Assembly: GCA_964601625.1 (NCBI GenBank)
Contig: CAZROC010000001.1
Span: forward strand, 46,348-110,347
DNA length: 64,000 nucleotides
Direction of reading: 5' to 3'
Source of the DNA: an uncultured Thermoplasmata archaeon
GTDB lineage: Archaea; Thermoplasmatota; Thermoplasmata; JAGHBH01
How positions within the stretch are numbered: the first letter of the stretch is position 1; the number at the start of each line of letters is the position of its first letter. This document shows, one piece after another, positions 1 to 64,000 of this stretch. Position numbers and translations under genes: made by a program. The notes below the pieces were generated by a model, which worked only from the letters and a program-made list of their open reading frames with translations, did not search any database and was not told the DNA's origin.

Positions 1-4
1 TGCT

Positions 5-637
5 GTGATAATACCTCTGGGCGGAGGCGGCGGTATAACCCTCTCCCAGATAGTCCGCTATGGCATAACACCCGTGTATATCATGGTGGTGGCAAACCTG
101 GTCAACATGCACTCGGGATTCAACGGCCTCCAGAGCGGTGTTTCCCTCATAGTTCTCATTTCTCTCTTTTTAAAAGAGTGGCTTTATGGGGACATGGACG
201 ACATGCTCACAGCCGCCGCAATAACAGGCGGTCTGGCAGGATTCTGGTGGTACAACCGGTACCCGGCCAGGTTCTTTGAGGGAAACATAGGGAGCATGGC
301 CATAGGAGCCACTATAGGAGGGATCATAGTCACAAAACACCTCTATTTCACAGGGTTCGTCATGCTGATACCGCACACCATCAACTTTTTGATGTACGTT
401 TACTGGCGCTTTAAACGATGGACACTCGTCAGGCAGGGGCGAGAAGTGGGACCATACCACCACCAGATAAAGTTCGGAAAAATAAGAGACGACGGGACAC
501 TGGACGTCCCCAACCGGCTGACCCTCAAATGGTTCATACCCTTCCACAGGCCCACAACCGAGCCACAGGCGGTCAGGTATATGTACATTCTCAGCGCAAT
601 CTTCTGCTTTGCCGGAATAATAATGCCATATTATTGA
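5..637 (+). CDS. Polyprenyl-phosphate N-acetylhexosamine-1-phosphate transferase (GT4 MraY/WecA/Alg7-AglH family); 5' end cut by window edge
   Basis: Hydrophobic multi-TM ORF with a NLVNMHSGFNGLQSG-type motif typical of the MraY/WecA/GPT family; it lies next to the Alg13/Alg14 homologs. Confidence 0.65.
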   Translation: MIIPLGGGGGITLSQIVRYGITPVYIMVVANLVNMHSGFNGLQSGVSLIVLISLFLKEWLYGDMDDMLTAAAITGGLAGFWWYNRYPARFFEGNIGSMAIGATIGGIIVTKHLYFTGFVMLIPHTINFLMYVYWRFKRWTLVRQGREVGPYHHQIKFGKIRDDGTLDVPNRLTLKWFIPFHRPTTEPQAVRYMYILSAIFCFAGIIMPYY

Positions 638-1167
638 TCGATCTCTTCACGTAGTCGGACTCCCAGGCGCTTCTCTATCTCATCCCGGATAAAACACTCC
701 GGAGACACGTACTCTCTAAACTCTTTCTGTAGGGCCCGGTTTATGGCATCCTCAAGATCTTTAACGTCCGGACACCATACGAGATATCCCATCTCTTCCA
801 GTTTGAGCGGTAGCTCTTCCTGCCGGTTTTTTATTTCTACCAGGCCGCGGCTTTCTGTTACCACTTTTATTTTATCCCGCTTTAGCAGGACCTTCAGGCG
901 GGGGTTGGTGACGGCCACGATCTTTTTTTTCATGCTTAAAAGAGTGAAAAGTGTGCCGGCAGCGGCATGGGTCACCACCAGATCCGCCTCTCTGTAGTAT
1001 TCATCAAGGGATGGAGCATAACGAAAGTATTCCAGGTGGTGAGGGATATACCGCCCGCTGCCTATCTGCGCCACGACCACGTCTTTTATTTTCCCGGACC
1101 CCTTTAAAAGGTCCATGGCTTCTATGAGCTCATCAAAATATGTGGTACCCACGGTAACAAAGATCAT
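631..1167 (-). CDS. Alg13-like glycosyltransferase subunit (Glyco_tran_28_C; UDP-GlcNAc transferase catalytic half)
   Basis: VFVTVGTTYFDELI matches the Alg13/MurG-C N-terminus. The start was moved to the internal ATG at 1167, which overlaps the upstream Alg14 stop as ATGA; the ORF-track start at 1224 would overlap Alg14 by 58 nt. Confidence 0.7.
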   Translation of the reverse strand: MIFVTVGTTYFDELIEAMDLLKGSGKIKDVVVAQIGSGRYIPHHLEYFRYAPSLDEYYREADLVVTHAAAGTLFTLLSMKKKIVAVTNPRLKVLLKRDKIKVVTESRGLVEIKNRQEELPLKLEEMGYLVWCPDVKDLEDAINRALQKEFREYVSPECFIRDEIEKRLGVRLREEIDQ

Positions 1168-1718
1168 CACGCAAGCCTCCCCGCGTAGATGGCCCTTGGA
1201 AATCGTTTCTTCATCTCCGGCCACTGGACAAAAAAGAGATCCGCTATACGATAAACGATCCGTCCGGTCAGGCTCGGCAGATACACTCTCTGCATGCTCT
1301 CAACAAAAACCGTTTTTGAGCCAAAAATTTTTCCAGCTATAAAAATAGGGACCGTTATATCCTTTCCAACACTCACGATGATGTCCGGCTTTTCTGAGGC
1401 TACCGCCACCAGCGACGCAAAAAGAGAAAAAATAGACCTGAAAAGAAATGTGAACGGGTCGTCCCATGTACGCCCGGGCGGGGGAATATAGATTTCTCTC
1501 CCGGGAAAGGGCTCTTTATGGGGGGAAAGCGAATCCCCCTTTATCATAACATATACATAATCAGCATCATCTCCAAGGTGTCTGACCAGAAGAGATGTCT
1601 CCGTTGTGTGGCCTCCGCCAGCGAAGACCGCCATAATCTTCAATTTTCTCCCAGGACGTCCACTGATCCGGGTTTTTTTCCCTTTTCTTCCGCCAGTTTT
1701 CGTCTTCTCTACATACAT
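1167..1718 (-). CDS. Alg14-like protein (membrane-anchor/acceptor-binding subunit of the Alg13/14 UDP-GlcNAc transferase)
   Basis: IMAVFAGGGHTTE is the Alg14-family G-G-G-H-T signature. Start placed at the internal ATG 1718, which has an AAAGGTG Shine-Dalgarno about 5 nt upstream; the longer ORF (to 1808) would overlap the radical SAM gene. Confidence 0.7.
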   Translation of the reverse strand: MYVEKTKTGGRKGKKTRISGRPGRKLKIMAVFAGGGHTTETSLLVRHLGDDADYVYVMIKGDSLSPHKEPFPGREIYIPPPGRTWDDPFTFLFRSIFSLFASLVAVASEKPDIIVSVGKDITVPIFIAGKIFGSKTVFVESMQRVYLPSLTGRIVYRIADLFFVQWPEMKKRFPRAIYAGRLA

Positions 1719-1728
1719 CGGGACACCT

Positions 1729-3188
1729 TTACTGTTTTTCTTTTCCCGCTGTTCGTATAACGTTGACCAGAGAAACCATGAACTCAAATATGTTCGGGGC
1801 ATATCCAAGCATGAACTGTCTGGCCCGCACCAGGTACACCATGTGATGAAATATTATTTTCGGACGCAGATAAAATTCCAGCATGGCCCTTTTCTGCCAC
1901 CCTATCAACTCCTCCCGGGAGATGTCTCCAACCTCTACAACAGCGTTCCCCCACCGCATGTATTCTTTCCAGTTGTTGGTTACAGCACGTATGCCATCCC
2001 CTTTCATAGCCATATCGTACAGTACCGACCCAGGGTACGGTGTTGCGATATTAAAAAAAGCTGCATCAAGGTCAAGATTTTTTGCGAAATCTATAGTTTC
2101 ACGAATCGTCTTCCTGGTCTCATAAGGAAGGCCGATTATGAACGACCCCCTTGTCTCTATTCCGAACTCTTTTGCGAGCCTGAAAGCCCTCCGATAGGCG
2201 TCCAGCGTGGTTTTTTTGCCGATTCTCTCAAGCATCTCCCCATTGCCCGTTTCAACTCCCATACTAAGTTGAACCAGGCCCGCCCTTTTCATAGCAGCCA
2301 GCACCTCTCTGTCAATCGTGTCTGCCCTTGCCAGACAGTACCAGTCAGACAGTACCAGTGAATGTCCAGACCCCTTTCAACGATCATATTGCTTATCTGT
2401 ATGGTCCTCTTCTTGGAAAATGTGAAGGTGTCGTCGGCGAAGACCACGCCCCTGACACCATATCTCCTGACAGCCTCTTCCAGCTCGTTAACAACATATT
2501 CCGGAGAATGAGGACGGAGGGGGGCCGGGTCCTTTGAGCGATAGCAGAAGATACACCTGTACGGGCAGCCACGGCTCGTCTGGACCATCGTGCTCCTGAC
2601 CAGCCCTTCGCCGGGGACTGGCATCTTGTAATTTTCTGGGTCAACCAGATGGCGGGCGGGGAAAGGAATTTCGTCAACATTCATTATCGGTGGGCGTGGC
2701 CGGGTCAAAACGATTCTCCTATCTTTTCTGAAACCAATCCCATCTATCGTTTCGTATTCGCCCCCGGACTCCAGAACACGAACCAGCTCAGACAGTGTGA
2801 CCTCCCCCTCCCCCCTGACCACAAAGTCTATCCAGGGACTCTCTTTCAACGTCTCCGCGGGCAGAGCAGAAGGATGAAAACCGCCCGCAATGGTGACTGT
2901 CTCTCCAGAAGACTCCTTCACCCGTCTGAGAAACTCTGCCACCGTGGGCATCTCTGGGGTCGTCGCTCCCGCACCCACAATATCCGGCCTGAAAGACAGG
3001 GTTTTTTCAACAGCCCTTTCAAGTGTGAGACCCTCTGCTTCGGCGTCCACTATGTGGACGGTGTGACCTCCCCTTTCAAGCACCGAAGCGAGATAAAGGA
3101 GTCCCAGTGGAGGAAGAACGATTTTCCTGCGACCGAGTTTAAAACGGCGATAAACGCCAGCATCAGGTCTTACCAGCACAACATTCAT
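1729..3188 (-). pseudogene. B12-binding radical SAM protein; frame interrupted by a 14-bp tandem duplication (it appears as ORFs 2289..3188 and 1729..2304)
   Basis: The N-terminal ORF has a B12-binding-like region followed by SRGCPYRCIFC (CxxxCxxC). The C-terminal ORF continues the radical SAM fold (AAMKRAGLVQLSMGVETGN). Removing one copy of cagacagtaccagt (2332-2359) gives the continuous reading ...HWYCLARADTIDREVLAAMKRAGL.... Confidence 0.7.
2332..2359. repeat. Perfect 14-bp tandem duplication (cagacagtaccagt x2) inside the radical SAM gene
   Basis: Read directly: 2332-2345 is identical to 2346-2359. The unit length is not a multiple of 3, so it shifts the frame. Confidence 0.9.
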
Positions 3189-3304
3189 CTTTACTGTCCT
3201 CTCTTCTAGTGTACACTGTACATCATTTCCTCTCTTTTAAAGCCTTATTTTGTATAAAACCCTAACGTCAGGAAAAAACTTTAAAGGACTCAACATCTCC
3301 TCCT

Positions 3305-4111
3305 TTGATAAAAATGGACAGAGATTTCACATTCGCTGTATACCAGAAAATACTGGACACGCTTGTTGAAACAGGATACACCTTTGAAACGGTAGCAGAA
3401 GCGCTGGAAAACGAAAACAGGGGTACAGCCGATGGGGAAACAGGGAAAAAAATATGTATTATCAGACACGACGTGGACCACTCCCCAAAAAAAGCCCTGA
3501 AAATGGCCCTCTTAGAAAAACAAAAAAACATCCACGCCACCTACTATTTCAGGTTCTTAAAAAACATCTACCAGCCAGACACAATGAAAAAAATAGAAGA
3601 AATGGGACACGAGGTAGGGTACCACTATGAAACATTGTGCAAAAAGAAAGGCGACAAAGACCAGGCGTGGGCCCTTTTCCTTGAAGAACTCGCAGATATG
3701 AGAAAACACGTTGACATAAAAACCGCATGCATGCACGGGAGCCCCATGTGCAAATACAACAACCTTGACATCTGGCAGGAACACAAACCCGAAGAAGCAG
3801 GCCTCCTCGGCGAAGCATATCTATCTTTTGACTTCTCAAAGTGGTTTTATTTTTCAGACACCGGAAGGAGATGGGACTCAAAATATAGTGTTCGGGACGG
3901 TGTCACTAATGGAAAAAATACGGATGTAATTAGTAGTTTTCAACTGATTAGATTTATAAAGAGAGAGAAACCTGATAAGTTATATATAACTGCACATCCA
4001 TCCAAATGGGCACATAATATGAGTGAGTGGTTTATAATTCTAGCCAATCATATGGCTAAAAACCCCATAAAGTTGATTATAAAGAAGATGTGCTCAAAAA
4101 ACAAGTGCTAA
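3305..4111 (+). CDS. Polysaccharide deacetylase-like protein (divergent CE4-like); paralog of 17366..18232
   Basis: IIRHDVDHS...ATYYF... is shared with the ORF at 17366..18232 (LGIRHDVDHSL...TTYF). The 3' third of the gene is strongly AT-rich. Confidence 0.5.
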   Translation: MIKMDRDFTFAVYQKILDTLVETGYTFETVAEALENENRGTADGETGKKICIIRHDVDHSPKKALKMALLEKQKNIHATYYFRFLKNIYQPDTMKKIEEMGHEVGYHYETLCKKKGDKDQAWALFLEELADMRKHVDIKTACMHGSPMCKYNNLDIWQEHKPEEAGLLGEAYLSFDFSKWFYFSDTGRRWDSKYSVRDGVTNGKNTDVISSFQLIRFIKREKPDKLYITAHPSKWAHNMSEWFIILANHMAKNPIKLIIKKMCSKNKC

Positions 4112-4244
4112 AAATATTTTGCACTTCGGTATCCTTTGCTAAAAACAAGAGACCAAAAAGAGGAGGAAACAGAATGAACCTACCCGACGAAAAACAGGAG
4201 ATATATTACAAAATACAGAAGGGGATAACTATAGATGAAAAAAA

Positions 4245-4946
4245 ATGGAGCACTTTGCGTGGAGAGATGCAGAATATTATGATCTGTGCCATGGACCTTA
4301 CGCACTGAATAGAAGAAGAAGACAAATATTTCACAAGAGACTTAATGCTCTTGAAAAAGCTCTACTATTTGTATTGAACGGTGATTTATACAATCTCAAA
4401 AGAAAAAAGGTGCTGGACGTGGGTGCCGGCACGGCCAATTTTTCGCTTGCCTTATCTATCTGGGGTGCAGATGTCACTGCTCTTGACCTTAACCCAGAGT
4501 TCGCCAAAATAGCCGATGAAAAACTGCGAAGGTTCGGGGGCAGAGGTATAGAAGGTGACGCAGCGGACATGCCTTTTGATGATAATGAATTTGACTTAAT
4601 AGTAACCGTGAATTTCATTGACGGCGGAGATTTTCCGGAAGAAAAGATGGTGAAGGCAATAAAAGAGATGATGCGCGTTTCCAAACCTGGGTCTTATTTT
4701 ATTAACTTGATAAGAAATGGCGATCATTTTTATATGCGTTCAAAGAGGGGTATTTATGCGGTTGGAAAAGAAAAAGTGTTGCAATTACATAATTTAACAG
4801 GTCTATCTCTTATCAAGATGGGGACCTTTGTTATACCTCCACCTTGGGCAGGATTAAAAGGTTTTCTTGGATCTGTTGTGCAGTATACCCCACTAAGCAT
4901 TTTCCGAGGAGGAATATACTTCATATCCAAAAATGACAAAGTTTGA
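4245..4946 (+). CDS. Class I SAM-dependent methyltransferase
   Basis: VLDVGAGTANFSLAL is motif I (a glycine-rich SAM-binding loop), followed by an acidic residue after beta-2. An upstream 44-codon ORF with a strong RBS (ATG 4174) would fuse in frame if the A8 run at 4238-4245 were A9. Confidence 0.8.
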   Translation: MEHFAWRDAEYYDLCHGPYALNRRRRQIFHKRLNALEKALLFVLNGDLYNLKRKKVLDVGAGTANFSLALSIWGADVTALDLNPEFAKIADEKLRRFGGRGIEGDAADMPFDDNEFDLIVTVNFIDGGDFPEEKMVKAIKEMMRVSKPGSYFINLIRNGDHFYMRSKRGIYAVGKEKVLQLHNLTGLSLIKMGTFVIPPPWAGLKGFLGSVVQYTPLSIFRGGIYFISKNDKV

Positions 4947-5013
4947 TAACGGGAGAACGTTGTATGAAAAGTTTTAATACTCCCACATCTGATAAAATGG
5001 TGCCCAGAGTGGT

Positions 5014-6882
5014 GTGAGCATGAAAACAGTTCATCTGAGCAAGCGAGTTAATATTTTTATATTCCTGTCCCTCCTCTTTCTCTCTATCGCTAGCCGGTAT
5101 CCCGTTACACCACATGAGATAGGGGCTGACTCTTTTTATATACACGAGCTAGGGGAAAGCATAACTAAAAGGGGATACGCGATGTGGATTCTCCATCCAC
5201 TCGCCTATTTCGGTTTATATCCCCAGTCGTACCCAGCGGCTGTACCTTTTTTGATATCCGCCGCCCAGCAGTTAACGGGTCTTCCTATGGAGTATGTTAT
5301 ATATTTAGCAGGCCAGATATTCGGAATAATCGCCCTTATGGGGGCATACTTACTCGCTGGTGAGTTTTGGAATGATGATCGTTTCAAATTTTTATCCGCT
5401 GCCGCTTTTTCTCTTTCTCCCATAATCATCAAATTCACGTGCTGGACGATTTCCACAAGGGGCCTGTTTCTTACCTTGACACCTTTAATGCTCGGTTTGA
5501 TTCTTAAGACCAGAAATCTTGAAGGGAGCGAAAAAGTGGCATATCTCATAGTTGGTGTTTTTTTTCTCATCACCCTCGCATTGATTCACAGGATGTTTGG
5601 CCTGATAGTAATAACAATATTAATATTTTATATATTAATGTGGATTTTTAAATTAAGTATAAGGCGTTTTAACTATAATAGTATATATAGAACTACCGGA
5701 AAGATAGGCATAATCACAATGTCAACTATCATAATTATCTTTGCGTCAATTATATTATTTATTTCCATAGAAAATATATATAATGCGACAGATATACATA
5801 TATCCCTTGCTCCATCTTCTGTGCGAGCATCCGTATTTATAGGTCTGATAATATCCTTATTTCTCTCCGTGTATCTATGGTTTGTCAGCAGGGACAGACG
5901 GCCCCTAAAACAGGTAACTTCAACTGCCATAGTGTTCTTGGGCGCATCCCTATTTTTCGTTCAGTTCACCAAGTTCGCCCCCTGGCAGGACTTTTCCTGG
6001 CTGAGAACTATTCTGCCAGGGGAACTCCCCAAAGAAACTCTCCTAGATTTTATTGTGGGTCTCTGGATTGTTATGGGCGCCCGGATAGGCATATTTTTGA
6101 TCCCTGCTGTTGTTGGTATGCTGATTCTCCCCTTCACTTCAATAGCAGAGCCAAATAGAATCTTCCTAGTGGTCGCCCTATTCCTATTTTTCCCATTTTT
6201 CCACGTTGCCATGTATTTCTATCAGGTATTTTCGGTAGTATACTTCCTGCTGGGTGTTTATACCCTTTTGTTTGCTTATAGGCTATTAAGTGGGGAAAAA
6301 AGAACCCTGAGAAAAACCGGCAGAGAGCGCCAGATTGACACACACAGTAATCATAACCTTCATAAAGTGAAAAGAAAGTCACGCTTGGAACTCTCAGAAG
6401 AGAGGATAGATAAAATGAGAAAAAACGTCGCGATCGGGTTCGTAGTTGTTATCCTAATAGCATCCAGTGCTTTTACTATATATACAGTAGAATATCGTTT
6501 ACAGAATACTGGTAAATATGGTTTCAAAAACTATATGGAAGAACATGAATACACAGTTGGATTATATTTAAAAATATATAAAAACGATGCACCTATTTAT
6601 CCTGGGGCACGCATTGGTGCAATATGGGGGGAAGAGCCGCACAGAGCTCCTGAAGATGTTGAGGTGGTCCGAAAAGAGCCGCCTTCATTGTTTGATTTTT
6701 ATGGGTGGTTCGTATACTTTAAACAACCCGTTGAACAGGTTTATACATCAAAATATACTCCTTGCCCAGCGTATAAGTTCAGAACAGACCCCGAAGGAAA
6801 AATAGAAAACATGCTTGAAAACGGGCTCATTATCTACTATAATGGAAGAGACACAGTATGGTACACGTTTCCGAAAACATAA
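5014..6882 (+). CDS. Polytopic membrane protein with a C-terminal soluble domain; possible GT-C-fold glycosyltransferase or polymerase (ArnT/PMT-like). Not AglB
   Basis: More than 10 predicted TM helices over ~450 aa, then a ~170-aa hydrophilic C-terminal domain. No WWDYG motif, so not an oligosaccharyltransferase. Very low GC (~25-30%) through 5600-5900. Confidence 0.45.
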   Translation: MSMKTVHLSKRVNIFIFLSLLFLSIASRYPVTPHEIGADSFYIHELGESITKRGYAMWILHPLAYFGLYPQSYPAAVPFLISAAQQLTGLPMEYVIYLAGQIFGIIALMGAYLLAGEFWNDDRFKFLSAAAFSLSPIIIKFTCWTISTRGLFLTLTPLMLGLILKTRNLEGSEKVAYLIVGVFFLITLALIHRMFGLIVITILIFYILMWIFKLSIRRFNYNSIYRTTGKIGIITMSTIIIIFASIILFISIENIYNATDIHISLAPSSVRASVFIGLIISLFLSVYLWFVSRDRRPLKQVTSTAIVFLGASLFFVQFTKFAPWQDFSWLRTILPGELPKETLLDFIVGLWIVMGARIGIFLIPAVVGMLILPFTSIAEPNRIFLVVALFLFFPFFHVAMYFYQVFSVVYFLLGVYTLLFAYRLLSGEKRTLRKTGRERQIDTHSNHNLHKVKRKSRLELSEERIDKMRKNVAIGFVVVILIASSAFTIYTVEYRLQNTGKYGFKNYMEEHEYTVGLYLKIYKNDAPIYPGARIGAIWGEEPHRAPEDVEVVRKEPPSLFDFYGWFVYFKQPVEQVYTSKYTPCPAYKFRTDPEGKIENMLENGLIIYYNGRDTVWYTFPKT

Positions 6883-6891
6883 GGGGGTATA

Positions 6892-8148
6892 GTGATATCA
6901 ATGGAGTCAAAAAACCCACCTGACGAAGACAGAAAAAGAGATGGAAGGTTATCAATATGTTTCGTAGCGTACGCGCCCCCTTTTGCTTCCGGCGGTGCAA
7001 GCACACATTTCTGGGAACTGTTGAAACACCTCCCATCGTTCCTTTTTGCCGAGGGGAAAGAAGGTAGGATATGTGTGGTTATGGAAGATATACCACACCC
7101 GGAGATAAAAGGGGTTGAGTTTCACGTCGTCAAAGGAAATTACCTGCCCTCTTACAGAAAGAGAACCTCCGCCAGGATCCATCGCTTTCTGCTTTCCCTC
7201 CGACTGGTCTTTCTGGCCAAAAAAGATTGTAAAAACGCAGATATAATATATTCAAGGAGTCTCATAAACGCTTTTTTCCTGCTCTTTTTGTGGCCGGATA
7301 AAAGGAAAAATCTTGTCCTGGAGGCGAACGGGATATGGTCTGAGGAGCACCTGTCCAGAAAAGGTGGCAAAAAAGACCTGACCTATATCCTGTTGCGGTG
7401 GATGGAGAAAAAGGTTGCTGGTTCTTCCGCCGGGATTATATGTGTGACGCCGCAAATAGCCGAGTTTTATGGGAGATACAACAGCAATGTTTTCGTAGTA
7501 CATAATGGCGTTGACACCACTCTTTTCCGTCCATTGTCTATGGAAGATCGGCTTTATATGAAAAAAAGTTTTGGCCTCAACGGTTTCCCTGTTGTGGGCT
7601 TTGTGGGCAATTTTGCACCGTGGCAGGGGCTGGAACTGATTGTTCCCATGGCCAGAATAGTGGTTGAGCATTACCCAGATGTCAGGTTTTTACTCGTGGG
7701 AGATGGCGAAGTCAAAGAGAATCTTGAGCGAGAGGTGGCAGAGGCGGGTCTTGAAAAACATTTCATCTTTGCAGGACACGTCGACTACGAGAAGGTGCCT
7801 ATGTACATAAACGCCATGGACGTGTGCGTTGCCCCGTTCTGGAAGGGAAAAATGGTTGGGGGGGTCTCCGCATTGAAATTATATGAATATATGGCATGTG
7901 GGCGGCCAATAGTGGTGTCCGCTGTTCCAAATACGGAGTTTATAAACAAAGTGAGATGTGGATTGAGGTTTAGTCCGGGAAATCCTGATGATTTCGCGCG
8001 CAAAGTTTTACATCTGCTGGAGCACAAAAAAGAGGCAGAGGAGATGGGGCAGGCTGGTAGAAAATTTGTGGAAATTGAAGGGAGCTGGAAAAAAGTCGCA
8101 GAGAAAACATCAGAAATTTTTTATAAAATAAACGCTAAAGAAACATAA
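6892..8148 (+). CDS. Glycosyltransferase family 4 (GT-B, Glycos_transf_1)
   Basis: The C-terminal domain carries the GT4 E-x7-E region (LYEYMACGRPIVVS) and VGFVGNFAPWQGLELIV. The likely true start is the ATG at 6901 after an AAGGGGG Shine-Dalgarno. Confidence 0.8.
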   Translation: MISMESKNPPDEDRKRDGRLSICFVAYAPPFASGGASTHFWELLKHLPSFLFAEGKEGRICVVMEDIPHPEIKGVEFHVVKGNYLPSYRKRTSARIHRFLLSLRLVFLAKKDCKNADIIYSRSLINAFFLLFLWPDKRKNLVLEANGIWSEEHLSRKGGKKDLTYILLRWMEKKVAGSSAGIICVTPQIAEFYGRYNSNVFVVHNGVDTTLFRPLSMEDRLYMKKSFGLNGFPVVGFVGNFAPWQGLELIVPMARIVVEHYPDVRFLLVGDGEVKENLEREVAEAGLEKHFIFAGHVDYEKVPMYINAMDVCVAPFWKGKMVGGVSALKLYEYMACGRPIVVSAVPNTEFINKVRCGLRFSPGNPDDFARKVLHLLEHKKEAEEMGQAGRKFVEIEGSWKKVAEKTSEIFYKINAKET

Positions 8149-8163
8149 CAGTAACACGAAATC

Positions 8164-8618
8164 GGCTTTCACAATGATTTGGTGACTTTACAGGTCGTAT
8201 ATAGTGAAGAACCAGCAAATGCACTCAAGGAGGAACTTCAGTATTTACGGCTGGAATAGACATAAAAGGAGTGGCAGCGCACGGATCGCCGTACTGCAGA
8301 GAATACGGATATAGAAACAACTATATTTTCAGGGAATTCTATCCCGATGATAATTATGTCATGAAAAATGGAAAAAAGATCAAAATAAAAAAAATATCAT
8401 TGGATGAGTTTGGTTTAGAATATGAAGCATATCATTTAAATTACCGGTCATTGTTAAACGTGGACGAGAAGAAAAGAATCTTTTGGGAAGAGTTTGAAGA
8501 AAAAATTGATATGGCCAGAGGAACGATTATGCTCATCCACCCCAATCAATGGTACAGTTTTAGAACTATATGCTATCGTTCATACGAAGAAATTGCTGCA
8601 AAAATAAAATATAAATAG
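8164..8618 (+). pseudogene. Truncated, frameshifted remnant of a polysaccharide-deacetylase-like paralog (C-terminal ~145 aa only)
   Basis: 8164-8256 translates to GFHNDLVTLQVVYSEEPANALKEELQYLRLE and then TAG. A different frame from ~8250 continues AGIDIKGVAAHGSPYC...DEFGLEYEAYHL...IHPNQWYS. This aligns with GFHNDLLTLQIVYR...LRKNGIKIVGTAAHGSKYH...DLEYEAYFL...IHPCRWYS of 17366..18232. The N-terminal ~200 aa, including the IRHDVDH motif, are absent; only 16 nt separate it from the upstream GT stop. Confidence 0.6.
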
Positions 8619-8809
8619 GTATGTTTTTTATAATCTGTTTTAATCGAAAGGGCTCAACTTGCAGTCACATTTAGCCATATTTCGGCAGTTGGGTGCATAC
8701 TATAATTATATATCAACAGTTTCAAATAGAATTATATTAATACTCTCTTTATAATTGGATTTTTTGTTATCAAAAAAGTTTATATCCCCTGTTCACAATT
8801 GGGAAGAAC

Positions 8810-10054
8810 ATGGAAGAGAAAAAGAACCCGGTTGTCCTTGTGTTTGCCCCTTTTATGTGGTCAACGGGAAAGAAAGGGTACGGGATGCCATCAGTAGCTT
8901 ATCCTCTATATGGGCTGGCCAGGGATGGTTTTGTGGTTCATGTTTTACTTCCATCTATGAAGGGCAGCGAAGATAGGGTTGAGGAGGGGGTGCTTGTGCA
9001 TGAGAGATATTTTCCCTTTACTGAGGGGATGGTCTCCTACACGGGCTTGAGATATCTGTTCAACTTCATCTATTATTTTACTCTAACCCTCTACTTATTC
9101 TTTCGGGGGGTGGCGCTCGGAAAGAAAACCAAAGCGGATGTCATTTATGGCCACACCCTGTATGCCATTCCCGCTGCATGGCTAGTTTCCAAAGTGCTGA
9201 ACAGGCCATATATATCCAGACTTTACGGGACCTATCTGTACCAGGAACTCGGTAAAAGAAAGAGACTGCTCAAATCGTTCGCGGAAGTGTTGGCCTTCAA
9301 GATACCTGCCGACAGGTACATCATAACTAACGACGGAACCAGGGGGGACAAAGTGGCAGAATATTTCGGGCTGCCAAAAGACCGGCTGCTCTTTTGGGTT
9401 AATGGTGTGGACATGAGACGGTTCTCCTCTGATGAGAGGGAAAAAGTCAGGAGGCAACTGGGAATAAGTGACGATGAGATTGTGGTCATTACTGCATCTC
9501 GTCTGGTCGGATGGAAGAGGGTGGATCTGGTACTAGACGCTTTTATTAAGGCTGCGAAGAGGGAGAAAACGCTGAGGCTTTTTATCGTGGGAGACGGACC
9601 CATGCGGAAATATCTGGAAAAAAAGGCCAGGGAGTCGGGAATGGGCAATCGGGTCACCTTCGTGGGGGAGGTCTCCTACAGGGAGGTGGAAAGATACATG
9701 AACGCCGCTGATATCTTCATGTCTGCTTATATGCATTCCAACGTGGGAAATCCATTACTGGAGGCGTTGAAGACAGGAAAAGCTATAATAACCATGAACA
9801 ACGGGGACACAGGCAGGTTCATCAGGGATGGAGAGACAGGCATTCTGGTGGAAGAGGAAGAGTGGAGTACCAAGGTTCCGGAGTTGCTGGTGGAACTTGC
9901 TAGGAACCCCAATTTGAGAGAACGGTTGTCAGAGAACGCCGCATCCTACGCCGATGAACACCTGTGGACATGGGATGAAAGGGTAAAGGCGGAAGTGGAG
10001 ATAATAAGGGGGATATATGAAAGGTACAGAAAGAGAAGGATAGAGAGTGTATAG
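8810..10054 (+). CDS. Glycosyltransferase family 4
   Basis: ASRLVGWKRVDLVLDAF...LFIVGDGP...NAADIFMSAY is the GT4 C-terminal domain pattern. Confidence 0.8.
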   Translation: MEEKKNPVVLVFAPFMWSTGKKGYGMPSVAYPLYGLARDGFVVHVLLPSMKGSEDRVEEGVLVHERYFPFTEGMVSYTGLRYLFNFIYYFTLTLYLFFRGVALGKKTKADVIYGHTLYAIPAAWLVSKVLNRPYISRLYGTYLYQELGKRKRLLKSFAEVLAFKIPADRYIITNDGTRGDKVAEYFGLPKDRLLFWVNGVDMRRFSSDEREKVRRQLGISDDEIVVITASRLVGWKRVDLVLDAFIKAAKREKTLRLFIVGDGPMRKYLEKKARESGMGNRVTFVGEVSYREVERYMNAADIFMSAYMHSNVGNPLLEALKTGKAIITMNNGDTGRFIRDGETGILVEEEEWSTKVPELLVELARNPNLRERLSENAASYADEHLWTWDERVKAEVEIIRGIYERYRKRRIESV

Positions 10055-10092
10055 GAAGGACATTAACGGGGGAGAGGAGGAACGTGGGAATC

Positions 10093-11283
10093 TCATTTTT
10101 CTCCCAGAACCCGGAAATATAACTCCTCCATTTTTAGAGAGTTCTTCTTCCAGTCTGCGTTTTCTCTCACCCATTCCAGGTTGTTTTTTATGGCGTTCTC
10201 TCTGAACTCTTCGTCTTCAACCGAGCGTATTATGTACTCCGAAATGGAGTGAATGTCCTGGGGGTCCACGAGGAAACCTGTTTTTCCGTGTTTTACCATC
10301 TCCCGGTTCCCGGGTATATCCGTGGCTATCACAACACAGCCGCAGGCCATTGCCTCGTACATTGAGAGGGGGCCCTGGTCTTTTTCAGGTATCATGACCG
10401 CCACGTCTGCCATGTTGTAATACACCGCCATCTGCTTGTGTGGAATAAAGTCACTCACAAAACGCGTTTTCTCCCTGACCCCCAGTTTACTGGCCAGCTT
10501 TTTCAGTTTCTTTTCGTACTTCTCTTCACCGCCAGCTCTCAACAGCACAAGGTACAGGTCCTGCCGGCCCGTGGTATCTATGGCATGAGCAAAACCAGCC
10601 AGTATCTTATCAATGTTGTAGAAGGGCGACATATTTCTGGGGCTGAGAACGACACGTGCGTCCTCGGGGATGTCCAGCGTTTCCCTGAGGGCCTCTGCCT
10701 CCGCTTTTCTTTCAGTGTTAAAAATAGAGAGGTCAACTCCCCACGGGAAGGCGTGTATTTTCTCCTCGGGGATGTTGAACCGCTTGGATATTAGCTTCTT
10801 TGCGTGGTTTACCAGGACGGTTATGGCCGCCGCCTCTTCAAACGCTTTTTTTCTCAGCTCATATCGTCTTTTCCCGAGTTTTTTCGTGAAAAAGTGCATG
10901 TAGTTTGTCACATGAGTAAGGCTCATCAGACCCCAGTTTGTCAGGATATATGGTCTGAAACCGGAGAGATAGGCGTATTCCCCGTATTTTGCCAGGTCGT
11001 GGGCGTGGAGTATGTCCGGTTTTATTTCTCCCAGAATCTTCTTTATTTCACGCACACGCACACGTCTGTTGACGGGTTCAATGAAGTTCTCGGCGTATCT
11101 GAGGTGGAAGAGGTGGTGAAAAGACACATCCGGGCGCAGCTTATTTTCTCCGGGAAAAGTGTAGGACAGGACGTGTACTTCCCATCCTATGTCGTTGAAG
11201 TAGTTGGCCCACCGCTGGACATGTACAGAGTTGGCGGGTCCGAGCAAAGCCACCTTCAGCCCTTCTTCTGCTGCATCCTTCAA
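10093..11283 (-). CDS. Glycosyltransferase family 4 (same subfamily as 23635..24789)
   Basis: MYEAMACGCVVIATDIPGNREMVKHGKTGFLV; the N-terminus ...NSVHVQRW... parallels ...SPHLQRW... of the GT at 23635. Confidence 0.8.
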   Translation of the reverse strand: MKDAAEEGLKVALLGPANSVHVQRWANYFNDIGWEVHVLSYTFPGENKLRPDVSFHHLFHLRYAENFIEPVNRRVRVREIKKILGEIKPDILHAHDLAKYGEYAYLSGFRPYILTNWGLMSLTHVTNYMHFFTKKLGKRRYELRKKAFEEAAAITVLVNHAKKLISKRFNIPEEKIHAFPWGVDLSIFNTERKAEAEALRETLDIPEDARVVLSPRNMSPFYNIDKILAGFAHAIDTTGRQDLYLVLLRAGGEEKYEKKLKKLASKLGVREKTRFVSDFIPHKQMAVYYNMADVAVMIPEKDQGPLSMYEAMACGCVVIATDIPGNREMVKHGKTGFLVDPQDIHSISEYIIRSVEDEEFRENAIKNNLEWVRENADWKKNSLKMEELYFRVLGEK

Positions 11284-12653
11284 CCCGTTTCCCCTCCTAC
11301 ACTATCAGGTGGTACACGGGAAACAACGTACTGGGTTTTTCCGGATGGGGCGGGGGGTATTCTGTCAACGATTTCAACCTCAACGTCAACGCTCTCGCCG
11401 ACCTCCCTCTGCACCACCGATTTTACCCACGCCAGGTTTTTGTCCGTTGGCCTTTGTTTTGGTTTGACAAATATCTTTATGTGATAGAGATCGCTCTGAT
11501 ATACCTGGAACTTTTCCATCCACTGTCCTTCTGGTAACTGGGTGAGAACAGCAAAAAGGAGACCGTGTATTCTCTTACCGTCCGGTGTTATAAGGTAGTC
11601 AGTTATTCGTCCCTCTATACCCCTCAAAAGAGAGAGGCCACGTCCACAAGAGCAGAGTTCTTCTCGTATGGCCGAGACGTCACCCACCCTGTATCGTATG
11701 AATGGCATTGAAAAATTTCTCAGATCCGTTATATATATTTCTCCCGTCTCCTCCACGACGCTTTCTCCGTCTTTTACCACTTCTACTATCACATTTTCCT
11801 CCGAGATGTGGAGACCTTCATGGCGATCACATTCATACGCCACCAGCGATGTCTCTCTGCCGCCGTAGCCGTCAAAGACATCACATTCAAACGTGGATGA
11901 GATGAAATCCCTCTGGAAATCGTGGAGTTTTTCTGCCGTGCTGAAAACCGCTTTGAGGGGTATCTTTATGTCGTGGGAATCAACGTACCTGGCAAACAGG
12001 AAGAGGGCGGATGCGTATCCCTTTATGGTCTTCGGTTTGAATTTCAGCACATCTCTGGCTATCTTTTCTAGGGCGTCGTCTCCGAGGTCGTATGCGCTGA
12101 AAATCTTTCTCCGCGCCACCGCTCTCTTGATTTTATATGACAGCCTCCGATGTGCGGCCAGGTCTATGGGAGCCCCCCATATCAGAACCTGTTTGTCGCC
12201 TATATGGTGTCCGCCCCACTCCATCCCCCGATAGTCAGCTGCAGAGCCCCAGCTGACTCTGTCCTTGGTGAGATAGAACTTAACCGGCTCTCCCGTTGTT
12301 CCACCCGTATAGAAGGCGGTGGTTCTGGGGAAAAGTTCGGGATTCAGGAGGTCTTCTGTGTGCTCCCTTATCTCCTTTTTTGTCAGTGGCGGAATCTTTT
12401 CTAGGTCTTTTATGGTTTTTATGTCGTCCGGTTTCAGGCCGCTGCTCCTGAGGAGACGGTGGTAGTATGGGACATTTTCGTAAGCAGTTTTTATCAGTCG
12501 TCTCAGTTCTTTTTGCTGGTGTTTCTTTATTTCTTCCGGGCTATGCCACTGGGTTTTTCGGAGAATTTTGAGGTATTTCATGTTCTTCGTGCCTCTCATG
12601 AGGTCAAAGGTTGGAAAGATTACCTTTTGAACGGTGAAGTTGTACACAGACAT
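11280..12653 (-). CDS. Phenylacetate-CoA-ligase-like / coenzyme F390 synthetase-like adenylate-forming enzyme (CapK-like)
   Basis: FYTGGTTGEPVKFYLT is the AMP-binding P-loop-like motif of the PaaK/F390 synthetase family. The size (~457 aa) and a paralog at 15953..17194 support the call. Confidence 0.65.
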   Translation of the reverse strand: MSVYNFTVQKVIFPTFDLMRGTKNMKYLKILRKTQWHSPEEIKKHQQKELRRLIKTAYENVPYYHRLLRSSGLKPDDIKTIKDLEKIPPLTKKEIREHTEDLLNPELFPRTTAFYTGGTTGEPVKFYLTKDRVSWGSAADYRGMEWGGHHIGDKQVLIWGAPIDLAAHRRLSYKIKRAVARRKIFSAYDLGDDALEKIARDVLKFKPKTIKGYASALFLFARYVDSHDIKIPLKAVFSTAEKLHDFQRDFISSTFECDVFDGYGGRETSLVAYECDRHEGLHISEENVIVEVVKDGESVVEETGEIYITDLRNFSMPFIRYRVGDVSAIREELCSCGRGLSLLRGIEGRITDYLITPDGKRIHGLLFAVLTQLPEGQWMEKFQVYQSDLYHIKIFVKPKQRPTDKNLAWVKSVVQREVGESVDVEVEIVDRIPPAPSGKTQYVVSRVPPDSVGGETG

Positions 12654-12668
12654 TCTTTATCCTCCTGT

Positions 12669-13442
12669 TTAGCTCCAGTCCGCCCGTCTCCAGTCATAAT
12701 TCTCTTTCACTACCTTCGCCGGGTTTCCCGCTATGAAAAGATTTCCTTTCTCAAAGCTCTTTGTGACGACAGAGCCCATTCCCACGAGTGTGACCGGGCC
12801 TATTCGCACCCCCATGTTAAATTTGCAACCGGCGCCTATCCACACGTGATCTCCTATGAAAATGGGAGCAGGTTTTCTGTCTGCTCCATGGGTCCAGAAA
12901 GAAGAATCTACACCACCTATTACACAGGCCCGTCCGATATATATGTCCCGTGATGTGTCAAAATAGTGTCTGTCTGTCACTTCGCACAGTTCTCCCAGAT
13001 TCTCATCGTATCTGCCGCGTATGCTGTTGAAATTTCCCATCCTCACATTCTTTCCTATGACTATCTCCCCACCGCCTTTTATTATGTTAAAACTCCCTAT
13101 CTTAACACCTCCTCTCAGAAGACCACTCCGGCCCCCCTTTTCTTTTGATGGGTCTATCCCGTGTTCGCCCACTTTGAAGAGTTTTACGTCTGTGACCAGG
13201 TTAAAGCACCCGATTGAGACAAAGTCCCCTATGTCCACGACGTCTGCGTCCAGCACACAGAGCCACCCTATCCTGCTTTTTTTTCCTATCTTCACACCCC
13301 TGCATATTCTGTAGGCGATTTTTCTCAGAGTGTTAAACGGGAGCAAAGATGCGAGCAATCTAGTCAGCCGGGGCTGCATGTTCTCTGCAAAACCATGGGG
13401 TGGACTTAATATTTTCTGAGCGGACAAGGGATGACAAAACAA
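12669..13442 (-). CDS. Hexapeptide-repeat (left-handed beta-helix) acetyltransferase, WcaF-like
   Basis: Hexapeptide repeats (IGDFVSIG, IGKNVRMG, IGDHVWIGAG, MGVRIGPVTLVG). An alternative start at the internal ATG (13379) is possible. Confidence 0.75.
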   Translation of the reverse strand: MFCHPLSAQKILSPPHGFAENMQPRLTRLLASLLPFNTLRKIAYRICRGVKIGKKSRIGWLCVLDADVVDIGDFVSIGCFNLVTDVKLFKVGEHGIDPSKEKGGRSGLLRGGVKIGSFNIIKGGGEIVIGKNVRMGNFNSIRGRYDENLGELCEVTDRHYFDTSRDIYIGRACVIGGVDSSFWTHGADRKPAPIFIGDHVWIGAGCKFNMGVRIGPVTLVGMGSVVTKSFEKGNLFIAGNPAKVVKENYDWRRADWS

Positions 13443-13524
13443 CCGACAGGATTATATAACCCATATTTCACACGTTTAGGATGTTTAAGTGTGTCTGGAA
13501 ACTTAAACCGGCGGAGGACGAGAA

Positions 13525-14748
13525 GTGAGAGTCTGTATGGTCTACCCCAAAGACCTCAGAACGCTGAGATACGATGGGCGTGTTTTAAAAGAGGCACAGA
13601 CACTTATTAAAGCAGGACATGATGTGATAATAGCTTGCGACGACCGGTCTTTTGATGTAGAAACCATATATGTGGACGGGGTCGGGATTAAATGCGCCGG
13701 GACCCGGGGGCGTAAATCGTTTGAGTGGCTGGCGGACCTGGTGGCACAGCACGTTGTCCACCTTTTTTCAAGGGCATTTCTTGACAGAGGTCTGAGTGTG
13801 AGACCGATGTACATCGGACTGTTGCTGGGCTTGAAAGCCGACGTTTATCATGCCCACGATCTCTCTGCGCTTCCCTCTGCTCTTTTTTGTGCCAGAATGA
13901 CGGAATCTCTTTGTGTCTATGACTCGCATGAATTCTTCCCCGGAGAAAAAAATTATAAATTACGAAGATTTTTTATACGATTTTTTGAAGGTTCTATGAT
14001 ACGGAGATGTGACGCTGTCATCACCGTAAACGATTCCATTGCGGGCCTGTTGAAAAAGATATACAGCCTGGAAAAGGAAGTGGTTGTTTTGCGCAACTTC
14101 CGCAAACAGACGCCGCTGGCCCGGAGCAACCTGTTGCGTGAAAATCTGGGCATACCCCCATCTGCCAGGATACTGATATATCACGGCAACCTGTCGCCGG
14201 ATAGGGGGGTCGAAAAACTCGTGGACGTGGCGAAACAGATGCCCGAGGTACACGTGGTCATGGTGGGGAATGGTGTTCTACGGGATTCCCTCATGAAAAG
14301 AGCCCGCTCTGAGGACGTAAAAAACATATCCTTCCGTGACAGAATAAAACAGGAAGACCTCATGAGGTATCTCTCCTCAGCAGACGTGGGTCTGCATCCC
14401 ATAGAGAACACCTGTCCCAACAACTATTACAGCCTGGGAAACAAGATAGGCGATTACATCATGGCTGGAATCCCCATCGCCGCTAGCGACTTCCCGGAGA
14501 TGAGAAAAATAATACTAGGAGAAGACATAGGCGTTGTGTTTGACCCCGACGATATAGAGAGCATTGTCAAAGCCCTCCGCTCCCTTCTGAGCAGCGACGC
14601 ATACGAAAAAAAGAGAAGAAACGTCCTATCCGTCAGAGAGAAATACTCGTGGGAAAACGAGGAGAAGAAACTGGTTAGACTTTACCGGGCTTTGGGCAAA
14701 AAACGGCTCTCTGCCAGAAGGCGATGTGAAAAAGAGGTGAGCGCTTGA
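13525..14748 (+). CDS. Glycosyltransferase family 4 (tandem paralog 1)
   Basis: EVHVVMVGNG...YYSLGNKIGDYIMAGIPIAASDFPEM is the GT4 C-terminal domain. Its stop overlaps the next GT start as ATGA (14745-14748). Confidence 0.8.
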   Translation: MRVCMVYPKDLRTLRYDGRVLKEAQTLIKAGHDVIIACDDRSFDVETIYVDGVGIKCAGTRGRKSFEWLADLVAQHVVHLFSRAFLDRGLSVRPMYIGLLLGLKADVYHAHDLSALPSALFCARMTESLCVYDSHEFFPGEKNYKLRRFFIRFFEGSMIRRCDAVITVNDSIAGLLKKIYSLEKEVVVLRNFRKQTPLARSNLLRENLGIPPSARILIYHGNLSPDRGVEKLVDVAKQMPEVHVVMVGNGVLRDSLMKRARSEDVKNISFRDRIKQEDLMRYLSSADVGLHPIENTCPNNYYSLGNKIGDYIMAGIPIAASDFPEMRKIILGEDIGVVFDPDDIESIVKALRSLLSSDAYEKKRRNVLSVREKYSWENEEKKLVRLYRALGKKRLSARRRCEKEVSA

Positions 14749-15956
14749 AAATATGCATGCTGCTCATGAACAAATACGAACTCCTGCTGACGGACTCGCG
14801 GGTGCTGAAAGAGGCAAAGAGTTTAACAGAGGCAGGGCATGAAGTTGTCATAGCATTATACGACGAGAGATACACAGAAGGATACGTTGACGCTTTTGGC
14901 GCGCCCATCAGGTGCGTGGGACTCGGAAAAGAGACCGGTGGAGGCAGGGGTGGTAAAAAACACGGGCACTGGACATATTCCCTCATAAAACTCCTCCCGG
15001 ACAGGGTCGCCGACTTCTTTTTCGGGATGGTTGAGAGGGCTCTTTTGTTCAGGATAAACAAGCGGTTTCTGGAAGTGGCGATATCAGAGGAACCAGATGT
15101 GTATCACGTCCACGATTATGTAGCGCTGCTCTCCGGGTGGATAGCAGCGAAGACCATTGGTGTGCCAGCCATATACGACTCCCACGAGTGCTATGTGTAC
15201 GTCCAGATGTCTCCCAAAAAAAGGCGTCTGGTCACATTGATGGAAGGAGTCATGGCCAGGCAATACGCCCGCATTATTACTGTAAACGAAACCTGTGCAA
15301 ATACGATAAAACGCGTTCACGGAGTCAAAAAGCCCGTCATCATCTCAAACTACGCCATGTATATACCTCAGACAAAAACCGATGTTCTGAGGAAAAAATA
15401 CGGTATACCGGAAGACAAAAAAATCGTCCTCTATGTTGGTGCACTCCAGGAGGGGCGGGGACTGTACACCGTGCTTGATGCTGCTCCCAGAATTGAAGAG
15501 TGCGTCTTCGTTCTCATGGGACCCGGGCCCCTCAGAAAAGAACTCGCCGGGGCTGTGAAAAAAAGAGGGCTTAAAAACGTTATAATCGCAGACCCCGTCC
15601 CTCCCACACAGTTGCTGGAGCACATCGCATCGGCTGATGTGGGCCTCTGTCTGATAGAGAACATTTCAAAGAGCTATTATTACAGTCTCCCGAACAAAAT
15701 AGGGGAATACATAATGGGTGGGATACCCATCGTAGTAAGCGATTTTCCGGAGATGAAAAAACCCGTCGTAAAATACAACATAGGAATAACCTGCGACCCG
15801 GAAGACCCCGAAGAGCTGGTCAGTGTGTTGAAAGAGTTGCTCAGACCGGAGGTTTACAGCGAAAAAATAAAACATATGGCTGATGCACAGAGAGAGTTCA
15901 ACTGGGAGAACGAGGCAAAAAAGCTCGTAGACCTCTACAACTCCCTCTCAAGTTAG
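14745..15956 (+). CDS. Glycosyltransferase family 4 (tandem paralog 2)
   Basis: YYYSLPNKIGEYIMGGIPIVVSDFPEM closely parallels the upstream GT. Confidence 0.8.
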   Translation: MKICMLLMNKYELLLTDSRVLKEAKSLTEAGHEVVIALYDERYTEGYVDAFGAPIRCVGLGKETGGGRGGKKHGHWTYSLIKLLPDRVADFFFGMVERALLFRINKRFLEVAISEEPDVYHVHDYVALLSGWIAAKTIGVPAIYDSHECYVYVQMSPKKRRLVTLMEGVMARQYARIITVNETCANTIKRVHGVKKPVIISNYAMYIPQTKTDVLRKKYGIPEDKKIVLYVGALQEGRGLYTVLDAAPRIEECVFVLMGPGPLRKELAGAVKKRGLKNVIIADPVPPTQLLEHIASADVGLCLIENISKSYYYSLPNKIGEYIMGGIPIVVSDFPEMKKPVVKYNIGITCDPEDPEELVSVLKELLRPEVYSEKIKHMADAQREFNWENEAKKLVDLYNSLSS

Positions 15957-17194
15957 AACGGCGGGGGAACGTTGCTTATAACATACCTGCTTTTTCCCGT
16001 TGGTGTCTTTGGTATGTCGTCCACGTACTCAAAGCTTATGCTGACATCTCTGTCAAACTTCCAGATGGTGTTTTTTATAAACACTTCATGTTCCTCACCC
16101 CACCCCTCTTTCTTTTGCACCTTTACCAGGATGTCAGTTTTGCTCTTTTGAATTATCTGGAAGGCGATCATGGGCAGATGAGCGGAGAGAAAGTGGTTGG
16201 CCAGCTCAGTTCCGTTAAAGACGGCGTTGTTTGTGACTATGTAGTCCGTGGTCCGGCCTTTCACCGGGCCAAGGAGGGGCAGTGTCCTGCCACAGGAACA
16301 TGGCTCTTCTTTCATGACGGCGACATCGTTGAGCCGGTATCTGATAAAGGGCATGGCATAGTTGAAAAGGTCCGTGGACACAACGACCCCCTCTTCTCCG
16401 GGTGACACGTTTTCTCCGTCTCTTATAAGCTCCAGGATGCTTCTGTCAACCGATATGTGAAAGCCCTCGTGTCTGTCGCACTCATATGTGTTCACCCCCC
16501 CGTCGTTCACACCGTAGTGGTCAAAACATTCTCCGAGAACCTCGTCTATAACCCTCCTGTACTCGGGGAGAAGCACCTCCGAAGTGGAAAAAACCGCCTT
16601 TTTTCTCATATCAATGCCACGCTTCTTTACGTGCAAAGCGAAATGATAGAGAGCAGAGGGCACCCCCCTGTATATTTGTATGTTTGATTTGTTTATTTTT
16701 TCTATGTACTCATCAAGTATTTCCTCGTTCCATCCTATGCACTCAAGAGTGAGATCGCTCCGGCCCAGGCCGCCTCCCGTAAAAGTCACTATCCGGTCTC
16801 CCTTTTTGTATCCCGCCCAGCGCCACCCCCTCAGCTGACAGCGCCCCGTTGCGTACATACTGTTTTTGGTGAGATAATACCTGAAACTGCGGCCCGTGGA
16901 ACCGCCGGTGTTGTGGACGTGCAACCCGAACTTTTCCTTGTTTCTGGCCAGGAAATCGGGGTTGTCCCTCATCATCTCCTTGTCCACAATGGGCAACTTT
17001 TGCAGGTCCGCCGCCGTTTTTATGTCGTCCGGTGTCAGACCCCGCTTTTTCATCTCCCTGTGCCAGAAAGGGACGTTCCTGTAGGCGTGTTTTATGAGGG
17101 CCCTCAGGAGTTTGTTCTGCAACGCCTCCAGATCCTCTTTTTTGGCCCACTGGTTTTTCTCAAAGTTTATGAGACGGGGGTTCGTTGTCAACAT
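15953..17194 (-). CDS. Coenzyme F390 synthetase-like / PaaK-like adenylate-forming enzyme (second copy)
   Basis: HVHNTGGSTGRSFRYYLT motif; collinear similarity to 11280..12653 (for example ...IRYRLNDVAVMKEEPCSCGRTLPLL vs ...IRYRVGDVSAIREELCSCGRGLSLL). Confidence 0.65.
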   Translation of the reverse strand: MLTTNPRLINFEKNQWAKKEDLEALQNKLLRALIKHAYRNVPFWHREMKKRGLTPDDIKTAADLQKLPIVDKEMMRDNPDFLARNKEKFGLHVHNTGGSTGRSFRYYLTKNSMYATGRCQLRGWRWAGYKKGDRIVTFTGGGLGRSDLTLECIGWNEEILDEYIEKINKSNIQIYRGVPSALYHFALHVKKRGIDMRKKAVFSTSEVLLPEYRRVIDEVLGECFDHYGVNDGGVNTYECDRHEGFHISVDRSILELIRDGENVSPGEEGVVVSTDLFNYAMPFIRYRLNDVAVMKEEPCSCGRTLPLLGPVKGRTTDYIVTNNAVFNGTELANHFLSAHLPMIAFQIIQKSKTDILVKVQKKEGWGEEHEVFIKNTIWKFDRDVSISFEYVDDIPKTPTGKSRYVISNVPPPF

Positions 17195-17365
17195 ATTAAA
17201 ACAAAGAGGGTATTAGGCGTATATATAAATTACTCGGGGGGGTTTCATTTATCTGCACAGTATGAGCCATACAGGCTCTCCAAAAAAATACTTATATGCT
17301 CGGCCGATGAAGGAATACAGGAAAAAATCCTGCGAACTGATAAAATACCTATAAAAGGTGAGACT

Positions 17366-18232
17366 GTGAATATAAAAGATGAGATTTACAAAAGGCTCCC
17401 GGACATAAACAGGGTGCGAACATACCACATGGACAAATATCGTAAATTCCTCGCGAATCTCTTGTCTAATAAAAACGTAGAAATCATACCCCTCAGAGAA
17501 TTCTCCAAACGCCCAACCGAAGATAAGATACTCCTAGGCATAAGACACGACGTTGATCACAGTTTAGAATCCGCTCTAAGGATGGCAAAGATAGAAGCGA
17601 AATTGGGCATACAAACGACATATTTTATACTCCACACTGCCCCCTACTATTTCAAGGTACAGGATGGAAAAATCGTGCGCAACGAATCCGTGATAGACAT
17701 TTTACGCACAATCCAGGACGAATACGGCCATGAAATAGGCTTTCACAATGACCTTCTAACCCTCCAGATAGTTTATAGAATAAGCCCAAGAGAGTATTTG
17801 AGAAAGGAACTATCTTATCTGAGAAAAAACGGCATTAAGATTGTAGGCACCGCCGCGCACGGTTCAAAGTATCACGACCATTATAAATACATCAATTACT
17901 ACTTTTTTAAGGAATGCGAAAAACCGCATCCAAACTTTCCGAATACAGATTATGTCCGCATCGGCGATAAAAAGGTCATATTTGAAAAGGGGACATTAAA
18001 AGAATTTGATCTTGAATACGAGGCGTATTTCTTACCATACGATTATTACTTTTCAGATTGCCAGACCGTTAGAGGAGGTAAACTATGGCACCCTGAGATG
18101 CTGGATATAAAAAAGATCCCCCTGAATTCCAGGATTCAAATATTAATCCACCCGTGCCGCTGGTACAGTTATCATGAACTGATTACTTCCATTAAAAAAC
18201 GCATATTGCATAAAATAAACGCCGAAAGATGA
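17366..18232 (+). CDS. Polysaccharide deacetylase-like protein (paralog of 3305..4111). The start is uncertain: GTG 17366 with a GGTGA Shine-Dalgarno, or ATG 17429
   Basis: LLGIRHDVDHSLESALRMAKIEAKLGIQTTYF; the long upstream ORF extension (from 16913) overlaps the convergent F390-like gene and is not credited. Confidence 0.5.
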   Translation: MNIKDEIYKRLPDINRVRTYHMDKYRKFLANLLSNKNVEIIPLREFSKRPTEDKILLGIRHDVDHSLESALRMAKIEAKLGIQTTYFILHTAPYYFKVQDGKIVRNESVIDILRTIQDEYGHEIGFHNDLLTLQIVYRISPREYLRKELSYLRKNGIKIVGTAAHGSKYHDHYKYINYYFFKECEKPHPNFPNTDYVRIGDKKVIFEKGTLKEFDLEYEAYFLPYDYYFSDCQTVRGGKLWHPEMLDIKKIPLNSRIQILIHPCRWYSYHELITSIKKRILHKINAER

Positions 18233-18572
18233 TGAACATGTCTTGTAGAAGGCCGTATTAAACCCTATGAGTGCGTCGTCATAGTGACCCCCACCCCGAG
18301 TTCAAAGAGATAACAGCAGAGTTGCTGAGAGAAAACGGCATAAAAGCTGTTGTTGACGGCCACAACATACTCAAAAAAGACGACATCTTGGCCACCGGGA
18401 TTGTATATGAGGGGATAGGGAGGTAAACGCAGTCAAAACCGAAAGGGAAATCCATGCCAAGTTCATCCCTCTCCCCTCTCAACAACCGACAGGAGGACCC
18501 TCTTTACCTCCTTCTTTCTTCGGCTCCCATCGCTTGAAGATCTCTATGATATATCACTCAACGGTAATACTT

Positions 18573-19760
18573 CTAGTTAACGAGGGCATCCAACACTTTT
18601 GAAAACTGCTCTGCCATGGACATCGCTGTAGGTGGCTTTGTCGGTATACATTTTTGATATATTTGGCCTGTTATAATACGCTCCAATGCACATTTTATGG
18701 CCGAAACATCATCATAAGGCACAATAGTACAGTTCCCGTTCTTCTCTAACAGGTCTTTGGCTGCTCCTTTAGGCGGTATCATAGCTAAAATATGTCTGTG
18801 CAGTGCAAGATACTCAAATATCTTCCCAGTGAGAATATCTTCTTCTCCCCTTCCGCGCCCAATAAATAGGAGAAGAACGTTTGATTCTGCTGCTTTCTTC
18901 AAAGCTTCCGGTCGTGGTATCTCATCCATAAACTTTACAATGTTCTCAAGATCATATTCCTGAGCCTTTACTCGTGCGCTATTGTTGCGACCGATGAAAT
19001 TCACCTCAATTTTATTTCGGATGGTGGGATCCAAGCGTGCAAGTGCCTCAAGGAAATAATCTGCCTTTCTCCGACCATATAAACTTCCTATATAGGTAAA
19101 GATAACCTTGTCTTGGAAACGAGGCGGGGGGAGATTGAAAAAATCATCGGGATCAAAACCAGTATAGATGCTTTTTGCCTTGTCTTTTTTCATTGGGTAT
19201 TTGGATATTAGCTGATTTATGAGCTGTGGATTTATGCCCGTGATAAAATCTGCTGTTTCCACAACACTTCTTTCCATCCAGTTCTCTATTTTCGCACGGA
19301 TGCCATGGATTTCGACAAAAGGATTTTGTGTCCAAAGATCTCTAAAATCTGCCACCCATGGAAGGCCGGTGTATTTTTTAATCCAGTACGCGGCAAGGTG
19401 GGACGAGGAGGGGAGGGAGGAACTAAGAATCGCGTTAATTTTGTGTTTTTTGGCATATGAAACCCCCGCCTTTATAGCAAACGGAACCCATCCAACTGCT
19501 TGATCGGGAATGCTGAAAAATTTCCAGAACGCTCTGCTGTCGTATTCCAGAGAATGTGTTCTAATGATTTCAATCCCTGAGGGAATATCTTTCATAGATT
19601 CATAATCATATATGGGCCGAAAGATAGATCTTTTGACTGTGAGGACCGTTGGTTCCCAGCCATATTGGGGCAAATATTTTACAAGTTTTGAAACCCGGCC
19701 CACCCCACAATGTAGAGGCGGAAACAGGTAACTTACAACAAGGACCCTTTTCATCGACAC
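18573..19760 (-). CDS. Glycosyltransferase (GT4-like GT-B fold)
   Basis: An N-terminal GT-B domain (VLVVSYLFPP...GVGRV) and a C-terminal domain with a conserved E...E region; less canonical than the other GT4s. Confidence 0.6.
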   Translation of the reverse strand: MSMKRVLVVSYLFPPLHCGVGRVSKLVKYLPQYGWEPTVLTVKRSIFRPIYDYESMKDIPSGIEIIRTHSLEYDSRAFWKFFSIPDQAVGWVPFAIKAGVSYAKKHKINAILSSSLPSSSHLAAYWIKKYTGLPWVADFRDLWTQNPFVEIHGIRAKIENWMERSVVETADFITGINPQLINQLISKYPMKKDKAKSIYTGFDPDDFFNLPPPRFQDKVIFTYIGSLYGRRKADYFLEALARLDPTIRNKIEVNFIGRNNSARVKAQEYDLENIVKFMDEIPRPEALKKAAESNVLLLFIGRGRGEEDILTGKIFEYLALHRHILAMIPPKGAAKDLLEKNGNCTIVPYDDVSAIKCALERIITGQIYQKCIPTKPPTAMSMAEQFSKVLDALVN

Positions 19761-19812
19761 GTTAACGAAAGAAGGGTAGATAAACTTTTATATCTAGGAA
19801 AGATGCACACTG

Positions 19813-20751
19813 ATGATGACCCCGGGCATTTACAAGAAGTATTTTATAGACGATTTCTTCAATACGATGTTCAAAAAATCCAAAGCATATACTTATAAAC
19901 TAGATGAAAAAGGCGTGATCACAATAAACTACATTGAAAGAAAATTGGGAGAACAATACAACCCGGTGGCCATTGCTACTTATGCACTAGGAGAATACAA
20001 CAAGTATTATGATACCAGATCGGCTACTGCCAAAAACTTGTTTCTTTCACACGCTGATTGGTTGGTGGAGAATGCTATCCCAAAAAAAGATTTTGTGGTA
20101 TGGCACTACAATTTTGATTGGATATCTCCAGGCTATCGTTGCAAAGCTCCGTGGATATCCGCTATGGCGCAAGGATTAGCAATGAGCGTTCTAATCCGCG
20201 CGTGGACGATCACGGGGGATGAAAAATATCTTTCAACAGCCAAATTAGCATTTAATTCATTCAAAGCCACAGTGGAGGACGGCGGTGTCGCAAGGAAGGA
20301 TAAGAAGGGATATCTCTGGTATGATGAATACGTTTGCGAAAAATCAGCAAACGTATTGAACGGTATGATGTTCGCTGTGATCAGCCTCCACGAATATTGG
20401 GAGGTAACAAAGGATCCTGAGGCAAAGGAGCTTTTTGATGAAGGGGTACGAACCTTGGAGGCGAATCTGAAGCGGTTTCGGCTGGAGCTCGGGTTCTTCA
20501 GATATTCACGATATGATGATTACCTGCTCATATATTCTGGAGAAAAATATCATAAATGTCACCTTCAACAACTGAGATATCTAATTCAGGTCACGGATAA
20601 TAAAACGTTCAAGAAATACCTCGCACTCTGGGAAAAAGCCGACAGGATAAAAGGAAAGAGGCTCTTCCTATTCATGAAGTTATATAGGATATATCTCCGG
20701 ATCATCCAAAGAAAGGTGAAAAAAGAATGGGAGCGCAGAAAAAATGAATAA
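19813..20751 (+). CDS. D-glucuronyl C5-epimerase C-terminal-domain homolog (polysaccharide-level uronic acid C5-epimerase family)
   Basis: [18 protein letters not shown] matches the W-S-A-M-A-Q-G motif of heparosan glucuronyl C5-epimerases. [16 protein letters not shown] and HLQQLRYL... also parallel the Glce C-terminal (alpha/alpha)-barrel. Compared from memory, not by search. Confidence 0.55.
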
Positions 20752-21241
20752 AAAAATAAAGGAACTGATCGCCGTTGTCCTGGAAAAAGTGCCATTAAAA
20801 ATCGGATACGACCTTAGAGAAAAATTCTATAAACGAGTTGCAAAGAGAATCGGGAACAATCTGTGGATGAACAGGAATGTCAGGATTGAATGTCCCGAAT
20901 ACCTAGAATGCGGGGACAATGTTGTCATCAATATGTGGACATGGATAAATGCGAGAGGCGGGGTGAAAATAGGCAATGATGTTCTCATCGGTCCCAGAGT
21001 GATAATACACTCTGCCAATCATCGGTTTAAAAACCGAGACAAACCAATCAGGCTCCAGGGCCACGATTTCAAAAAGGTCACAATTGGAAATGATGTATGG
21101 ATTGGAGCAGGTGCGATAATCCTTCCGGGGGTTACAATCGGGGATGGGGCCATTGTGGGGGCAGGTGCAGTTGTTACAAAAGATGTGGAGCCCTATGCAA
21201 TAGTAGCCGGTGTTCCGGCGAAAAAAATAGGTGAGAGATAA
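20744..21241 (+). CDS. Hexapeptide-repeat sugar O-acetyltransferase (maltose/galactoside acetyltransferase-like)
   Basis: [18 protein letters not shown]...[33 protein letters not shown] is the classic LbH acetyltransferase C-terminus. Confidence 0.8.
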
Positions 21242-21445
21242 ATTTTAGACGGGTGAATCATAACCTCTTAATACTGGTCGTTTCTCCTCGGCTATGAAAA
21301 AATACTCTTCCAAAAACAGAGTGTGTTGAGATTAACAGCACCTGCAATCTCCGGTGCCTGTAATATTGGACAAAAAATGTGTATGGAAATTTCTATCAAG
21401 GCCTGCCTGTGCATGTTGTTGTTCACTTTTTATGGAGCGAACTAT

Positions 21446-22993
21446 CTAGATTCGTCTTCTGATTGGATTTAAATGGACAAGGATTTCTTTGACATCGCTT
21501 TTTTCTTTTGGGGACAATCCTAATATGTAAAACAGCCCTGCGAACAGCCCGGTACCGATAATAAGATATGCCACCAACATCATCAACCCGGTGGGGGGGA
21601 GATACATTTGAAGACCATACAGTAGCCCCCCTACGAATAGAGAAAGAACATACGGGACTGCCAGGACTTCCCTAGTGTATCTCCGCACATCTATTTTGAG
21701 AAGTCTCCAGGCATGTCTGTGTATCAACGGCATCACGACGAAGTATGGTATGGTGGTTCCAAGAACTACTCCCAGAAGGCCATAATATCTAACAAGAATT
21801 ATACTTAATAATAAATTGAGTACGGCGTTACCCATGTTTAAATAAAGTATCGGCTTGAACCGCTCTTTTGCTAATAGAGTGTTTCCTATAGTCCCGAAAG
21901 GAGCCAGTATGAACCAATATAAAAGATAGACCCTTGCAACCAATCCTATCCATTCATAACTTTCTCCCATCCAGAAACGAATAATGTGATCTGCGAGAAC
22001 AAAAATTGGAACAAGAGCCATAAATGTGATCGCACACCTATACTTGCTGCCCGTATACAGGATTCTTTCAATCTTTTCTTTCTCCTTTAGAGTGTCCATT
22101 TCAGTGATGGCAGGAAGGAGAGCGCTTCCGGATAGATACCAAACTGATTGCACAACCTGATGCAACTTTCTGGCTACAGAATAGAATGTAATCGCAGACA
22201 TGGAAAGAAACACTCCGAGCACGATCTGGTCAGTGTAAAGAATAATCATGCCAGCTATATTTGTGAAAAAGATAACAACGCTGAAGGTGAATATGTTGCG
22301 CAATGTCTTTGTCGTCATATATTCCCGTTTAAGTGTGATGTAAGGTGCTAACCTGTGGATTACGAAGATGTGAATTACCTGTAGGAGTGTGCTTGCTATT
22401 ACCTGAAAGAATATGAGCTCAATAATCCCGTACCCTGACGAAAGAACAACCCATGTAATAGCAGCATTAACAGAACTCCCAAAAACAGTCAGTTTGGCTG
22501 CGATATCGTATCGCTGAAGGCCCGCATATATCGATTGAAATGAACGTATAGGCCAACTGGTCAGACTGGTAACTGCCGTTATATAAAAAATATATCTAGC
22601 TATCCAATAGTCCTCAGTATCTATTTTGAACAGAGACAAACCCGATGTTCCTATAAGTATAAGTGCAGAAAATATAATAAGTCCAACTCCAATGTAAAAA
22701 AGAAAAACTGAATTAATCATTTTATTAATTGTCTCCTTGTCTCCCCTAGCATTATACTGGGCCACATATTTTACTAAGGCTGTTCCAAAGCCAAAATCCA
22801 ACAGTCCAAAATATCCTGTTACACTACCTACTAAGAGCCAAATGCCATACATCTCGGCTCCAACATGATGGACTATGAATGGAAACAGGATGAAGTTGAG
22901 AGCGTATCTCCATAGCCGAGCAAAACTGTTGGCAAGAGTATTTGCCGCAATCTTCGTCTTTGTACTATACATGTTTCCACTCCTGTCACTCAT
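21446..22993 (-). CDS. Polysaccharide/oligosaccharide flippase (MOP superfamily, Wzx-like)
   Basis: ~515 aa, 12-14 predicted TM helices, the N-terminal pattern of polysaccharide-biosynthesis (Wzx) proteins; AT-rich coding sequence. Confidence 0.75.
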   Translation of the reverse strand: MSDRSGNMYSTKTKIAANTLANSFARLWRYALNFILFPFIVHHVGAEMYGIWLLVGSVTGYFGLLDFGFGTALVKYVAQYNARGDKETINKMINSVFLFYIGVGLIIFSALILIGTSGLSLFKIDTEDYWIARYIFYITAVTSLTSWPIRSFQSIYAGLQRYDIAAKLTVFGSSVNAAITWVVLSSGYGIIELIFFQVIASTLLQVIHIFVIHRLAPYITLKREYMTTKTLRNIFTFSVVIFFTNIAGMIILYTDQIVLGVFLSMSAITFYSVARKLHQVVQSVWYLSGSALLPAITEMDTLKEKEKIERILYTGSKYRCAITFMALVPIFVLADHIIRFWMGESYEWIGLVARVYLLYWFILAPFGTIGNTLLAKERFKPILYLNMGNAVLNLLLSIILVRYYGLLGVVLGTTIPYFVVMPLIHRHAWRLLKIDVRRYTREVLAVPYVLSLFVGGLLYGLQMYLPPTGLMMLVAYLIIGTGLFAGLFYILGLSPKEKSDVKEILVHLNPIRRRI

Positions 22994-23634
22994 ATATCCC
23001 TAAAACTTGTGCAGGGCTATGGCGTCTCCATGTTCAAGATGATGATATTGCCTCATAATTTGCCTCATGATTGTTTTTTATCACGCCGGTCATTACTACT
23101 CCTTTATCGATATTAGTAATAGCAACACCGGAGGCGATAATGTGATGGAGCCGAAAAGGGCTAGCAAAAAAGTTATCTTTTTCTTTTAAGAATGCGTGTA
23201 ATCTCTTTCTGTTTCTATTGCCCACTCCACCAAGGGTAAATTTCTCTTTTTTAGGTCTTCCTAACTCCAAAGCAATCAATTCTGGCATAGAGCCACCTTT
23301 CCCAGTTTCCATTTTTATTCGCCTTTATTAACTTTGTGGACATTTTGACCTGGCGCGTAGTCCTAAACCAATCGAAATAGCACACGGGTACCACAACAGA
23401 TATAGACGAGAAATTACTCCAGCCACCGAAGGACATCGTAGAAATACGGCTCACATGTGCCCACACCAAAAAACACGTTAAAGCCCAACAACGAAATATT
23501 ATATTTATATTATTATATTTTATATTAATAATCAACATCGCACCCATCGGCCTTTAAATACTATTGAAGACAGGTTACACAAAATGATACTACCATAAAC
23601 TATATACGCTCTTTGTCTTACATGTACAAGCATT

Positions 23635-24789
23635 ATGGGTGAAAATATTACTCTCGCATTGATAGGTAATCCTTTAAGCCCCCATCTCCAGAGGTGGATC
23701 AGATTTTATTCTGAAAAAGGCGTTCACGTTGTTCTCTTTACACGATATGACCCCACGTATCTGTATGAACAATCAGACCGCATTTTTAAAGGCGTTGAAA
23801 TTGCGCAGGTGAAATTTCACGGTAATAAATTCACTAGGTCTATGAATTTGAAAAAAGACCTAAGAAAAAAGATGGGAGAATACAAACCGGACATTTTGCA
23901 TGCCCATTACGTGGCTCTTTATGGGTGGTGGGGATATTTAACAGGATTTCATCCTTTTGTTATGCAGGTGTGGGGTACTGATGTATTTAAATTTCCTACT
24001 ACGTCTATGAAAAATTACTTTACAGTTAAAAAGATTCTAAAATCTGCTGATACTATTATAGTAACTAATGAATACACTAAAAAATATGTATATAAAAAGT
24101 TCAATTTAAAAAATAGAAATATTGTTATAAACAGGTGGGGTGTTGACCTGACCATTTTCGATTTGCCTTCTCCGGAAAAAAAACGACAGCTTAGAAATAA
24201 ATGGGGCATACCTTCAGATAACATTGTGTTCTGTAGCCCAAGGCATTTAACTAAGTTATATCAAGTAGACCTGTTGACAGAGGGGTTTCACCAGTTCACT
24301 AAAGAAAATCCGGACTTAAAAGTATACTTCTTGATATTAACCGGTCTTTCCAGAGACAATGAGATATACAACAAAGTCGTTGAAAAAATCAAAATAAGTA
24401 AAAACATCTCTTTAATAGAAAAAGAGCTAAACGCATATGAAATGGCAGAGATTTTCCAGATCTCAGATGCTGTTTTTTCTATACCAATCCATGACCAGTT
24501 CTCTTCTTCAATCCAGGAAGCCATGGCCTGTGGAAGCATCCCTATTGTCTCAAAACTCCCAGTATACGGAGAGTTTCTTGAAGACGAAAAGAACGCTCTA
24601 TTTTTAAAAGAAGTTAATGCTCAAGAAATCAAAAAAAGTATAAAACGCTTCCTTAATATTGATGAAAACAAGAAAGCAGAAATGATCAAATACAATCGTA
24701 ATATAATAGAAAAATATTTTAATTGGGAAAAAGAAAGTGAAAAAATGCTGGACCTGTACAAAAAGTGCTTGGAAAATACCCTCTATTGA
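23635..24789 (+). CDS. Glycosyltransferase family 4; a low-GC (~33%) gene
   Basis: QEAMACGSIPIVSKLPVYGEFLEDEKNALFLK is the GT4 C-terminal motif; composition differs sharply from the neighbours. Confidence 0.8.
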   Translation: MGENITLALIGNPLSPHLQRWIRFYSEKGVHVVLFTRYDPTYLYEQSDRIFKGVEIAQVKFHGNKFTRSMNLKKDLRKKMGEYKPDILHAHYVALYGWWGYLTGFHPFVMQVWGTDVFKFPTTSMKNYFTVKKILKSADTIIVTNEYTKKYVYKKFNLKNRNIVINRWGVDLTIFDLPSPEKKRQLRNKWGIPSDNIVFCSPRHLTKLYQVDLLTEGFHQFTKENPDLKVYFLILTGLSRDNEIYNKVVEKIKISKNISLIEKELNAYEMAEIFQISDAVFSIPIHDQFSSSIQEAMACGSIPIVSKLPVYGEFLEDEKNALFLKEVNAQEIKKSIKRFLNIDENKKAEMIKYNRNIIEKYFNWEKESEKMLDLYKKCLENTLY

Positions 24790-24792
24790 TAA

Positions 24793-25260
24793 GTGGATAC
24801 AATTAAATACACTCAAAAATATGAGGAGATGATGACAGCCCGTTTCAAAACGTGGAAAAAACCTGAGTTTGACGAGAGGAGTCTCACCAAGTGGAACTGG
24901 ATGTGCCAGCACCCGGAGAATCTCGTTCTCGGTTATGGGTGCGATATCGGCGCCTTCACATACATAAATGCCGCTTTCGGAGTTGAAATAGGGGAGAACG
25001 CACAAATAGGATCCCATTGTTCAATTTATTCAATTTCAACAATAGACGGAAAAAAGGGCAAAGTCGTTATAGAAAAAAATGCGCGAATCGGGAGTCACAG
25101 TGTAGTCATGCCCGGCGTTCGTGTAGGTGAAAATTCAGTCGTGGGAGCGTTCAGCTTCGTTAACAGAGACATACCTCCAAACGTTCTGGCGTTCGGTGTC
25201 CCCGCGCGAGTTATACGCCCTCTCACGGAGGAAGAAATGAGAGGTGCAGAGGATGAGTGA
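24793..25260 (+). CDS. Hexapeptide-repeat N-acetyltransferase (PglD/WbpD-like amino-sugar acetyltransferase candidate)
   Basis: LbH repeats (IGENAQIGSHCSI, IGSHSVVMPGVRVGENSVVGAFSFV); sits directly upstream of the DegT aminotransferase and 4,6-dehydratase. Confidence 0.75.
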   Translation: MDTIKYTQKYEEMMTARFKTWKKPEFDERSLTKWNWMCQHPENLVLGYGCDIGAFTYINAAFGVEIGENAQIGSHCSIYSISTIDGKKGKVVIEKNARIGSHSVVMPGVRVGENSVVGAFSFVNRDIPPNVLAFGVPARVIRPLTEEEMRGAEDE

Positions 25261-26428
25261 ATGGAAAATACCTCTCTTTCGCATATACTGGGATGAAGAA
25301 GATGTCAACGCTGTCAAAGAAGCTATTGAGCGTGGCATGTTCTGGGCCGTCGGTCCAGAAGTGAAAAAATTTGAAGAGAAAATCGCGGAGTTTCTTGGAA
25401 GGCGATATGCTCTTGTTTTTAATTCGGGCACTTCTGCCCTGCATGCACTGCTGTTAGCTCACGGGGTGGGACAGGGGGATGAAGTCGTTGTACCTTCTTT
25501 CTCGTTTATATCTACTGCCAACTCTGTTCTTTTTGTAGGAGCAAAGCCGGTCTTCGCCGATATAGAAGAAGAAACCTTTGGTCTGGATGTTGAAAATGTG
25601 CAGGAAAAGATAACGTCGCACACAAAAGTCATAATGCCCATGCACTATGGTGGAGGGGTGGCCAGAGATATAACTGCTCTGCGTGAGATAGCGGAAGACC
25701 ACAACATCATTTTGATAGAAGATACCGCGGAGTCCTTTGGGGCAAAAAAAGATGATGTTTTTGCGGGGTGTTTCGGTCAATCCGCCGCTCTTAGCTTCTG
25801 CCAAACAAAAATTTTCACCACAGGAGAAGGCGGCGCAATAGTAACAGACAACCGCGATATATATGAACGAGCAAAGCTCGTTAGATCACACGGAAGAGCC
25901 GAAACGGCGGATTATTTTAATTCTACAGAATACATGGATTATGTATCTCTTGGGTATAACTTCCGCATGGCTAACATTCTGGCAGCACTGGGTATATCCC
26001 AGCTCAAGAAGGTTGAAAAGCTCATTTCAATGAGAAGGTCCGTGGCTTCTCAAATAACAGAGTCTCTGTCGGATGTTGAAGGAATAAGAACACCCGTGGA
26101 ACCTGCTGGACATTTTCATGTATATCAGATGTACACAGTACGTGTTTCAGGAGGAAAAAAAACTAGAGATGCTTTAAAGAAACATCTTGAAAAGCGTGGA
26201 ATAATGAGCAGGGTTTATTTTAACCCGATCCACAGAACATCTTTTTACGTCGGTATGGGATACGGGGGTATCTCCTTGCCTGTTACAGAAAAGATTTCTA
26301 AAGAGGTTCTGACACTTCCCATATTTCCTGATATGACATCTGAAGAGATAGAATATATAACCGGTTCAATAAAAACGTTCTTTGAAAAAGAGGAAAAGGA
26401 GCGGAGGGCTAATGAGAGCCAATGCTGA
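25244..26428 (+). CDS. DegT/DnrJ/EryC1/StrS-family PLP-dependent sugar aminotransferase
   Basis: Typical family layout (...NSGTSALHALL...EVVVPSFSFISTANSV...) with the conserved Lys region (...SFCQTKIFTTGEGGAIV). Confidence 0.85.
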   Translation: MQRMSEWKIPLFRIYWDEEDVNAVKEAIERGMFWAVGPEVKKFEEKIAEFLGRRYALVFNSGTSALHALLLAHGVGQGDEVVVPSFSFISTANSVLFVGAKPVFADIEEETFGLDVENVQEKITSHTKVIMPMHYGGGVARDITALREIAEDHNIILIEDTAESFGAKKDDVFAGCFGQSAALSFCQTKIFTTGEGGAIVTDNRDIYERAKLVRSHGRAETADYFNSTEYMDYVSLGYNFRMANILAALGISQLKKVEKLISMRRSVASQITESLSDVEGIRTPVEPAGHFHVYQMYTVRVSGGKKTRDALKKHLEKRGIMSRVYFNPIHRTSFYVGMGYGGISLPVTEKISKEVLTLPIFPDMTSEEIEYITGSIKTFFEKEEKERRANESQC

Positions 26429-27488
26429 AAGACCTTTAGGACTTACTGAGGAAGAGCAGATAAAAAACGCTCTGGAAGATAAAACTGTTCTTGTAACCGG
26501 TGGACTTGGTAGTATAGGAGGAGAAATCGTTCGCCGGTTGGTCGACGAATACTCTACAAAAAAGATCATCATTTTTGATAACAGAGAAACCGAACTTTTT
26601 TATGCTAAACAGGCCTTTTCAGATAAAGTTCATGTCATATATGGGGATGTGAGAGATGCCCGCGCTGTGGAAAGGGCATTTAAAGGAGTGAACATAGTTT
26701 TCCACGCCGCCGCCATGAAACATGTGATAATGTGTGAGATGAACCCTTTTGAGGCTGTAAAAACCAACGTGATAGGCACAGAGAACGTGATCAACGCGGC
26801 GGTTAACAACCGGGTTGAGAAGGTCGTCGTTATATCCACCGATAAAGCGGTGAATCCTACAAATGTTATGGGGGCGACAAAACTTCTGGCAGAGAGGCTG
26901 GTATCTGCGTTTTGTTCGTCGTATAACAAAGACAACGCCCCACGTTTTTCCGTAGTTCGTTTCGGCAACGTCCTGGCATCAAGAGGGTCTGTGCTTGAGA
27001 TCTGGGACAAGCAGTTGAGGGCGGGAGAAAAGATAACAGTAACAGACCCAGACATGACACGGTTTTTTATGGACGTGTCTCAGAGCGTATATCTTATCTT
27101 TTCCGCCATGGTTATGGGAAAACGCGGAGAAACGTTTATTTTCAAGATGCCCTCTATAAAAATAGGGGACCTGGCAAGGGCGTTTTTGGAAGTGCGCGGT
27201 TACCCAGCAGACCATGTTAAAATAACCGGCAAGCGTCCGGGAGAGAAAACCCACGAGGAACTGTTGAACAACGACGAGAAAGAGTTTCTTCTTGAAAACG
27301 AGAAGATGTTCGTTCGGTTGCCTCTTTTTTACGACCAAACGGTTATTGAAAATCTCAAAAGGTATGATTTTAGAGAGGCAACGAACTATTCGTTTTCATC
27401 CGCGGACGAGAATAACCTGTTGGATTTCAAGGATATAATCGCTATACTGGAAAAAAACCTAAAAAATGAGTTAACGATGAATAAATAA
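26412..27488 (+). CDS. UDP-sugar 4,6-dehydratase (short CapD/PglF/PseB-FlaA1 type, SDR family)
   Basis: KTVLVTGGLGSIGGEIVRRL is the Rossmann motif; ...FHAAAMKHVIMCEMNPFEAVKTNVIGTENV...VVVISTDKAVNPTNVMGATK. Start at ATG 26412 after a GGAGGG Shine-Dalgarno; the ORF-track start is a TTG. Confidence 0.8.
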   Translation: MRANAERPLGLTEEEQIKNALEDKTVLVTGGLGSIGGEIVRRLVDEYSTKKIIIFDNRETELFYAKQAFSDKVHVIYGDVRDARAVERAFKGVNIVFHAAAMKHVIMCEMNPFEAVKTNVIGTENVINAAVNNRVEKVVVISTDKAVNPTNVMGATKLLAERLVSAFCSSYNKDNAPRFSVVRFGNVLASRGSVLEIWDKQLRAGEKITVTDPDMTRFFMDVSQSVYLIFSAMVMGKRGETFIFKMPSIKIGDLARAFLEVRGYPADHVKITGKRPGEKTHEELLNNDEKEFLLENEKMFVRLPLFYDQTVIENLKRYDFREATNYSFSSADENNLLDFKDIIAILEKNLKNELTMNK

Positions 27489-27490
27489 TA

Positions 27491-28312
27491 TTATCTCAGA
27501 AAGCTGTTCGCCTCCCGCCATCCCTCCGGAGTGCCTATGTCATATCTTTTGCCTTCTATTTCCACGGCGACGGCGCCTTCTTCTTTTATGAGCATGTCTA
27601 TGGCGTGGGTTAGCTGTATTTCTCCTCGCTGGTCGGGGGGTGTTTTTGAGATGTGGGTGTATATGGCGGGGGTGAGGATGTATCTTCCCAGGACTGCGAG
27701 GTCGCCTGGTTCTTCGCCCGGCTCCGGTTTTTCCACTATTCCACACAGTTCGTATGTTGGCGGGCTGTCGCTGAGCCTTTTTTTTATCTCCACCACGCCG
27801 TAGTTGTGGAGTTTTTCCCGTGGGAGGCGTTCCACCGCCACCACCGTTTTTTTGTGTCGGGCGTAGATTTCCATGAGCTGTTTTATGGCGGGTGTTTTTG
27901 AGAAGACCACGTCGTCGCCCAGGAGGAGGGCGAAGGTTTTGTCTCCCGTGTGGTGTCTGGCAGCGTATACCGCGTGTCCGAGGCCGAGGGGTTCTCTCTG
28001 GCGTATGTAGTGTATGGATGCCATTTCCGCTATGTTCTTTATCTCTGCCAGTTTTTCTTTTTCTCCTCTGGCAGCGAGGATCTGCTCCAGTTCCACTGAG
28101 TGGTCAAAGTGGTCTTCTATCGCCCTCTTTCCCCTTCCTGTTATTATGAGGATGTCGTCTATTCCGCTGGCAACGACCTCTTCCACGACATACTGGATGG
28201 CCGGTTTTGTTCCTATGGGGAGCATCTCTTTGGGCATGGCTTTTGTTGCTGGCAGAAAACGGGTTCCCAGCCCGGCTGCGGGGATGACGGCTTTTGTGAC
28301 TGGTGCTGGCAT
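27491..28312 (-). CDS. Sugar-1-phosphate nucleotidyltransferase, UTP-glucose-1-phosphate uridylyltransferase (GalU)-like
   Basis: KAVIPAAGLGTRFLPATKAMPKEMLPI is the GalU-type signature. Start placed at the internal ATG (28312); the longer ORF would overlap the divergent dehydrogenase gene. Confidence 0.75.
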   Translation of the reverse strand: MPAPVTKAVIPAAGLGTRFLPATKAMPKEMLPIGTKPAIQYVVEEVVASGIDDILIITGRGKRAIEDHFDHSVELEQILAARGEKEKLAEIKNIAEMASIHYIRQREPLGLGHAVYAARHHTGDKTFALLLGDDVVFSKTPAIKQLMEIYARHKKTVVAVERLPREKLHNYGVVEIKKRLSDSPPTYELCGIVEKPEPGEEPGDLAVLGRYILTPAIYTHISKTPPDQRGEIQLTHAIDMLIKEEGAVAVEIEGKRYDIGTPEGWREANSFLR

Positions 28313-28393
28313 GTGGTATAGAAAGGCGGGGTTGTTCTTAACCCTTTCTTTGGTTCGGAGATGTTTATATATCGGGGGTTGTTTTTCTCCACC

Positions 28394-29737
28394 ATGAAGG
28401 TTGGCATCGTTGGCACAGGATATGTGGGGCTTGTCACCGGGGTCTCCCTGGCGGAAAAGGGACACGAGGTGCTCTGTCTGGACGTGGACAGGGCTCGTGT
28501 TGACATGGTGAACAGGGGCGTGCCCCCTTTTTTTGAGCCGGGGCTGGAAGAAGCCCTGGGACGTGTGGTTTCTTCGGGAAATCTCCGTGCGTCAGATTCT
28601 TATGGCGATCTCGCTGGCTTTGAGGTGGTTCTCATATGTGTCAACACCCCATCTGCCGCTGATGGGAGCATGGACTCGTCTCAGCTCGTCTCTGCCGCCG
28701 CTTCCGTTGGGGACGTCCTGGGGGATATGAAAAAGAGTGTGGGGTTTCCAGTTGTGGCCGTGAAGAGCACCGTTTTGCCCGGCACCACGCTTGGGGTTGT
28801 CAGGAACACTTTGGAAAGCGTTTCGGGGATGGTTGCGGGTGTGGACTTTGGCCTGGCCATGGTGCCCGAGTTTTTGCGGGAGGGCAGTGCCCTGGAAGAT
28901 GCGAGGCGCCCGGACCGTGTGGTGGTCGGTGCTTTTGACAGGAGATCGGGGGACGTGCTTTCGTCTCTGTACGGTGATTTCGGCTCTCCTGTTGTGGTCA
29001 CGGATGCTGTGACCGCGGAGATGGTGAAATATGTTGCCAACTCTTTTCTGGCCACGAAGATATCTTTTGCAAACGAGATGGCGAGGATATGCGACAGGGT
29101 TGGGGCGGACGTGTACCGTGTCATGGACATCGTGGCCATGGACAGGCGGATTGAGCGGTCTTTTCTGAACGCCGGGCCGGGCTTCGGGGGCAGCTGTTTT
29201 CCCAAGGACGTGAGGGCTCTGGCACGTTTCGCTGAAGAAAACAATGTCAGGCCGCTCATTCTGAGGAGCGTGCTGGAGATAAACGAGTCACAGCCAGTCT
29301 ATGTGGTGGACGTGCTGGAAAAAGTGCTCGGAGGCCTCCGGAACAGGAGGGTGGCTGTGCTGGGCCTCTCCTTCAAGGGCGGGACGGATGATGTGCGTGA
29401 GAGCAGGGCTTTTCCCATCGTGAGGGAGCTCAAAAAGAGGGGAGCAAATGTTGTCTGTTATGACCCCGCTGCTGGAAAAAACTTTGCCGAAAAAGAGCCC
29501 GTTGATCTCGCAGAGGACATAAAGAGCGCTCTGGAAGGTGCCGACGCCTGTGTGATACAGAGCGACTGGGACGAGTTCCGCTCTCTCCAGCCCGGTGATT
29601 TCCGTGTTATGAAGACACCTGTTGTTTATGACACAAGGCGTGTCCTGGGGTTTGAAAGCGGGGAGGTGACTGTGCTGAGGGTCGGCGGCGGCATACCGGG
29701 AATTAAAAGAGATACGCATGATGGAGGTGCGTTGTGA
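28394..29737 (+). CDS. UDP-sugar 6-dehydrogenase (UDP-glucose / UDP-N-acetyl-D-mannosamine dehydrogenase family)
   Basis: MKVGIVGTGYVGLVTGVSLAEKGHEV is the N-terminal NAD-binding motif; catalytic Cys region ...GPGFGGSCFPKDV. The adjacent WecB homolog suggests a WecC-like role, but a Ugd role is not excluded. Confidence 0.85.
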   Translation: MKVGIVGTGYVGLVTGVSLAEKGHEVLCLDVDRARVDMVNRGVPPFFEPGLEEALGRVVSSGNLRASDSYGDLAGFEVVLICVNTPSAADGSMDSSQLVSAAASVGDVLGDMKKSVGFPVVAVKSTVLPGTTLGVVRNTLESVSGMVAGVDFGLAMVPEFLREGSALEDARRPDRVVVGAFDRRSGDVLSSLYGDFGSPVVVTDAVTAEMVKYVANSFLATKISFANEMARICDRVGADVYRVMDIVAMDRRIERSFLNAGPGFGGSCFPKDVRALARFAEENNVRPLILRSVLEINESQPVYVVDVLEKVLGGLRNRRVAVLGLSFKGGTDDVRESRAFPIVRELKKRGANVVCYDPAAGKNFAEKEPVDLAEDIKSALEGADACVIQSDWDEFRSLQPGDFRVMKTPVVYDTRRVLGFESGEVTVLRVGGGIPGIKRDTHDGGAL

Positions 29738-29744
29738 TATGCCC

Positions 29745-30845
29745 ATGAGGGTTGTGTCTGTTGTCGGTGCCCGCCCGCAGTTTGTGAAGGCGGCGCCCGT
29801 TTCAAGGGCTCTGCGCTCCAGGGGGCACGAGGAGACGCTGGTTCACACCGGCCAGCACTACGATTATGAGATGTCCGCCTCTTTTTTTGAGGAACTGAGC
29901 ATCCCCCCGCCCGACGTCTATCTGGGTGTCGGGTCCGGGAGCCATGGATACCAGACCGGTGAGATGCTGAAAAAGATTGAAAAAGTGCTCTTTGAAAAAC
30001 TTGGCGGAGGGGGTGTGGACTGTGTCATCGTCTATGGCGATACCAACTCCACCCTGGCCGGTGCTCTGGCCGCTGCAAAACTGCACATACCCGTGGCACA
30101 TGTGGAGGCGGGGCTCAGGAGTTTCAACAGGAGGATGCCGGAGGAGATAAACCGTGTGGTGGCTGACCATGTCTCGTCAATACTCTTCTGCCCGACCGAG
30201 AAGGCCGTGGAAAACCTGCGCCATGAGGGAATAACAGAGGGCGTTTTCCTGGTGGGAGATCCCATGGTTGACGTCCTCCTGTCCTTTGCCGGAAAACTGG
30301 ACGTTGAAAGCGTTCTCAAAAAATACGGCCTCCGCAGCGGAGATTTTTTTCTGGCCACGGTGCACAGAGCAGAGAACTCGGACGATCCCGGACGGCTGAG
30401 GAATATAATCAACGCTTTTTCCAGCGCCCCCCTGCCCGTGGTCTTCCCCGTCCACCCCCGGACAAAGAAGAACATGGAAAATACGGAGATGTCCCCGGGG
30501 GACAACGTCCTACTTCTGCCGCCGCTGTCCTACACCGAATTCATATCCCTATTAAAAGCCGCCAGAGCCGTTCTCACCGATTCCGGTGGGGTCCAGAAAG
30601 AAGCATATGTGGTCGGCACGCCGTGTATAACACTCCGGGATGAGACGGAGTGGGTTGAGACCGTGGACGCGGGGTGGAACGTTCTCGCGGGAGCGGACAC
30701 AGAGCGCATAATCCGGTTGATGGACACCTTTTCTCCACCAGAAGAGCATCCCCCGCTCTATGGAGATGGAAATGGAGCCAAGACCATCGTGGACATACTT
30801 GAGAAAGAACTGGGCGGAAAACGGAATAGAGATGGATTGAAATAG
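29745..30845 (+). CDS. wecB: UDP-N-acetylglucosamine 2-epimerase (non-hydrolysing)
   Basis: VVSVVGARPQFVKAAPV...HTGQHYDYEMS...HVEAGLRS...DSGGVQKEA are hallmark WecB/MnaA motifs. Confidence 0.85.
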   Translation: MRVVSVVGARPQFVKAAPVSRALRSRGHEETLVHTGQHYDYEMSASFFEELSIPPPDVYLGVGSGSHGYQTGEMLKKIEKVLFEKLGGGGVDCVIVYGDTNSTLAGALAAAKLHIPVAHVEAGLRSFNRRMPEEINRVVADHVSSILFCPTEKAVENLRHEGITEGVFLVGDPMVDVLLSFAGKLDVESVLKKYGLRSGDFFLATVHRAENSDDPGRLRNIINAFSSAPLPVVFPVHPRTKKNMENTEMSPGDNVLLLPPLSYTEFISLLKAARAVLTDSGGVQKEAYVVGTPCITLRDETEWVETVDAGWNVLAGADTERIIRLMDTFSPPEEHPPLYGDGNGAKTIVDILEKELGGKRNRDGLK

Positions 30846-30947
30846 CGGAGGGGGTAACCCAACTTTTTTATACGGATAACCTTTTTCTCTCAACAGCAAG
30901 TGCTTTCATCGCGATGAATATGTGTGATGTGTGATGGAGGAATAGAA

Positions 30948-31445
30948 ATGGAAGACAGCGGTGTCGTCCAGGAAAAACAGCGTCTGGCAAAACTTCTGGC
31001 CGCCTACGAAGTTCAGGAGAGAGAGCTCGCAGAGGCCAGAGAAAAGATCGCCGCCCTTGAAAAAGAGTTGGAGGAAAAAAACACGCTCATAGACACGCTC
31101 AAAGGGGTCATTGAGAGCAGGGACAGAGAACTCCGGGACCTTGAGATAAAACTGGCCGCCCTTGAAAAAGAGCACTCAAAATGCGAGCCAAAACTCAAAG
31201 AGATGGAAGAGGCCGTCCGCCAGGCCAACGAGAGGTTCAGAAAACTCTATGCCATAGCCGAGGAGATGGAGGCCGAGCTCAAAGAGTGCCGGGAGAAGGT
31301 TGAAAAGAGGGACCGGTGGTTCAAAGAAAACATAGACATTATAAAGATGATGGCCAGGGCCATAGAAGATAGAGAGGCGATGATAACCCCGGAGCGGGAG
31401 AACGTGCCCACGGTCAAAGAGGTTGGCCCTCCCCCATCACAGTAA
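30948..31445 (+). CDS. Hypothetical coiled-coil protein
   Basis: Strongly heptad-like, E/K/R-rich sequence over ~140 aa. Start at ATG 30948 after a GGAGGA Shine-Dalgarno. Confidence 0.4.
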   Translation: MEDSGVVQEKQRLAKLLAAYEVQERELAEAREKIAALEKELEEKNTLIDTLKGVIESRDRELRDLEIKLAALEKEHSKCEPKLKEMEEAVRQANERFRKLYAIAEEMEAELKECREKVEKRDRWFKENIDIIKMMARAIEDREAMITPERENVPTVKEVGPPPSQ

Positions 31446-31530
31446 GTTGCGGGTCCGCGGTCTTTGTGGCGGGCACTCTGGTGTCTCAACCCGGCAGATG
31501 GGGCACGCAATTCTTTAATAGGGGTTGTTT

Positions 31531-31544
31531 TTTACCTTAAATCC
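31531..31544 (+). promoter_or_regulatory. Candidate TATA/BRE region for the L44e-S27e-aIF2a-Nop10 operon; implies a leaderless or very short-leader transcript
   Basis: TTTACCTTAAATCC is centred ~25 nt upstream of ATG 31562, the expected spacing for an archaeal TATA box relative to a TSS at or near the start codon. Confidence 0.35.
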
Positions 31545-31561
31545 CACACGTGGTGATAGAT

Positions 31562-31840
31562 ATGAAAATGCCGAGAAACGTCAAGAGATACTGTCCATAC
31601 TGCGGGACCCACACGGTGCACGAGGTGGAAAAGGTCAAAAAGAGAAAAGCGAGCGAACTTAAATGGGGCCAGCGCAGATTCCGCAGAGTGACCGCTGGCT
31701 ATGGCGGTTTTCCCAGACCAAAACCCGAGGGAAGGGAAAAACCCACCAAAAGGGTCTATATCCGCTTTAAGTGTTCCCGGTGCGGGAAATATCACCAGAG
31801 CCCGAGTTTCAGAGCCAAAAAGTTTGAGCTCACAGAGTGA
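31562..31840 (+). CDS. rpl44e: 50S ribosomal protein L44e (eL42)
   Basis: [22 protein letters not shown]...[13 protein letters not shown] has the C4 zinc-ribbon pattern of L44e. Start at ATG 31562 rather than the upstream GTG. Confidence 0.9.
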
Positions 31841-31849
31841 GGTGGTCTG

Positions 31850-32026
31850 ATGATAAAAGAAGACAGACGGTTTGTAAAGGTTAAATGCCCGGACTGTGGA
31901 AACGAGCAGATCACCTTCGTAAAGGCGTCCACCAGAGTCGTGTGCCAGGTCTGCGGCGCAACCCTCGCAACCCCCACGGGGGGAAAGGCCATCTTCAAGG
32001 GCGAAATAGTGGAATATGTGGGATAA
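31850..32026 (+). CDS. rps27e: 30S ribosomal protein S27e (58 aa; below the ORF-track length cutoff)
   Basis: Manual translation gives [58 protein letters not shown]. This is the C4 zinc finger of S27e, in the conserved position between L44e and aIF2-alpha. Confidence 0.85.
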
Positions 32027-32053
32027 ACATAAAGACAGGAGAAAGGGATTGAA

Positions 32054-32839
32054 ATGGTGACAGAGGACCTCCCGGAAGAGGGAGAACTGGTCGTGTGCAC
32101 GGTCACCAACGTAAAAAACTATGGGGCATTTGTCTCCCTTGACGAGTACGAGGGCAGGGAGGGTTTTATACACATAGCAGAGGTGGCGTCGGGGTGGGTC
32201 AAATATATAAGAGATTACGTGCGGGAGGGGCAGAAAGTTGTGTGTAAGGTGCTCAGGGTTGACCCGAGAAAGGGATACGTGGACCTGAGTCTCAAACAGG
32301 TGAACGAGCACCAGAAAAGGGAAAAAATAAGGGAGTGGAAAAACGAGCTAAAAGCCAGAAAACTGCTTGAGGTCGTTGCGGAGCGGCTGGGAAAAGACAT
32401 GGACTGGTGCTGGGACACCTTCGCCGACGAACTGGTTGCCACATATGGCTCGCTCTACAACGCTTTTGAGCAGTGCGCTATTGACAGGGATAGTCTGGAA
32501 GAGGATGGTTTCAGCGGGGAGTGGGTCCCTGTTTTTGTGGATGTGGCCGTGGAAAACATAGTTCCTCCCTTTGTCCATGTCCGGGGAGTGCTGGAAGTCA
32601 CCAGTCCCGAGCCGGACGGCGTCTTGCATGTTAAAAACGCTCTGAAAGAGGCGGAAAAGGTGGAAAACGACAGGGTGCGTGTGGAGATCAAGTCCCTTGG
32701 CTCGCCCAAGTATATGATAAAGATAACCGCCGAGGACTACAGGACCGCGGAGGAAGAGCTTAAAAAAGCGTATGAGCGGGCAAAAAAAGCCATGGGCACC
32801 CACGGAACGGTTGAGTTCCACAGAAAGGAGAAAAAATAG
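32054..32839 (+). CDS. eif2a: Translation initiation factor 2 alpha subunit (aIF2-alpha)
   Basis: N-terminal S1 domain (GELVVCTVTNVKNYGAFVSLDEYEGREGFIHIAEV) followed by the helical and alpha-beta domains. Confidence 0.9.
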   Translation: MVTEDLPEEGELVVCTVTNVKNYGAFVSLDEYEGREGFIHIAEVASGWVKYIRDYVREGQKVVCKVLRVDPRKGYVDLSLKQVNEHQKREKIREWKNELKARKLLEVVAERLGKDMDWCWDTFADELVATYGSLYNAFEQCAIDRDSLEEDGFSGEWVPVFVDVAVENIVPPFVHVRGVLEVTSPEPDGVLHVKNALKEAEKVENDRVRVEIKSLGSPKYMIKITAEDYRTAEEELKKAYERAKKAMGTHGTVEFHRKEKK

Positions 32840-32850
32840 GGGGGCGACCT

Positions 32851-33048
32851 TTGGGGGTGGAGATAAGAAAATGTTCCGGGTGTGGACGGTACACCATGAA
32901 AGACGTGTGCCCCGTTTGTGGTGAAAAGACTTATCCGGCAGCGCCTCCCCGTTTTTCGCCTGAAGACAGATACGGCAGGTACAGGAGGGCTCTGAAACTC
33001 CAGACGCTACGTGAAAGAGAAGAAACATCAGACGGCGAAAAAAAATGA
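32851..33048 (+). CDS. nop10: H/ACA ribonucleoprotein subunit Nop10
   Basis: EIRKCSGCGRYTMKDVCPVCGEKTYPAAPPRFSPEDRYGRYRR matches archaeal Nop10. Start is TTG 32851 or, more likely, GTG 32857. Confidence 0.8.
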   Translation: MGVEIRKCSGCGRYTMKDVCPVCGEKTYPAAPPRFSPEDRYGRYRRALKLQTLREREETSDGEKK

Positions 33049-33182
33049 ACATGGGCACACGGCACACGCTTGTGAGTGTGCCGGCACAGAAGGTTTAATA
33101 AACCACAGGGGTGTTCTGTGTTTGTGGATGTGTGAAGTGTGCGATGAGGTAAAAAGATGGAATGATAAAAGGGCGTGGTCAC

Positions 33183-34049
33183 ATGGAAAACACATCGTTT
33201 ATATACCACCGGATAGCGGACGTCCCTCCCCTGCACAGGCCAATCCTGATAGAGGGTTTGCCGGGGGTGGGGAATGTTGGAAAACTGGCAGCGGAACATC
33301 TCATAGACAACATAAAGGCCGTGCCGTTCGCGAAGATATACTCAAAGCATTTCCCGCCACAGGTCCTCGTTGAAGAGGACGGCGTGATTCGCCTCGTTGG
33401 AAACACCCTGTACTATTACAGGAGACCGGGCACAGGAGATGAAGATGCCGGGAACACGGGCAGCGAAGGCGGTGTAACAGATGGTGGCGGGGAGAGATGT
33501 TTCTACCCGTGGAGTTCGGCCGACCTGATTTTCCTTGTCGGAGACTACCAGGGCGTAAGCCCGGAGGGACAGTACGAGCTCACCTACAGAGTCCTCTCCG
33601 TGGCAAAGGAGATGGGCGTGGAGATGATCTTCACACTGGGAGGATACGGGCTGGGACGGCTCATTGAGACGCCTCGTGTTCTCGGCGCGGCAACGTGTCC
33701 CCCTCTGGTGGAAGAGATGAAGAAATATGGTGTGGTTTTTGAAAAGGACGAGCCAGGCAGCGGGATAGTCGGGGCCAGCGGCCTCCTGCTCGGCCTGGGA
33801 AAGCTCTTCAACATGGAGGGTGTCTGTCTGATGGGGGAAACATCCGGGTATTTCATAGACCCGAAGAGTGCCAAGGAAGTGCTCAGAATCCTGTCGTCTA
33901 TCCTAGGTGTCAGCGTTGACTTCTCAGCACTGGAGGATCGGGCACAGGAGATAGACCTTATAACATCAAAGCTCAAAGAACTTGAGGAGAGCGGGACAGA
34001 GGGAGCGAAAGAGCCCTCCGCGGACGACGTGCTCAGGTATATAGGATAG
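33183..34049 (+). CDS. PAC2-family proteasome assembly chaperone-like protein
   Basis: PILIEGLPGVGNVGKLAAEHL and later GGYG resemble PAC2/PbaA-type proteins; it also occupies the conserved position after Nop10 in archaeal operons. Confidence 0.6.
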   Translation: MENTSFIYHRIADVPPLHRPILIEGLPGVGNVGKLAAEHLIDNIKAVPFAKIYSKHFPPQVLVEEDGVIRLVGNTLYYYRRPGTGDEDAGNTGSEGGVTDGGGERCFYPWSSADLIFLVGDYQGVSPEGQYELTYRVLSVAKEMGVEMIFTLGGYGLGRLIETPRVLGAATCPPLVEEMKKYGVVFEKDEPGSGIVGASGLLLGLGKLFNMEGVCLMGETSGYFIDPKSAKEVLRILSSILGVSVDFSALEDRAQEIDLITSKLKELEESGTEGAKEPSADDVLRYIG

Positions 34050-34088
34050 TGGGATATGCGTATAGGAGATGCGATGCGGGTGTGAGAG

Positions 34089-34991
34089 ATGACTGGAGCC
34101 GGTGACGGCGGCGAACGTGCCAGAAAGATCGCCTTCCTGGAGGGATACGAGTCGGGACTGCGGGACGCGTGGAACGAGGTAATAAAACTGGTGGCCAGGG
34201 GCTACCATCCAAAAGAGATACAGATATATCTCAAAACGAAAATGGCTTCTCTGAGCACGGTACTGCAAAAAAAAGCAGCCGATATCGGACTGGACCTGTC
34301 AGAGGCCCACGGACATCCCACCCCCCCGGAGAGGGATGCTGGAGCCGATGTACCCCTGGAGAGAGGATACAGCTACCTGGTCGTTGAAAAAGAGGACGGG
34401 GCCGCCTATGACCTGTTCAATCGCCTGGTTGAGCGTGGCCACCCCGGGCTCTCTGTGTCAAGACGCCACCCCGACCAGCTGCGCTCCCTGTACAACCTCA
34501 GAGGCAGGATAATCTGGCTGACAAAAAAAGCGGGGGGACACGTGGAAGCGAACGCCGGTTTTGCCAGCGGGGACGTCCCCGGCGGGGTCTCAGGTCTCGG
34601 GGTTTCGTCCAGCACTGTCTTTTTTCCCCGGCCGCCCGGAGAAACCATACCGGGAGAACACGCCGGCTCTGACACAGAACGGGCGGGAGCGGAAATGGGG
34701 AGCGGGGGTGGTTTTACGAGGATGTCTCCCGGAAACCTCTCGTCTCTGGCCTCTACAATAATAGGGTTCATGCGCGACCACAGTAACGAGGGCGCCGTGG
34801 TTCTCTTTGACGCCGTTGAGTACCTGGCAACCCAGACCCAGAGCTTCAGCACGGTGATACATCTCATCCAGAACCTCAACGAAAACGCCGCCGAGTACGG
34901 GTCGTTTCTCGTAGTGCCTGTGAGCCACGAGATAAACAGGGAGTGGTACGGACTTCTAAAAAAAGAGCTCACCGTGGAAATCATTTCTTAG
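34089..34991 (+). CDS. Hypothetical protein with DUF835-like segments split by a ~100-aa Gly/Ser/Pro-rich insert
   Basis: N-terminal SYLVVEKEDGAAYDLF...GHPGLSVSRRHP...IIWLT and C-terminal VVLFDAVEYLA...IHLIQNLNE resemble DUF835; low-complexity region between them. Confidence 0.35.
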   Translation: MTGAGDGGERARKIAFLEGYESGLRDAWNEVIKLVARGYHPKEIQIYLKTKMASLSTVLQKKAADIGLDLSEAHGHPTPPERDAGADVPLERGYSYLVVEKEDGAAYDLFNRLVERGHPGLSVSRRHPDQLRSLYNLRGRIIWLTKKAGGHVEANAGFASGDVPGGVSGLGVSSSTVFFPRPPGETIPGEHAGSDTERAGAEMGSGGGFTRMSPGNLSSLASTIIGFMRDHSNEGAVVLFDAVEYLATQTQSFSTVIHLIQNLNENAAEYGSFLVVPVSHEINREWYGLLKKELTVEIIS

Positions 34992-35649
34992 ACGTTTTCT
35001 TTCCACGGCAGATTATGTACACCTCGCTGCTTGATTTTCTGGACGCGGGAGGAGAATACCTTTTCACGGAGTGAAATCTTTTGCGCGCCTCCGCCACGAA
35101 ACCCTCTGTGTCCCGTCCCTGGAAGACCTTGCAGACAAAATTTCCCCCCGGGCGGAGGTTTTCCACGGCAAACCTGAGAGCGTGTGTGGCCAGGTCTATG
35201 GAACGAGCCTGGTCAACATCGTAGATTCCCGATATGTTCGGGGACATGTCGCTTATGACCACGTCCACCAGCCGTCGTCCGCCGATCTTTTTACCGGACA
35301 CGTTGTTTTCCGCCCACCTTTCCGCCCATTTTTTTATCTCGTCCAGGATCTTCTCAACCGTTTCCTGGCGTGTGAAATCGCCCCTTATAAACACCCAGCC
35401 GTCCATGGGCTTCGCCCTCTGGAGGTCAACCCCCACCACAAGCCCTTTTTCGCCTACTATTGACAGGGCCACCTGGCTCCACCCGCCGGGTGCCGCGCCC
35501 AGGTCCACAACCACATCGCCCTCTTTTATTATGTGAAAGCGTTCGTTTATCTGCAATAGCTTGTAGGCTGCCCTGCTCCGATAGTTTTCCGCCTTGGCCC
35601 GCCTGTAATAGGGGTCTCTCCTGTGCTCTCTGTACCACCTTTTTCCCAT
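34981..35649 (-). CDS. rrmJ: 23S rRNA (uridine-2'-O)-methyltransferase RrmJ/FtsJ
   Basis: YRSRAAYKLLQINERF...VVDLGAAPGGWSQV...DVVISDMSPNISG are FtsJ-family motifs with the K-D-K-E catalytic residues. Confidence 0.85.
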   Translation of the reverse strand: MGKRWYREHRRDPYYRRAKAENYRSRAAYKLLQINERFHIIKEGDVVVDLGAAPGGWSQVALSIVGEKGLVVGVDLQRAKPMDGWVFIRGDFTRQETVEKILDEIKKWAERWAENNVSGKKIGGRRLVDVVISDMSPNISGIYDVDQARSIDLATHALRFAVENLRPGGNFVCKVFQGRDTEGFVAEARKRFHSVKRYSPPASRKSSSEVYIICRGKKTSKK

Positions 35650-35798
35650 GTCTCATGCCCCTTATTCAACCTACATCAACTACGTTAACGAAACAATTCA
35701 TATATCTCTGTTCCGTTAAATCTCTCTGGCGATGAAGCAAAGCCACAGATGACCCGGCGCATCGCTGCTGCCACCAGAAAGAACCGGGAGATGATGCC

Positions 35799-36218
35799 GT
35801 GGAAAAGGAGGCCATGGAAAAACCCGCCGGCCCTCTCCGCCTTAGACCACACCACCTGCTCTGTTTACAGAGGTTTGTGGGAGAGGGCTACAGCGAGGAG
35901 TTCACAGCCAACATGTGGCACATCAAGGAGACTGTAGAAAACGGCGGAGTGAGTGTCAAAATCGTCCGGGGAGCAGACGACATATGCTCACTATGTCCAC
36001 ACAGGGACGCAAAACGAAATATGTGCTCCCGCGAACCGTTTGTCAGTCGGCTGGACGAAAAAGTCCTGGGCCTTCTTGGAATCAAATGGGGCTATGTCTA
36101 CAGCGGAGATGAACTTTTTTCACTGGCCCGAAAGAGGGTGCCCACGGTGAAGGGGGTCTGCGACGGGTGTGAATGGCAACACCTCTGCCTCAAAGTAGAG
36201 AGTAGAGCGGGGGAATAG
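35799..36218 (+). CDS. DUF1284-like cysteine-rich protein
   Basis: LRLRPHHLLCLQRFVGEGYSEEF at the N-terminus and C-terminal cysteines (CSLCPH, CDGCEWQHLC). The first ORF codon is GTG; the ATG at 35814 follows an AAGGAGG. Confidence 0.4.
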   Translation: MEKEAMEKPAGPLRLRPHHLLCLQRFVGEGYSEEFTANMWHIKETVENGGVSVKIVRGADDICSLCPHRDAKRNMCSREPFVSRLDEKVLGLLGIKWGYVYSGDELFSLARKRVPTVKGVCDGCEWQHLCLKVESRAGE

Positions 36219-36222
36219 TACA

Positions 36223-39165
36223 TCAGCCCTGTTTTCCCTCGTGGTTGGGCTCGTAGGGGTTGAAAGCCGGGTCGCCGTGGAGGACGAACTCCTCAAAGGT
36301 GTCGCACACCGTGCCGCCGTTGTCGCTGCCGCCTTCGTGCTCTATGTACCTGTTCTTGGCATCCATGAGAGCAAAGCCGACGCTGGTGTTGCCGTAAACC
36401 CAGCCCTCTGTCATGCCGCCGTCTTTGTTGTAAATGTATCCTGTGAGATCAGCGTAAATGTACAGTGCGAGAAGGTCGCCCAGGCTCTCGCCGGAACTCT
36501 CGTCAGGTATGGGCACCAGGCTACCCCAGGACTCTCTGGTAGCGCCTATATAAGCGTTCATCCCCGCGTGCAGGAACGCCTGTGAGAGAGCGTTTCTGCC
36601 CGGAATCCCGTCTATCCTGCCGGTCACACATGAAGAGCCAAAGATGACACTGGGACCAAACGTCATGTCTTTGACATGTGTCACATCAAAAGCTCCGCCG
36701 CCATAGGTGGGCTGTGTTATGCCTGCCATGCCCTCCTGGGCCGTGGGCACGTACCAGTAATAGAAACCGTGTGCACAGAAAAAGATGAAATTGGCGCTTT
36801 CGTAAAAAGGCTGTGAATACTGTCTCCTGCTCATCTGGTTCTGCAGGTTGTACGGTTTCTTGTTCGTGCTCATACCTGCCGCCTCGTACATCGCGGCCAG
36901 TTTTGTAGTTGTGGGATATGCACTGTCAATGGGCGGTTCAGAGCCAACAGTGGTTATGGCACTATCTTTCCAGAAAGGGGCAAGGTGTCCACTTTCCATC
37001 GGATTTTCGGTGTTCTTCGGACCACGGTAGTTTTCTATTATACGATGATAGAACACGTTTCTGGCTATGAGGGCGCTGACGTCCTGGGCGTCCCATCCGT
37101 CCACACGTCCCACCGCCAGCTCAAACGAGGCATCTTCTCCGGTGACACTGTATGGGGGATCGTCAAGGTCTGCGTCAACGTCCATGTAGCAGATATCGCT
37201 TGGAATCCCGAAACCCTCGGTGGCGTCTCCCTGGCCGTTGCTTGGATAGAAGTACATCGGGACCATGTTGGTGTCGGCTATTATTCCCACATACATGACC
37301 GTCTCGGGGTCCTGGGCCAGCTGGGCATAGTATTCCGCGAGTGCCGTCGGATCTGGTTCCATTCCAGCGATCTTAGCCAGCAGGCGATTGAGCTGTTTTT
37401 TTACCTCTTTGACCTCCTCGTTGGCGTCCCAAAGCGCCTCGGGGTTGGCGGCGGGAACACCGCACCCCGAACACCCTATGTAACCGGGACTGTACATCTC
37501 AAAGTCAGGTCTGGCCAGCACAACACCCTTGTGGTACGCCGCCAGATACGGGGCCATGCTGGAGAGACCGAACATCAGCGGATAGTTTGTGTCCTCCAGT
37601 TCCTGCACAGTTATGTCAACTGTGAAAGGCGCCGACGTGTCGGGGTCCGTGGGGAGTTTCCCCAGCAGCTGTATGATGTGCTCTGGTTGCTCCTCGTTGT
37701 AGAACGGGAGCTCTATGTAAAAGTGAGCCCAGAGAGGTTTGCTGTGGGGGTCCCTGGGATTGGCTCTGATGTAGTCATATCCCGGAGAGCCGCCGAAAAA
37801 CTGTAGCTCGTCGCTTTCGGTGGAAGTGTCAAGCACGCTGTCGTTGTTTCTGTCAATCCCTATAAACACGTATATTCTTTCCCCGGAGCCGTCGGCGTTG
37901 TGCTCAACGTTGTCTCTCAGAGGGCCATAGCTCCACGTCGGGCCAGTGGCCTCTGACACGTCCATCTTCACGTCTATTTTCACGTTCGCATATTTGTAGG
38001 GGATTGTGAAGTTGAACGCTGGTCCGTCGTTGCCCTCTGGCGCTGCGCCGGGATAAGCACGCGCGGACGAGTCGTGGATTATGCCCTCAAAGTGAAACTT
38101 TAACTCCTGCGGTTCCCCATCAACAACCTTCACCCTGGGAGGATAGACATCCATGGGGTTGGCCAGGGCTATGTAATTTATGTCGCCGCCCACACGCTCA
38201 CGTATCACCTTTATGATGGCGTCCTCTATCTCCTCATAACTCTTAAAATGCAGTGCTTTTCCGAAGCCGCCTATGTCCCCGCAGACTATTGAGTATTTGA
38301 CCTTCAGCGAAGACAGGATGTCTGCCACGTGGGCGTCCACTCCGCCGTCAACGACTATAACAGGTATGCTCAGATATGATGCCAGGGGGACCGCATTAAC
38401 CGCTTCCTCGTATCCTTTCTCGTCATCGTTGACAAGTACGACGGCGTCCGTGTAGTTCCAGAAATGAACAGCCACGTCCAGAGACACTTCTTCCGGCGTG
38501 CCAGAAAAAGGCGGAAGAACAAGCTCTCCCGGGAGCTCCGTATAAAGCGGGTCTCCGAGCACTATCAGAGATGCGTTTGTCGGGTCATACATGTTGAGGA
38601 AATGGCCGATGGCAGACGACCCGGATGTGTAGGGATAACGGTCTTCTTTTCCCTGGTAGACGAGCAATGGATGGAACGTGGGGGTGGACCCCGTGTAATA
38701 TGCACCAAGGGGCGTGCCTATCAGAGCGTACATGGGAGAAGAATCCGAGGCGATGAAAGCCACGTCTCCGGGGTCTTTGAACTGGGACTCTATCCTCAAA
38801 AGCTCGTCAACACTCGCACTCCCTGTCTCGTACCCTGTAACGGTCGGGCCACGCATAGAAACAGCGACCCAGAGGACCGTTGCAAGAAACAGAAGAGCTA
38901 TCACGCCGGCGAGTATCTTTTTGGTCCGGGCGTCAGAAAAATCTGGTTTTTTGGACGGCCTAAAGGACGGTTTCGCAGGGGGGCTCGCTTTAGGTTTTGA
39001 AAAATCCGGTTTCTCAGCCCCGGGACCAGCAACATCGCTTTCCTGGGCAGCCTGGGCAGACCCACTTTTTGGCTCCGGTTGCATTTGCTCTGCTGTTGGA
39101 GTCTCTGCGGTCTCCGCATGGACGTTCTCAGGATTTTCGGGAGCAGTTTTTTTGTCCTCTGTCAT
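36223..39165 (-). CDS. Large membrane-anchored extracellular protein with a C-terminal clan-CD (C25/gingipain-like) cysteine peptidase-like domain
   Basis: N-terminal ~100-aa low-complexity cytoplasmic tail, one TM (ILAGVIALLFLATVLWVAV), then a ~850-aa ectodomain. Candidate His/Cys dyad: FIFFCAHGFYYWY and VIFGSSCVTG, plus a VGRVDG...YHR region like C25 N-terminal domains. Start taken at ATG 39165 after GAGGTGGTG. Confidence 0.4.
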   Translation of the reverse strand: MTEDKKTAPENPENVHAETAETPTAEQMQPEPKSGSAQAAQESDVAGPGAEKPDFSKPKASPPAKPSFRPSKKPDFSDARTKKILAGVIALLFLATVLWVAVSMRGPTVTGYETGSASVDELLRIESQFKDPGDVAFIASDSSPMYALIGTPLGAYYTGSTPTFHPLLVYQGKEDRYPYTSGSSAIGHFLNMYDPTNASLIVLGDPLYTELPGELVLPPFSGTPEEVSLDVAVHFWNYTDAVVLVNDDEKGYEEAVNAVPLASYLSIPVIVVDGGVDAHVADILSSLKVKYSIVCGDIGGFGKALHFKSYEEIEDAIIKVIRERVGGDINYIALANPMDVYPPRVKVVDGEPQELKFHFEGIIHDSSARAYPGAAPEGNDGPAFNFTIPYKYANVKIDVKMDVSEATGPTWSYGPLRDNVEHNADGSGERIYVFIGIDRNNDSVLDTSTESDELQFFGGSPGYDYIRANPRDPHSKPLWAHFYIELPFYNEEQPEHIIQLLGKLPTDPDTSAPFTVDITVQELEDTNYPLMFGLSSMAPYLAAYHKGVVLARPDFEMYSPGYIGCSGCGVPAANPEALWDANEEVKEVKKQLNRLLAKIAGMEPDPTALAEYYAQLAQDPETVMYVGIIADTNMVPMYFYPSNGQGDATEGFGIPSDICYMDVDADLDDPPYSVTGEDASFELAVGRVDGWDAQDVSALIARNVFYHRIIENYRGPKNTENPMESGHLAPFWKDSAITTVGSEPPIDSAYPTTTKLAAMYEAAGMSTNKKPYNLQNQMSRRQYSQPFYESANFIFFCAHGFYYWYVPTAQEGMAGITQPTYGGGAFDVTHVKDMTFGPSVIFGSSCVTGRIDGIPGRNALSQAFLHAGMNAYIGATRESWGSLVPIPDESSGESLGDLLALYIYADLTGYIYNKDGGMTEGWVYGNTSVGFALMDAKNRYIEHEGGSDNGGTVCDTFEEFVLHGDPAFNPYEPNHEGKQG

Positions 39166-39206
39166 CAACACCACCTCAATTATAGCACAGAACCAGACAG
39201 GTCGGA

Positions 39207-39393
39207 TGTGCCTATTAACCTTATGTGCTTATTAACCTTTTTTCCTATAAAACTCCACGGGAGACACCATATATATTGTTTTTGGTATAGAAGAGATATG
39301 AAGGGATAGGATAGTATGGATAGTATGAAAGGATATATGCCTGTGGATATGTGCCAGAGGGATAGGGAATATGCCCGGGGAATATGCCCGGGG
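39207..39393. repeat. Cluster of short direct/tandem repeats in the 5' region of the C25-like gene
   Basis: tgtgc(c/t)tattaacctt at 39207-39222 and 39224-39239. gatagtatg x2 at 39310-39327 with another gatag at 39305. aatatgcccgggg x2 at 39368-39393. Additional ggatat/gatag units at 39331-39365. Confidence 0.6.
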
Positions 39394-39410
39394 CACACAA
39401 AGTCGGAACA

Positions 39411-40457
39411 TCAGAACACCACGAGCAGGTAAACGAAGAAAACATAGCCAGCTATGAGCACTGGAGCGAAATACCTCCGCATCGGCTCTCTGGCGGGAGT
39501 CAAAAGGGGGAAAGCGGAGACAACCAGCGCGTATGGCACGAAAATGTAAACCACAGACCAGGGCACAGGGATGGGCCTCAAAAGAGACGCAAAGCCCAGA
39601 ACAGCGAGGATGTTCATAAGGTTGCTGCCTATCACATTTCCGACGGTTATCCCGTGTTTTTTCTTTATGCCCGCAACAACAGACGTGGTTATCTCAGGGA
39701 GCGACGTCCCCAACGCCACAACGGTTGAGCCTATGAAAAGATCGCTCACTCCAAAAGCGTAAGAGACACCGATAGCCCCCCTTACCAGCAGGTCAGCCCC
39801 AAAAACGACCACCAGACCAAAAAAGAGGGTCAGGGCCACATAAAAGGCGACAGGCTTCTTTTTTCCGCTCTTCTTACCATTCTTACCAGATTCCCCTTTG
39901 TCAACCCTCGCGCTCTCCCGCTCCGGAGAGGGGCGCTCCGAACGCTCCGAAGAACCCTTTCCACCCCCCGGACCCTCGCCCTCCAGCTCTTCGCTTCTGT
40001 CCACATCTTTTCTCCTGTAAACAAGAACCAAAAAAAGGATATAGGAGACGAAAAAAACCCCGCCCTCAACACGACCAAGAACCCGGCCCGTGTACAGAAA
40101 CAGCCACAGGGCTCCGGTTGCACTCAAAAGCAAAAGCGTGTCAAACCGGGTACGAGAGCCGGGCAATATGGGATAAAAAAACAGTGGCAGGCCGATGGCC
40201 AGACATACGTTAGCCACGTTGCTCCCGATCACATTTCCCACCGCTATTCCCCCCACACCTGTCAGAGAGGCTATAGAAGACACGGCCATCTCGGGCAAAG
40301 ACGTGGCGAACGCCACCAGGCTCACACCGATAACGTACTGGGAGACACCTGCCCTCCTGGCGACCACAACGGCGCTGTCAACGAAAAGGTCCGCCCCCTT
40401 AACGAGCAAAAAAAAACCGACTAGGACGAGCAACACGTCCACAGAGACAGAGTCCAA
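39411..40457 (-). CDS. Ca2+/Na+ antiporter (CaCA family, YrbG/NCX-like)
   Basis: Two alpha-repeat signatures (GNVIGSNVANVCLAIG and GNVIGSNLMNILAVLG) separated by a charged cytoplasmic loop; ~10 TM helices. Confidence 0.8.
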   Translation of the reverse strand: MDSVSVDVLLVLVGFFLLVKGADLFVDSAVVVARRAGVSQYVIGVSLVAFATSLPEMAVSSIASLTGVGGIAVGNVIGSNVANVCLAIGLPLFFYPILPGSRTRFDTLLLLSATGALWLFLYTGRVLGRVEGGVFFVSYILFLVLVYRRKDVDRSEELEGEGPGGGKGSSERSERPSPERESARVDKGESGKNGKKSGKKKPVAFYVALTLFFGLVVVFGADLLVRGAIGVSYAFGVSDLFIGSTVVALGTSLPEITTSVVAGIKKKHGITVGNVIGSNLMNILAVLGFASLLRPIPVPWSVVYIFVPYALVVSAFPLLTPAREPMRRYFAPVLIAGYVFFVYLLVVF

Positions 40458-40459
40458 AT

Positions 40460-41251
40460 CTATCTCCCCCCTCCAAGGGCCTTTTCCACGAACTTTGAAA
40501 GGTACGCGCCTTTATTTTCGTCCCCGGAACGCCTCCCGCCCCCGCTTCCATCTCCACCACGCACCTGTCCCCCCCTGCGAACCGCTCTCCGCCCGCTCCC
40601 GCCTGATTTTTTTGAAAAAAGGCCCGCCTCTCTCTCCCCTCTCATCGCCTCTATTCTCTTATAAAGACCCCCGGCTCGCTCCAGAAGACCGGTCTCTTTT
40701 CCGTACTCCCATTCCTCCGCCATAAGAAAAGCCTTTCTGGCGTGGGAAAAAGCCGCGGATAGGTTGCCCGCCCTTGAGTAGGAGATGGCACGCCCCATCT
40801 CTTCCTGTATCTCAAACGACCGGACAAAACAATCCCTGCAAATAGGCACCCTAAAATCATAGTTAAAAACAACCGATGAATAAACCATCGGCCGCGAAAA
40901 ATCGCCACACCGCTCACAGATGGGACGTCCACACACCGAACAGATTCCCGTTCGGAGGCCAGCAAGAGAACTGCCACACGTGGGACAGGCCCGGCGCCCC
41001 ACGTCTCCAACTGCATCTTTTCTTATTTCCCCACGCCTCACAGACCTCTTTTTCACATCCCCTCCCCCAGACGGCCCGGGGGCGTTTTCCATCTCAAACA
41101 GAGCAGCGTATGCGTCTGCGTAATCTGCGTCGCCGCCCCTCTCAGAGCGAACCTGGACATATGCTCTGAGATGGTCCATCAACACCGACCGTCCGCCACT
41201 GTTCCCCCTGGTTCCGCTGTTCCCGCCGTCTTTTTTCATGCAGACAACCAT
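40460..41251 (-). CDS. Zinc-ribbon protein with Gly/Arg-rich termini (hypothetical)
   Basis: Four CxxC pairs (CPTC...CSVC...CERC...CRDC) and RGG-like low-complexity N- and C-terminal tails. Confidence 0.4.
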   Translation of the reverse strand: MVVCMKKDGGNSGTRGNSGGRSVLMDHLRAYVQVRSERGGDADYADAYAALFEMENAPGPSGGGDVKKRSVRRGEIRKDAVGDVGRRACPTCGSSLAGLRTGICSVCGRPICERCGDFSRPMVYSSVVFNYDFRVPICRDCFVRSFEIQEEMGRAISYSRAGNLSAAFSHARKAFLMAEEWEYGKETGLLERAGGLYKRIEAMRGEREAGLFSKKSGGSGRRAVRRGGQVRGGDGSGGGRRSGDENKGAYLSKFVEKALGGGR

Positions 41252-41271
41252 ATTCAGGTGGATAGATAAAA

Positions 41272-43377
41272 TTATCTGATTTGAATGCCAGTGTTTTGTG
41301 AGCGGACGAAAAAAACTCCCAGGCGACGGACCAGACTGACAGGAGAAGAGACCTCTTCCATCGGCCCGACCACATCGCTCACCACCCTGGCACGCCAGTC
41401 CAGGATGACCGCCACCCCCCTGTCGTTCTCAGACCGTATGAGCCGGCCCACCGCCTGCGCCGTCTTTCTCTTCATGGGAGTTGAAACGATGTACTCCCAC
41501 CCCCTCCCATACCGCATGTCATAGTACCTGACAAGGGCCCTCTGGCGTGCAGAGGGGCGGGAATATGGGAGACCGCATATCACAACCATCTCCAGCGCTT
41601 CACCGGGAAAGTCCATTCCCTCGCTCACCCGCCCGCCGGTGACAGAAAACAGCACGCCGCCGTCTCTGACAAAACTGGAAACCATGTCCATCAGGTCTCT
41701 CTGCGACAGACCACGCTCGTCCACAAAAAAGCCGCTGCCATCACCCCCAGCAGTACCTCCCGTGGTGCCTCCTGCCATGGCTCCTCTTTTTGCGGCGGCA
41801 AGATCCTCCATGGCCAGAACGTCGTGGAGGATAGAATAGCTGGGAAAAAAGAAGATAGTGTTGCGGGAGTTTTCTACGGCAAAATTGTACAGGGCGCCCA
41901 CGTACTCTGCCATCCTGTTTTTTGTCTCCTCTTTTTTCCACTCCTCATAGCGTGTGGTTGTATCCCCCGCAAACAAAACCAGCCGGTTTTCAGGGGGAAA
42001 GGGCCAGGGTGAGATATGGACGAGGGGGTTTTCCAGCCCCACGCTCTCAGAGTACTCCTCAACCGGCGCCAGGGTCCCGGACATGTGAACGGACCACCTG
42101 GTCCTGTTGAGATCCGATGTGGCAACAGAGGGGTCAAGGCAGAAAGCCTCAATCCGTGGATTCTTTCCATCTCCTTCTCTGACCACCAGGTGCGCATATC
42201 TCTCCGGGTCAACACCGCCCCACAGATAAAGAAAAGAGGCCATGGAATGGAGATAAGATCGGGGGAGTTTTCCCCTCTCAAGTTTCTCTCTGCGGACGGC
42301 CTCTCCCATGGCCAGCAGCGACTCAATTATGGCGGAGAGGCGGGGAGAGGATACCCCCAGAGAGGACAGGATTTCAACGCTGAACTCGCCCGCTGGCAGG
42401 AGAGCGTCCTCTTCCTCTCCACAGTACGTGTCCGCAAGCCGATGGATCACATCGCTCACAGCATCGCAAACATCCGAAGCCCTCAACCCCTCAAAAACCA
42501 CCGGGTCTCCGAGCTTTTCCACCTCCGCCCTGGCCATCCTCACCGTGTGAACAGAGAGCTCTATGGAGGATATCTCCCTGGCAAAGTCCGGGAGGTTGTG
42601 CGCCTCGTCAACCACCACGACCAGGTCTCCCAGAGAGACACGCATGGCCTCCAAGAGCCCATTCCGTATCAGCGGGTTGAAAAAATAGATGTAGGGGGCG
42701 ACGACGACATCGGCCTCGGCCAGAACCTCTTTTGTGGCCTCATACGGGCACACACCCATCTCACCCAGGACGTCAGCCATCTCTTCCGGCGTGGGAGTGT
42801 TCTCCCTGAACCACTTCGTAAACCACCCCCTGTCCATGGACCTGAAACCGGCATAGAAACGACAGCCCCCCTTTTTTCCCTCAAGGGTCTTCTTTTTTCT
42901 ATGAGAACACCACCGTGAGAGCTCCTCGGGCGAACCGGACGCCAGGGAGGGGTCCTCATGTGACATCTCCCGGAGCAGGGGACACATCTTCTCACGTCCC
43001 TGGACGCCGCAAACAACTATGCCGCTCCCAACGGCCCTGTTTATCTCCCGGACCTCTCTTATAGCCTGCAGCTGCTGGCTGTTTGTCCTCGTCAAAAAAA
43101 GCACTTTCCCATAACCGCTCCCGGAGCCGCCACTTTTAAAACCAGCCGCCTCCTCACCTGGAAAAAGCAGGTTTGCCGCCCCCAGAGCGCCCCAGAGAGC
43201 ACAGACTGTTTTCCCGGAGCCGGTAGGGGCGTGTAAAACAAACGGCCGACCGGCCCTGGCTGCGGCTACCATCTTTCGCAACAGGTCAACCTGAAAAACC
43301 TTGGGGCGATACGGGAAACCCCTGAACTCCTCTCCGCTTCCACCGGGACCTTCAACGGAAAAACGGGTCTCGTTCAT
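41272..43377 (-). CDS. xpd: XPD/Rad3-family 5'-3' DNA helicase (FeS-cluster helicase)
   Basis: Walker A (HAPTGSGKT), DEAH box (VVDEAHNLP), four-Cys FeS domain (CPLL...CSHRKK...CRFYAG...CPYEATK) and C-terminal motifs (YSRPSARQ...AVGRLIRSEND). Extra Gly/Ala-rich low-complexity inserts. Confidence 0.85.
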   Translation of the reverse strand: MNETRFSVEGPGGSGEEFRGFPYRPKVFQVDLLRKMVAAARAGRPFVLHAPTGSGKTVCALWGALGAANLLFPGEEAAGFKSGGSGSGYGKVLFLTRTNSQQLQAIREVREINRAVGSGIVVCGVQGREKMCPLLREMSHEDPSLASGSPEELSRWCSHRKKKTLEGKKGGCRFYAGFRSMDRGWFTKWFRENTPTPEEMADVLGEMGVCPYEATKEVLAEADVVVAPYIYFFNPLIRNGLLEAMRVSLGDLVVVVDEAHNLPDFAREISSIELSVHTVRMARAEVEKLGDPVVFEGLRASDVCDAVSDVIHRLADTYCGEEEDALLPAGEFSVEILSSLGVSSPRLSAIIESLLAMGEAVRREKLERGKLPRSYLHSMASFLYLWGGVDPERYAHLVVREGDGKNPRIEAFCLDPSVATSDLNRTRWSVHMSGTLAPVEEYSESVGLENPLVHISPWPFPPENRLVLFAGDTTTRYEEWKKEETKNRMAEYVGALYNFAVENSRNTIFFFPSYSILHDVLAMEDLAAAKRGAMAGGTTGGTAGGDGSGFFVDERGLSQRDLMDMVSSFVRDGGVLFSVTGGRVSEGMDFPGEALEMVVICGLPYSRPSARQRALVRYYDMRYGRGWEYIVSTPMKRKTAQAVGRLIRSENDRGVAVILDWRARVVSDVVGPMEEVSSPVSLVRRLGVFFVRSQNTGIQIR

Positions 43378-43476
43378 AGACGAAGAAAAAACAGGATATA
43401 ATAAATCACTTTCCGGCGGGGGGCGGCGAAAAGGTCAAAGTGTCAGAGGCGGCAGCGAGCCAGCCAACGGAAACCA

Positions 43477-43929
43477 TCATAGCTCTTCTCTGCTGAACCA
43501 GACGTCGTCGGGCAGCTCTTCGTATATCCTGCTCTCGTCGTCCTCTTCCGCCTCTTTTTTCCTCTGCTCCTCTGCCATCTCAAAAATCTTTTCCTTTTTG
43601 AACAGCCAGTAGTGTATCCTCCACTCCCTCCCATCGTAGAGGGTCGTCTCCTCCCTCTCAGTCGTCAAAAGACCAGAGTCCTCAAGTATGTAAAAAGCGT
43701 CCCTGTCCTCCGGCTCAAGCATGTTATCAATAATCCTCTCACTGTACCCGAAAAAGTTCATCACATGCTGGGCTATAGCCCTCGCCTCCTCATCATGCAT
43801 GGCTCCATTGCTGACACTGTGCTTTATCGCTTTGGCCAGGTCGTCAACCGTGACAACGGACTCCTCAACCTTTTTCAGTTTCAACACGTTCACCATGGCC
43901 ATTCCTCCACTCCACTTTTCATGCTTCAC
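43477..43929 (-). CDS. Hypothetical acidic protein
   Basis: ORF with a coding-like composition and a K/E-rich C-terminus; no recognisable family. Confidence 0.35.
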   Translation of the reverse strand: MKHEKWSGGMAMVNVLKLKKVEESVVTVDDLAKAIKHSVSNGAMHDEEARAIAQHVMNFFGYSERIIDNMLEPEDRDAFYILEDSGLLTTEREETTLYDGREWRIHYWLFKKEKIFEMAEEQRKKEAEEDDESRIYEELPDDVWFSREEL

Positions 43930-44007
43930 AGCACATCACGTCCACGGGCTCCAACCTCGTCGTGGATATGAAGTATTTCTAACACGCCCTATTTAAATGT
44001 TGCCGTC

Positions 44008-44013
44008 AAAAAA
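44008..44013 (-). terminator. Oligo-T tract (TTTTTT on the transcribed strand) immediately 3' of tRNA-Ser
   Basis: Archaeal RNAP commonly terminates at oligo-T; this run follows the encoded CCA. Confidence 0.4.
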
Positions 44014-44016
44014 GGG

Positions 44017-44104
44017 TGGCGCGGGGAGGGAGATTTGAACTCCCGAGACGCAGTGCGTCAACGGATTAGCAATCCGTCGCCGTACCGGGCTGGGCCATCC
44101 CCGC
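44017..44104 (-). tRNA. tRNA-Ser (anticodon GCU), class II with a long variable arm; CCA encoded
   Basis: Reverse complement reads GCGGGGA TG GCCC...GGC A ACGGA TTGCTAA TCCGT TGACGCACTGCGTCT CGGGAGTTCAAATCTCCCT TCCCCGC G CCA. It has a 7-bp acceptor stem, a 5-bp anticodon stem with the TTGCTAA loop (anticodon GCT), a variable-arm hairpin GACGCA/TGCGTC, and the T-loop GTTCAAATC. Confidence 0.9.
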
Positions 44105-44252
44105 ACAGACACCACAGCCACAGCATGGGAAATTAACGCGGCTGTCTATTTATTTTTTTGCCCGCCAGAGCCCCTCTCCACCAGCCCACTTATAAACCCT
44201 GCCACGCTCTTCTTTAACCACCTCCTCTTTAATCTTCTTTTCTCTCTGCTCT

Positions 44253-44717
44253 TTATGTTTCTCCTATAAGCCCTATAAGTACGGGAAAAAGTGCTCCCCA
44301 TGTCCTGAAAGCCCGGGAATCAGTCCAGGGCACTTTCATAAAAAAAAACACCGTGACAATAGTCATATCAACCATCGGGATAATAGTTATTATAAAGAAA
44401 TGGAACTCCGTCAATCTCTTTTTAAACCTCTTGGTGTTTAGAAGTATAACCATGGGCACAGCCGTGAACATGCAAACAAGCGTCCAATAAAACAAAAAAC
44501 CAAGAACCCACCACATAAGAGAACCCATTAGGCCGCCACCCCACCGGTTTTTTGAGACACCACACAACCCAGACCGGACAGAGAAAACCAGGGAGGCGGT
44601 CAACTCGCTGTTATACAACGGACACCCAGGCAAGCCACAGAGATAAACAGCCGGGGGATAACAAACCAGCAACAGAACGTGGGGAGAAAAAGGTTGCGAC
44701 AAAGTGCCGTCCATCAT
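44253..44717 (-). CDS. Small predicted membrane protein (hypothetical)
   Basis: Four hydrophobic helix-length segments; the only sizeable ORF between tRNA-Ser and dnaG. Weak support. Confidence 0.3.
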   Translation of the reverse strand: MMDGTLSQPFSPHVLLLVCYPPAVYLCGLPGCPLYNSELTASLVFSVRSGLCGVSKNRWGGGLMGSLMWWVLGFLFYWTLVCMFTAVPMVILLNTKRFKKRLTEFHFFIITIIPMVDMTIVTVFFFMKVPWTDSRAFRTWGALFPVLIGLIGET

Positions 44718-45024
44718 TTCGCTGATAAAAATTTGTCGTATCCACCCTCAAAAAAATGTGAAAAGCCGGGCAACATCTTTTTACCACCTGCATTCTAACA
44801 TCCGGAGGGGAAAATACCCCACCTTTCACCCCATTTCACCCACTAACTTTAAATACGAGTATGGCCTCTATGTTTAGTGCAGAAAACTCATTCCCTCACA
44901 ATCACGCTCAACGTATCATCCACATCACGTGTCCAGCATGCGGATGTGAGACAACGGAGTTTGTATGAGAGCGGCTGTGGGGGGAGTTTTCTGCATAAAA
45001 ACACGACGAGAGAAGGTGATATAT

Positions 45025-46356
45025 ATGGGAATGGACCCGACAGCGATGAAATACAAGATAAGAGCGACGATCACAACAGATGGGGTGGTGGAAAAACCAG
45101 ACGTCATAGGCGCCATATTCGGACAGAGCGAGGGCCTGCTTGGAGAGGAACTGGACCTCCGGGACCTCCAGAAGAGCGGGAGAATAGGCCGCATAGAGGT
45201 GGAAATATCGTCCCAGAAGGGGAAATCCGAGGGGACCATAGAGATACCCTCCAGCCTGGACCAGGTGGAAACCGCCATACTGGCCGCCGCTCTTGAAACC
45301 ATAGAGAGAGTTGGCCCGTGCAAAGCAGAAATAAAGGTTGAGGCAATAGAGGACGTGCGGATGAAAAAACGCCTGTTCATCGTTGAGCGGGCGAAAAAAC
45401 TCCTTGAAAAACTCCTTGAAGAGAGCAAGAACGTTTCCGCAGACCTCACAGAGTCTGTGAGGGAGGCGATACACGAAGAAGAGATAATCAGCTATGGGCC
45501 CGAAAAGCTCCCGGCGGGGCCCAACGTGGAAACAAGCGACTCAATCATTGTGGTAGAAGGAAGAAGCGATGTTCTCAACCTCTTGAAGCACGGGATAAAA
45601 AACGCCATAGCGGTTGAGGGAACCAGCATACCTGAGACGATACAGAAGCTCTCAGAGGAAAAAACGGTCATAGCGTTTGTGGACGGAGACAGGGGCGGAG
45701 AGCTCATCCTGAAGGAACTCCTGCAGGTGGCCGACGTTGATTTCATAGCGAGGGCTCCCCGGGCCCACGAAGTTGAAGAGCTGACCTACAAGCAGATTCA
45801 GAAAGCCCTCAGGAACAAGATACCCGCAGACCAGTTCATAGAGATGTATTCCATTGACATAGGCGACAGAAAGAAAAACCACCGCCACGAAGAAAAGAGA
45901 GAGGAGAAGAAGACGAGGGACAAAAACGGGGAAAACAGCCATGCATCTGAAAGGTCCGGGGCGGACAAAAACGGTGTGAAAAAAGAAGAAGAAAAAAAGG
46001 ATGAGGAAATGAAAACAGGCGGCGAAAAGAAAGCGAACAAAAAACTGGAGAAAAACCTGTCGCCTGAACAGGAAAAACTGAAAGAGCACATGGACAAAAT
46101 CATGGGAAAACACACCGTTCGCCTGCTTGACGAAAACTTCAACGTAGTCGCAGAAACACCTATAAAAGAGATGTTTAATATAATCAAAAAGAACGAGGGA
46201 AAGTTCAAAAAGATAGTGATGGACGGCATAGTAACCCAGAAGCTGGTTGACACAGCGGTTGCAACGGGCGCCGACGCCGTGGTCGGACTGAAAATGGGCA
46301 ACATCTCCAAAATGCCAGCCAGCCTGAAAGTGTGGACAAAAAAAGACCTGTACTAA
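45025..46356 (+). CDS. dnaG: Archaeal DnaG-type primase (TOPRIM) with a Lys/Glu-rich C-terminal extension
   Basis: KYKIRATITTDGVVEKPDVIGAIFGQSEGLLG is the archaeal DnaG N-terminus. TOPRIM: IIVVEGRSDVLNLLKHGIKNAIAVEGT...IAFVDGDRGGELI. Start at ATG 45025 after an AGGTGA Shine-Dalgarno. Confidence 0.85.
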   Translation: MGMDPTAMKYKIRATITTDGVVEKPDVIGAIFGQSEGLLGEELDLRDLQKSGRIGRIEVEISSQKGKSEGTIEIPSSLDQVETAILAAALETIERVGPCKAEIKVEAIEDVRMKKRLFIVERAKKLLEKLLEESKNVSADLTESVREAIHEEEIISYGPEKLPAGPNVETSDSIIVVEGRSDVLNLLKHGIKNAIAVEGTSIPETIQKLSEEKTVIAFVDGDRGGELILKELLQVADVDFIARAPRAHEVEELTYKQIQKALRNKIPADQFIEMYSIDIGDRKKNHRHEEKREEKKTRDKNGENSHASERSGADKNGVKKEEEKKDEEMKTGGEKKANKKLEKNLSPEQEKLKEHMDKIMGKHTVRLLDENFNVVAETPIKEMFNIIKKNEGKFKKIVMDGIVTQKLVDTAVATGADAVVGLKMGNISKMPASLKVWTKKDLY

Positions 46357-46371
46357 ACCGGTGGCCACAAG

Positions 46372-47901
46372 ATGCCAGAAAGAGAAAAACCACGCCTGGA
46401 CCCGCTGCGGGGCTTTGACCTGGAAGACATGGAAACAACAGAGGACATCATCATACCACACGACCCCCTAGACAGGGTCATAGGACAGGACGAGGCAATA
46501 GAACTCGCAAGGATAGCAGCGGCCCAGCACAGACACCTGCTCTTGGTGGGCCCCCCCGGAACGGGAAAGTCAATGATAGGCCAGGCACTGGCACTACATC
46601 TCCCACCGCCGCAGGAGGAAATACACGTTGTCCACAACCCGGAAAACCCCGAGCGGCCCGTCGTGGAAATAAAAACCCGGGAGGAGGTGGAAAAAGCCCA
46701 GAGAGAAAAAGAGAGCGCTGCCGGAGAGCTGATAGACCCGCGCGAGGCGCCCATAAATGTGGCCGAAAAGCTCGGGTTCAGGTGTATGCACTGCGGCACG
46801 TATTCGTCCCCCCGCGAGACGGTCTGCCCGAAGTGTGGAAGACCAAAGATGGTCCACCCCGCAAGCCAGAACCTGCCCTTCGGAGACATTTTCAGCGAGA
46901 TGATAAGCGCCATAAACCTGGGCAGAACAGAGCGTGTGACCACAACACGAAAACGGTTTGGAAAAGAAGAGGTGGTCGTCTACGAGCGGGCAGGAGAAAT
47001 GATACGTATGCTGGACCAGGAGGCACTTGAGAGGCGGCGAGAGCTGGAAAAGATGAGCCCCCGAAAGGTGCTGGTTCCCATTGACAGAAAACCCTTCGTC
47101 CTGGCCACGGGTGCGAGTGAGACAGAACTCCTGGGAGACGTGCGCCACGACCCCTACGGGGGCCATCCACAGCTCGGGACGTATCCCTATGAGAGGGTGT
47201 TGCCGGGCAGCATACACGAGGCACACGAGGGAGTACTTTTCATAGACGAGCTACCACACCTCGGACACCTCCAGAGGTACATACTCACCGCCATGCAGGA
47301 GAAAAAGTTCCCGATAACGGGTCGCAATCCACAGAGCGCCGGAGCCAGCGTGAGAGTTGACGACGTGCCATGTGATTTCATATTTGTGGGAGCGTGCAAC
47401 ATACAGGACCTGCCAGAGGTTCTTTCACCCCTGCGCTCAAGGATAATAGGCTCGGGGTACGAAATACTCGTGGAGACAACCATGCCAGACACCCCGGAGA
47501 ACAGGTCCAAACTAGCACAGTTTGTTGCCCAGGAGATATCCATGGACGGGAGGATACCCCACGCCACCCGCGGGGCCGTGAAAGCCATCATAGAGGAGGC
47601 AAAAAAACGTGCCAGGGTCTATGACAAAAAAGACCGTGCCCTGACACTCCGCCTGCGAGAACTCGGGGGGCTTGTCAGGGCGGCGGGAGACCTGGCCAGA
47701 AGAGAGGGAGCGGGGTACATAACAGAAAAACACGTGCGCATGGGACTCCGGATAAGCAAAACAGTTGAAGAGCAGATAAAAGAAAGGTACGGTTCCTATT
47801 ATAGCGGCGTGGCAGCCGATGTTTCCGGCGCACAGAAAGAGACGAGTCCATACCACTACTGGAACGTTACCATGCAAGACGACAAAAGAGGATACTGGTA
47901 G
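46372..47901 (+). CDS. LonB-like AAA+ ATPase without a protease domain or TM insert; carries a CxxC...CxxC zinc-ribbon insertion
   Basis: N-terminus DRVIGQDEAIELARIAAAQHRHLLLVGPPGTGKSM matches the archaeal LonB ATPase module; Walker B VLFIDEL. The protein ends ~130 aa after the AAA lid, with no S16 Ser-Lys protease region. CMHCGTYSSPRETVCPKCG sits where LonB has its transmembrane hairpin. Confidence 0.7.
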   Translation: MPEREKPRLDPLRGFDLEDMETTEDIIIPHDPLDRVIGQDEAIELARIAAAQHRHLLLVGPPGTGKSMIGQALALHLPPPQEEIHVVHNPENPERPVVEIKTREEVEKAQREKESAAGELIDPREAPINVAEKLGFRCMHCGTYSSPRETVCPKCGRPKMVHPASQNLPFGDIFSEMISAINLGRTERVTTTRKRFGKEEVVVYERAGEMIRMLDQEALERRRELEKMSPRKVLVPIDRKPFVLATGASETELLGDVRHDPYGGHPQLGTYPYERVLPGSIHEAHEGVLFIDELPHLGHLQRYILTAMQEKKFPITGRNPQSAGASVRVDDVPCDFIFVGACNIQDLPEVLSPLRSRIIGSGYEILVETTMPDTPENRSKLAQFVAQEISMDGRIPHATRGAVKAIIEEAKKRARVYDKKDRALTLRLRELGGLVRAAGDLARREGAGYITEKHVRMGLRISKTVEEQIKERYGSYYSGVAADVSGAQKETSPYHYWNVTMQDDKRGYW

Positions 47902-47950
47902 ACCCCGGAGGCGTATTTGTGGGGGATTGTTTAGAAAGGCTGGGTTTTTG

Positions 47951-48391
47951 TTAGAAGAAGGGTTTTCTCACCATTTTATAGGCCGGAGAACCGTCCGTGT
48001 AGTAGCCGGGCAGGATTTCCACTATCTCAAACCCCCTCTTTCTGTAAAAATCTATGGCCCCGGAGTTGTTCGTCCTCACCTCAAGGGTTATGCCAGAGAG
48101 GTTTCTGTTGGAAAAACGGCACAGCAACTCATCAAACAGTGCGGACCCGACACCCCGGCAGCGGTATCTCTCATCAACAGCCAGCATGAGGATCCTGAGC
48201 ATCCGGTCCTCTTCCACTCCAAGGACGAAACCAACCACTTCTCCCCCGTCAACAGCGACAATGAACCCTTCGGGGGAAAGGGCGTATATGGTGGTGAACA
48301 GCGAGGGATCGTAGGGCTCTCTTAGAGTGTTATCTGATAGACGTTTGACCTTTTCAAGGTCCGAGGGCCTGAAAGAACGTATAACCAACAT
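47951..48391 (-). CDS. GNAT family N-acetyltransferase (RimI-like)
   Basis: RCRGVGSALFDELL... is the acetyl-CoA-binding motif A (R/Q-x-x-G-x-G/A); ~146 aa. Confidence 0.75.
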   Translation of the reverse strand: MLVIRSFRPSDLEKVKRLSDNTLREPYDPSLFTTIYALSPEGFIVAVDGGEVVGFVLGVEEDRMLRILMLAVDERYRCRGVGSALFDELLCRFSNRNLSGITLEVRTNNSGAIDFYRKRGFEIVEILPGYYTDGSPAYKMVRKPFF

Positions 48392-48406
48392 GACCGCACA
48401 GTCATA

Positions 48407-48676
48407 TCACGCTGTGCCAGCGCTGAGAGCCTCCAGCCTGCTTATTATGTTCCATATTATGGTACGTCCATGGAGAGGGATATTGGGATCATTTGCCAGC
48501 TCATCAAGTATACTTATGGCGCTGGCCGCTCTCACATCCAGGTCTTCGTCTTTTTTCAAAAGAATGTTCTTCGCTTCTGCCGCTCCACGCCTTATGTTCC
48601 TCGGGACGCTGGTGTCTTCTGCCAGCTGGTCAAGGACGTCAAGTATCTGTCTGAGTTTTTCATCCACATCTGCCAT
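48407..48676 (-). CDS. UPF0147-family small conserved archaeal protein
   Basis: LDVLDQLAEDTSVPRNIRRGAAEAKNILL...VRAASAISILDELANDPNIPLHGRTIIWNIISRLE matches the UPF0147 pattern from memory. Start at the internal ATG to avoid overlap with the upstream gene. Confidence 0.5.
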   Translation of the reverse strand: MADVDEKLRQILDVLDQLAEDTSVPRNIRRGAAEAKNILLKKDEDLDVRAASAISILDELANDPNIPLHGRTIIWNIISRLEALSAGTA

Positions 48677-48695
48677 GGTATCACACCTCCCGTGG

Positions 48696-49088
48696 TTATT
48701 CTCCTTCACCAGATGCTTCGCCCTCTTCTTTTCCCTCGCCCCCACGCTCTTTTTCTTCAGGGAGCTTAACCATCACTCTGCCGTTTTCTTTGTAAACCGT
48801 CACAACCATCATGGTGCGGGTTTCCTTCACACCACTTATCTTTCCAAGCCTGTCCACCACGAAGTGTTTCATCTCCGGGTAGTTCCCAAAACGCACCTTT
48901 GCGATTATATCCGTTTCGCCTGTGACCAGAAACACGTCGTCCACGTGTTCAAACTGGGAGATCGTCGTAGCAACATTGTCCGCCTCTTTTGTGTCTATTT
49001 TCAGCATTATTATCGCAAGCACCTGGTCTTCGTCCACATAATAGGACGAAAGAGCGTTTTCCAGTTCTCTCTCCTCTTTTTCCGACAT
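48696..49088 (-). CDS. Stand-alone Lrp/AsnC-type RAM (ligand-binding) domain protein with an acidic C-terminal tail; no HTH domain
   Basis: VLAIIMLKID...VATTISQFEHVDDVFLVTGETDIIAKVRFGNYPEMKHFV...ISGVKETRTMMV is the RAM domain (beta-alpha-beta-beta-alpha-beta). There is no N-terminal helix-turn-helix. Confidence 0.6.
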   Translation of the reverse strand: MSEKEERELENALSSYYVDEDQVLAIIMLKIDTKEADNVATTISQFEHVDDVFLVTGETDIIAKVRFGNYPEMKHFVVDRLGKISGVKETRTMMVVTVYKENGRVMVKLPEEKERGGEGKEEGEASGEGE

Positions 49089-49299
49089 TCCGATACCTCC
49101 GTCTAGTTATGGAACCTATATATCACAGCGGAAACGATTTTCCGTTGGAACCTCACCCGGGGATATACCGGCGATGGATATAACACTTTCCAACCACACC
49201 GGTCCCCCTCCCACCCTCTACCCGCCCATCCTCCACGGTCTCAAAACCAAAAAAACGTTTTTAAACAACGAGAAAGTTGTGGTCCCGGGTGGTAGAAAC

Positions 49300-50418
49300 A
49301 TGGAATATTTCAGAGACACCGACACGATAGACGAGGCTCTTAAAAAAGCGGCGGATGTGGCGATAAAAGACGTTCTGGGCGTCAAAGAAGGCGAAAAGGT
49401 TCTCATAATCACCAACCCCCCCGGGGACGCGAAGAAGATATCAGAGGCGCTCTACGACTCCTGTCTGGACGCGGGAGCAGACCCCGCCCTTATATTCCAG
49501 CCGGTCAAAACACAGCTGGACTTCGCAGAGCCATCTGTCATAGGAGCACTAAGGATGAACCCGGACGTGGCCATATCAATAAGCCACCAGAAACTGGGAA
49601 AAGATCCCTTTGCTATGAAAGAGCCCATAGTCGTGGGAGAAAAGAGATACAACCACGTCTTCAACTACCTCCTGGGCGAAAAAAAGATGAGAAGCTTCTG
49701 GAGCCCCACAATAACGGTGCCCATGTTCGTTGAGACCGTGCCCATAGACTACAAACAGCTGAGAGATGACTGTGAAAGGGTCAAAAAGGTCCTGGACTGG
49801 GCCGACGAGGTGCACATAACCGCCCCCTCGGGTACAGACATAACCATCGGCGTGAAAAACAGGGAAGCAATGAAAGACGACGGAAATTTCACATTCCCAG
49901 GGGCCGGTGGAAACCTCCCCGCAGGAGAGGTCTTCATATCCCCCGCCCTTGGGACCAGCCACGGAGTCATAGCGTACGATGGGAGCATATCCAGCGACAG
50001 GGGAGAAATAATCATCAGGGAGCCGATAATCTGCGAGGTGGCCGACAACCACGTGGTCAGCATAAAAGGAGGCGAAGAAGCAGCAAGGCTGTCTGAGACG
50101 ATAAAACGCGCCGAACAGAAGCCCTTTGAGATGGCAAAAGAGGGACAGATAACACAGAAAGACGCCGAGGAATACTCACGCAACGCCAGAAACCTCGGAG
50201 AACTGGGAATAGGACTCAACAGAAAGGCCCGCATCGTGGGAAACATGCTGGAGGACGAAAAGGTCTACGGGACATGTCACATAGCCATCGGCTCAAACTA
50301 CGACGAAGACGCAGAGGCACTCATACACCTGGACGGGCTGATAAAAAACCCCACCATAGTCGCCATAAAAGGCAGAGAAGAGCGAAAGATAATGGTGGAC
50401 GGAAAACTCGTTGTGTGA
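49300..50418 (+). CDS. Aminopeptidase, M29-like (AmpS/aminopeptidase T family) candidate
   Basis: The size and domain layout resemble M29 thermophilic metalloproteases. Start at ATG 49300, with a TTTTTAAA box ~36 nt upstream. Family assignment is tentative. Confidence 0.45.
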   Translation: MEYFRDTDTIDEALKKAADVAIKDVLGVKEGEKVLIITNPPGDAKKISEALYDSCLDAGADPALIFQPVKTQLDFAEPSVIGALRMNPDVAISISHQKLGKDPFAMKEPIVVGEKRYNHVFNYLLGEKKMRSFWSPTITVPMFVETVPIDYKQLRDDCERVKKVLDWADEVHITAPSGTDITIGVKNREAMKDDGNFTFPGAGGNLPAGEVFISPALGTSHGVIAYDGSISSDRGEIIIREPIICEVADNHVVSIKGGEEAARLSETIKRAEQKPFEMAKEGQITQKDAEEYSRNARNLGELGIGLNRKARIVGNMLEDEKVYGTCHIAIGSNYDEDAEALIHLDGLIKNPTIVAIKGREERKIMVDGKLVV

Positions 50419-50457
50419 ACCCCGGAATGTTCAACCAGTTCATCTCACATGTTCATC

Positions 50458-50625
50458 TCACATATAGCTCTCAAACTCTTCCTGGATGTCTATCATGACC
50501 TGTTCCAGGACCTCTTCAAGGGACTCGCTCCGGTATTCTCTCAGACCGCCGAGGTCGCTCTGAATCTTTGCGACAAACGTGCTGTTGTCTCTCAGAAATT
50601 CCACGCTGCACAGGGGCTCTTCCAT
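50458..50625 (-). CDS. Small acidic protein (55 aa), hypothetical
   Basis: The internal ATG is preceded by a strong Shine-Dalgarno (AAAAGGAGGTATTGGAT-ATG) and a ~55-nt polypurine leader; the longer ORF-track version (107 aa) has a basic low-complexity N-terminus. Confidence 0.3.
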   Translation of the reverse strand: MEEPLCSVEFLRDNSTFVAKIQSDLGGLREYRSESLEEVLEQVMIDIQEEFESYM

Positions 50626-50889
50626 ATCCAATACCTCCTTTTCTCTTTTCTTTTTCCTTCTTCTACATCTCTTTTTCCTTTTTCCATCGCTCTCTTCCGG
50701 CTCTTTCAGGGGTAAAAAGGTGGTGTATTTAACCTTTACCGATAGCGTTTGCTCCCGGTTTAGGCGTTTGTTACAGATCACAGCAAAAAACAGACAGAAT
50801 TGTATGCAGCAATGAGCCGGCGCCGTGCCGGTGTGCGTTCGTCGGGCGCATGAAAACTCTTATATCCTCTCTTATTGTGGGCTGGTTGA

Positions 50890-52152
50890 ATGGAGCAGAA
50901 ACTCGCTGAAGAGGAGAGGCGGAAAAACCTTGAAAAGGCCCGTTATGATTTCAAAAGGGCGCTTGAGGAGTTGAGACAGTATTCGGGGCGGGGGACAGAG
51001 CTCATCTCACTCTATATACCGCCAACGAGACAGATACACGAGGTCATGGCATACCTGCGAAACGAGTACTCTCAGAGCAGCAACATAAAATCAAAGAGCA
51101 CCAGGAAAAACGTTATGGCGGCGATAGAGTCCATAATGAGCCGGCTCAAAGCGTACAAAACGCCTCCGCCAAACGGCCTGGTCTTCTTTGTGGGCCACGT
51201 CCCGAAAGCGGGGGACCAGACGGAAATGGTGGCATACGTCCTGGAGCCGCCGGAGCCAATTTCCACCTATCTCTACAGGTGTGACTCCCGGTTCTATCTT
51301 GAGCCCCTTGAGGATATGCTGGTTGAAAAGAAATCGTATGGTCTCATAGTCATAGACCGAAACGAGGCCACCATTGGTCTCCTGCGAGGGAAAAGGATAC
51401 AGGTCATAAGGAACATCCAGAGCAGGGTCATGGGAAAACACCGCCAGGGGGGACAGTCCAGCGTCCGTTTTGAACGTCTGATAGAGATCGCCGTGCACGA
51501 GTATTTCAAAAAGGTGGGAGACGCCGCCAACGAAGCATTTCTGCAGGAACCCGAGCTCCAAGGTATCCTGATAGGCGGGCCGGGGTCCACAAAGAGGGTT
51601 TTCGCCGAGAAAGACTATTTGCACCACGAGCTGAAAAAAAAGATAATAGACCTGATAGACACAGGCTACACCGATGAGTACGGGTTGCGGGAGCTCGTCC
51701 AGAACGCGGAAAGGGTGCTGGCGGACATTGAGATGGTGAAGGAAAAAAGACTCATGCAGAGGTTTCTACGTGAGGTGCGGAAGCCCAACGGCGGGCTGGC
51801 CGCTTATGGAGAGGAGGAGGTGAGACGGGCCCTGGAACTCGGGGCGGTGGACACCCTTCTGATATCGGAAGACCTCCGCGAGTACCGGCTGAAGTTCAGG
51901 TGTCCTTCCTGTGGAAAAGAGGTGTCTCTCAAAGAAAAGGAAAAAATAGTGGCACCCACGTGTCCAGAGTGCGGTTCTACCATGGAAATCGTTGAGAAGG
52001 TTGATCTGGTAGACGAGTACTATGACCTCGGAGAGATGGGGGGAGCAAAGGTGGTCCTGGTCTCCACGGACACAGAGGAGGGGGAGATGTTAAAAAGGGC
52101 TTTTGGGGGGGTGGCTGCCATATTGCGCTACAAGGTTGACACCACCACGTAG
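50890..52152 (+). CDS. prf1: Peptide chain release factor aRF1
   Basis: NIKS motif (SSNIKSKSTRKNV) and GGQ motif (RQGGQSSVRFERL); the C-terminal domain has a CxxC...CxxC zinc-ribbon insertion (CPSCGKEV...CPECGSTM). Confidence 0.9.
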   Translation: MEQKLAEEERRKNLEKARYDFKRALEELRQYSGRGTELISLYIPPTRQIHEVMAYLRNEYSQSSNIKSKSTRKNVMAAIESIMSRLKAYKTPPPNGLVFFVGHVPKAGDQTEMVAYVLEPPEPISTYLYRCDSRFYLEPLEDMLVEKKSYGLIVIDRNEATIGLLRGKRIQVIRNIQSRVMGKHRQGGQSSVRFERLIEIAVHEYFKKVGDAANEAFLQEPELQGILIGGPGSTKRVFAEKDYLHHELKKKIIDLIDTGYTDEYGLRELVQNAERVLADIEMVKEKRLMQRFLREVRKPNGGLAAYGEEEVRRALELGAVDTLLISEDLREYRLKFRCPSCGKEVSLKEKEKIVAPTCPECGSTMEIVEKVDLVDEYYDLGEMGGAKVVLVSTDTEEGEMLKRAFGGVAAILRYKVDTTT

Positions 52153-52164
52153 GGGGAGAGAGCG

Positions 52165-54012
52165 TTGTGTGAAAAAAAGAGCACGTCTACCAGCCACGCC
52201 GGAATAATTTACAACCCCTTCGGCCACCTCCAGGAAGCTATAAAAGAAAACGTCCTCCTTGCTGTCGGAGAGACCACCGGCGGCGACATCGGGTGGGACG
52301 CAACGGTGGAGACCCCCCCGCAGGAAATGGGAGACCTGGCCGTCCCCGTGTTCTCACTGTCCAGGTTCCTCAAAAAGTCTCCCCGGGACATAGCGGAAGA
52401 GATAGCAGAGAAAACCGCCATTAAAATGAGAGAAAAAGGGTTACTTGGGGAGGTAATAAGTGAGATAAAACCCGTGGGTGGTTATATAAACTTCAGAGTC
52501 AAGGGCGACTGGCTTGCATATGTCACCCTCCGGGCCATATCCGTTCTGGGAGAAAGGTACGGGACTGCCGGACGTACAAAAGATGGCGGGGGGGGACAGA
52601 GGGTTGTCCTGGAGCACACCAGCGCCAACCCGACAGACGACCTCCACGTGGGCCGGGCCAGGAACCCCATAATCGGAGACACTCTCGCCAGGGTTCTCCG
52701 CCACTATGGAAATCTTGTGGAGACCCAGTACTATGTTGATGACATGGGCAAACAGGCGGTTTTGCTGGCCTACGGAGAATATCTCTGGGAAAAGCTGGGG
52801 GACGAGGAGAAAAAAGGCCATCTTGGGCCCTACCAGTACGCTGTCTCCGTCCTGGAAAAAGACCCTGGTGCCAGAGAAGAAGTGGAAAAATGGGTCAGAG
52901 CCATTGAACACGGTACCCCCCTGGTGGTTGGTGGGAAAGACGTGGCAGAGAGGGTGGGGGAGAGCTGTAAAAGAGTGCTTGAAGAAAAGATACTTGAAAC
53001 GCTCAAAACCGCTAATATAAAAGTTGATTCTCTGGTTTATGAATCCTCTTTTGTCAAAGATGGCAGCGTCAAAAAAGTGATTGAACGCCTCCAAAAACTC
53101 CCGCAGGCACAGCAGGACGCCACAGGGGCATGGTACATAGACATGGCACCCTTCGGTGTCAGGGGCAGAGACACAAAGTTCTATTTCACACGCAGCGACG
53201 GCACCAGCCTGTACGCCACCCGGGACATAGCATACCACATCTGGAAACTGGAGAGATATGATAGAGCGATAAATGTCCTGGGCGAAGACCACCGGCTTGA
53301 GGCAAAACAGGTCGCTGTGGCCCTCCAACTCCTGGGATATAAAAAACTGCCAGAGGTGGTCTTTTACGCTTTTGTCGGGCTCCCGGGCGGAAGGATGTCA
53401 ACCAGACGCGGCCAGGTCGTGTATTTCAGAGATCTATTGGAGGAGGCCGTTGAAAGGGCGCTGGCAGAGGTAAAAAGGAGACGCACGGACCTGGACATAA
53501 ACAAACAGGTGGAGATAGCAAGGGCCGTTGGAATAGGCGCCGTGCGGTACAACATAATACGTGTCCAGCCGGAAAAAAAGATGGTCTTCAGATGGGAAGA
53601 CGCTCTGAACTTTGAGGGAGAAAGCGCCCCTTTTATCCAGTACTCCCATGCCAGGGCGTGTAGCATCATGCGAAAGGCGAAAGAGGATGGAGCGGTGGGA
53701 GACGTTATAGATGAGGACATGCACACATATGCGGGCCTGCTGTCGCACCCGTCCGAGAGACGCCTGATAAAAGACCTGGCATATTTCCCCTCTGCCATAT
53801 CAAGGGTCGCTCATGAAAAAAGACCACACCACCTCGCTGACATCACCTACGCCGTGGCAAAGGATTTCAACCAGTTTTACAGGGACTGCCCCGTCCTGTC
53901 ATCCCCTGAAAAGAATCTGAGAGAAGCCAGGTTGCTGCTTGTCCTCTCCACGAAGACAGTTCTGGCAACCGGGCTGAGACTGCTTGGAATAGAAGCCCCA
54001 GAGGAAATGTGA
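52165..54012 (+). CDS. argS: Arginyl-tRNA synthetase
   Basis: HTSANPTDDLHVGRARNPIIGD is the class-I HIGH-type motif of ArgRS; the C-terminal DALR anticodon-binding region is present. The start appears to be TTG at 52165 (no in-frame ATG for 55 codons). Confidence 0.9.
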   Translation: MCEKKSTSTSHAGIIYNPFGHLQEAIKENVLLAVGETTGGDIGWDATVETPPQEMGDLAVPVFSLSRFLKKSPRDIAEEIAEKTAIKMREKGLLGEVISEIKPVGGYINFRVKGDWLAYVTLRAISVLGERYGTAGRTKDGGGGQRVVLEHTSANPTDDLHVGRARNPIIGDTLARVLRHYGNLVETQYYVDDMGKQAVLLAYGEYLWEKLGDEEKKGHLGPYQYAVSVLEKDPGAREEVEKWVRAIEHGTPLVVGGKDVAERVGESCKRVLEEKILETLKTANIKVDSLVYESSFVKDGSVKKVIERLQKLPQAQQDATGAWYIDMAPFGVRGRDTKFYFTRSDGTSLYATRDIAYHIWKLERYDRAINVLGEDHRLEAKQVAVALQLLGYKKLPEVVFYAFVGLPGGRMSTRRGQVVYFRDLLEEAVERALAEVKRRRTDLDINKQVEIARAVGIGAVRYNIIRVQPEKKMVFRWEDALNFEGESAPFIQYSHARACSIMRKAKEDGAVGDVIDEDMHTYAGLLSHPSERRLIKDLAYFPSAISRVAHEKRPHHLADITYAVAKDFNQFYRDCPVLSSPEKNLREARLLLVLSTKTVLATGLRLLGIEAPEEM

Positions 54013-54128
54013 CGCACCCGCTGTTATCCAAGAATATGAGAAAAACGGCGAATGTAAAGACGATAATGAAAAGTTTATATCAGAGCAAGGGTATGCTATG
54101 CTTTGCCACACGCAAGGGAGGAGAACAT

Positions 54129-57100
54129 ATGCGAGTTAAAAAAACCGCCTTAAGGGGTTTCACGAAAAAATCTGTTTCTATGGGGGTTCTCTTTTTTGTC
54201 GTGTCCACTGGTTTTTACGGGCTTTTTTACACCTGTGAAAAAATCACCGGAACCACCGTGGGAGAGGACGTGGGAGAGCAGCCATTCGCCTCCGTAACAC
54301 CCAATCCGGACAACGCGGACATCAACGACATATACACTTTTTCCTGGGACCCGGAGGTGGCCATAGCCGCCTGTTCCGGTGGACACATATACCTCCTCCA
54401 TATACCAACCGAAACATGGTTTAACTATTCCTATACTGAGAGCGCCCAGAATTTTTACTCGGCAGGTGTGGCATATTTTCTGGGATTGGTGGTGGGCGGT
54501 GACCTAAACTCAGAAGGAAAAAACCTCTACTTTTTGAACGGAGACACAAACGGTTTTAGAGCACTGCCAAACAGTATAGGTACTGGCATAACAGACCTGG
54601 CCGGTTACACCAATTTCATAGCGTCAACGGGGACAGACGTATACAAATACGAGTGGGACTCGGGCAGGATAATACCAGCAGGAGACCACGCCCTTCCAAC
54701 AGAGGCGCCGGTAGCGGTGAGTTTGTCCAACGGAGACGCTTTTGTCTATGGCGGTGGACTGGAGGAAGGCTCAGACGAGCTCAACAGGGTGTGGATATAC
54801 AACCACACGCTCATGACATGGCAGCAAAAGGGACAGATGGACCCAGGCAGGATGTGGGCGGCAGCAGTCCACCTGCCAGACAACAGAATCGCTGTTATTG
54901 GGGGGACAAACAAAACAAAGGGGGTGTTGGGTGACATCCTTCTCTATGACCCCACAACGGAGACATATACCACGGGAGCGAATATGTCTGAAAAAAGAAT
55001 GCAACACCAGGCGGTTTTGTTGAGAAACGGGACTATTTTCGTATTCGGAGGATATGATGGAAATAACGCCCTGAGCACAGGAGAGATATACGACCCTGCG
55101 GCAGACAAATGGTACACCATCCCCCCTCTCCCCGGAGACCCCAGAACCCTGTTTTGCATGGAACTGCTCCCGGATGGAAACGTTTTGGTGACCGGAGGAG
55201 AAAACGATTCTGGAACGCCACTCAACGACAGCTGGGTATACAACACCGCGTCCAACGCATGGGAAGGACCATATTATATGAACGAGGCCCGGAGAGCAGC
55301 GGATTCTGCGGTGCTTTCCAACGGGACTGTTCTCATCGCCGGAGGAATAAACGAGACGCTTGTTAGCACGAATACCGCTGAGCTCTTTGACCCCCACACC
55401 AGAAACTGGACGTACGTCCACCCCATGGCATATCCACGTGCTTTCCACCGCCTCGTTTCATTGTATGGAGGAACGGTGCTGGCCATCGGTGGAGAAAACA
55501 ATTCGGGCACCAATAGATATCTGGTTGAACACACAGAAGAATACAGCGAAGGACACTGGTCAGTCAATGGCGATGAGTGGAGCGGAGAGGCCTTTGCTAC
55601 CGCCTTTGTGTGCGATAGAAAGGTACTGATCGTCGGTGGAGTCAATTACTCAGGCAGCGCTGTTGGAACCGTGCATGATGCCATGTACGACAGGGGATAT
55701 GGAAAGATGTTCTCCGCCCAGCCATACTATGGGTGGGGGGATACGATAACCGATGTTGAAACAGACTGGGCAAATGGCATATATTACATTCTCAACGTTG
55801 ACAGCACAAACGGAACCTCTACCCTCTATGCAATGAGCCCTGAGGGCACAGAGCCCTATTACGTTGACAGCTATCCGAGGACTTTTCACAATCTAGCCGT
55901 TAACCCAAAGAGCGGCAGCATACTCCTACAAGGGAACAACGGGTATATGCTGTATCTCAACGTTACGGGAACCGTCTATGCAGACGCTCTGGATAGGATA
56001 CCAATCACAGGCGCCAGGCCAACGGCCCGTGAGAAATTTTCAATGGAAAGCACCGACGGAGGGGCCATCCTTTTCGGAGGGCGGAACACATCCGTGGGCT
56101 ATCTTGACGACACATGGGTCTGGATTCCTGACTCAGACATGTGGATAAATATAACCCCCACACTAGCTGTCTCACCGCCGCCCAGAGAGGGAGGAGCCGT
56201 CACGTTTATTTCTTCAACCGATTCCTTCCTTTTGTTCGGAGGAAAAAACAGTGGCGGATACCTTGATGACACATGGATTTTCAACACAACAAGCATGCAG
56301 TGGGAGCAGGTCACCTCCGCCCTTTTCCCGCCTGCAAGAGAAGGAGCCATGATGGCCTATTTCCCACCAGACAACTCTGTGTACCTATTCGGCGGAGAAG
56401 GGACCGATGGAAAAAAACAGGACATGTGGAGGTTTGACCCTGAAACAAAAGAGTGGAACAAGATAACAGGCATAACCTTCCCTCCGGGCAGAGCGTGGGG
56501 TGCCATGGAATACGACTCTTACAACAGCACCATCGTACTTTTTGGAGGGGAGGGGGAGACAGGAGCACTCAACGATATATGGGTGTTTGATGGGAGCACG
56601 TGGTCGGAAAGAACCCCCTCTGGGGATATACCGTGTCCGAGATATGGCGTGGCTTCCATATATGATCGCGACAACAACAGAATGATAATATACGGTGGAA
56701 CAGATGGGACAAGCACGTACAACGAAACATACGCCTATTACGGAGACACTAACACCTGGGAGAACATCACAGCGATAAACGCCCCCCGAATCAGGTTCGC
56801 CTCTATTGGCAGCGGATGGAACACATTTTATGTATTCGGCGGCTCAGACGAAAATAACAACCCAAAGAACACGGTGTATAGACACGTTACCCGCGTTTAT
56901 CCCATCATCACAGATAGAACCGAAATAGACGGGTTGCCCTCATCTGCTGTTATAAACGACATGGCATGGAACAGAGACGGTACAAAGTGCATGCTGGTGG
57001 GAGACGGCGGCGCCATCTACAGCTATGTGCCAGGACACTGGCGTGTAGCAAATCACACCGATCCCGCCGTAACCAGCTCAAACCTGCTATGCGTTGACTA

Positions 57101-58220
57101 CAAACCACAAAGCAGCCCGGGGCTGTTTTTGATAGGGGGACGTTTTGGAACCACCCTCAAAGCATACGACACACAGGTAACATCAGAGGTACGAGCAAGT
57201 GTTTACCGCCCACATGTCAACAGCGTGGAGATCCTATCGTCACACAACACGGGAACAGAAGCAAACGACGTCTCTGTTTTAAACAGGAGAATAGATGTTG
57301 ATTCCGGAGACAGGACCACATCGTACTGGATAAAAATAAACGTGAGCGACAGAAACGGTCTCGGCGACCTCAAAAACCTCACACTGCGACTCTGGGACGA
57401 TTTCGGTAACACGGGTACAACGAGCGTTTTCCCCGGCGGAACCATGAACAACACCAAAGTGGAACTGTTCTGCGACATAAGCGGTGGACACGTGTGGAGC
57501 ATTAACAACGACAGCGGATACGGAGAATTTGAGATATGGGACACCGACGTGGTCTCAATAAATTCCACCACAGAGATAATCTATGTTGAACTATACTTTG
57601 GCCCCCAGGTCCGGGCCACAAATGGAACATTCACAGAAGCGGCCGGCACCACGTCTCCAGATCAGAACGATAAAACAGCCGCTCTAAACGACCCCTACAC
57701 GTGGGACATAGAAGCAGTCCTCTACGACAGCAGTGAAAACTCGGACAGAGGCTACGACGAGTTCGGAATATACTCCTTTGTCGGGCTCTACCAGTCTGGC
57801 CTGCCAGGAGACCAAAGCGGGAGCGGCCCCCCAGGAGCGCCGATGGTGTTATCCCCGGCGGGCAACGTGACGTTCTACGCCAACTGCCCATACCGCCTCA
57901 ATGTGAGCGTCACAGATCTCACACCCCTTGGGTCTTCCCCGGACATAATACCCGCCTCTGCGATAGGAATAAAAGGCGGAGACCTCAGCGGGACCGGCTA
58001 CCTCCAGACCAGCAACTTCACAGGGGCCAACATACCACAGGTCCTCCTCGGAACCCCCACGGGATTCGTAAAACCGAACGACTATGGCACTGAGACAAAT
58101 ACCAGCAGCGCCAGAAACGGAGCAGCGAGCGTGGGAACTGTCGTGTGGGTGTGCCACACACCAAACGTGGCCGAGGACACATATGTGGGAACCGCCACGT
58201 GGAGCCTATACCGGGCATAA
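54129..58220 (+). CDS. Large secreted/membrane-anchored Kelch-repeat (beta-propeller) protein with C-terminal beta-rich domains; very rich in N-x-S/T sequons
   Basis: N-terminal signal/anchor (MGVLFFVVSTGFYGLFYTC). More than 15 Kelch-like repeats (for example AAAVHLPDNRIAVIGGTN, HQAVLLRNGTIFVFGGYDG, MMAYFPPDNSVYLFGGEG). Start at ATG 54129, 5 nt after AGGGAGGAG. About 31 N-x-S/T sequons by manual count. Confidence 0.7.
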   Translation: MRVKKTALRGFTKKSVSMGVLFFVVSTGFYGLFYTCEKITGTTVGEDVGEQPFASVTPNPDNADINDIYTFSWDPEVAIAACSGGHIYLLHIPTETWFNYSYTESAQNFYSAGVAYFLGLVVGGDLNSEGKNLYFLNGDTNGFRALPNSIGTGITDLAGYTNFIASTGTDVYKYEWDSGRIIPAGDHALPTEAPVAVSLSNGDAFVYGGGLEEGSDELNRVWIYNHTLMTWQQKGQMDPGRMWAAAVHLPDNRIAVIGGTNKTKGVLGDILLYDPTTETYTTGANMSEKRMQHQAVLLRNGTIFVFGGYDGNNALSTGEIYDPAADKWYTIPPLPGDPRTLFCMELLPDGNVLVTGGENDSGTPLNDSWVYNTASNAWEGPYYMNEARRAADSAVLSNGTVLIAGGINETLVSTNTAELFDPHTRNWTYVHPMAYPRAFHRLVSLYGGTVLAIGGENNSGTNRYLVEHTEEYSEGHWSVNGDEWSGEAFATAFVCDRKVLIVGGVNYSGSAVGTVHDAMYDRGYGKMFSAQPYYGWGDTITDVETDWANGIYYILNVDSTNGTSTLYAMSPEGTEPYYVDSYPRTFHNLAVNPKSGSILLQGNNGYMLYLNVTGTVYADALDRIPITGARPTAREKFSMESTDGGAILFGGRNTSVGYLDDTWVWIPDSDMWINITPTLAVSPPPREGGAVTFISSTDSFLLFGGKNSGGYLDDTWIFNTTSMQWEQVTSALFPPAREGAMMAYFPPDNSVYLFGGEGTDGKKQDMWRFDPETKEWNKITGITFPPGRAWGAMEYDSYNSTIVLFGGEGETGALNDIWVFDGSTWSERTPSGDIPCPRYGVASIYDRDNNRMIIYGGTDGTSTYNETYAYYGDTNTWENITAINAPRIRFASIGSGWNTFYVFGGSDENNNPKNTVYRHVTRVYPIITDRTEIDGLPSSAVINDMAWNRDGTKCMLVGDGGAIYSYVPGHWRVANHTDPAVTSSNLLCVDYKPQSSPGLFLIGGRFGTTLKAYDTQVTSEVRASVYRPHVNSVEILSSHNTGTEANDVSVLNRRIDVDSGDRTTSYWIKINVSDRNGLGDLKNLTLRLWDDFGNTGTTSVFPGGTMNNTKVELFCDISGGHVWSINNDSGYGEFEIWDTDVVSINSTTEIIYVELYFGPQVRATNGTFTEAAGTTSPDQNDKTAALNDPYTWDIEAVLYDSSENSDRGYDEFGIYSFVGLYQSGLPGDQSGSGPPGAPMVLSPAGNVTFYANCPYRLNVSVTDLTPLGSSPDIIPASAIGIKGGDLSGTGYLQTSNFTGANIPQVLLGTPTGFVKPNDYGTETNTSSARNGAASVGTVVWVCHTPNVAEDTYVGTATWSLYRA

Positions 58221-58269
58221 AACACAAAAAGAAACACAGAAACAGCGGAAGCCCGACCACCGTAGAGGT

Positions 58270-59184
58270 TCACCACGGAGGGGGAGAAAAATCCCCGGAA
58301 AAAATAGGCGCCAGAACCACCATCAAGGGGATGAAACGAAAACTCCCCTCCACCCAAAGCCCCCACGCCTTTTTTTGAGAGATGCGAACATCGCAGTCCA
58401 GAAATTCCACCTCGTCGGCCCCTCTGTCTCGCCTTCCATATTTAACGTCCATCAACACCAGGCCCTCGGGTGGAACGGGCGGCGGCAGAGCTCTTTGAGA
58501 TGAGCGGGAAGGCCTTTGCAAAAGCGCCTCTATGTCCCCAATGTCCAGGTCTCCCCTTCCGACCATGACCAGCGCCCCGGTTATACGCCGCACCATCTGC
58601 CACAAAAAGCTCTCGCCCCGTATATCAACGACTAGAAAAGTCCTGGGAAAAGATTCCATCCCAACATCGCCCCCATCAAAACACAGCCTCCCGGTATCAA
58701 CGGAAAAGACCTCCCGGACAGGGTTCCTTTCGTCTCCTTTTGAAAAACAAGAAAAGTCATGTCTGCCCACAAACAGCCTGGCCGCTTTCTCAACGGCGGA
58801 AAAATCAAAGCCCTCAGCGACCCGGGGATGGATGGGAAAAAAATACCTGTACCAGCGCTCCGAGGCACGGCGCGGGTCAAAACCTTCGCCCACCCCGGCG
58901 ACTCCCCTCACAAAAACACCCCTCATCTCGGCGTTCAAAGCGTTGGCCAGAGAAAAAAGGTCTGCGTCCCCGCGGACAATAAAAGAAAAAACGTTTCCCA
59001 GGGCGCTCACACCCCTGTCCGTCCTTCCAGCGGCTCTGAAACCACAGCCATCCCTGCCTTCGGCGAAGCCCGTGCGACGCAGCGCCCTGAGAATCTCTCC
59101 CTCAACAGTCGGAACGCCTGGTTGCACCTGGGAGCCGTGGAACAACCACCCGAGATAGACGGTTTTTATGGCCACACGTCGCAT
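58270..59184 (-). CDS. truA: tRNA pseudouridine synthase A (TruA/Pus1 family)
   Basis: RVAIKTVYLGWLFHGSQVQ...AAGRTDRGVSALGNVFSF holds the catalytic Asp motif. Start at the internal ATG (59184). Confidence 0.8.
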   Translation of the reverse strand: MRRVAIKTVYLGWLFHGSQVQPGVPTVEGEILRALRRTGFAEGRDGCGFRAAGRTDRGVSALGNVFSFIVRGDADLFSLANALNAEMRGVFVRGVAGVGEGFDPRRASERWYRYFFPIHPRVAEGFDFSAVEKAARLFVGRHDFSCFSKGDERNPVREVFSVDTGRLCFDGGDVGMESFPRTFLVVDIRGESFLWQMVRRITGALVMVGRGDLDIGDIEALLQRPSRSSQRALPPPVPPEGLVLMDVKYGRRDRGADEVEFLDCDVRISQKKAWGLWVEGSFRFIPLMVVLAPIFSGDFSPPPW

Positions 59185-59286
59185 ATCGTTTTTTTGCAGA
59201 GCGTTTTCATGCATGGCACGTCCTCTCACCAGAAAAAAGGCGGGTGGAGAAAAAGATTTATCCCCTTTATCTCGTTGGGTGTGTCA

Positions 59287-61227
59287 ATGACGCACGCAAA
59301 AAAGATTGTTGCCGTCGTCTTTGTGCTCTCACTTCTTTTTCCACCGGCGACCGTGTCGACGGGAGACACCGGCAAAAACCCGAACGGAGAGGTGGAAAAG
59401 GGTGTGGATGTGGAGATGCCCTTTGACTCAAACTTCACCGCCTATTTCACCTACGAGACGTTCACAGAGGCGGTCTTCCAGTTGCAGGCACAGTATCCGG
59501 AGATCGTCCACGTATATGACCTCACCACAGCAACGCCCATGGGCTCCACCTGGCAGGGAAGACACGTGTGGGGCATAAAGATAAGCGACAACGTTGAAAC
59601 AGTGGAAAACGAGAGCAGGGTGCTGATCATAGGAAACCACCATGCCAGGGAGTGGATGAGCTACGAGGTCCCGCTCTACTATGCCTATTTTCTGGCGACC
59701 TATTATGGTATGCCGGCCACCGACAACGATGGCGACGGCCAGATAAACGAGGATCCAATGAACGGGATTGACGACGACGGCGACGGACTCTTGGATGAGG
59801 ACTGGGACGAGGCACGGATAACATTTCTTGTGAACCACAGGGAGATATGGATCGTCCCCATGCTTAACCCGGACGGGACGGCCTACGACCACACCATATC
59901 ATCCCCCGGGGACGTGAACAGCGGGTGGCGCAAAAACTGCAGAGACAACAACATGAACGGAGAATTTGATTCCTCGTGGGATGGCGTGGACCTCAACAGG
60001 AACTACCCCTACATGTGGGCCCACAACAGGAACCCGGCGGAGGGCGAGGGGGTCAGCATTTCTCAGGATACAAGCAACCCCCGCTCGCCTGTGTACCATG
60101 GGCCCGATGACAACCACGACGACGACGGCGACGCAACGGTGCCCACTCCTGACTGGTGGAACCAGCGCTTTGGCGACTACAACGGCATAGACGAAGACCC
60201 CGTAAATGGGATAGACGACGACGGCGACGGACTCGTGGACGAGGACAAAGAAGGCGGGTTCAGCGAGCCGGAGACGCAGGCCATAGAACACCTGGTGAAA
60301 ACCTTTGACGACGAACCCAACGCAGACGAGGGTTACGAGTTCAGCACGTCCATATCATATCACAGCTACAGTGCCCTTGTGATGTGGCCCTGGGCGTACA
60401 CAACCGAGCCGGCCCCGGACCAGGGCATTCTCTCTGAGATGGGAAACAGGTGTGCGGAGATGTGCGGCTACGCCGCAATGCAAGAAGCGTCCCTCTACCC
60501 CACCAGCGGCGACCTTGATGACTGGCTTTACGCATCAGCACGCATCCTACCACTGACCATAGAGCTGAACACAGCGGAGGAAGGGGGTTTCCACCCACCC
60601 GTTGATATGATAATACCCACATGCCGGCTCATGCTCCCCGTGAATCTCTATGTCACAGAAATAGCGCCCATCGCCCACACAGCCAGAAAGATAAATTCTC
60701 CATCTCTGGACATCTCCCCTCCGAAAATAAAAGTGGAAGAGCCGCCAACGGTGTGGTATGAGAAAACCCCCCTCAAAGTGTCCCTGTCCGTGGAAAACGA
60801 GACACATCTGGACCCGGCGACCCTGAAGCTCTACTACACGTCAAACAGAGGCACAGCGGGCTGTGTCAATTTCACCAGATCAGACGGCGGAAAATACGTG
60901 GCAACGATTCCCCCCATGGAAGCCGAAACAGAGTTAAGGTTCTGGGTCAGCGCCAGGGACATATACGGGACAGAGGTGTACGCCCCCACTTACGCGGAAG
61001 CCAACGCCTATGTCGTTTTCATAGACTATGACATAGGCCGCGGGCCGGGGAGTCTGCTGGCTATGGCGATAATGATCCTGCTCATATACGGCATCATATG
61101 GGGCGGGTTTTACAGGATGCTCCGGATAGCCATAGCCGCAGAGAAAAGAAAAACGGGTGCAAACACATCAGAGGTCGCAAAGAGGGAAAGGAGCAAAAAA
61201 ACATCGGCCACAGGAGAGGGGGTGTGA
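59287..61227 (+). CDS. M14-family zinc carboxypeptidase with duplicated Asp/Gly-rich (putative Ca2+-binding) insertions and a C-terminal TM anchor
   Basis: Signal peptide (MTHAKKIVAVVFVLSLLFPPATVS). Zn ligands: HAREW, the GVDLNRNY region, SYHSYS and the TIEL glutamate. An 18-aa repeat EDP(M/V)NGIDDDGDGL(L/V)DED occurs twice. C-terminal helix LLAMAIMILLIYGIIWGGFY precedes a basic tail. The upstream ORF-track extension overlapping truA is not credited. Confidence 0.8.
   Translation: MTHAKKIVAVVFVLSLLFPPATVSTGDTGKNPNGEVEKGVDVEMPFDSNFTAYFTYETFTEAVFQLQAQYPEIVHVYDLTTATPMGSTWQGRHVWGIKISDNVETVENESRVLIIGNHHAREWMSYEVPLYYAYFLATYYGMPATDNDGDGQINEDPMNGIDDDGDGLLDEDWDEARITFLVNHREIWIVPMLNPDGTAYDHTISSPGDVNSGWRKNCRDNNMNGEFDSSWDGVDLNRNYPYMWAHNRNPAEGEGVSISQDTSNPRSPVYHGPDDNHDDDGDATVPTPDWWNQRFGDYNGIDEDPVNGIDDDGDGLVDEDKEGGFSEPETQAIEHLVKTFDDEPNADEGYEFSTSISYHSYSALVMWPWAYTTEPAPDQGILSEMGNRCAEMCGYAAMQEASLYPTSGDLDDWLYASARILPLTIELNTAEEGGFHPPVDMIIPTCRLMLPVNLYVTEIAPIAHTARKINSPSLDISPPKIKVEEPPTVWYEKTPLKVSLSVENETHLDPATLKLYYTSNRGTAGCVNFTRSDGGKYVATIPPMEAETELRFWVSARDIYGTEVYAPTYAEANAYVVFIDYDIGRGPGSLLAMAIMILLIYGIIWGGFYRMLRIAIAAEKRKTGANTSEVAKRERSKKTSATGEGV
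59749..60246 (+). repeat. Two near-identical ~54-nt intragenic repeats (59749-59802 and 60193-60246) encoding EDP(M/V)NGIDDDGDGL(L/V)DED
   Basis: aacgggattgacgacgacggcgacggactcttggatgaggac vs aatgggatagacgacgacggcgacggactcgtggacgaggac. Confidence 0.8.
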
Positions 61228-61231
61228 GCGC

Positions 61232-62785
61232 TTGGTAAAAGAGCATTTCACATCAAGATGGGGGTTCGTCCTCACGGCCATGGGGGCGGCGGTGGGAACC
61301 GGCAACATCTGGCGTTTCCCCAGAGAGACAGCGCTGTACGGCGGCGGCTCTTTTCTCGTAGCATGGGTCATATTTCTTTTCTTATGGAGCATCCCCCTGC
61401 TAATAACCGAGTTCGCAATAGGAAAAACAACACGGCTCGGCACCATAGGGTCTTTCAGAACGTTTGTGGGAGAAAAATACACGTGGATGGGGGCGTGGAT
61501 GGTCTGGGTCTCAACCGCCATCAACTTTTACTACGCTGTGGTCATGGGATGGACGATAAGATACTTCTGGGTTTCCGCCACGGGCCAGATAGCCCGCACA
61601 GACACCGCAACGCTCTGGTATTCTTTCATAAACTCACCGCACCAGGTCGTTCTTTTCCAGATAATCGCCCTCGCCATAGGCGGTTACGTCGTTTACAGGG
61701 GAATAGCCGGGGGCATAGAAAGGGTAAACATGTTCCTCATGCCAACACTGGTGGCACTCCTCGCAATAGCAGCAATCTGGGCGATTTCCCTGCCGGGTTC
61801 GGTCACAGGGCTCAAGTACATGTTCATACCCCGTGCGGAGTACTTTGGCAGGCCGGACATGTGGATACACGCAGCCGCCCAGAGCGCCTGGAGCTGCAGT
61901 GCCGGGATGGGAATGGCCATAACATACGGAGTATACATGCGCAAAAAAGAGGACATTTCCCTGAACGCCTTCCTGACCGGGCTCGGAAACAACAGCGTGA
62001 GCCTCATAAGCGGTGTCGCCGTCCTCTGCACACTCTTCGCCCTCTCCCCAACCGTTGCCAGTGCATACCAGGGCATCCACTCCGGCAGCAGCGGCCTGAC
62101 TTTTATCTATCTCACATCGCTTTTCGGAAAAATACCCGGCGGGGTTTTCATAGCCACACTGTTCTTTCTGGCCATGTCTTTCGCCGCCCTCACAAGTCTC
62201 ATAAGCGGGTTTGAGATTGCCACGAGGAATTTCATGGACCACGGCTGGGAAAGAAAAAGGGCTGTGAGCGTGGTCTTACTGGCCAGCTTCGTCTTCGGGC
62301 TACCAAGTGCCATGAGCATAAGGTTCCTTGACAACCAGGACCTGGTCTGGGGCCTCGGCTTGCTCTTCAGCGGGTTTTTCGTCTCCTTCGCCGTGATAAA
62401 ATACGGGGCTAGAGAGTTCAGAGAGAAACTTGTTAACACGCCCGACAGCGACATAAGGATAGGACGGTGGTGGGACATCATAATGACGCTGGTAATCCCC
62501 GTGGTCTTCGCAGTCATGCTCCTGTGGTTCCTGAAAGAGACATGGACAACGAGTCCCACAGATTTCGGCCTTCTGATAGTTGAGTGGGGCGCCGCTCTAA
62601 CCGTTTTGATATATCTAAACAGATGGCTGGCCAGAAAGGTAAAGCTGGTTGACGAAGAAACAGATGTGCGCGACATAAAATGGGATGAGAAAATATCCGG
62701 AGCACAAACTGAAAAACTGGCCGATGTGAGAAAAAGAGGCGTAGGCGGGCTTCTCAAAGCCCTCGTGGAAGAAAAAGACGAATAG
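61232..62785 (+). CDS. Sodium-dependent transporter, NSS/SNF family (LeuT-like)
   Basis: VKEHFTSRWGFVLTAMGAAVGTGNIWRFP parallels the LeuT N-terminus and TM1 G-N-x-W-R-F-P motif; 11-12 TM helices. Start assigned to the in-frame TTG at 61232 just after the upstream stop; the first in-frame ATG would truncate TM1. Confidence 0.85.
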   Translation: MVKEHFTSRWGFVLTAMGAAVGTGNIWRFPRETALYGGGSFLVAWVIFLFLWSIPLLITEFAIGKTTRLGTIGSFRTFVGEKYTWMGAWMVWVSTAINFYYAVVMGWTIRYFWVSATGQIARTDTATLWYSFINSPHQVVLFQIIALAIGGYVVYRGIAGGIERVNMFLMPTLVALLAIAAIWAISLPGSVTGLKYMFIPRAEYFGRPDMWIHAAAQSAWSCSAGMGMAITYGVYMRKKEDISLNAFLTGLGNNSVSLISGVAVLCTLFALSPTVASAYQGIHSGSSGLTFIYLTSLFGKIPGGVFIATLFFLAMSFAALTSLISGFEIATRNFMDHGWERKRAVSVVLLASFVFGLPSAMSIRFLDNQDLVWGLGLLFSGFFVSFAVIKYGAREFREKLVNTPDSDIRIGRWWDIIMTLVIPVVFAVMLLWFLKETWTTSPTDFGLLIVEWGAALTVLIYLNRWLARKVKLVDEETDVRDIKWDEKISGAQTEKLADVRKRGVGGLLKALVEEKDE

Positions 62786-62856
62786 TCAAACTCGTTGGGT
62801 ACCTCTCCGACTTTTAAACGGCCTGGGGATTGCCTGGGGCTGGGGAAACCCCCGTC

Positions 62857-63792
62857 TCAGTCGGCGTCCACACCGTACCTCTGGCACTTCTCATCAACCA
62901 TTTTCTGTATCTTTTCCACCAGCTCGGGGTTTTTGACTATGTGTCTGAACCGGCGCTGGAGTTTCAGATATTCTATCACAGGTTTCCTGTTCTTTATTTT
63001 CCTGGTCACCCGCAGGTTGTTGAAATCCCCGTTCTCAACCTCCCACAGAACAAAAACACCGGTCTCAACAGCCAGACGCGCCATCTCTATTGTCATATCG
63101 CTGGGGAAGTACCAGCCCGTTGGGCACGGAGAAAATACGTGCAAAAACGAGGGGCCATCAACGGACAGGGCCTTCTGGACCTTTTTGCGCAGGTCGGGTA
63201 TGAAAGCCACGCTGGCCGTCGCAACATATGGAACATCATGGGCGGCCACAATAGCGGCGATGGGCTTTTTGTCCCTGCTCTCACCTAGGCTCTTTTTGCC
63301 AGGGGGGGTTGTTGTCGTGGAAGCCCCCCACGGGGTGGCCGACGAGCGCTGTATCCCTGTGTTCATGTACGCCTCGTTGTCCAGGACCACATAGAGAACC
63401 CTGTGACCACGTTCAAGCATTCCGCTCAGCGCCTGGAAACCTATGTCAAATGTCCCGCCGTCACCTGCCATGGCTATGATGTTAACACCCTCTCTTTTTC
63501 CCAGCGCTTTGAGGGCGGCATCAACTCCGCTGGCCACAGCGGCGGCGTTTTCAAAAGCCACATGGATCCAGGGAACAGCCCACGCGGTGTTCGGGAAGCC
63601 AGAACTGGAAACCTCCAGACAGCCGGTGGCATTGACCACGATGGTGTTCGGGCCCGCGACCTGAAGGATGTGTCTTACAATTATCGGCTCAGCGCAACCC
63701 GCACACAGCCCATGACCTGAGAGGAAATACTCACCCTCTTCTGTCGTCTTTTTTCTCAACATCTCCTCGTAATCGGCGGTGGTCTGGTTCAT
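62857..63792 (-). CDS. porB: 2-oxoacid (pyruvate):ferredoxin oxidoreductase beta subunit (TPP-binding)
   Basis: CAGCAEPI...GCLEV...IAMAGDGGTFDIGFQALSG...NEAYMNTG are the thiamine-diphosphate motifs of PorB/KorB. Start at the internal ATG 63792, which overlaps the upstream subunit stop as ATGA. Confidence 0.8.
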   Translation of the reverse strand: MNQTTADYEEMLRKKTTEEGEYFLSGHGLCAGCAEPIIVRHILQVAGPNTIVVNATGCLEVSSSGFPNTAWAVPWIHVAFENAAAVASGVDAALKALGKREGVNIIAMAGDGGTFDIGFQALSGMLERGHRVLYVVLDNEAYMNTGIQRSSATPWGASTTTTPPGKKSLGESRDKKPIAAIVAAHDVPYVATASVAFIPDLRKKVQKALSVDGPSFLHVFSPCPTGWYFPSDMTIEMARLAVETGVFVLWEVENGDFNNLRVTRKIKNRKPVIEYLKLQRRFRHIVKNPELVEKIQKMVDEKCQRYGVDAD

Positions 63793-64000
63793 TCTATCAC
63801 CTCCTCGGGGTGGACGTTCACCCACTCAACGGGCTCAGCAGATGGGTCTGAGATTTTTTTCTCCGTGCTTTCAACTATGTGTCTTATGTCTTCCAAAACT
63901 ATGTCTCTGCCGCCGAGGCCGACTATATAATCGTATATCTTGGGCCTCCGCTCCCTGTTTATGAAAGCAGCCGATATTTCTCCAAACACGGCGCCGCCAA
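63789..64000 (-). CDS. porA: 2-oxoacid:ferredoxin oxidoreductase alpha subunit, C-terminal end (the gene continues beyond the window)
   Basis: The ...YDYIVGLGGRDIVLEDIRHIVE... C-terminus is typical of PorA; the ORF has no stop between here and the window edge. Confidence 0.7.
   Translation of the reverse strand, partial: GGAVFGEISAAFINRERRPKIYDYIVGLGGRDIVLEDIRHIVESTEKKISDPSAEPVEWVNVHPEEVIE

Follow-up and report, generated by a model that had tools for sequence, protein, structure and literature searches.

The window analysed here is a 64,000-nucleotide stretch of DNA from an archaeon that is probably a relative of the Proteinoplasmatales, and its glycan cluster includes genes for GT4 enzymes, Wzx, Alg13/14 and a phosphosugar transferase (Table 1). 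Two open reading frames, A and B, for which an adenylate-forming function had been proposed, are both present on the minus strand at exactly the positions predicted, and the description of A and B as bracketing a WcaF-like acetyltransferase gene and a pair of GT4 glycosyltransferase genes is correct. A is part of a transcription unit that begins with the acetyltransferase gene (LbH1) and continues through A to a GT4 gene; an AGGAGG comes straight after the acetyltransferase stop, 7 nt before the ATG of A, and A is translationally coupled to the GT4 gene that follows it. The acetyltransferase matches the NCBIfam models WcaF, WbbJ and NeuD, all below cut-off. The 3′ ends of the GT4 pair and of B converge with a 4-nt overlap, and B seems to form a transcription unit of its own, with a TATA-box-like putative promoter element about 31 nt before its ATG. 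Further along the cluster, the C5-epimerase-like protein matches heparan-sulfate C5-epimerases in the PDB (6hzz, 6i01 and 4pw2; E about 1e-21 to 1e-19), and the presence of its gene suggests hexuronic acid residues in the glycan. The nucleotide-sugar dehydrogenase that had been named as the supplier of uronic acids is real, as its TIGR03026 score lies above the cut-off, and the models for UDP-glucose dehydrogenase fit it better than those for UDP-ManNAc dehydrogenase. It belongs with GalU and WecB to a set of precursor genes at 27491..30845.

Table 1. Positions of A, B and neighbouring features, counted from the first nucleotide of the window.
Feature	Position	Strand	Basis or remark
GT4 glycosyltransferase (Glyco_trans_4_2 type)	10093..11283	-	Pfam; start overlaps A stop by 4 nt
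CapK-family ligase A	11280..12653	-	457 aa; family's typical long-loop type
Hexapeptide-repeat (WcaF/WbbJ-like) acetyltransferase	12669..13379	-	Pfam Hexapep; 236 aa gene call; ORF extendable to 13442
GT4 glycosyltransferases, two overlapping genes	13537..14748, 14745..15956	+	Pfam, gene calls
CapK-family ligase B	15953..17194	-	413 aa; rare short-loop type
Divergent intergenic region upstream of B	17195..17365	-	TATA-box-like TTTATATATA at 17220..17229, read from sequence
D-glucuronyl C5-epimerase-like protein	19816..20751	+	Pfam PF06662, 157.8 bits
Second hexapeptide O-acetyltransferase-like gene	20744..21241	+	Pfam, NCBIfam; overlaps epimerase gene end
Wzx/MOP-type flippase	21446..22993	-	NCBIfam WZX_like below cut-off; PF01943, PF13440
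Hexapeptide N-acetyltransferase-like gene	24793..25260	+	Part of amino-sugar module 24793..27488
DegT/PseC-like aminotransferase	25244..26428	+	Part of amino-sugar module 24793..27488
PseB/PglF-like 4,6-dehydratase	26382..27488	+	Part of amino-sugar module 24793..27488
GalU	27491..28465	-	NCBIfam galU 337.5 bits, cut-off 326.8
UDP-glucose-6-dehydrogenase-like NDP-sugar dehydrogenase	28361/28394..29737	+	TIGR03026 448.8 bits, cut-off 189.8
WecB UDP-GlcNAc 2-epimerase	29718..30845	+	NCBIfam wecB 313 bits, cut-off 210

By sequence, A and B are assigned to a known, widespread and very large family, CapK (Pfam PF27533), a branch associated with glycan clusters within the PaaK clade of the ANL adenylate-forming enzymes. 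In the precomputed Pfam annotation the PF27533 CapK_C match is recorded on A and B and on every homologue among the 240 matches listed, and A has in addition a weak AMP-binding Pfam match. The view of both proteins as CapK-like, PaaK-fold adenylate-forming enzymes in a glycan cluster holds. The PaaK-type P-loop reported for both, tested as the A3 pattern (S/T)(S/G)G(S/T)TGxP, is found as TGGTTGEP in A (116-123) and TGGSTGRS in B (96-103), and G118, T120 and G121 (A numbering) are at least 90% conserved across the family. An alignment of 81 sequences, checked also with 230 sequences, has 13 columns that do not vary, and A and B keep every one of these residues (Y263, C275, H282, E291, T309, P317, R320, D325, C336, G348, R349, Q386 and K439 in A numbering). 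These columns include residues of the A5 YG motif (Y263/G264 in A, with G264 about 90% conserved; Y227 in B), the A7 (R)Yxx(x)D motif (R320-Y321...D325 in A; R285-Y286...D290 in B), the A8 GR hinge (G348-R349 in A; G313-R314 in B) and the A10 catalytic lysine (K439 in A; K401 in B). Loss of the catalytic lysine or of P-loop residues had been named as a finding that would refute the proposal; P-loop, ribose-binding aspartate and catalytic lysine are all intact, and A and B are not pseudo-enzymes. PaaK2 (2y4o) can be aligned with the family profile over its whole length, the terminal GK of the profile falling on the TGK of PaaK2. The AlphaFold (AF2) models are confident (pLDDT 93.1 for A and 92.5 for B) and both have the two-domain PaaK-type fold; the best Foldseek matches are PaaK2, PaaK1 and BT_0428 for A and PaaK1, BT_0428 and PaaK2 for B, those to PaaK1 and PaaK2 with a probability of 1.00, E about 3e-28 and 3e-30 and TM up to 0.70, and HCL, then NatL2, AjiA1 and ClxA, come next in the structure ranking.

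The collinear similarity of A and B is far beyond chance (BLASTP, 36% identity over 430 residues, E 7e-82). Their paralogy stands as an ancient and deep relationship but not as a local duplication: A and B are parted by the earliest division among the family members sampled, and B ranks only 186th of 232 among the nearest relatives of A and belongs to an eight-member short-segment clade. B lacks the N-terminal helix and a 15-residue helical insert, and this 15-residue indel maps to the segment homologous to the acyl-pocket loop of PaaK. As the two proteins differ in this loop, each probably has its own target residue or adds its own substituent, which fits the proposal of two distinct modification steps. 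On the best explanation, A and B belong to the CapK family as two members that separated long ago and are predicted to be catalytically competent.

The label 'F390-synthetase/PaaK' is apt as a statement of superfamily resemblance but not of true identity, as both proteins fall far below the cut-offs of those families. Scores were 83.2 (A) and 103.6 (B) bits against a cut-off of 646.3 for TIGR02155 (PaaK), 113.7 and 123.8 against 700 for NF041878 (PaaK), 55.8 and 75.0 against 458.7 for TIGR03335 (coenzyme F390 synthetase), and 80.2 and 64.5 against 251.9 for TIGR02304 (F390-synthetase-related). The best NCBIfam match of both is NF045666 (DVU_1553 family AMP-dependent CoA ligase), yet neither is a member, since the scores of 152.9 and 128.6 bits do not reach the cut-off of 300. 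In the suggested comparison of substrate pockets, the aryl-pocket residues of PaaK1 are not conserved, and A and B differ from each other in the region that forms the acyl pocket of PaaK. At the PaaK1 positions that we take to line the aryl pocket (Y136, F141, A147, A214, I236 and P245, matched to the SEQRES numbering with an offset of 5), A has W159, D164, I175, A240, G262 and S269, and B has T139, G144, a gap, S205, H226 and G233, the alignment of the loop being approximate. The curated cut-offs, together with the glycan context, exclude A and B as true PaaK or F390 synthetase.

The gene context of the family was surveyed in 80 related loci from reference genomes. GT4 genes were found in 49 of these, GT2 in 26 and Wzy_C in 23, and GT4 was the commonest immediate neighbour (13 downstream, 16 upstream); the order of a CapK gene followed by a GT4 gene of the 4_2 type, as in A and its downstream neighbour, recurs in locus L088. 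CapK homologues on archaeal plasmids are in a glycan context too. An Ugd-like uronic-acid dehydrogenase was present within 10 kb in only three of the 80 loci, by a criterion that is weak because the window's own dehydrogenase, 11-16 kb from A and B, would score negative, and a C5-epimerase was present at that distance in none of the 80. The family-wide context therefore gives no support to uronate amidation and is rated neutral. Commoner neighbours than the dehydrogenase were polysaccharide deacetylases (Polysacc_deac_1 clusters in 14 and 7 loci), asparagine-synthase-like genes (13 loci) and FemAB-like GNAT clusters (8 and 6 loci). In addition, DegT aminotransferases are often found in CapK-family neighbourhoods, a PIG-L deacetylase lies in another locus (L087) and two sugar N-deacetylases in a Methanosarcina plasmid. 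These frequent neighbours fit other chemistries, among them the opposite polarity, in which a free acid would be activated and joined to a sugar amine. The orthologue of B in Ca. Proteinoplasmatales archaeon SG8-5 (52% identical) is encoded immediately downstream of a protein with a C5-epimerase domain, to which the window epimerase is 28% identical (E 6e-16), and this synteny points to uronic acids. A CapK homologue of Methanolobus adjoins a UDP-sugar dehydrogenase, with two ATP-grasp genes near.

It is most likely that A and B serve the ATP-driven attachment of small amines or acids to a surface-sugar chain. For the more specific reading, that they adenylate uronic acids and that an amine captures the acyl-AMP to give an amide-linked decoration of the archaeal surface glycan, we consider the case evenly balanced; uronic acid amidation is plausible. 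On this model A or B would bind ATP and adenylate a carboxylate by means of the P-loop, the ribose-binding aspartate and the C-terminal lysine, and the acyl-AMP would be captured directly by the amine, without coenzyme A. The likeliest carboxylates would be those of hexuronic acid residues, formed by way of the dehydrogenase and WecB, with epimerisation by the glucuronyl C5-epimerase as the next step; all three enzymes are encoded in the window. The nucleophile would probably be an amino acid or a small amine. The outcome would be an amide-linked decoration on a lipid-linked repeat unit, presumably added before extension by a neighbouring GT4 enzyme.

A less probable reading, though one that carries some weight, is that A and/or B work with the reverse polarity, adenylating a free small carboxylic acid (an amino or hydroxy acid) and transferring it to a sugar amino or hydroxyl group, i.e., N- or O-acylation, for example of a 4-amino-4,6-dideoxy sugar from the DegT/PseB-like module. 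The characterised enzymes of the PaaK clade (PaaK, HCL, NatL2, ClxA) all activate small free acids (PMC7204872; PMC12519233), and besides the N-deacetylases and DegT aminotransferases that are frequent in family neighbourhoods, a DegT/dehydratase module is present in the window itself. However, the window contains no deacetylase, that amine has an obvious taker in the N-acetyltransferase-like hexapeptide gene that adjoins DegT, VpsH as the sole genetic precedent gives an amide with a sugar-derived carbonyl (PMC13463779), and the C5-epimerase synteny of B favours uronic acids. It is rather improbable that A, and perhaps B, are true acyl-CoA ligases that make an unusual acyl-CoA from which the adjacent hexapeptide acyltransferase acylates the glycan. 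Such a pathway would account for the position of A, 15 nt downstream of that gene in one transcription unit, and PaaK and HCL as well as the best NCBIfam matches (DVU_1553 family, FlxY, PaaK) are CoA ligases; but the scores of all CoA-ligase models are far below cut-off (e.g., 153 against 300 and 83 against 646 bits), no acyltransferase gene adjoins B, and hexapeptide transferases are no conserved partners, as they occur in only 6-10 of the 80 loci and never as an immediate neighbour, a place in which GT4 is found.

PaaK enzymes are dimers, and fusions of two full CapK modules are common in the family (10 of the best 150 representatives), from which it could be argued that A and B form one heterodimeric enzyme for a single modification step. 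This is very unlikely, since A and B belong to different transcription units with three other genes between them, are deep paralogues with different closest relatives, and no A-type partner is encoded within 10 kb of the B orthologue in SG8-5; moreover, nearly all fusion halves have the full set of catalytic residues, which fits two active sites. Finally, a housekeeping phenylacetate-CoA ligase or F390 synthetase placed in the cluster by chance, as the PGAP-style name 'phenylacetate--CoA ligase family protein' of homologues might suggest, or a pair of inactive pseudo-enzymes, is effectively refuted by the missed TIGR02155 and TIGR03335 cut-offs, the divergent pocket, the lack of paa genes near A and B, the consistent glycan-cluster context across about 90 loci and the intact catalytic residues.

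Among known systems the best structure and sequence matches of A and B are the phenylacetate-CoA ligases PaaK1 and PaaK2 of Burkholderia cenocepacia and BT_0428 (Foldseek E about 1e-28 to 1e-30; profile E 1e-42 to 1e-54), which share with them the two-domain fold, the P-loop, YG, (R)YxxxD, the GR hinge and the C-terminal GK. The identity is only 21-24%, however, the PaaK1 pocket residues Y136, F141, A147, I236 and P245 are replaced, and A and B lie in a glycan cluster and not in a paa operon. The chemistry proposed here is that of NatL2, AjiA1 and ClxA of benzoxazole biosynthesis, which are of the same PaaK-fold class and in which ester or amide formation is direct; they are about 20% identical to A and B, use aromatic amino-hydroxy acids and belong to secondary metabolism, with no glycan context. 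With NatL2 and ClxA the acyl-adenylate is what gives rise to the ester or amide (PMC7204872; PMC12519233), and in our own reading these enzymes need no CoA. ATP-grasp amidoligases, such as the C-terminal domain of Campylobacter jejuni Cj1438, carry out the ATP-dependent amidation of capsule glucuronate, which is the overall result proposed for A and B, but their fold is unrelated to that of A and B and the intermediate is an acyl-phosphate rather than an acyl-adenylate; no ATP-grasp gene was found in the window.

The name CapK (Cap1K), from which PF27533 is named, presumably comes from the cap1 locus of the type 1 capsule of Staphylococcus aureus strain M, and no published work known to us proves by function that taurine is added by Cap1K. 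Cap1K is encoded in a capsule locus and falls into the same Pfam family as A and B by precomputed annotation, and the type 1 capsule carries taurine amide-linked to GalNAcA (PMC12043029). In archaea, the N-glycans of Methanococcus have threonine amide-linked to mannuronic acids (PMC11407970; PMC2952790). A bacterial counterpart is VpsH (VC0924), from the VPS cluster of Vibrio cholerae, annotated as CapK or phenylacetate-CoA-ligase-like (PMC12505965; PMC13463779), which together with MA1063 of Methanosarcina is among the BLAST matches of a 'possible CapK protein' (PMC1569441). The glycine amide that L-GulNAcA of a lipid-linked disaccharide receives after C5 epimerisation depends on VpsH (PMC13463779; PMC12505965); its role is a genetic requirement, and the activation chemistry was left open (PMC13463779). 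VpsH is likened to A and B by annotation and gene context. It is a single-copy protein of a bacterial host, whereas A and B are two deep paralogues in an archaeon, and the epimerase VpsJ was described as a new class while that of the window is of the heparan type (PF06662). The VpsH locus is a Wzx/Wzy-type cluster with WecB/WecC homologues, VpsJ, acetyltransferases and GT4, a parts list that the window repeats with its own WecB, dehydrogenase, C5-epimerase, acetyltransferases, GT4 genes and Wzx.

The two CapK-family ligases of the glycan-assembly cluster, A (long-loop type) and B (short-loop type), had been predicted as ORFs with collinear similarity and PaaK-type P-loops, flanking an acetyltransferase and a GT4 pair, and this arrangement is borne out (see table). 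The two proteins align in a single collinear BLASTP match of 430 columns with 36% identity (E 7e-82) and carry the P-loops TGGTTGEP (A) and TGGSTGRS (B). Gene A has an AGGAGG 7 nt 5' of its ATG, directly past the acetyltransferase stop, and at its own stop it overlaps with the beginning of the next GT4 gene. B appears to be a stand-alone transcription unit. A TATA-like TTTATATATA precedes its ATG by about 31 nt, and it overlaps a convergent GT4 gene at the 3' ends of the two.

Features of the window, with positions in nucleotides
Feature	Position	Strand	Length	Remark
Phosphosugar transferase (Glycos_transf_4), Alg13-like and Alg14-like genes	5..1808			left edge of the window
B12-binding radical-SAM gene	1729..3188	minus	299 and 187-191 aa	two overlapping ORFs
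Soluble protein	3314..4111	plus	265 aa	without family match
Glycan-assembly cluster	4000..28000			low G+C
Membrane protein	5020..6882	plus	620 aa	13 predicted membrane segments; no Pfam or NCBIfam match
A, CapK-family ligase	11280..12653	minus	457 aa	long-loop type
Hexapeptide acetyltransferase	12669..13379			between A and B
Two overlapping GT4 genes	13537..14748, 14745..15956			between A and B
B, CapK-family ligase	15953..17194	minus	413 aa	short-loop type
Soluble protein	17366..18232	plus	288 aa	divergent from B; without family match
D-glucuronyl C5-epimerase homologue	19816..20751	plus		heparan-sulfate type; PF06662, 158 bits
tRNA-Pro	32489..32582
Peptidase C25	36223..39174		983 aa	predicted
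tRNA-Ser	44017..44104
Kelch-repeat protein	54009..58220		1403 aa	predicted
M14 carboxypeptidase	58759..61227		822 aa	predicted

The description of A and B as F390-synthetase/PaaK-like holds for their NCBIfam neighbourhood, where they fall among PaaK, F390 and DVU_1553-type ligases, but as their scores are far under every curated cut-off they are neither true PaaKs nor F390 synthetases. Both, along with all listed homologues, have a precomputed Pfam match to PF27533 (CapK_C), and the CapK family comprises 5,199 representatives at E <= 1e-30 in a search of 1.84 billion 50%-identity cluster representatives. Its profile matches PaaK2 (2y4o) end to end, with the terminal GK falling on the PaaK TGK. 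AlphaFold2 models both proteins with confidence (pLDDT 93.1 for A, 92.5 for B), and the solved structures nearest to these models are PaaK1, PaaK2 and BT_0428, followed by 2-hydroxyisobutyryl-CoA ligase and then the ester/amide ligases NatL2, AjiA1 and ClxA. The columns invariant in two alignments of 230 and 81 sequences (Y263, C275, H282, E291, T309, P317, R320, D325, C336, G348, R349, Q386, and K439 in A numbering) are all kept by both A and B. Because the P-loop and the catalytic Lys, loss of which the original prediction had named as evidence against it, are intact in both, A and B look like active enzymes as judged from their sequences. CapK-like genes of the "phenylacetate-CoA ligase family" are very common in polysaccharide loci, and with A and B a known and very large family gains a new pair from an archaeon, i.e., a sound annotation and no surprise. 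The only mildly unusual features are the short-loop type of B and its link with a C5-epimerase.

The window carries archaeal genes for aRF1, an XPD-type helicase, a Toprim primase-like protein, and ArgRS. The closest named relative of B is found in Candidatus Proteinoplasmatales archaeon SG8-5 (52% identity), and the contig is also present in two metagenome assemblies (ENA and JGI). The glycan-assembly cluster (about 4-28 kb) has a G+C content of 0.39-0.50 compared to 0.53-0.56 elsewhere in the window, and this drop in G+C against the flanking housekeeping DNA points to an island that is variable or has been exchanged horizontally. The G+C boundary, on its high-G+C side, holds the genes for WecB, GalU and a UDP-glucose-dehydrogenase-like enzyme. 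The cluster contains seven GT4 genes, three hexapeptide acyltransferases, a Wzx flippase, a glucuronyl C5-epimerase, a DegT/PseB-like amino-sugar module, and a methyltransferase; its content also takes in the left-edge, radical-SAM and membrane-protein genes of the table and the three genes at the G+C boundary. At the left edge, the phosphosugar transferase together with Alg13 and Alg14 makes up the eukaryote-like set by which a polyprenol carrier would receive its GlcNAc-GlcNAc core. The 620-aa membrane protein could be a polymerase or some other membrane enzyme that handles glycans, and proteins of about 520-620 aa without Pfam match also occur in the loci of SG8-5 (535 aa), Methanohalobium, Methanosarcina, and Methanolobus. 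An intact 474-aa SG8-5 homologue matches the radical-SAM gene by tblastn in two frames, -2 then -1, and this split indicates a frameshift: the gene may be a pseudogene, it may use a programmed shift, or the assembly may be wrong here. The peptidase C25, Kelch-repeat and M14 carboxypeptidase proteins fit a protein-degrading lifestyle.

That A and B arose by a recent tandem duplication was ruled out: neither their nearest-neighbour ranks nor a rooted neighbour-joining tree agrees with it. The best outside matches are 42-43% identical to A and 50-56% identical to B, and neither protein is found among the top 120 homologues of the other. Rooted with PaaKs, the tree divides first into a clade of eight that includes B and a group of all 222 remaining sequences, A among them. 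The hallmark of the B clade is a segment of 38-40 residues, which is 53 residues long in 171 of the 230 members and 47 in PaaKs; in the model of A the extra residues are predicted to form two helices (162-167 and 171-180), both missing from the model of B. Its counterpart in PaaK is, by alignment, the loop (S)YGYGLFTGGLGAHY, site of the aryl-pocket residues Y136, F141, and A147. These residue numbers follow the PaaK1 paper and were matched with an offset of 5. Further pocket positions mapped by alignment are A240/S205, G262/H226, and S269/G233 (A/B). As both the loop segment and these positions differ, A and B likely act on different substrates, and the presence of a long-loop and a short-loop variant in one cluster would offer a convenient pair for decoding substrate specificity.

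The original prediction was of two distinct carboxylate-activating modification steps, with amidation of uronic acids as an example. Among 80 related loci from reference genomes, surveyed with 10 kb flanks, recurrent neighbours are GT4 (49 loci), GT2 (26), Wzy_C (23), NAD epimerase/dehydratase (14) and asparagine-synthase-like genes (13), as well as polysaccharide deacetylase clusters (14 and 7 loci) and FemAB-like GNAT clusters (8 and 6). Although enrichment had been expected, a Ugd-like uronate dehydrogenase was found in only three of the 80 loci within these flanks, and a C5-epimerase in none. The former count lends no support to amidation, but it is not counter-evidence either, since 10 kb flanks would miss the window's own dehydrogenase. 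The polarity may also be the reverse, with a free acid put onto a sugar amine, and the deacetylase and aminotransferase neighbours in related loci fit this. Two full CapK genes are found in two of the loci, the copies being 60% identical in one (L014) and 28% in the other (L077), and in 10 of the best 150 representatives two whole CapK modules are naturally fused in tandem (about 880-980 aa; P0231, P0232, P0237-P0239, P0244, P0265, P0308, P0325, and P0330), with the P-loop and catalytic Lys kept in both halves by almost all of them. Paired ligases are thus a recurrent theme, and pairing fits two separate modification steps; that A and B form one heterodimer is less likely here. A CoA ligase acting together with an acyltransferase is a weak alternative, as no conserved partnership or adjacency with hexapeptide transferases is seen in the 80 loci, where GT4 is the commonest gene right next to CapK (13 downstream, 16 upstream).

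Amidation of uronic acids is a reasonable reading with a precedent in VpsH of Vibrio cholerae, but is not proven. To our knowledge VpsH is the only CapK-family member with genetic evidence of function, dating from 2026. AglU of M. maripaludis (MMP1084), presumably the threonine-adding enzyme and possibly F390-synthetase-like, was left out of the evidence, as no paper naming it was found in a literature search. VpsH is VC0924, annotated as CapK (PMC12505965), and genetics showed in 2026 that the L-GulNAcA of a lipid-linked disaccharide does not get its glycine amide without VpsH, which acts once VpsJ has epimerised ManNAcA at C5 and before the next GT4 enzyme and whose chemistry is still undefined (PMC13463779). 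Amide-linked amino compounds on uronic acids are found as taurine in the S. aureus type 1 capsule (PMC12043029) and as threonine in Methanococcus N-glycans (PMC11407970, PMC2952790). Should A and B prove to be uronate amide ligases, such loci would explain how archaea come by the amino-acid-amidated uronic acids of their N-glycans.

In gene content and annotation the window has the same set of parts as the VpsH system, a C5-epimerase homologue among them. This homologue matches PDB 6hzz, 6i01, and 4pw2 with E about 1e-21 to 1e-19 (animal enzymes about 1e-21); an O-acetyltransferase-like gene translationally overlaps it. In SG8-5 the B orthologue is located directly downstream of a 744-aa protein with a C5-epimerase domain, which is 28% identical to the window epimerase (E 6e-16). 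A CapK homologue of Methanolobus chelungpuianus (L085) adjoins a UDP-sugar dehydrogenase, in a cluster that also encodes two proteins resembling ATP-grasp ligases, DUF354, a PEF-CTERM protein and an archaeosortase (Exosortase_EpsH). In two further B-type loci the genes divergent from CapK (L092, 3879..4826; L094, 227..1405) have non-significant or marginal BLASTP similarity to the window epimerase (E 1.1 and 0.004) and only weak Pfam matches, to GH76/GH88 and GH127. Several sugar epimerases have the (alpha/alpha)6-barrel fold to which these families belong, and the two neighbours are an unexplained lead.

The short-loop B type is rare, with eight sampled members that include Ca. Proteinoplasmatales relatives, and it often lies beside a C5-epimerase or another, putative (alpha/alpha)6-barrel protein. 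It is tempting to speculate that B and the heparan-type glucuronyl C5-epimerase would make up an archaeal "epimerise-then-amidate" module, yielding L-hexuronic acids (IdoA- or GulNAcA-like) amidated with amino acids in the surface glycan, and that A would contribute a further amide or acyl substituent of another type. Such a glycan with two decorations, undescribed in Thermoplasmatota, is conceivable and on balance rather unlikely. The module of B and the C5-epimerase would be an independent counterpart of VpsJ/VpsH of V. cholerae.

Follow-up and report, generated by a model that had tools for sequence, protein, structure and literature searches.

A short, single-domain homolog of the animal D-glucuronyl C5-epimerase encoded in a glycan biosynthesis island of an uncultured Thermoplasmata archaeon

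In a 64-kb stretch of DNA from an uncultured Thermoplasmata archaeon (64,000 nucleotides, hereafter the window), one short open reading frame clearly belongs to the D-glucuronyl C5-epimerases of the animal GLCE type. Judged by its predicted structure, the protein is a minimal, single-domain homolog consisting of the catalytic barrel only, and it would be expected to act as a hexuronyl C5-epimerase. The account that we find somewhat more probable than not is that a lipid-linked oligosaccharide undergoes C5 epimerization, most likely of glucuronic acid (GlcA) to iduronic acid (IdoA), at the cytoplasmic side of the membrane before it is flipped; herein, both the identity of the uronic acid and the lipid-linked stage are what we infer from the locus. 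The features of the gene are as follows.

19813–20751, plus strand: short-form D-glucuronyl C5-epimerase family ORF, 312 aa, ATG start
20089–20637, plus strand: PF06662 C5-epim_C domain, residues 93–275
20152–20175, plus strand: WISAMAQG motif (W114-I-S-A-M-A-Q-G121), read directly off the sequence
20326–20550, plus strand: span of the catalytic residues E172, Y173, N183, Y234 and Y246, aligned to human GLCE
20656–20745, plus strand: cationic amphipathic C-terminal helix, residues 282–311, predicted by AlphaFold (AF2)

The ORF is genuine, with a 311-aa alternative from a second ATG at 19816, and the gene calls of three public assemblies use this start one codon downstream (311 aa, P0001). By hmmsearch of all six-frame ORFs, it is the sole member of the C5-epimerase family in the window. 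The first-pass annotation had recognized it as a C5-epimerase homolog, and this identification survives the refutation test proposed there, with a PF06662 match spanning profile positions 3–188 of 188 (E 2.8e-46; 157.8 bits, cut-off 23.3) together with an intact catalytic set. No NCBIfam model matched the 312-aa protein. The motifs quoted in that annotation are likewise present: the WSAMAQG-type motif at residues 114–121, whose W114 and Q120 are invariant across a 33-sequence alignment, A-N-V-L-N-G at residues 179–184, and the H-x-x-QL block as H250-L-Q-Q-L254.

Searches against the PDB with phmmer retrieved human GLCE (6HZZ, 1e-21) and zebrafish GLCE (4PW2, 9e-20), in alignments limited to approximately residues 308–522 of the GLCE chain. 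The AF2 model (pLDDT 92.9, pTM 0.91) predicts a full (alpha/alpha)4 barrel at about residues 51–277, built from helices 51–68, 71–86, 117–134, 137–148, 182–199, 202–222, 243–261 and 264–277, outside which only short N-terminal strands and the C-terminal helix are found. When this predicted structure was used as a Foldseek query, the top eight PDB matches were all human or zebrafish GLCE (E 5e-12 to 3e-11; rmsd 2.3–2.8 Å over 215–222 columns; 27–29% identity), so that the comparison with the human enzyme proposed in the first reading of the DNA came out in its favor. The next folds, those of GH76, GH88 and cellobiose 2-epimerase, followed at 4e-5 or weaker.

The human catalytic residues (listed in PMC13308652) were located in a 122-sequence MAFFT alignment that took in human and zebrafish GLCE. 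All five are present, E172, Y173, N183, Y234 and Y246 corresponding to human E499, Y500, N510, Y560 and Y578, and their columns are conserved in 116, 111, 111, 121 and 121 of the 122 sequences, respectively. In the pairwise phmmer comparison Y560 came out three residues away, a discrepancy settled by the family alignment, which puts it at the invariant Y234. By analogy with the GLCE mechanism (PMC12834895), Y246 would remove the C5 proton from a hexuronic acid within a glycan, leaving an enolate, and E172 would re-protonate it from the opposite face, with Y173, N183 and Y234 assisting catalysis.

Two other assignments were considered and rejected. Membership of the Agl32/AglQ-type, AGE-superfamily-like proteins is contradicted by the presence of the GLCE residues and by the cellobiose 2-epimerases, which match far more weakly than GLCE (E 6e-5 or weaker and rmsd 6–7 Å, vs 5e-12). 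AlgG and AlgE, right-handed beta-helix enzymes of the periplasm or the extracellular space, share hexuronyl C5 epimerization, which they perform at the polymer level; the model of the window protein, however, is all-alpha, and no Beta_helix or NosD Pfam match was obtained. The ManA/GulA (alginate-type) chemistry once suggested for this locus finds no specific support.

The gene lies within an island that stands out by base composition and gene content, and the features that surround it are listed below.

4001–28000 (approximate limits), no strand: low-GC glycan biosynthesis island, GC 39–46% vs 50–56% in the flanks
5–637: initiating phosphoglycosyltransferase, PF00953 GPT, by Pfam
18573–19760, minus strand: GT4 glycosyltransferase, divergent from the epimerase gene, by domain match
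19786–19793, no strand: AT-rich TTTTATAT element within the 52 nt that separate the divergent GT4 and C5-epimerase genes
20744–21241, plus strand: hexapeptide-repeat sugar O-acetyltransferase (WbbJ/WcaF/maltose-acetyltransferase-like), by domain matches
21446–22993, minus strand: multi-span Wzx/MOP-type oligosaccharide flippase, by Pfam (Polysacc_synt, Polysacc_synt_3, MatE) and TM profile

About eight GT4 genes occur in the island, and Alg7-, Alg13- and Alg14-like genes stand at the start of the window. Further neighbors include hexapeptide acyltransferases, two adenylate-forming CapK/PaaK-like enzymes and two paralogs with a faint deacetylase-like signature; the neighborhood described in the first-pass annotation, which also named glycosyltransferases, a 6-dehydrogenase and WecB, is real. 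Its remark that sulfotransferases are missing agrees with our scan, in which no sulfotransferase domain was found among about 55 ORFs of the window. With an initiating phosphoglycosyltransferase, several cytoplasmic glycosyltransferases and a MOP flippase, the locus is of the Wzx-dependent, lipid-linked glycan assembly type. No aglB was detected, the WWDxG motif being absent from every frame of the window, which covers 64 kb of a 291-kb contig. A polytopic 622-aa membrane protein at 5014–6882, considered as AglB or Wzy, matches nothing in Pfam or the PDB and lacks WWDxG. The archaeal origin of the DNA is confirmed by genes for aRF1, archaeal DnaG, LonB, PAC2 and XPD in the window, and the best named relatives of aRF1, from Thermoplasmatota/Thermoplasmata (66–73% identity), place the host in the Thermoplasmatota.

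The TTTTATAT element lies 23–27 nt from the start codons of both the GT4 and the epimerase genes, a position at which it could possibly serve as a shared archaeal TATA box for leaderless transcripts. The epimerase and O-acetyltransferase genes share 8 nt where the former stops and the latter starts, so that the two are probably co-translated. Parts of this arrangement recur elsewhere. An O-acetyltransferase ortholog is found near the closest epimerase homolog in a Thermoplasmata contig (L004), the flippase is kept beside the epimerase both there and in a Theionarchaea locus (L085), and in the latter a 40%-identical ortholog of the divergent GT4 adjoins the C5-epimerase/Wzx pair.

Genes that could supply a uronic acid lie in the same locus.

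27491–28312, minus strand: GalU/AglF-like UTP-glucose-1-phosphate uridylyltransferase (TIGR01099, 337.6 bits, above the cut-off of 326.8)
28394–29737, plus strand: nucleotide-sugar 6-dehydrogenase, best matched to UDP-glucose 6-dehydrogenases by NCBIfam and PDB scores
29718–30845, plus strand: WecB, non-hydrolyzing UDP-GlcNAc 2-epimerase (TIGR00236, 313 bits, above the cut-off of 210)

On sequence grounds, the proximity of GalU and the dehydrogenase supports an encoded route to UDP-GlcA, by which the two enzymes would supply the uronic acid from next door. Linkage to a dehydrogenase was also considered as a conserved signature and rejected: by tblastn, only 3 of the 80 related genome loci had one less than 10 kb away, so this linkage is not a conserved feature. 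The sugar could also be a different one. Similar chemistry on another uronic acid, whether ManNAcA to L-GulNAcA (through WecB and the dehydrogenase), a 2,3-diacetamido uronic acid, or GalA to L-AltA, has in our estimation a small but appreciable chance of being correct. The 3′ end of the dehydrogenase gene overlaps the start of wecB in the manner of WecC-WecB pairs, and the dehydrogenase falls under every NCBIfam equivalog cut-off, so that ManNAcA is a possible sugar. In addition, a WbpB/WbpE/WbpD-like set (GFO_IDH_MocA, DegT, Hexapep), of the sort usually found in pathways to diacetamido-uronic acids, is present at the syntenic Theionarchaea locus. Against this, the dehydrogenase scores roughly twice as high against UDP-glucose as against UDP-ManNAc dehydrogenases, both in NCBIfam (AglM 426 bits and TuaD 361, vs 220 for the archaeal UDP-ManNAc dehydrogenase) and in the PDB (318 bits for the Pyrobaculum UDP-glucose dehydrogenase 3VTF vs 189 for the UDP-ManNAcA dehydrogenase 4R16), and GalU is adjacent.

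The cellular location of the enzyme bears on the stage at which it acts. No signal peptide, transmembrane (TM) span or hydrophobic segment was found in the protein with a simple Kyte-Doolittle window, which is not a trained predictor. A start codon farther upstream, which would lengthen the protein by a signal peptide, was rejected, since the reading frame opens just five codons upstream of the ATG and is preceded by a stop. No sequence in the databases searched reaches 52% identity to the protein, which sits in a small TM-less clade from Thermoplasmata. Its closest relatives (P0002–P0004 and L005) share the same start position and likewise have no TM segments. Among the 50%-cluster representatives, the nearest (P0245) is fused to a SAM-methyltransferase, and P0286 and P0341 are fusions to GT4 glycosyltransferases. 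At the C-terminus, the hydrophobic moment reaches its maximum for the whole protein at residues 287–304 (0.69), and the net charge of the final 35 residues is +11; the helix is accordingly proposed as a peripheral membrane anchor, and association of the protein with the membrane would follow from it. Taken together, the missing signal and TM segments, the closed upstream frame, the TM-less close relatives, the cytoplasmic nature of the methyltransferase and GT4 fusion partners and the cationic helix argue for a cytoplasmic placement, and the combination of no export signal with a cationic amphipathic helix points to the cytoplasmic face of the membrane.

Other parts of the family are placed differently. 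Roughly half of the homologs either have a TM anchor and a domain that faces outward or bear extracellular modules, among which dockerin, PKD, F5/8-C and NosD domains were seen; a positive flank on the N side, found in 47 of the 51 homologs with an N-terminal TM segment, places the catalytic domain of those proteins outside the cell. Even the homolog at the orthologous Theionarchaea locus is TM-anchored and faces outward, and the stage of action is therefore not fixed within the family. Since some members are extracellular and UDP-sugars are absent outside the cell, the substrate class common to the family is most simply a glycan rather than a nucleotide sugar.

The same observation weighs on the idea, which we regard as unlikely, that the enzyme works at the nucleotide-sugar level, turning UDP-GlcA into UDP-L-IdoA (or inverting C5 of some other UDP-uronic acid) before a glycosyltransferase transfers the product. 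A soluble protein predicted to be cytoplasmic would suit this role, as would the GT4 fusions, through substrate channeling. Furthermore, a 323-aa PF06662 homolog, "Gae", is encoded in the L-IdoA-containing O-antigen cluster of E. coli O112ab / S. boydii 15 (PMC3068255, Table 2), and a UDP-L-IdoA pathway has been proposed for it, explicitly without experiment (PMC7685785). However, no GLCE-family enzyme acting on a UDP-sugar is known, the outward-facing and extracellular members cannot use nucleotide sugars, and the model is an (alpha/alpha)4 barrel alone, with no nucleotide-binding domain.

Epimerization after polymerization, as claimed in the first-pass annotation, is probably wrong in view of the absent signal and TM segments and the five-codon limit upstream. 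In this scheme GlcA would be converted to IdoA, or ManA to GulA, in a finished polysaccharide, in the manner of GLCE, the Bermanella enzyme or AlgG/AlgE. It gains from the fact that polymers are the substrates of all experimentally characterized GLCE-family enzymes (PMC13308652, PMC4432689), from the half of the family that faces outward or bears extracellular modules, and from the many glycosyltransferases of the locus, whose polytopic protein at 5014–6882 could be a Wzy polymerase. We nonetheless hold it to be quite improbable: the window protein and its clade lack signal peptides and TM segments, no upstream extension of the ORF is possible, the closest fusion partners are cytoplasmic enzymes, and Wzx/Wzy-type polymerization follows flipping, beyond the reach of a cytoplasmic enzyme, while no synthase- or ABC-transporter-type system for cytoplasmic polymer synthesis was found among the ORFs scanned. 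Finally, the protein is very unlikely to be a lyase or hydrolase from the (alpha/alpha)n toroid superfamily, or to bind glycans without catalysis, because the weaker structural likeness to GH76, GH88 and cellobiose 2-epimerases, the faint GH88 Pfam match (E 0.008) and the fact that uronate lyases also abstract a C5 proton are set against GLCE matches seven orders of magnitude better, a completely conserved GLCE catalytic set and the unlikely presence of a cytoplasmic degradative enzyme within a biosynthetic operon.

The absence of a signal or TM segment and the Wzx-flippase pathway thus favor a lipid-linked oligosaccharide in the cytoplasm, rather than a finished polymer outside, as the substrate. 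In the proposed sequence of events, the epimerase would be held at the cytoplasmic membrane face with its C-terminal helix at the membrane and would act on a dolichyl- or polyprenyl-phosphate-linked oligosaccharide under assembly by the neighboring GT4 enzymes, beta-D-GlcA to alpha-L-IdoA being the most likely conversion. The Wzx-type flippase would then export the epimerized oligosaccharide for N-glycosylation or surface-polysaccharide assembly. A precedent is offered by Agl32 of Halobacterium, which epimerizes GlcA on a lipid-linked tetrasaccharide prior to translocation (PMC13308652). Against the lipid-linked proposal, animal GLCE and the Bermanella enzyme act on long polymers, and GLCE requires at least six sugars (PMC13308652).

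Human GLCE is 617 aa long, whereas the window protein has 312 aa. The animal enzyme (human 6HZZ/6I01/6I02; zebrafish 4PW2/4PXQ) shares with it the Pfam family, the barrel fold and the five catalytic residues, but is dimeric and combines an N-terminal beta-hairpin dimerization domain, a beta-sandwich and the alpha-barrel, both beta domains being absent from the archaeal protein, as are the membrane anchor and lumenal topology. In addition, animal GLCE works on heparosan with N-deacetylase/N-sulfotransferase and O-sulfotransferases, whereas the window has no N-sulfation machinery among the approximately 55 ORFs scanned; the archaeal substrate, unlike that of GLCE, is probably a short, unsulfated, lipid-linked glycan. 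The only characterized prokaryotic PF06662 enzyme, RED65_08024 of Bermanella marisrubri, belongs to the same family but is bacterial and longer (448 aa; PMC3068255); it was shown in vitro to turn GlcA into IdoA in desulfated heparin/HS and was assayed only on polymers (PMC13308652, PMC4432689). Closer in form are the putative archaeal and bacterial homologs tabulated by Raedts et al. in 2011, among them "Gae" and the Methanocaldococcus proteins of 298–308 aa, which are single-domain proteins of about 300 aa from glycan clusters, as is the window protein (PMC3068255). Agl32 of Halobacterium salinarum (VNG1058H), the one archaeal GlcA C5-epimerase that has been identified by experiment, resembles it in proposed job and in having AglF/AglM-type supply genes nearby, but is AGE-superfamily-like, unrelated in sequence and without the GLCE catalytic residues, and the window protein would accordingly be an independent archaeal solution.

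Contrary to the first-pass annotation, such homologs are not unusual in Archaea. PF06662 homologs of Methanocaldococcus, Methanothermobacter, Thermococcus and Korarchaeum, beside sugar-modifying genes, were tabulated in 2011 (Raedts et al., PMC3068255), and IdoA has been known in Halobacterium since 1986. The family comprises about 4,500 clusters at 50% identity, and our searches, which included a genome scan run with a 12-sequence alignment, detected members in Thermoplasmata, Theionarchaea, Nitrosocosmicus, Nitrosopolaris and Thermoproteota; none of the experimentally characterized PF06662 enzymes is archaeal (PMC12624080). Archaeal genes of this type have thus been predicted since 2011, and the present case is a well-supported addition to them.

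Within this very large family, the contribution lies in a well-supported example and a topological argument rather than in a new principle. If the proposal is true, IdoA or another C5-epimerized uronic acid would be present in the surface glycans of uncultured Thermoplasmatota, while IdoA in archaeal N-glycans is so far known only from Halobacterium, where it is made by an unrelated enzyme. It is conceivable, though we would not presume it, that a GLCE-type enzyme acting on dolichol-linked oligosaccharides represents both a second archaeal IdoA route independent of Agl32 and the ancestral minimal form of the animal epimerase. On the dolichol-linked reading, Thermoplasmatota and related archaea would have a second way of making N-glycans or surface glycans that contain IdoA. 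Short cytoplasmic GLCE homologs would also be compact single-domain candidates for chemoenzymatic heparin/GAG synthesis, as well as a model for the origin of the animal enzyme.

The open reading frame proposed to encode a D-glucuronyl C5-epimerase homolog was recovered in the ORF listing of the window (19813..20751, + strand; ATG start, 312 aa), and its protein sequence carries the motifs quoted for it (W114-ISAMAQG121, ANVLNG at 179-184 and H250-LQQL254). Public annotations of identical contigs (JGI 3300022188, ENA ERZ27248007, Logan SRR7051160 and a 291,150-bp NCBI contig) place the start at the second ATG, giving 311 aa. The profile search suggested in the first-pass annotation, run with hmmscan against Pfam, matched practically the whole of PF06662 (C5-epim_C) with an E-value of 2.8e-46 and 157.8 bits, far above the curated cut-off of 23.3 bits. 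Furthermore, the significant phmmer matches among all PDB sequences were exclusively to GLCE, the animal heparan sulfate C5-epimerase (human 6HZZ, 1e-21; zebrafish 4PW2, 9e-20), the only further match being a weak one to GH76. No NCBIfam model matched the protein, and this ORF is the only family member within the window.

Human GLCE relies on the key residues E499, Y500, N510, Y560 and Y578 (PMC13308652), of which Y578 removes the proton at C5 and E499 delivers one to the opposite face (PMC12834895). In a MAFFT alignment of 122 sequences (119 homologs from databases and the query, together with the C-terminal domains of the human and zebrafish enzymes), all five were found in the query as E172, Y173, N183, Y234 and Y246, conserved in 116, 111, 111, 121 and 121 of the 122 sequences, respectively. 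Y560 was out of register in the pairwise HMMER alignment and was put right by the family alignment. The AlphaFold2 model, built from an input alignment of 33 sequences, was confident (mean pLDDT 92.9, pTM 0.91) and predicts an (alpha/alpha)4 barrel made up of eight long helices, behind which comes a C-terminal helix of 30 residues. When this model was compared with the PDB by Foldseek, as had also been suggested for human GLCE, the best eight matches were GLCE chains (E 5e-12 to 3e-11, rmsd 2.3-2.8 A over 215-222 columns, 27-29% identity), whereas the next folds, GH76, GH88 and cellobiose 2-epimerase, scored from 4e-5 with rmsd >5 A. Profile, sequence matches, catalytic residues and predicted fold thus all support the proposed GLCE-type homology. 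Animal GLCE additionally possesses beta-hairpin and beta-sandwich domains, both of which the archaeal protein lacks; it is a member of the GLCE family and not an ortholog of the animal enzyme.

The position of the catalytic domain relative to the membrane varies across this family. Exhaustive HMMER searching of 1.84 billion cluster representatives yielded 4,461 relatives at E<=1e-3, of which 2,877 reached E<=1e-10. Among the best 120 homologs, 63 have no transmembrane (TM) segment, 30 have an N-terminal one, 21 have both N- and C-terminal ones, and 6 have a C-terminal one only. Positive charge on the N-terminal flank in 47 of the 51 N-anchored homologs predicts an outward-facing catalytic domain. 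Fusion partners include cytoplasmic enzymes, namely a SAM-methyltransferase in P0245, the nearest cluster representative (45% identity), and GT4 glycosyltransferases in P0286 and P0341; in other relatives they are extracellular modules such as dockerin, PKD, F5/8-type-C, NosD/beta-helix and polysaccharide deacetylase. Fusions to the barrel were seen in P0245, P0286, P0341, P0278, P0263, P0290 and P0283, with the deacetylase occurring together with F5/8-C. Fusion partners and TM topology together indicate that the family has cytoplasmic and extracytoplasmic branches. No hydrophobic segment was found in the query, and its frame opens just five codons upstream of the ATG. Its nearest relatives (39-51% identity; the named ones Thermoplasmata) share the start position, likewise lack TM segments, and form a small clade with it in a neighbour-joining tree. 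On these sequence features, the query is predicted to belong to the cytoplasmic branch. A helix predicted for the final 30 residues has a hydrophobic moment of 0.69, the highest of the protein, and the last 35 residues carry a net charge of +11, which fits a putative role as peripheral membrane anchor.

The host context is archaeal, with genes for aRF1, archaeal DnaG, LonB, a PAC2 proteasome chaperone, XPD and PorB; the nearest named aRF1 relatives (66-73% identity) are from Thermoplasmatota/Thermoplasmata and Methanomassiliicoccales MAGs. The epimerase gene lies in an island of 39-46% GC (~4000-28000) between flanks of 50-56% GC, with which the variable glycan genes coincide; the genes for GalU, the dehydrogenase and WecB are found at its high-GC edge or slightly past it. 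The glycan neighbours previously described (glycosyltransferases, 6-dehydrogenase, WecB, adenylate-forming enzymes) were found in and beside this island:

Glycan genes and features around the epimerase gene
5-1808: Alg7-like GlcNAc-1-P transferase (PF00953, truncated at the window start), then, on the minus strand, Alg13-like (PF04101) and Alg14-like (PF08660) proteins
11280-12653 (-) and 15953-17194 (-): two CapK/PaaK/F390-synthetase-like adenylate-forming enzymes (CapK_C domain), among the glycosyltransferases
19761-19812: 52-nt gap between the divergent GT4 and epimerase genes
19786-19793: single TTTTATAT element in this gap, 23-27 nt from both start codons
Island and edges: about eight GT4 glycosyltransferases; three hexapeptide acyltransferases; PseB/PglF-like 4,6-dehydratase with DegT aminotransferase; methyltransferase; Wzx/MOP flippase adjoining the epimerase gene
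Island edge: GalU (above its equivalog cut-off); nucleotide-sugar 6-dehydrogenase; WecB

The Alg7/Alg13/Alg14-like set is the start of a eukaryote-type N-glycan assembly pathway (chitobiose core). An AglB-like WWDxG motif was not found in the window, and, in agreement with the earlier reading, none of about 55 ORFs scanned encodes a sulfotransferase. A 622-aa protein (5014-6882, +), in which ~11 hydrophobic spans precede a soluble C-terminal portion, matched neither a Pfam family at the relaxed threshold of E<=1 nor a PDB sequence, and the WWDxG motif is absent from it; it could be a novel polymerase of the Wzy type or a novel GT-C enzyme. Two paralogous soluble proteins (3305-4111 and 17363-18232, both +) share an IRHDVDHS motif; neither has a significant family match, one showing a faint Polysacc_deac_1 match only (E 0.048), and they may represent a divergent deacetylase-like family of the glycan island. 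The CapK/PaaK-like enzymes could amidate uronic acid carboxyl groups, presumably after C5 epimerisation if, as we assume, the epimerase requires a free carboxylate. Outside the island, a protein of 1,403 aa that is densely filled with Kelch/beta-propeller repeats (54009-58220, +) and one of 983 aa whose C-terminal domain is of the peptidase C25 (gingipain-like) type (36223-39174, -) are probably large surface proteins and thus potential glycan carriers. ARAGORN called a 94-nt tRNA-Pro(TGG) at 32489-32582 (+), but Rfam at the gathering threshold gave only tRNA-Ser at 44020-44104; the ARAGORN call may be spurious or an archaeal tRNA that contains an intron.

The dehydrogenase matches UDP-glucose dehydrogenases best, both in NCBIfam (AglM 426 bits and TuaD 361, against 220 for the archaeal UDP-ManNAc dehydrogenase model) and in the PDB (Pyrobaculum UDP-glucose dehydrogenase 318 bits, UDP-ManNAcA dehydrogenase 189). 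UDP-GlcA is therefore the best-supported uronic acid donor as judged from sequence, though the dehydrogenase falls below every NCBIfam equivalog cut-off. Other substrates are possible, namely ManNAcA converted to L-GulNAcA, given that the dehydrogenase and WecB genes overlap, or a diacetamido uronic acid, as suggested by the gene content of a related Theionarchaea locus (L085). A dehydrogenase lies within 10 kb of the epimerase homolog in only 3 of 80 related genome loci, so that gene context by itself does not link the family to uronic acid supply.

Polymerisation follows flipping in Wzx-dependent pathways, and N-glycan precursors are completed on the cytoplasmic face; a cytoplasmic epimerase would therefore meet a lipid-linked oligosaccharide. 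Glycan-bound uronic acid is also the most economical common substrate class, since outward-facing members cannot use nucleotide sugars. With moderate confidence, we propose that the query acts before flipping: neighbouring GT4 enzymes would build a lipid-linked glycan, the query would epimerise it by GLCE-type acid/base chemistry at C5 (most likely GlcA to IdoA), and the adjacent flippase would then export the product. The gene arrangement fits this model. An O-acetyltransferase gene begins within the end of the epimerase gene, and a GT4 gene diverges from the latter across the 52-nt gap, in which the TTTTATAT element may serve both directions as an archaeal promoter for leaderless transcripts. 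Epimerase, Wzx and acetyltransferase genes also occur together in a Thermoplasmata contig (L004), and L085 (JACVGR010000120.1, 244-20315) is syntenic with the island, sharing WecB (54% identity), epimerase (40%), the adjacent GT4 (40%), dehydratase (42%) and DegT aminotransferase (53%), as well as Wzx, Hexapep and further GT4s; it additionally contains a WbpB/E/D-like set and an asparagine-synthase-like gene. The L085 homolog has N- and C-terminal TM anchors and is predicted to face outward, and members of the family thus evidently differ in their stage of action, a reason for lower confidence in assigning any one stage.

Epimerisation of UDP-GlcA itself is conceivable for a soluble cytoplasmic form and has been proposed, without experiment, for a short homolog encoded in the cluster for the O-antigen of E. 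coli O112ab, which contains IdoA (PMC3068255, PMC7685785), but appears improbable here. Still less probable is action on the finished polymer, the stage initially assumed: it agrees with every characterised family member but disagrees with the query's topology, as the missing hydrophobic segment, the short upstream frame and the cytoplasmic fusions of relatives argue against it. A non-epimerase role is unlikely, because the catalytic set is complete and the setting biosynthetic. Pre-flipping epimerisation has an archaeal precedent in Halobacterium Agl32, which acts on lipid-linked GlcA before flipping (PMC13308652). Agl32, the sole characterised archaeal GlcA C5-epimerase, is AGE-like, lacks the GLCE residues that the query carries, and is unrelated to the query.

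C5 epimerisation of this kind had been considered unusual for Archaea, a view that earlier work does not bear out. Raedts et al. (2011) screened prokaryotic genomes with human GLCE and tabulated PF06662 homologs near sugar-modifying genes in Methanocaldococcus (298-308 aa), Methanothermobacter, Methanococcus voltae, Thermococcus and Korarchaeum, with conserved tyrosines and histidines as candidate catalytic residues (PMC3068255); Bermanella provides the only characterised prokaryotic member (PMC13308652, PMC4432689). Considering these and Agl32, the query is a well-supported addition to a known, very large family, its lineage and context having been anticipated. The present analysis adds its placement in a TM-less Thermoplasmata clade, the division of the family into cytoplasmic and outward-facing members, backed by domain fusions, and the resulting argument for a lipid-linked oligosaccharide, not a finished polymer, as substrate. 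The finding would gain in significance if IdoA or another C5-epimerised uronic acid occurs in Thermoplasmatota glycans, and likewise if activity on lipid-linked oligosaccharides proves true.

Follow-up and report, generated by a model that had tools for sequence, protein, structure and literature searches.

LonH is encoded directly downstream of dnaG

What could a relative of archaeal LonB do without a membrane anchor and without a protease domain, and what does its position beside dnaG say about its role? This question is raised by an open reading frame (ORF) in the DNA analyzed here, a 64-kb stretch (the window) from an uncultured Thermoplasmata lineage. The ORF was confirmed from ATG to TAG at 46372..47901 (+) with a product of 509 amino acids (aa), and on three independent public contigs a 509-aa product identical to the window protein was called. 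An alternative start at Met20 (46429) is possible, and the equivalent of Met20 is the start in some homologues. We coined the name LonH for this protein and its family, after the database label "lon protease homolog." An earlier interpretation made from the letters alone (the sequence-only reading) had placed the ORF right after archaeal dnaG; this proved correct, with a gap of 15 nt. The features of the locus and of the protein are as follows.

44965..46356, + strand: archaeal dnaG (Toprim protein), with Pfam Toprim_4, Toprim and Toprim_2 matches
46357..46371, + strand: spacer from the dnaG stop to the LonH ATG, 15 nt, read from the sequence
46372..47901, + strand: LonH ORF, encoding a LonB-like AAA+ ATPase that lacks protease and anchor (509 aa plus stop)
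46417..46659, + strand: LonB-type N-terminal segment and start of the ATPase core (residues 16-96), aligning with 3k1j 26-108
46549-46572, + strand: Walker A GPPGTGKS (residues 60-67), invariant across the LonH family
46660..47085, + strand: family-specific insertion domain (residues ~97-238, ~140 aa), at the site of the LonB transmembrane hairpin
46783..46836, + strand: four-Cys zinc ribbon CxxC-x10-CxxC (C138, C141, C152, C155), within the insertion domain
47086..47496, + strand: remainder of the ATPase core (residues 239-375), which shares about 50% identity with LonB and keeps all motifs
Within 47086..47496: pore loop 1 HDPY (Y262), Walker B VLFIDE (288-293) and the FPITGRNPQS loop (313-322)
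Within 47086..47496: sensor 1 N343 and the Arg finger in LRSR (R355/R357)
47497..47790, + strand: alpha-helical AAA+ lid (residues 376-473), aligning to 3k1j up to chain residue 386
47791..47898, + strand: C-terminal tail (residues 474-509, 36 aa) in place of the protease domain, with a conserved SPYHYWN block
47890-47898, + strand: terminal G-Y-W, an HbYX-like end

The spacer holds GGTGG about 8 nt 5' of the LonH ATG, a Shine-Dalgarno-like element that may act as such. On the 3' side lies a convergent GNAT acetyltransferase gene (47951..48391), and the window genes around LonH are housekeeping genes. A role as a defense component (e.g., BrxL) was considered and rejected on the basis of these neighbors and of PADLOC, which gave generic P-loop matches only (≤27 bits). 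For the window dnaG itself, an independent gene call puts the start 60 nt later.

The AAA+ motor of LonH is homologous to that of LonB

The proposal that the ORF encodes a LonB-like AAA+ ATPase module was confirmed by profile and structure matches. The NCBIfam LonB model TIGR00764 matched the window protein with 374.4 bits (E 1e-111). Among structures, 3k1j and 4zpx of Thermococcus onnurineus LonB matched with E values of 8.6e-89 and 8.1e-88 over query residues 19-100 plus 239-473. The best stretch of TIGR00764 ends at about model position 402 of 608, and the score falls below the curated whole-protein cut-off (374.4 versus 516.6 bits) since the protein does not match the last third of the model. 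Homology to archaeal LonB (TonLonB 3k1j/4zpx; T. acidophilum Lon) thus runs through the AAA+ module from the N terminus to the end of the lid, the identity being 37-43% overall and rising to about 50% in the core. The two proteins share the Walker motifs, the position of the pore loop, sensor 1, the Arg finger and the site of the insertion, which separates Walker A from Walker B; LonH has Tyr as its pore-loop aromatic where LonB has Phe. The LonH lid carries an LTLRLRELGG sensor-2 region and an EEQIKERY helix, which in LonB runs into the protease domain. Pfam LonB_AAA-LID matched residues 397-459 under its cut-off, and AlphaFold2 confidence peaks in the lid (pLDDT ~82-97, residues 361-460).

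Is this motor likely to be functional? Walker A and B, the HDPY pore loop, sensor 1 and the Arg finger are conserved in 45 diverse members of the LonH family. Judged by its motifs, whose functions we take to be those generally assigned in LonB and other AAA+ proteins, the motor is shown to be intact, with the motifs for binding and hydrolyzing ATP and the pore-loop aromatic all present. The pore loops differ hardly at all from those of LonB; because LonB translocates proteins, this similarity points to a polypeptide as the substrate.

A zinc-ribbon domain replaces the membrane hairpin and the protease domain is absent

Canonical LonBs reach hydropathy values of 2.3-2.6 in two segments at approximately residues 120-220. 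No transmembrane segment was found in LonH, where the maximum 19-residue Kyte-Doolittle mean is 1.07, and the profile therefore agrees with the sequence-only reading, which had described a protein without a membrane anchor. That reading had also claimed that there is no S16 domain and that no protease ORF follows. Lon_C/S16 did not appear among the 25 listed of the 31 Pfam families matched at E ≤ 1, and tblastn with eight full-length LonBs (E ≤ 10) revealed no S16-like sequence anywhere in the 64-kb window, in any frame, so that no frameshifted protease lies downstream of LonH. One dimension had to be corrected: ~130 aa had been allotted to the region after the AAA+ lid, but LonB homology including the lid reaches residue 473, leaving 36 residues. 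Compared with LonB, LonH therefore has a zinc-ribbon domain for the transmembrane hairpin, no S16 Ser-Lys domain and an added x-Tyr-x tail.

The suggestion that a zinc ribbon replaces the LonB hairpin was right in that four Cys residues lie at that site (the string CMHCGTYSSPRETVCPKCG, residues 138-156), but the ribbon is not bare and forms part of the ~140-aa insertion domain. This domain is beta-rich and has the conserved blocks RVTTT, GKEEVVVYER and IRxLDQ. None of the four Cys residues varies among 48 aligned close homologues, and they are kept across phyla as well. Pfam zinc-ribbon matches are weak and under cut-off; we infer that the ribbon binds metal. No nucleic-acid-binding fold was recognized in the insertion domain.

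Could LonH be a helicase- or translocase-like nucleic-acid motor that pairs with DnaG, as DnaB does with bacterial DnaG, its zinc ribbon supplying the zinc-binding element missing from archaeal DnaG? Pfam matches to the Mg_chelatase, sigma-54 activator, RuvB_N and MCM families, the appearance of RuvB, RuvBL1/2 and MCM after the Lon matches in Foldseek and the linkage to dnaG are all in line with such a motor, and in RuvBL proteins, too, an inserted domain separates Walker A from Walker B. However, the RuvB and MCM matches are only marginal next to a core identity to LonB of 40-50%, the pore-loop sequences GDVRHDP-Y and FPITGRNPQS are almost those of the protein translocase, and the insertion lacks a recognized nucleic-acid-binding fold. 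We consider a nucleic-acid motor improbable.

LonH forms a sister family of LonB in several archaeal phyla

In an NJ tree, LonH separated from LonB as a monophyletic family (100/100 bootstraps), and the LonH tree tracks phyla. LonH is a sister family of LonB. It spans at least four archaeal phyla, the range being Thermoplasmatota, Altiarchaeota, Micrarchaeota/Iainarchaeota and Jord-/Freyarchaeia. All 120 listed close homologues have 492-525 aa, there are hundreds of homologues of ~510 aa with about 70% identity, and an architecture of 440-540 aa recurs in hundreds of clusters from several phyla. The conserved architecture, the ~70% identity and the monophyly together indicate selection on the protease-less form and not an accident of truncation. 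The earlier idea of a soluble Lon-derived unfoldase or regulator is supported: it stood on every point that could be tested, and the architecture is conserved family-wide.

A TIGR00764 score under the curated cut-off is also what a decaying or misassembled LonB (pseudogene, truncation or frameshift) would give. We rejected this explanation, to which we assign practically no probability, given that the architecture is found in hundreds of clusters from several phyla with all catalytic ATPase residues conserved; in addition, the product is identical on three independent contigs, no S16 remnant was found in any frame and the tail is conserved.

The family also bears on the possibility of a split Lon, in which LonH, as one half, would dock on a separate S16 (Lon_C-only) peptidase or serve as a regulatory subunit of canonical LonB. 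Canonical LonB and LonH do coexist in at least two cases, namely MNVE01, a Micrarchaeota genome that contains both L052 and L080, and the Iainarchaeum locus L041, where the LonB gene lies 5 kb from LonH. In two Micrarchaeia loci, a Lon_C-domain protein is encoded 1-2.3 kb downstream on the same strand. Such adjacency is limited to these 2/66 loci, with a partial match 5.6 kb upstream in a third (L052), and the Micrarchaeia protein, with a signal-like segment at its N terminus and a membrane segment at its C terminus, is probably extracytoplasmic, which argues against a split Lon. S16 sequence is absent from the window and from the surroundings of LonH at all other family loci, and mixed rings with membrane-anchored LonB would be unprecedented. 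We judge a split Lon to be very improbable.

The LonH family is already catalogued, a fact of which the sequence-only reading was unaware. The Thermoplasma acidophilum protein Q9HLX6 (Ta0098; CAC11246), labeled "Putative lon protease homolog" in Swiss-Prot, is 61% identical to the window protein over 482 residues. It belongs to the same length class (~490-510 aa), has the zinc ribbon and has dnaG immediately upstream; no architectural difference separates the two proteins, both of which lack a transmembrane segment and an S16 domain, and the T. acidophilum protein ends in S-Y-E versus G-Y-W in the window. P58275 of T. volcanium, a "Putative lon protease homolog" in Swiss-Prot, is of the same family.

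LonH lies outside the classical AAA clade: its closest relatives are LonB and LonC, and the Pfam AAA (PF00004) match is weak and local. The next-best structural match after LonB is LonC of Meiothermus taiwanensis (MtaLonC, 4fw9; Foldseek E ~1e-8). Both LonC and LonH are Lon relatives with a remodeled domain set. LonC kept its protease and has a degenerate ATPase (PMC3391209), whereas LonH kept the ATPase and lost the protease, the mirror image.

The LonH tail ends in a conserved penultimate aromatic residue

The conserved x-Tyr-x end of LonH had been missed by the sequence-only reading. Residues 490-509 are predicted to be disordered, and all 120 listed close homologues end in G-Y-X. At family loci from Thermoplasmatota, Altiarchaeota and Jord-/Freyarchaeia, Tyr or Phe occupies position -2 in 44/44, despite divergent length and sequence of the preceding tail, which brings the count among non-DPANN members to 164/164 (120 listed close homologues plus 44 loci). 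The rate in background ORFs is 6.7%, and none of 14 canonical LonBs has such an end. The ends include GYQ, SYM, LYR, YYR, MFN, SYG and IYN. The full motif, with a small or hydrophobic residue at -3 plus Tyr/Phe at -2, is present in all 120 listed close homologues and in 43 of the 44 non-DPANN loci. The sole miss is a Jordarchaeum member that ends in R-Y-G.

Does this end resemble a proteasome-docking motif? Forouzan et al. (2012; PMC3493965) call for Tyr/Phe at -2 preceded by a residue that is small or hydrophobic, and as a sequence the G-Y-W end of the window protein fits this description. By the original HbYX definition, which asks for a strictly hydrophobic -3 residue, the window protein falls outside. 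At -3 the window protein has Gly and most members have Gly or Ser, with Leu, Ile, Met or Tyr only in some; since Gly and Ser are not bulky hydrophobic residues, pocket affinity and perhaps gate opening should be weaker. The core of gate opening is a Tyr-X bridge, in which the Tyr OH pairs with G19 and the carboxylate with K66, and the Hb group contributes chiefly affinity (Chuah et al. 2023; PMC10349882). All 16 members from Micrarchaeota, Iainarchaeota and other DPANN lineages lack the Tyr and end in E-V-A, E-V-R or x-I-x, suggesting either that docking is not family-wide or that the motif serves another partner. The penultimate Tyr could also have a different target altogether or contact the protein's own ring.

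Linkage to dnaG is deeply conserved

The depth of conservation of the dnaG adjacency also went beyond what had been noticed earlier. In 42/66 family loci, dnaG lies directly upstream of LonH on the same strand (median gap, 11 nt), spanning Thermoplasmatota, Altiarchaeota, Micrarchaeota and Iainarchaeum, and in T. acidophilum dnaG overlaps the start of the LonH homologue by 19 nt. The two genes are probably cotranscribed. The adjacency is absent at the Jord-/Freyarchaeia loci, and no other conserved neighbors (proteasome, exosome or Cdc48 genes) were found at LonH family loci. DPANN members without the Tyr keep the adjacency, and the linkage is therefore more universal than the tail motif.

These observations are the strength of the main rival to a proteasomal role, in which LonH would be a stand-alone remodeler of proteins or ribonucleoproteins that works with DnaG, for example by assembling, recycling or stripping proteins from DnaG-capped RNA exosome or primase complexes. 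The C-terminal Tyr would then dock on DnaG, the exosome or an adaptor, not on the proteasome, and the zinc ribbon could bind nucleic acid. The overlap in T. acidophilum, the standing of dnaG as the only conserved neighbor and the persistence of the linkage in DPANN members without the Tyr fit such a remodeler, but tight housekeeping operons do not require physical interaction, and the Jord-/Freyarchaeia loci do without the adjacency. A remodeler also leaves unexplained why Tyr or Phe is fixed at -2, a geometry best known from docking into proteasome pockets, and our literature search found no published DnaG interactor of this kind. We regard a DnaG-associated remodeler as unlikely, although it is the strongest of the alternatives to docking.

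LonH is a candidate proteasome partner in PAN-less archaea

Thermoplasma acidophilum is a classic model for the 20S proteasome. It has the 20S proteasome and the LonH orthologue Q9HLX6 and lacks PAN. PAN is absent from all Thermoplasmata surveyed, in an analysis of classical AAA proteins only (Forouzan et al. 2012; PMC3493965), and from this same classical-AAA-limited survey Cdc48/VAT is regarded as the only proteasomal ATPase of T. acidophilum (PMC3493965).

One potential explanation for the tail, which we put forward tentatively and at somewhat less than an even chance, is that LonH forms soluble hexamers that unfold proteins and dock on the 20S proteasome of archaea without PAN. LonH would be an ATP-hydrolyzing, ring-forming protein unfoldase derived from the membrane protease LonB, with six subunits assembling into a ring, as for LonB. 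The insertion domains would crown the substrate-entry face, where the anchors emerge in LonB, and would select substrates or adaptors, as the zinc-binding domain does in ClpX. From the opposite face, where LonB has its protease ring, the tails would hang, and their penultimate Tyr and terminal carboxylate would enter the pockets between 20S alpha subunits, as those of PAN, Cdc48/VAT and AMA do. If the tails dock in this way, LonH would feed unfolded proteins to the 20S proteasome and may represent a second proteasomal ATPase for lineages without PAN, including all Thermoplasmata surveyed. Its probable cotranscription with dnaG suggests a connection of its substrates or its regulation with DnaG or the RNA exosome. 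Counting against docking, the sole conserved genomic link of LonH is to dnaG and not to proteasome genes, and we know of no proteasomal ATPase in the LonB/H2-insert branch of AAA+.

A linkage between exosome and proteasome genes was reportedly predicted in 2001. We can also envision, as a long shot, that LonH bridges the DnaG-exosome and the 20S proteasome and so physically links RNA decay to protein decay. Encoded on one transcript with DnaG, the exosome cap protein, LonH would engage DnaG or ribonucleoprotein substrates through its zinc-ribbon crown and strip proteins off them, while its Tyr-ended tails plug into the proteasome, so that RNA would go to the exosome and protein to the proteasome. 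Such a link, if true, would provide a mechanism for the predicted gene linkage and would make LonH the first proteasomal ATPase that is not of the classical AAA clade.

LonH compared with known unfoldases

How would a docking LonH compare with the known proteasomal ATPases? PAN, Cdc48/VAT and AMA of archaea, Rpt1-6 of eukaryotes and Mpa of actinobacteria are HbYX-dependent, ring-shaped unfoldases. Like LonH, they have no protease of their own and carry a flexible tail ending in [small/hydrophobic]-Tyr/Phe-X, the docking being a proposal in the case of LonH. PAN, Cdc48 and AMA belong to the classical AAA clade, whereas LonH belongs to the LonB branch of AAA+. LonH also lacks a coiled-coil/OB or double-psi-barrel N-domain; on the substrate side it has an internally inserted domain instead.

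ClpX is an AAA+ unfoldase whose peptidase is a separate protein, and it carries a Cys4 zinc-binding domain where substrates enter. LonH would share this layout. However, ClpX is from an unrelated AAA+ branch, its zinc domain is N-terminal and not inserted, and it docks on ClpP via IGF loops and not C-terminal tails.

A conserved LonB-derived motor with a proteasome-type C-terminal motif is found in T. acidophilum and more widely in Thermoplasmatota, Altiarchaeota and some Asgard lineages. Docking, if true, would make LonH a second, independently evolved proteasome cap and would mean that a self-contained AAA+ protease, Lon, can lose its peptidase and attach to a different one. The probable dnaG-LonH operon, conserved across phyla, offers a separate lead into DnaG and exosome biology. 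If docking is false, LonH still represents a widespread, uncharacterized, putative soluble unfoldase currently misannotated as "ATP-dependent Lon protease." A full-text literature search found no paper on the LonH family, its tail, its dnaG linkage or the function of any member. Proteomics of Cuniculiplasma detects two Lon-annotated proteins, CSP5_1287 and CSP5_1716 (PMC7285479).

LonH is a LonB-like ATPase with neither a protease domain nor a membrane anchor

A sequence-only reading had reported an open reading frame for a LonB-like AAA+ ATPase immediately after dnaG, and we recovered it at exactly that position. We use the name LonH for this protein and for its family.

44965-46356 (+): dnaG
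46372-47901 (+): LonH, ATG to TAG, 509 aa
Next gene after LonH, convergent: GNAT acetyltransferase

LonB, the membrane-anchored archaeal Lon protease, was used for comparison. The LonB-like ATPase module was detected by TIGR00764, the NCBIfam LonB model (374 bits, E 1e-111), and the closest solved structures are those of Thermococcus onnurineus LonB (3k1j, E 8.6e-89; 4zpx, E 8.1e-88), which align with LonH residues 19-100 and 239-473. The score falls below the 516.6-bit cut-off of TIGR00764 because the best stretch stops at model position ~402 of 608. Pfam returned Mg_chelatase, AAA and sigma-54-type matches and, below threshold, LonB_AAA-LID at residues 397-459 and a zinc ribbon at 136-156; Lon_C, the S16 protease domain, was absent from the best 25 of the 31 Pfam families matched at E<=1. 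When eight full-length LonBs were searched against the 64-kb window (tblastn, E<=10), the ATPase part alone was matched and no S16 sequence was found, so no protease domain is hidden in another frame. These searches agree with the earlier claim that neither the protein nor a following ORF supplies a protease. The membrane anchor was likewise missing, with a maximum hydropathy of 1.07 versus two segments at 2.3-2.6 in every canonical LonB tested.

Two details of the first description changed. Since LonB homology, including the lid, extends to residue 473, only 36 residues remain after the lid, and not ~130; the last 20 are predicted to be disordered. The zinc-ribbon sequence is present at residues 138-156 (CMHCGTYSSPRETVCPKCG), but it is not a bare ribbon, as it sits inside a conserved insertion domain of ~140 aa (residues ~97-238). 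The finding is real and its interpretation supported.

Three of the four defining LonB features tested are lacking in LonH (protease domain, transmembrane hairpin and a score above the model cut-off), and LonH is not a LonB protease. It is very probably an active, soluble, protease-less ATPase derived from LonB and kept under purifying selection. Three independent public contigs, one from a JGI metagenome, carry an identical LonH product, and it is barely conceivable that the gene is a pseudogene.

LonH belongs to an old, widely distributed family

No Lon_C domain was present in any of the best 120 database matches, all of which are 492-525 aa long, ~70% identical and labeled as Thermoplasmata or Thermoplasmatota MAGs. 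A family scan with one genome per species yielded 66 loci of LonH architecture and 14 canonical LonBs (629-741 aa). The 66 loci came from Thermoplasmata, DHVE2/Aciduliprofundum, Methanomassiliicoccales, Cuniculiplasma, Ferroplasma, E-plasma, Altiarchaeales, Micrarchaeota, Iainarchaeum, Jordarchaeia and Freyarchaeota, and at least two genomes encode canonical LonB and LonH together. Kept in an alignment of 53 sequences were Walker A, Walker B (GVLFIDE), the sensor-1 Asn, the LRSR Arg finger, the FPITGRNPQS loop and the GDVRHDP-Y pore loop, where LonB has Phe. Within the insertion domain, every phylum retains all four Cys as well as the blocks RVTTT, GKEEVVVYER and IRVLDQ. On these comparisons, the LonH architecture is a family trait and not an accident. 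All 100 bootstraps of a neighbor-joining tree (403 columns) set the LonH family apart from LonB. Branching inside the family tracks phyla, which indicates an old paralogue inherited vertically.

Members from cultured organisms include T. acidophilum Q9HLX6 (CAC11246), 61% identical to the window LonH over 482 residues, and T. volcanium P58275, both titled "Putative lon protease homolog"; Picrophilus, Acidiplasma, Thermogymnomonas and Aciduliprofundum proteins also belong. The window gene is a new member of a known, catalogued but uncharacterized family, on no member of which a paper was found in the literature searched. The Altiarchaeales genome Bin_400 has two paralogues, one (L035, WJMO01000006) with a full insertion and dnaG upstream and the other (L045, WJMO01000004) in which the insertion domain is shortened and no match to dnaG was obtained.

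The C-terminal tail resembles a proteasome-docking motif

LonH family proteins stop 30-40 residues past EEQIKERY, the helix that leads into the protease domain in LonB. G-Y-X is the C-terminal end of every one of the 120 close homologues. In the 44 complete loci compared across Thermoplasmatota, Altiarchaeota and Jord-/Freyarchaeia, the penultimate residue is Tyr or Phe without exception (for example, GYQ, SYM, SYH, AYH, LYR, YYR, MFN, SYG, SYL and LYG). The background frequency is 6.7% among 465 ORFs taken from these loci, and none of 14 LonBs shows it. Tail length and sequence differ widely among the 44 loci; such constancy relative to the C terminus, with all the preceding sequence free to drift, is what marks a terminal docking motif.

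HbYX motifs, which dock ATPases such as PAN, Cdc48/VAT and AMA on the 20S proteasome, have been defined by a small or hydrophobic residue at -3 and Tyr or Phe at -2 (Forouzan et al. 2012, PMC3493965). The LonH tail fits this operational definition; a caveat is that -3 is occupied by Gly or Ser in most members, the window protein included. In the T. acidophilum 20S at high resolution, the core of gate opening is a Tyr-X bridge (Tyr OH to G19, carboxylate to K66), and the Hb group makes chiefly an affinity contribution (PMC10349882). PAN was missing from all Thermoplasmata surveyed, and a single proteasomal ATPase, Cdc48, was credited to them because the survey took in classical AAA proteins only (PMC3493965).

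A further caveat on the tail is that x-Tyr-x is replaced by E-V-A, E-V-R or x-I-x in each of the 16 Micrarchaeota/Iainarchaeota-type members. The ends seen in Micrarchaeota, Iainarchaeum and other DPANN lineages, which include D-I-T, H-I-F and G-I-V/L, are different and partly conserved.

Loci with non-Tyr-ended LonH: L038, L041, L042, L044, L046-L048, L052-L055, L057, L058, L060, L063, L064

The LonB ring carries its protease on one face and its membrane anchors and substrate entry on the other. By analogy, the LonH tail would exit on the face that bears the protease in LonB, and the insertion on that of the anchors, hence on the substrate-entry side, a geometry that would also suit docking. 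As the favored of several readings, we tentatively propose that LonH may be a soluble, hexameric unfoldase that would use its Tyr-ended tails to dock on the 20S proteasome, select substrates with its zinc-ribbon crown and be expressed with dnaG.

LonH is linked to dnaG

Exactly one conserved neighbor, a DnaG homologue, was found across the 66 loci. In 42 of them, which span Thermoplasmatota, Altiarchaeota, Micrarchaeota and Iainarchaeum, it is the gene immediately upstream in the same orientation (median gap, 11 nt). The gap in the window is 15 nt and contains GGTGG, and the two T. acidophilum genes overlap by 19 nt. No such linkage was seen for canonical LonB in the loci compared. Archaeal DnaG is an RNA exosome cap subunit and possibly a primase too (PMC4227792); given its place in the cap, the pairing suggests either that the turnover of RNA and of protein is regulated jointly or that DnaG and LonH are direct functional partners.

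The dnaG pairing is also the main support for the leading, though rather unlikely, alternative, in which LonH is a remodeller serving DnaG or the exosome specifically and its tail binds a different partner. A nucleic-acid motor paired with DnaG is improbable and does not sit well with the LonB-like pore loops. Still more improbable is a split Lon or LonB regulator: the sole nearby Lon_C proteins, in two Micrarchaeia genomes (L044, 9645-11372 [+]; L053, 8421-10232 [+]; 575-603 aa), are encoded on the LonH strand 1-2.3 kb downstream and have a signal-like N terminus, an N-terminal Lon_C domain and a C-terminal membrane segment. They are probably extracytoplasmic and thus probably not LonH partners.

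As the 20S-docking unfoldase we propose, LonH would work like PAN, Cdc48 and AMA, though it does not belong to their clade. Its overall logic would be that of ClpX, a zinc-binding-domain unfoldase separate from its peptidase. LonH is the mirror image of LonC, in which the ATPase activity has gone but the protease remains (PMC3391209). Both the proteasome-type tail, which is conserved, and the dnaG operon are apparently undescribed in the literature searched, and together they make the hypothesis directly testable in the T. acidophilum model system.

Other features of the window

In the window DnaG, Toprim and the C-terminal domain are separated by a long, low-complexity insert rich in Lys and Glu (~residues 300-365), and independent gene calls place the start of the gene 60 nt later. 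A lone tRNA gene, the sole Rfam match in the window, lies at 44020-44104 (-) between a DUF6015 gene and dnaG.

GC content is low at 4000-28000 (39-46% in most 2-kb windows, versus ~53% elsewhere in the window). This stretch, which encodes glycosyltransferases (6892-8148) as well as a protein of the polysaccharide flippase type (21446-22993, -), resembles a variable island of surface-glycan genes. Just past the 3' edge of the stretch, where GC content is 56%, lies a gene for UDP-glucose dehydrogenase (28361-29737). Large proteins form a cluster apparently for protein degradation and uptake:

36223-39174 (-): Peptidase_C25 protein, 983 aa
54009-58220 (+): Kelch-repeat protein, 1403 aa
58759-61227 (+): M14 carboxypeptidase, 822 aa
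61157-62785 (+): SNF-family sodium symporter

The aRF1 release factor (50890-52152, +) is a second protein near LonH with an inserted zinc ribbon, a CxxC...CxxC insert in domain 3 (~residues 336-370) that gives Pfam HypA and Zn_ribbon_LysW matches.
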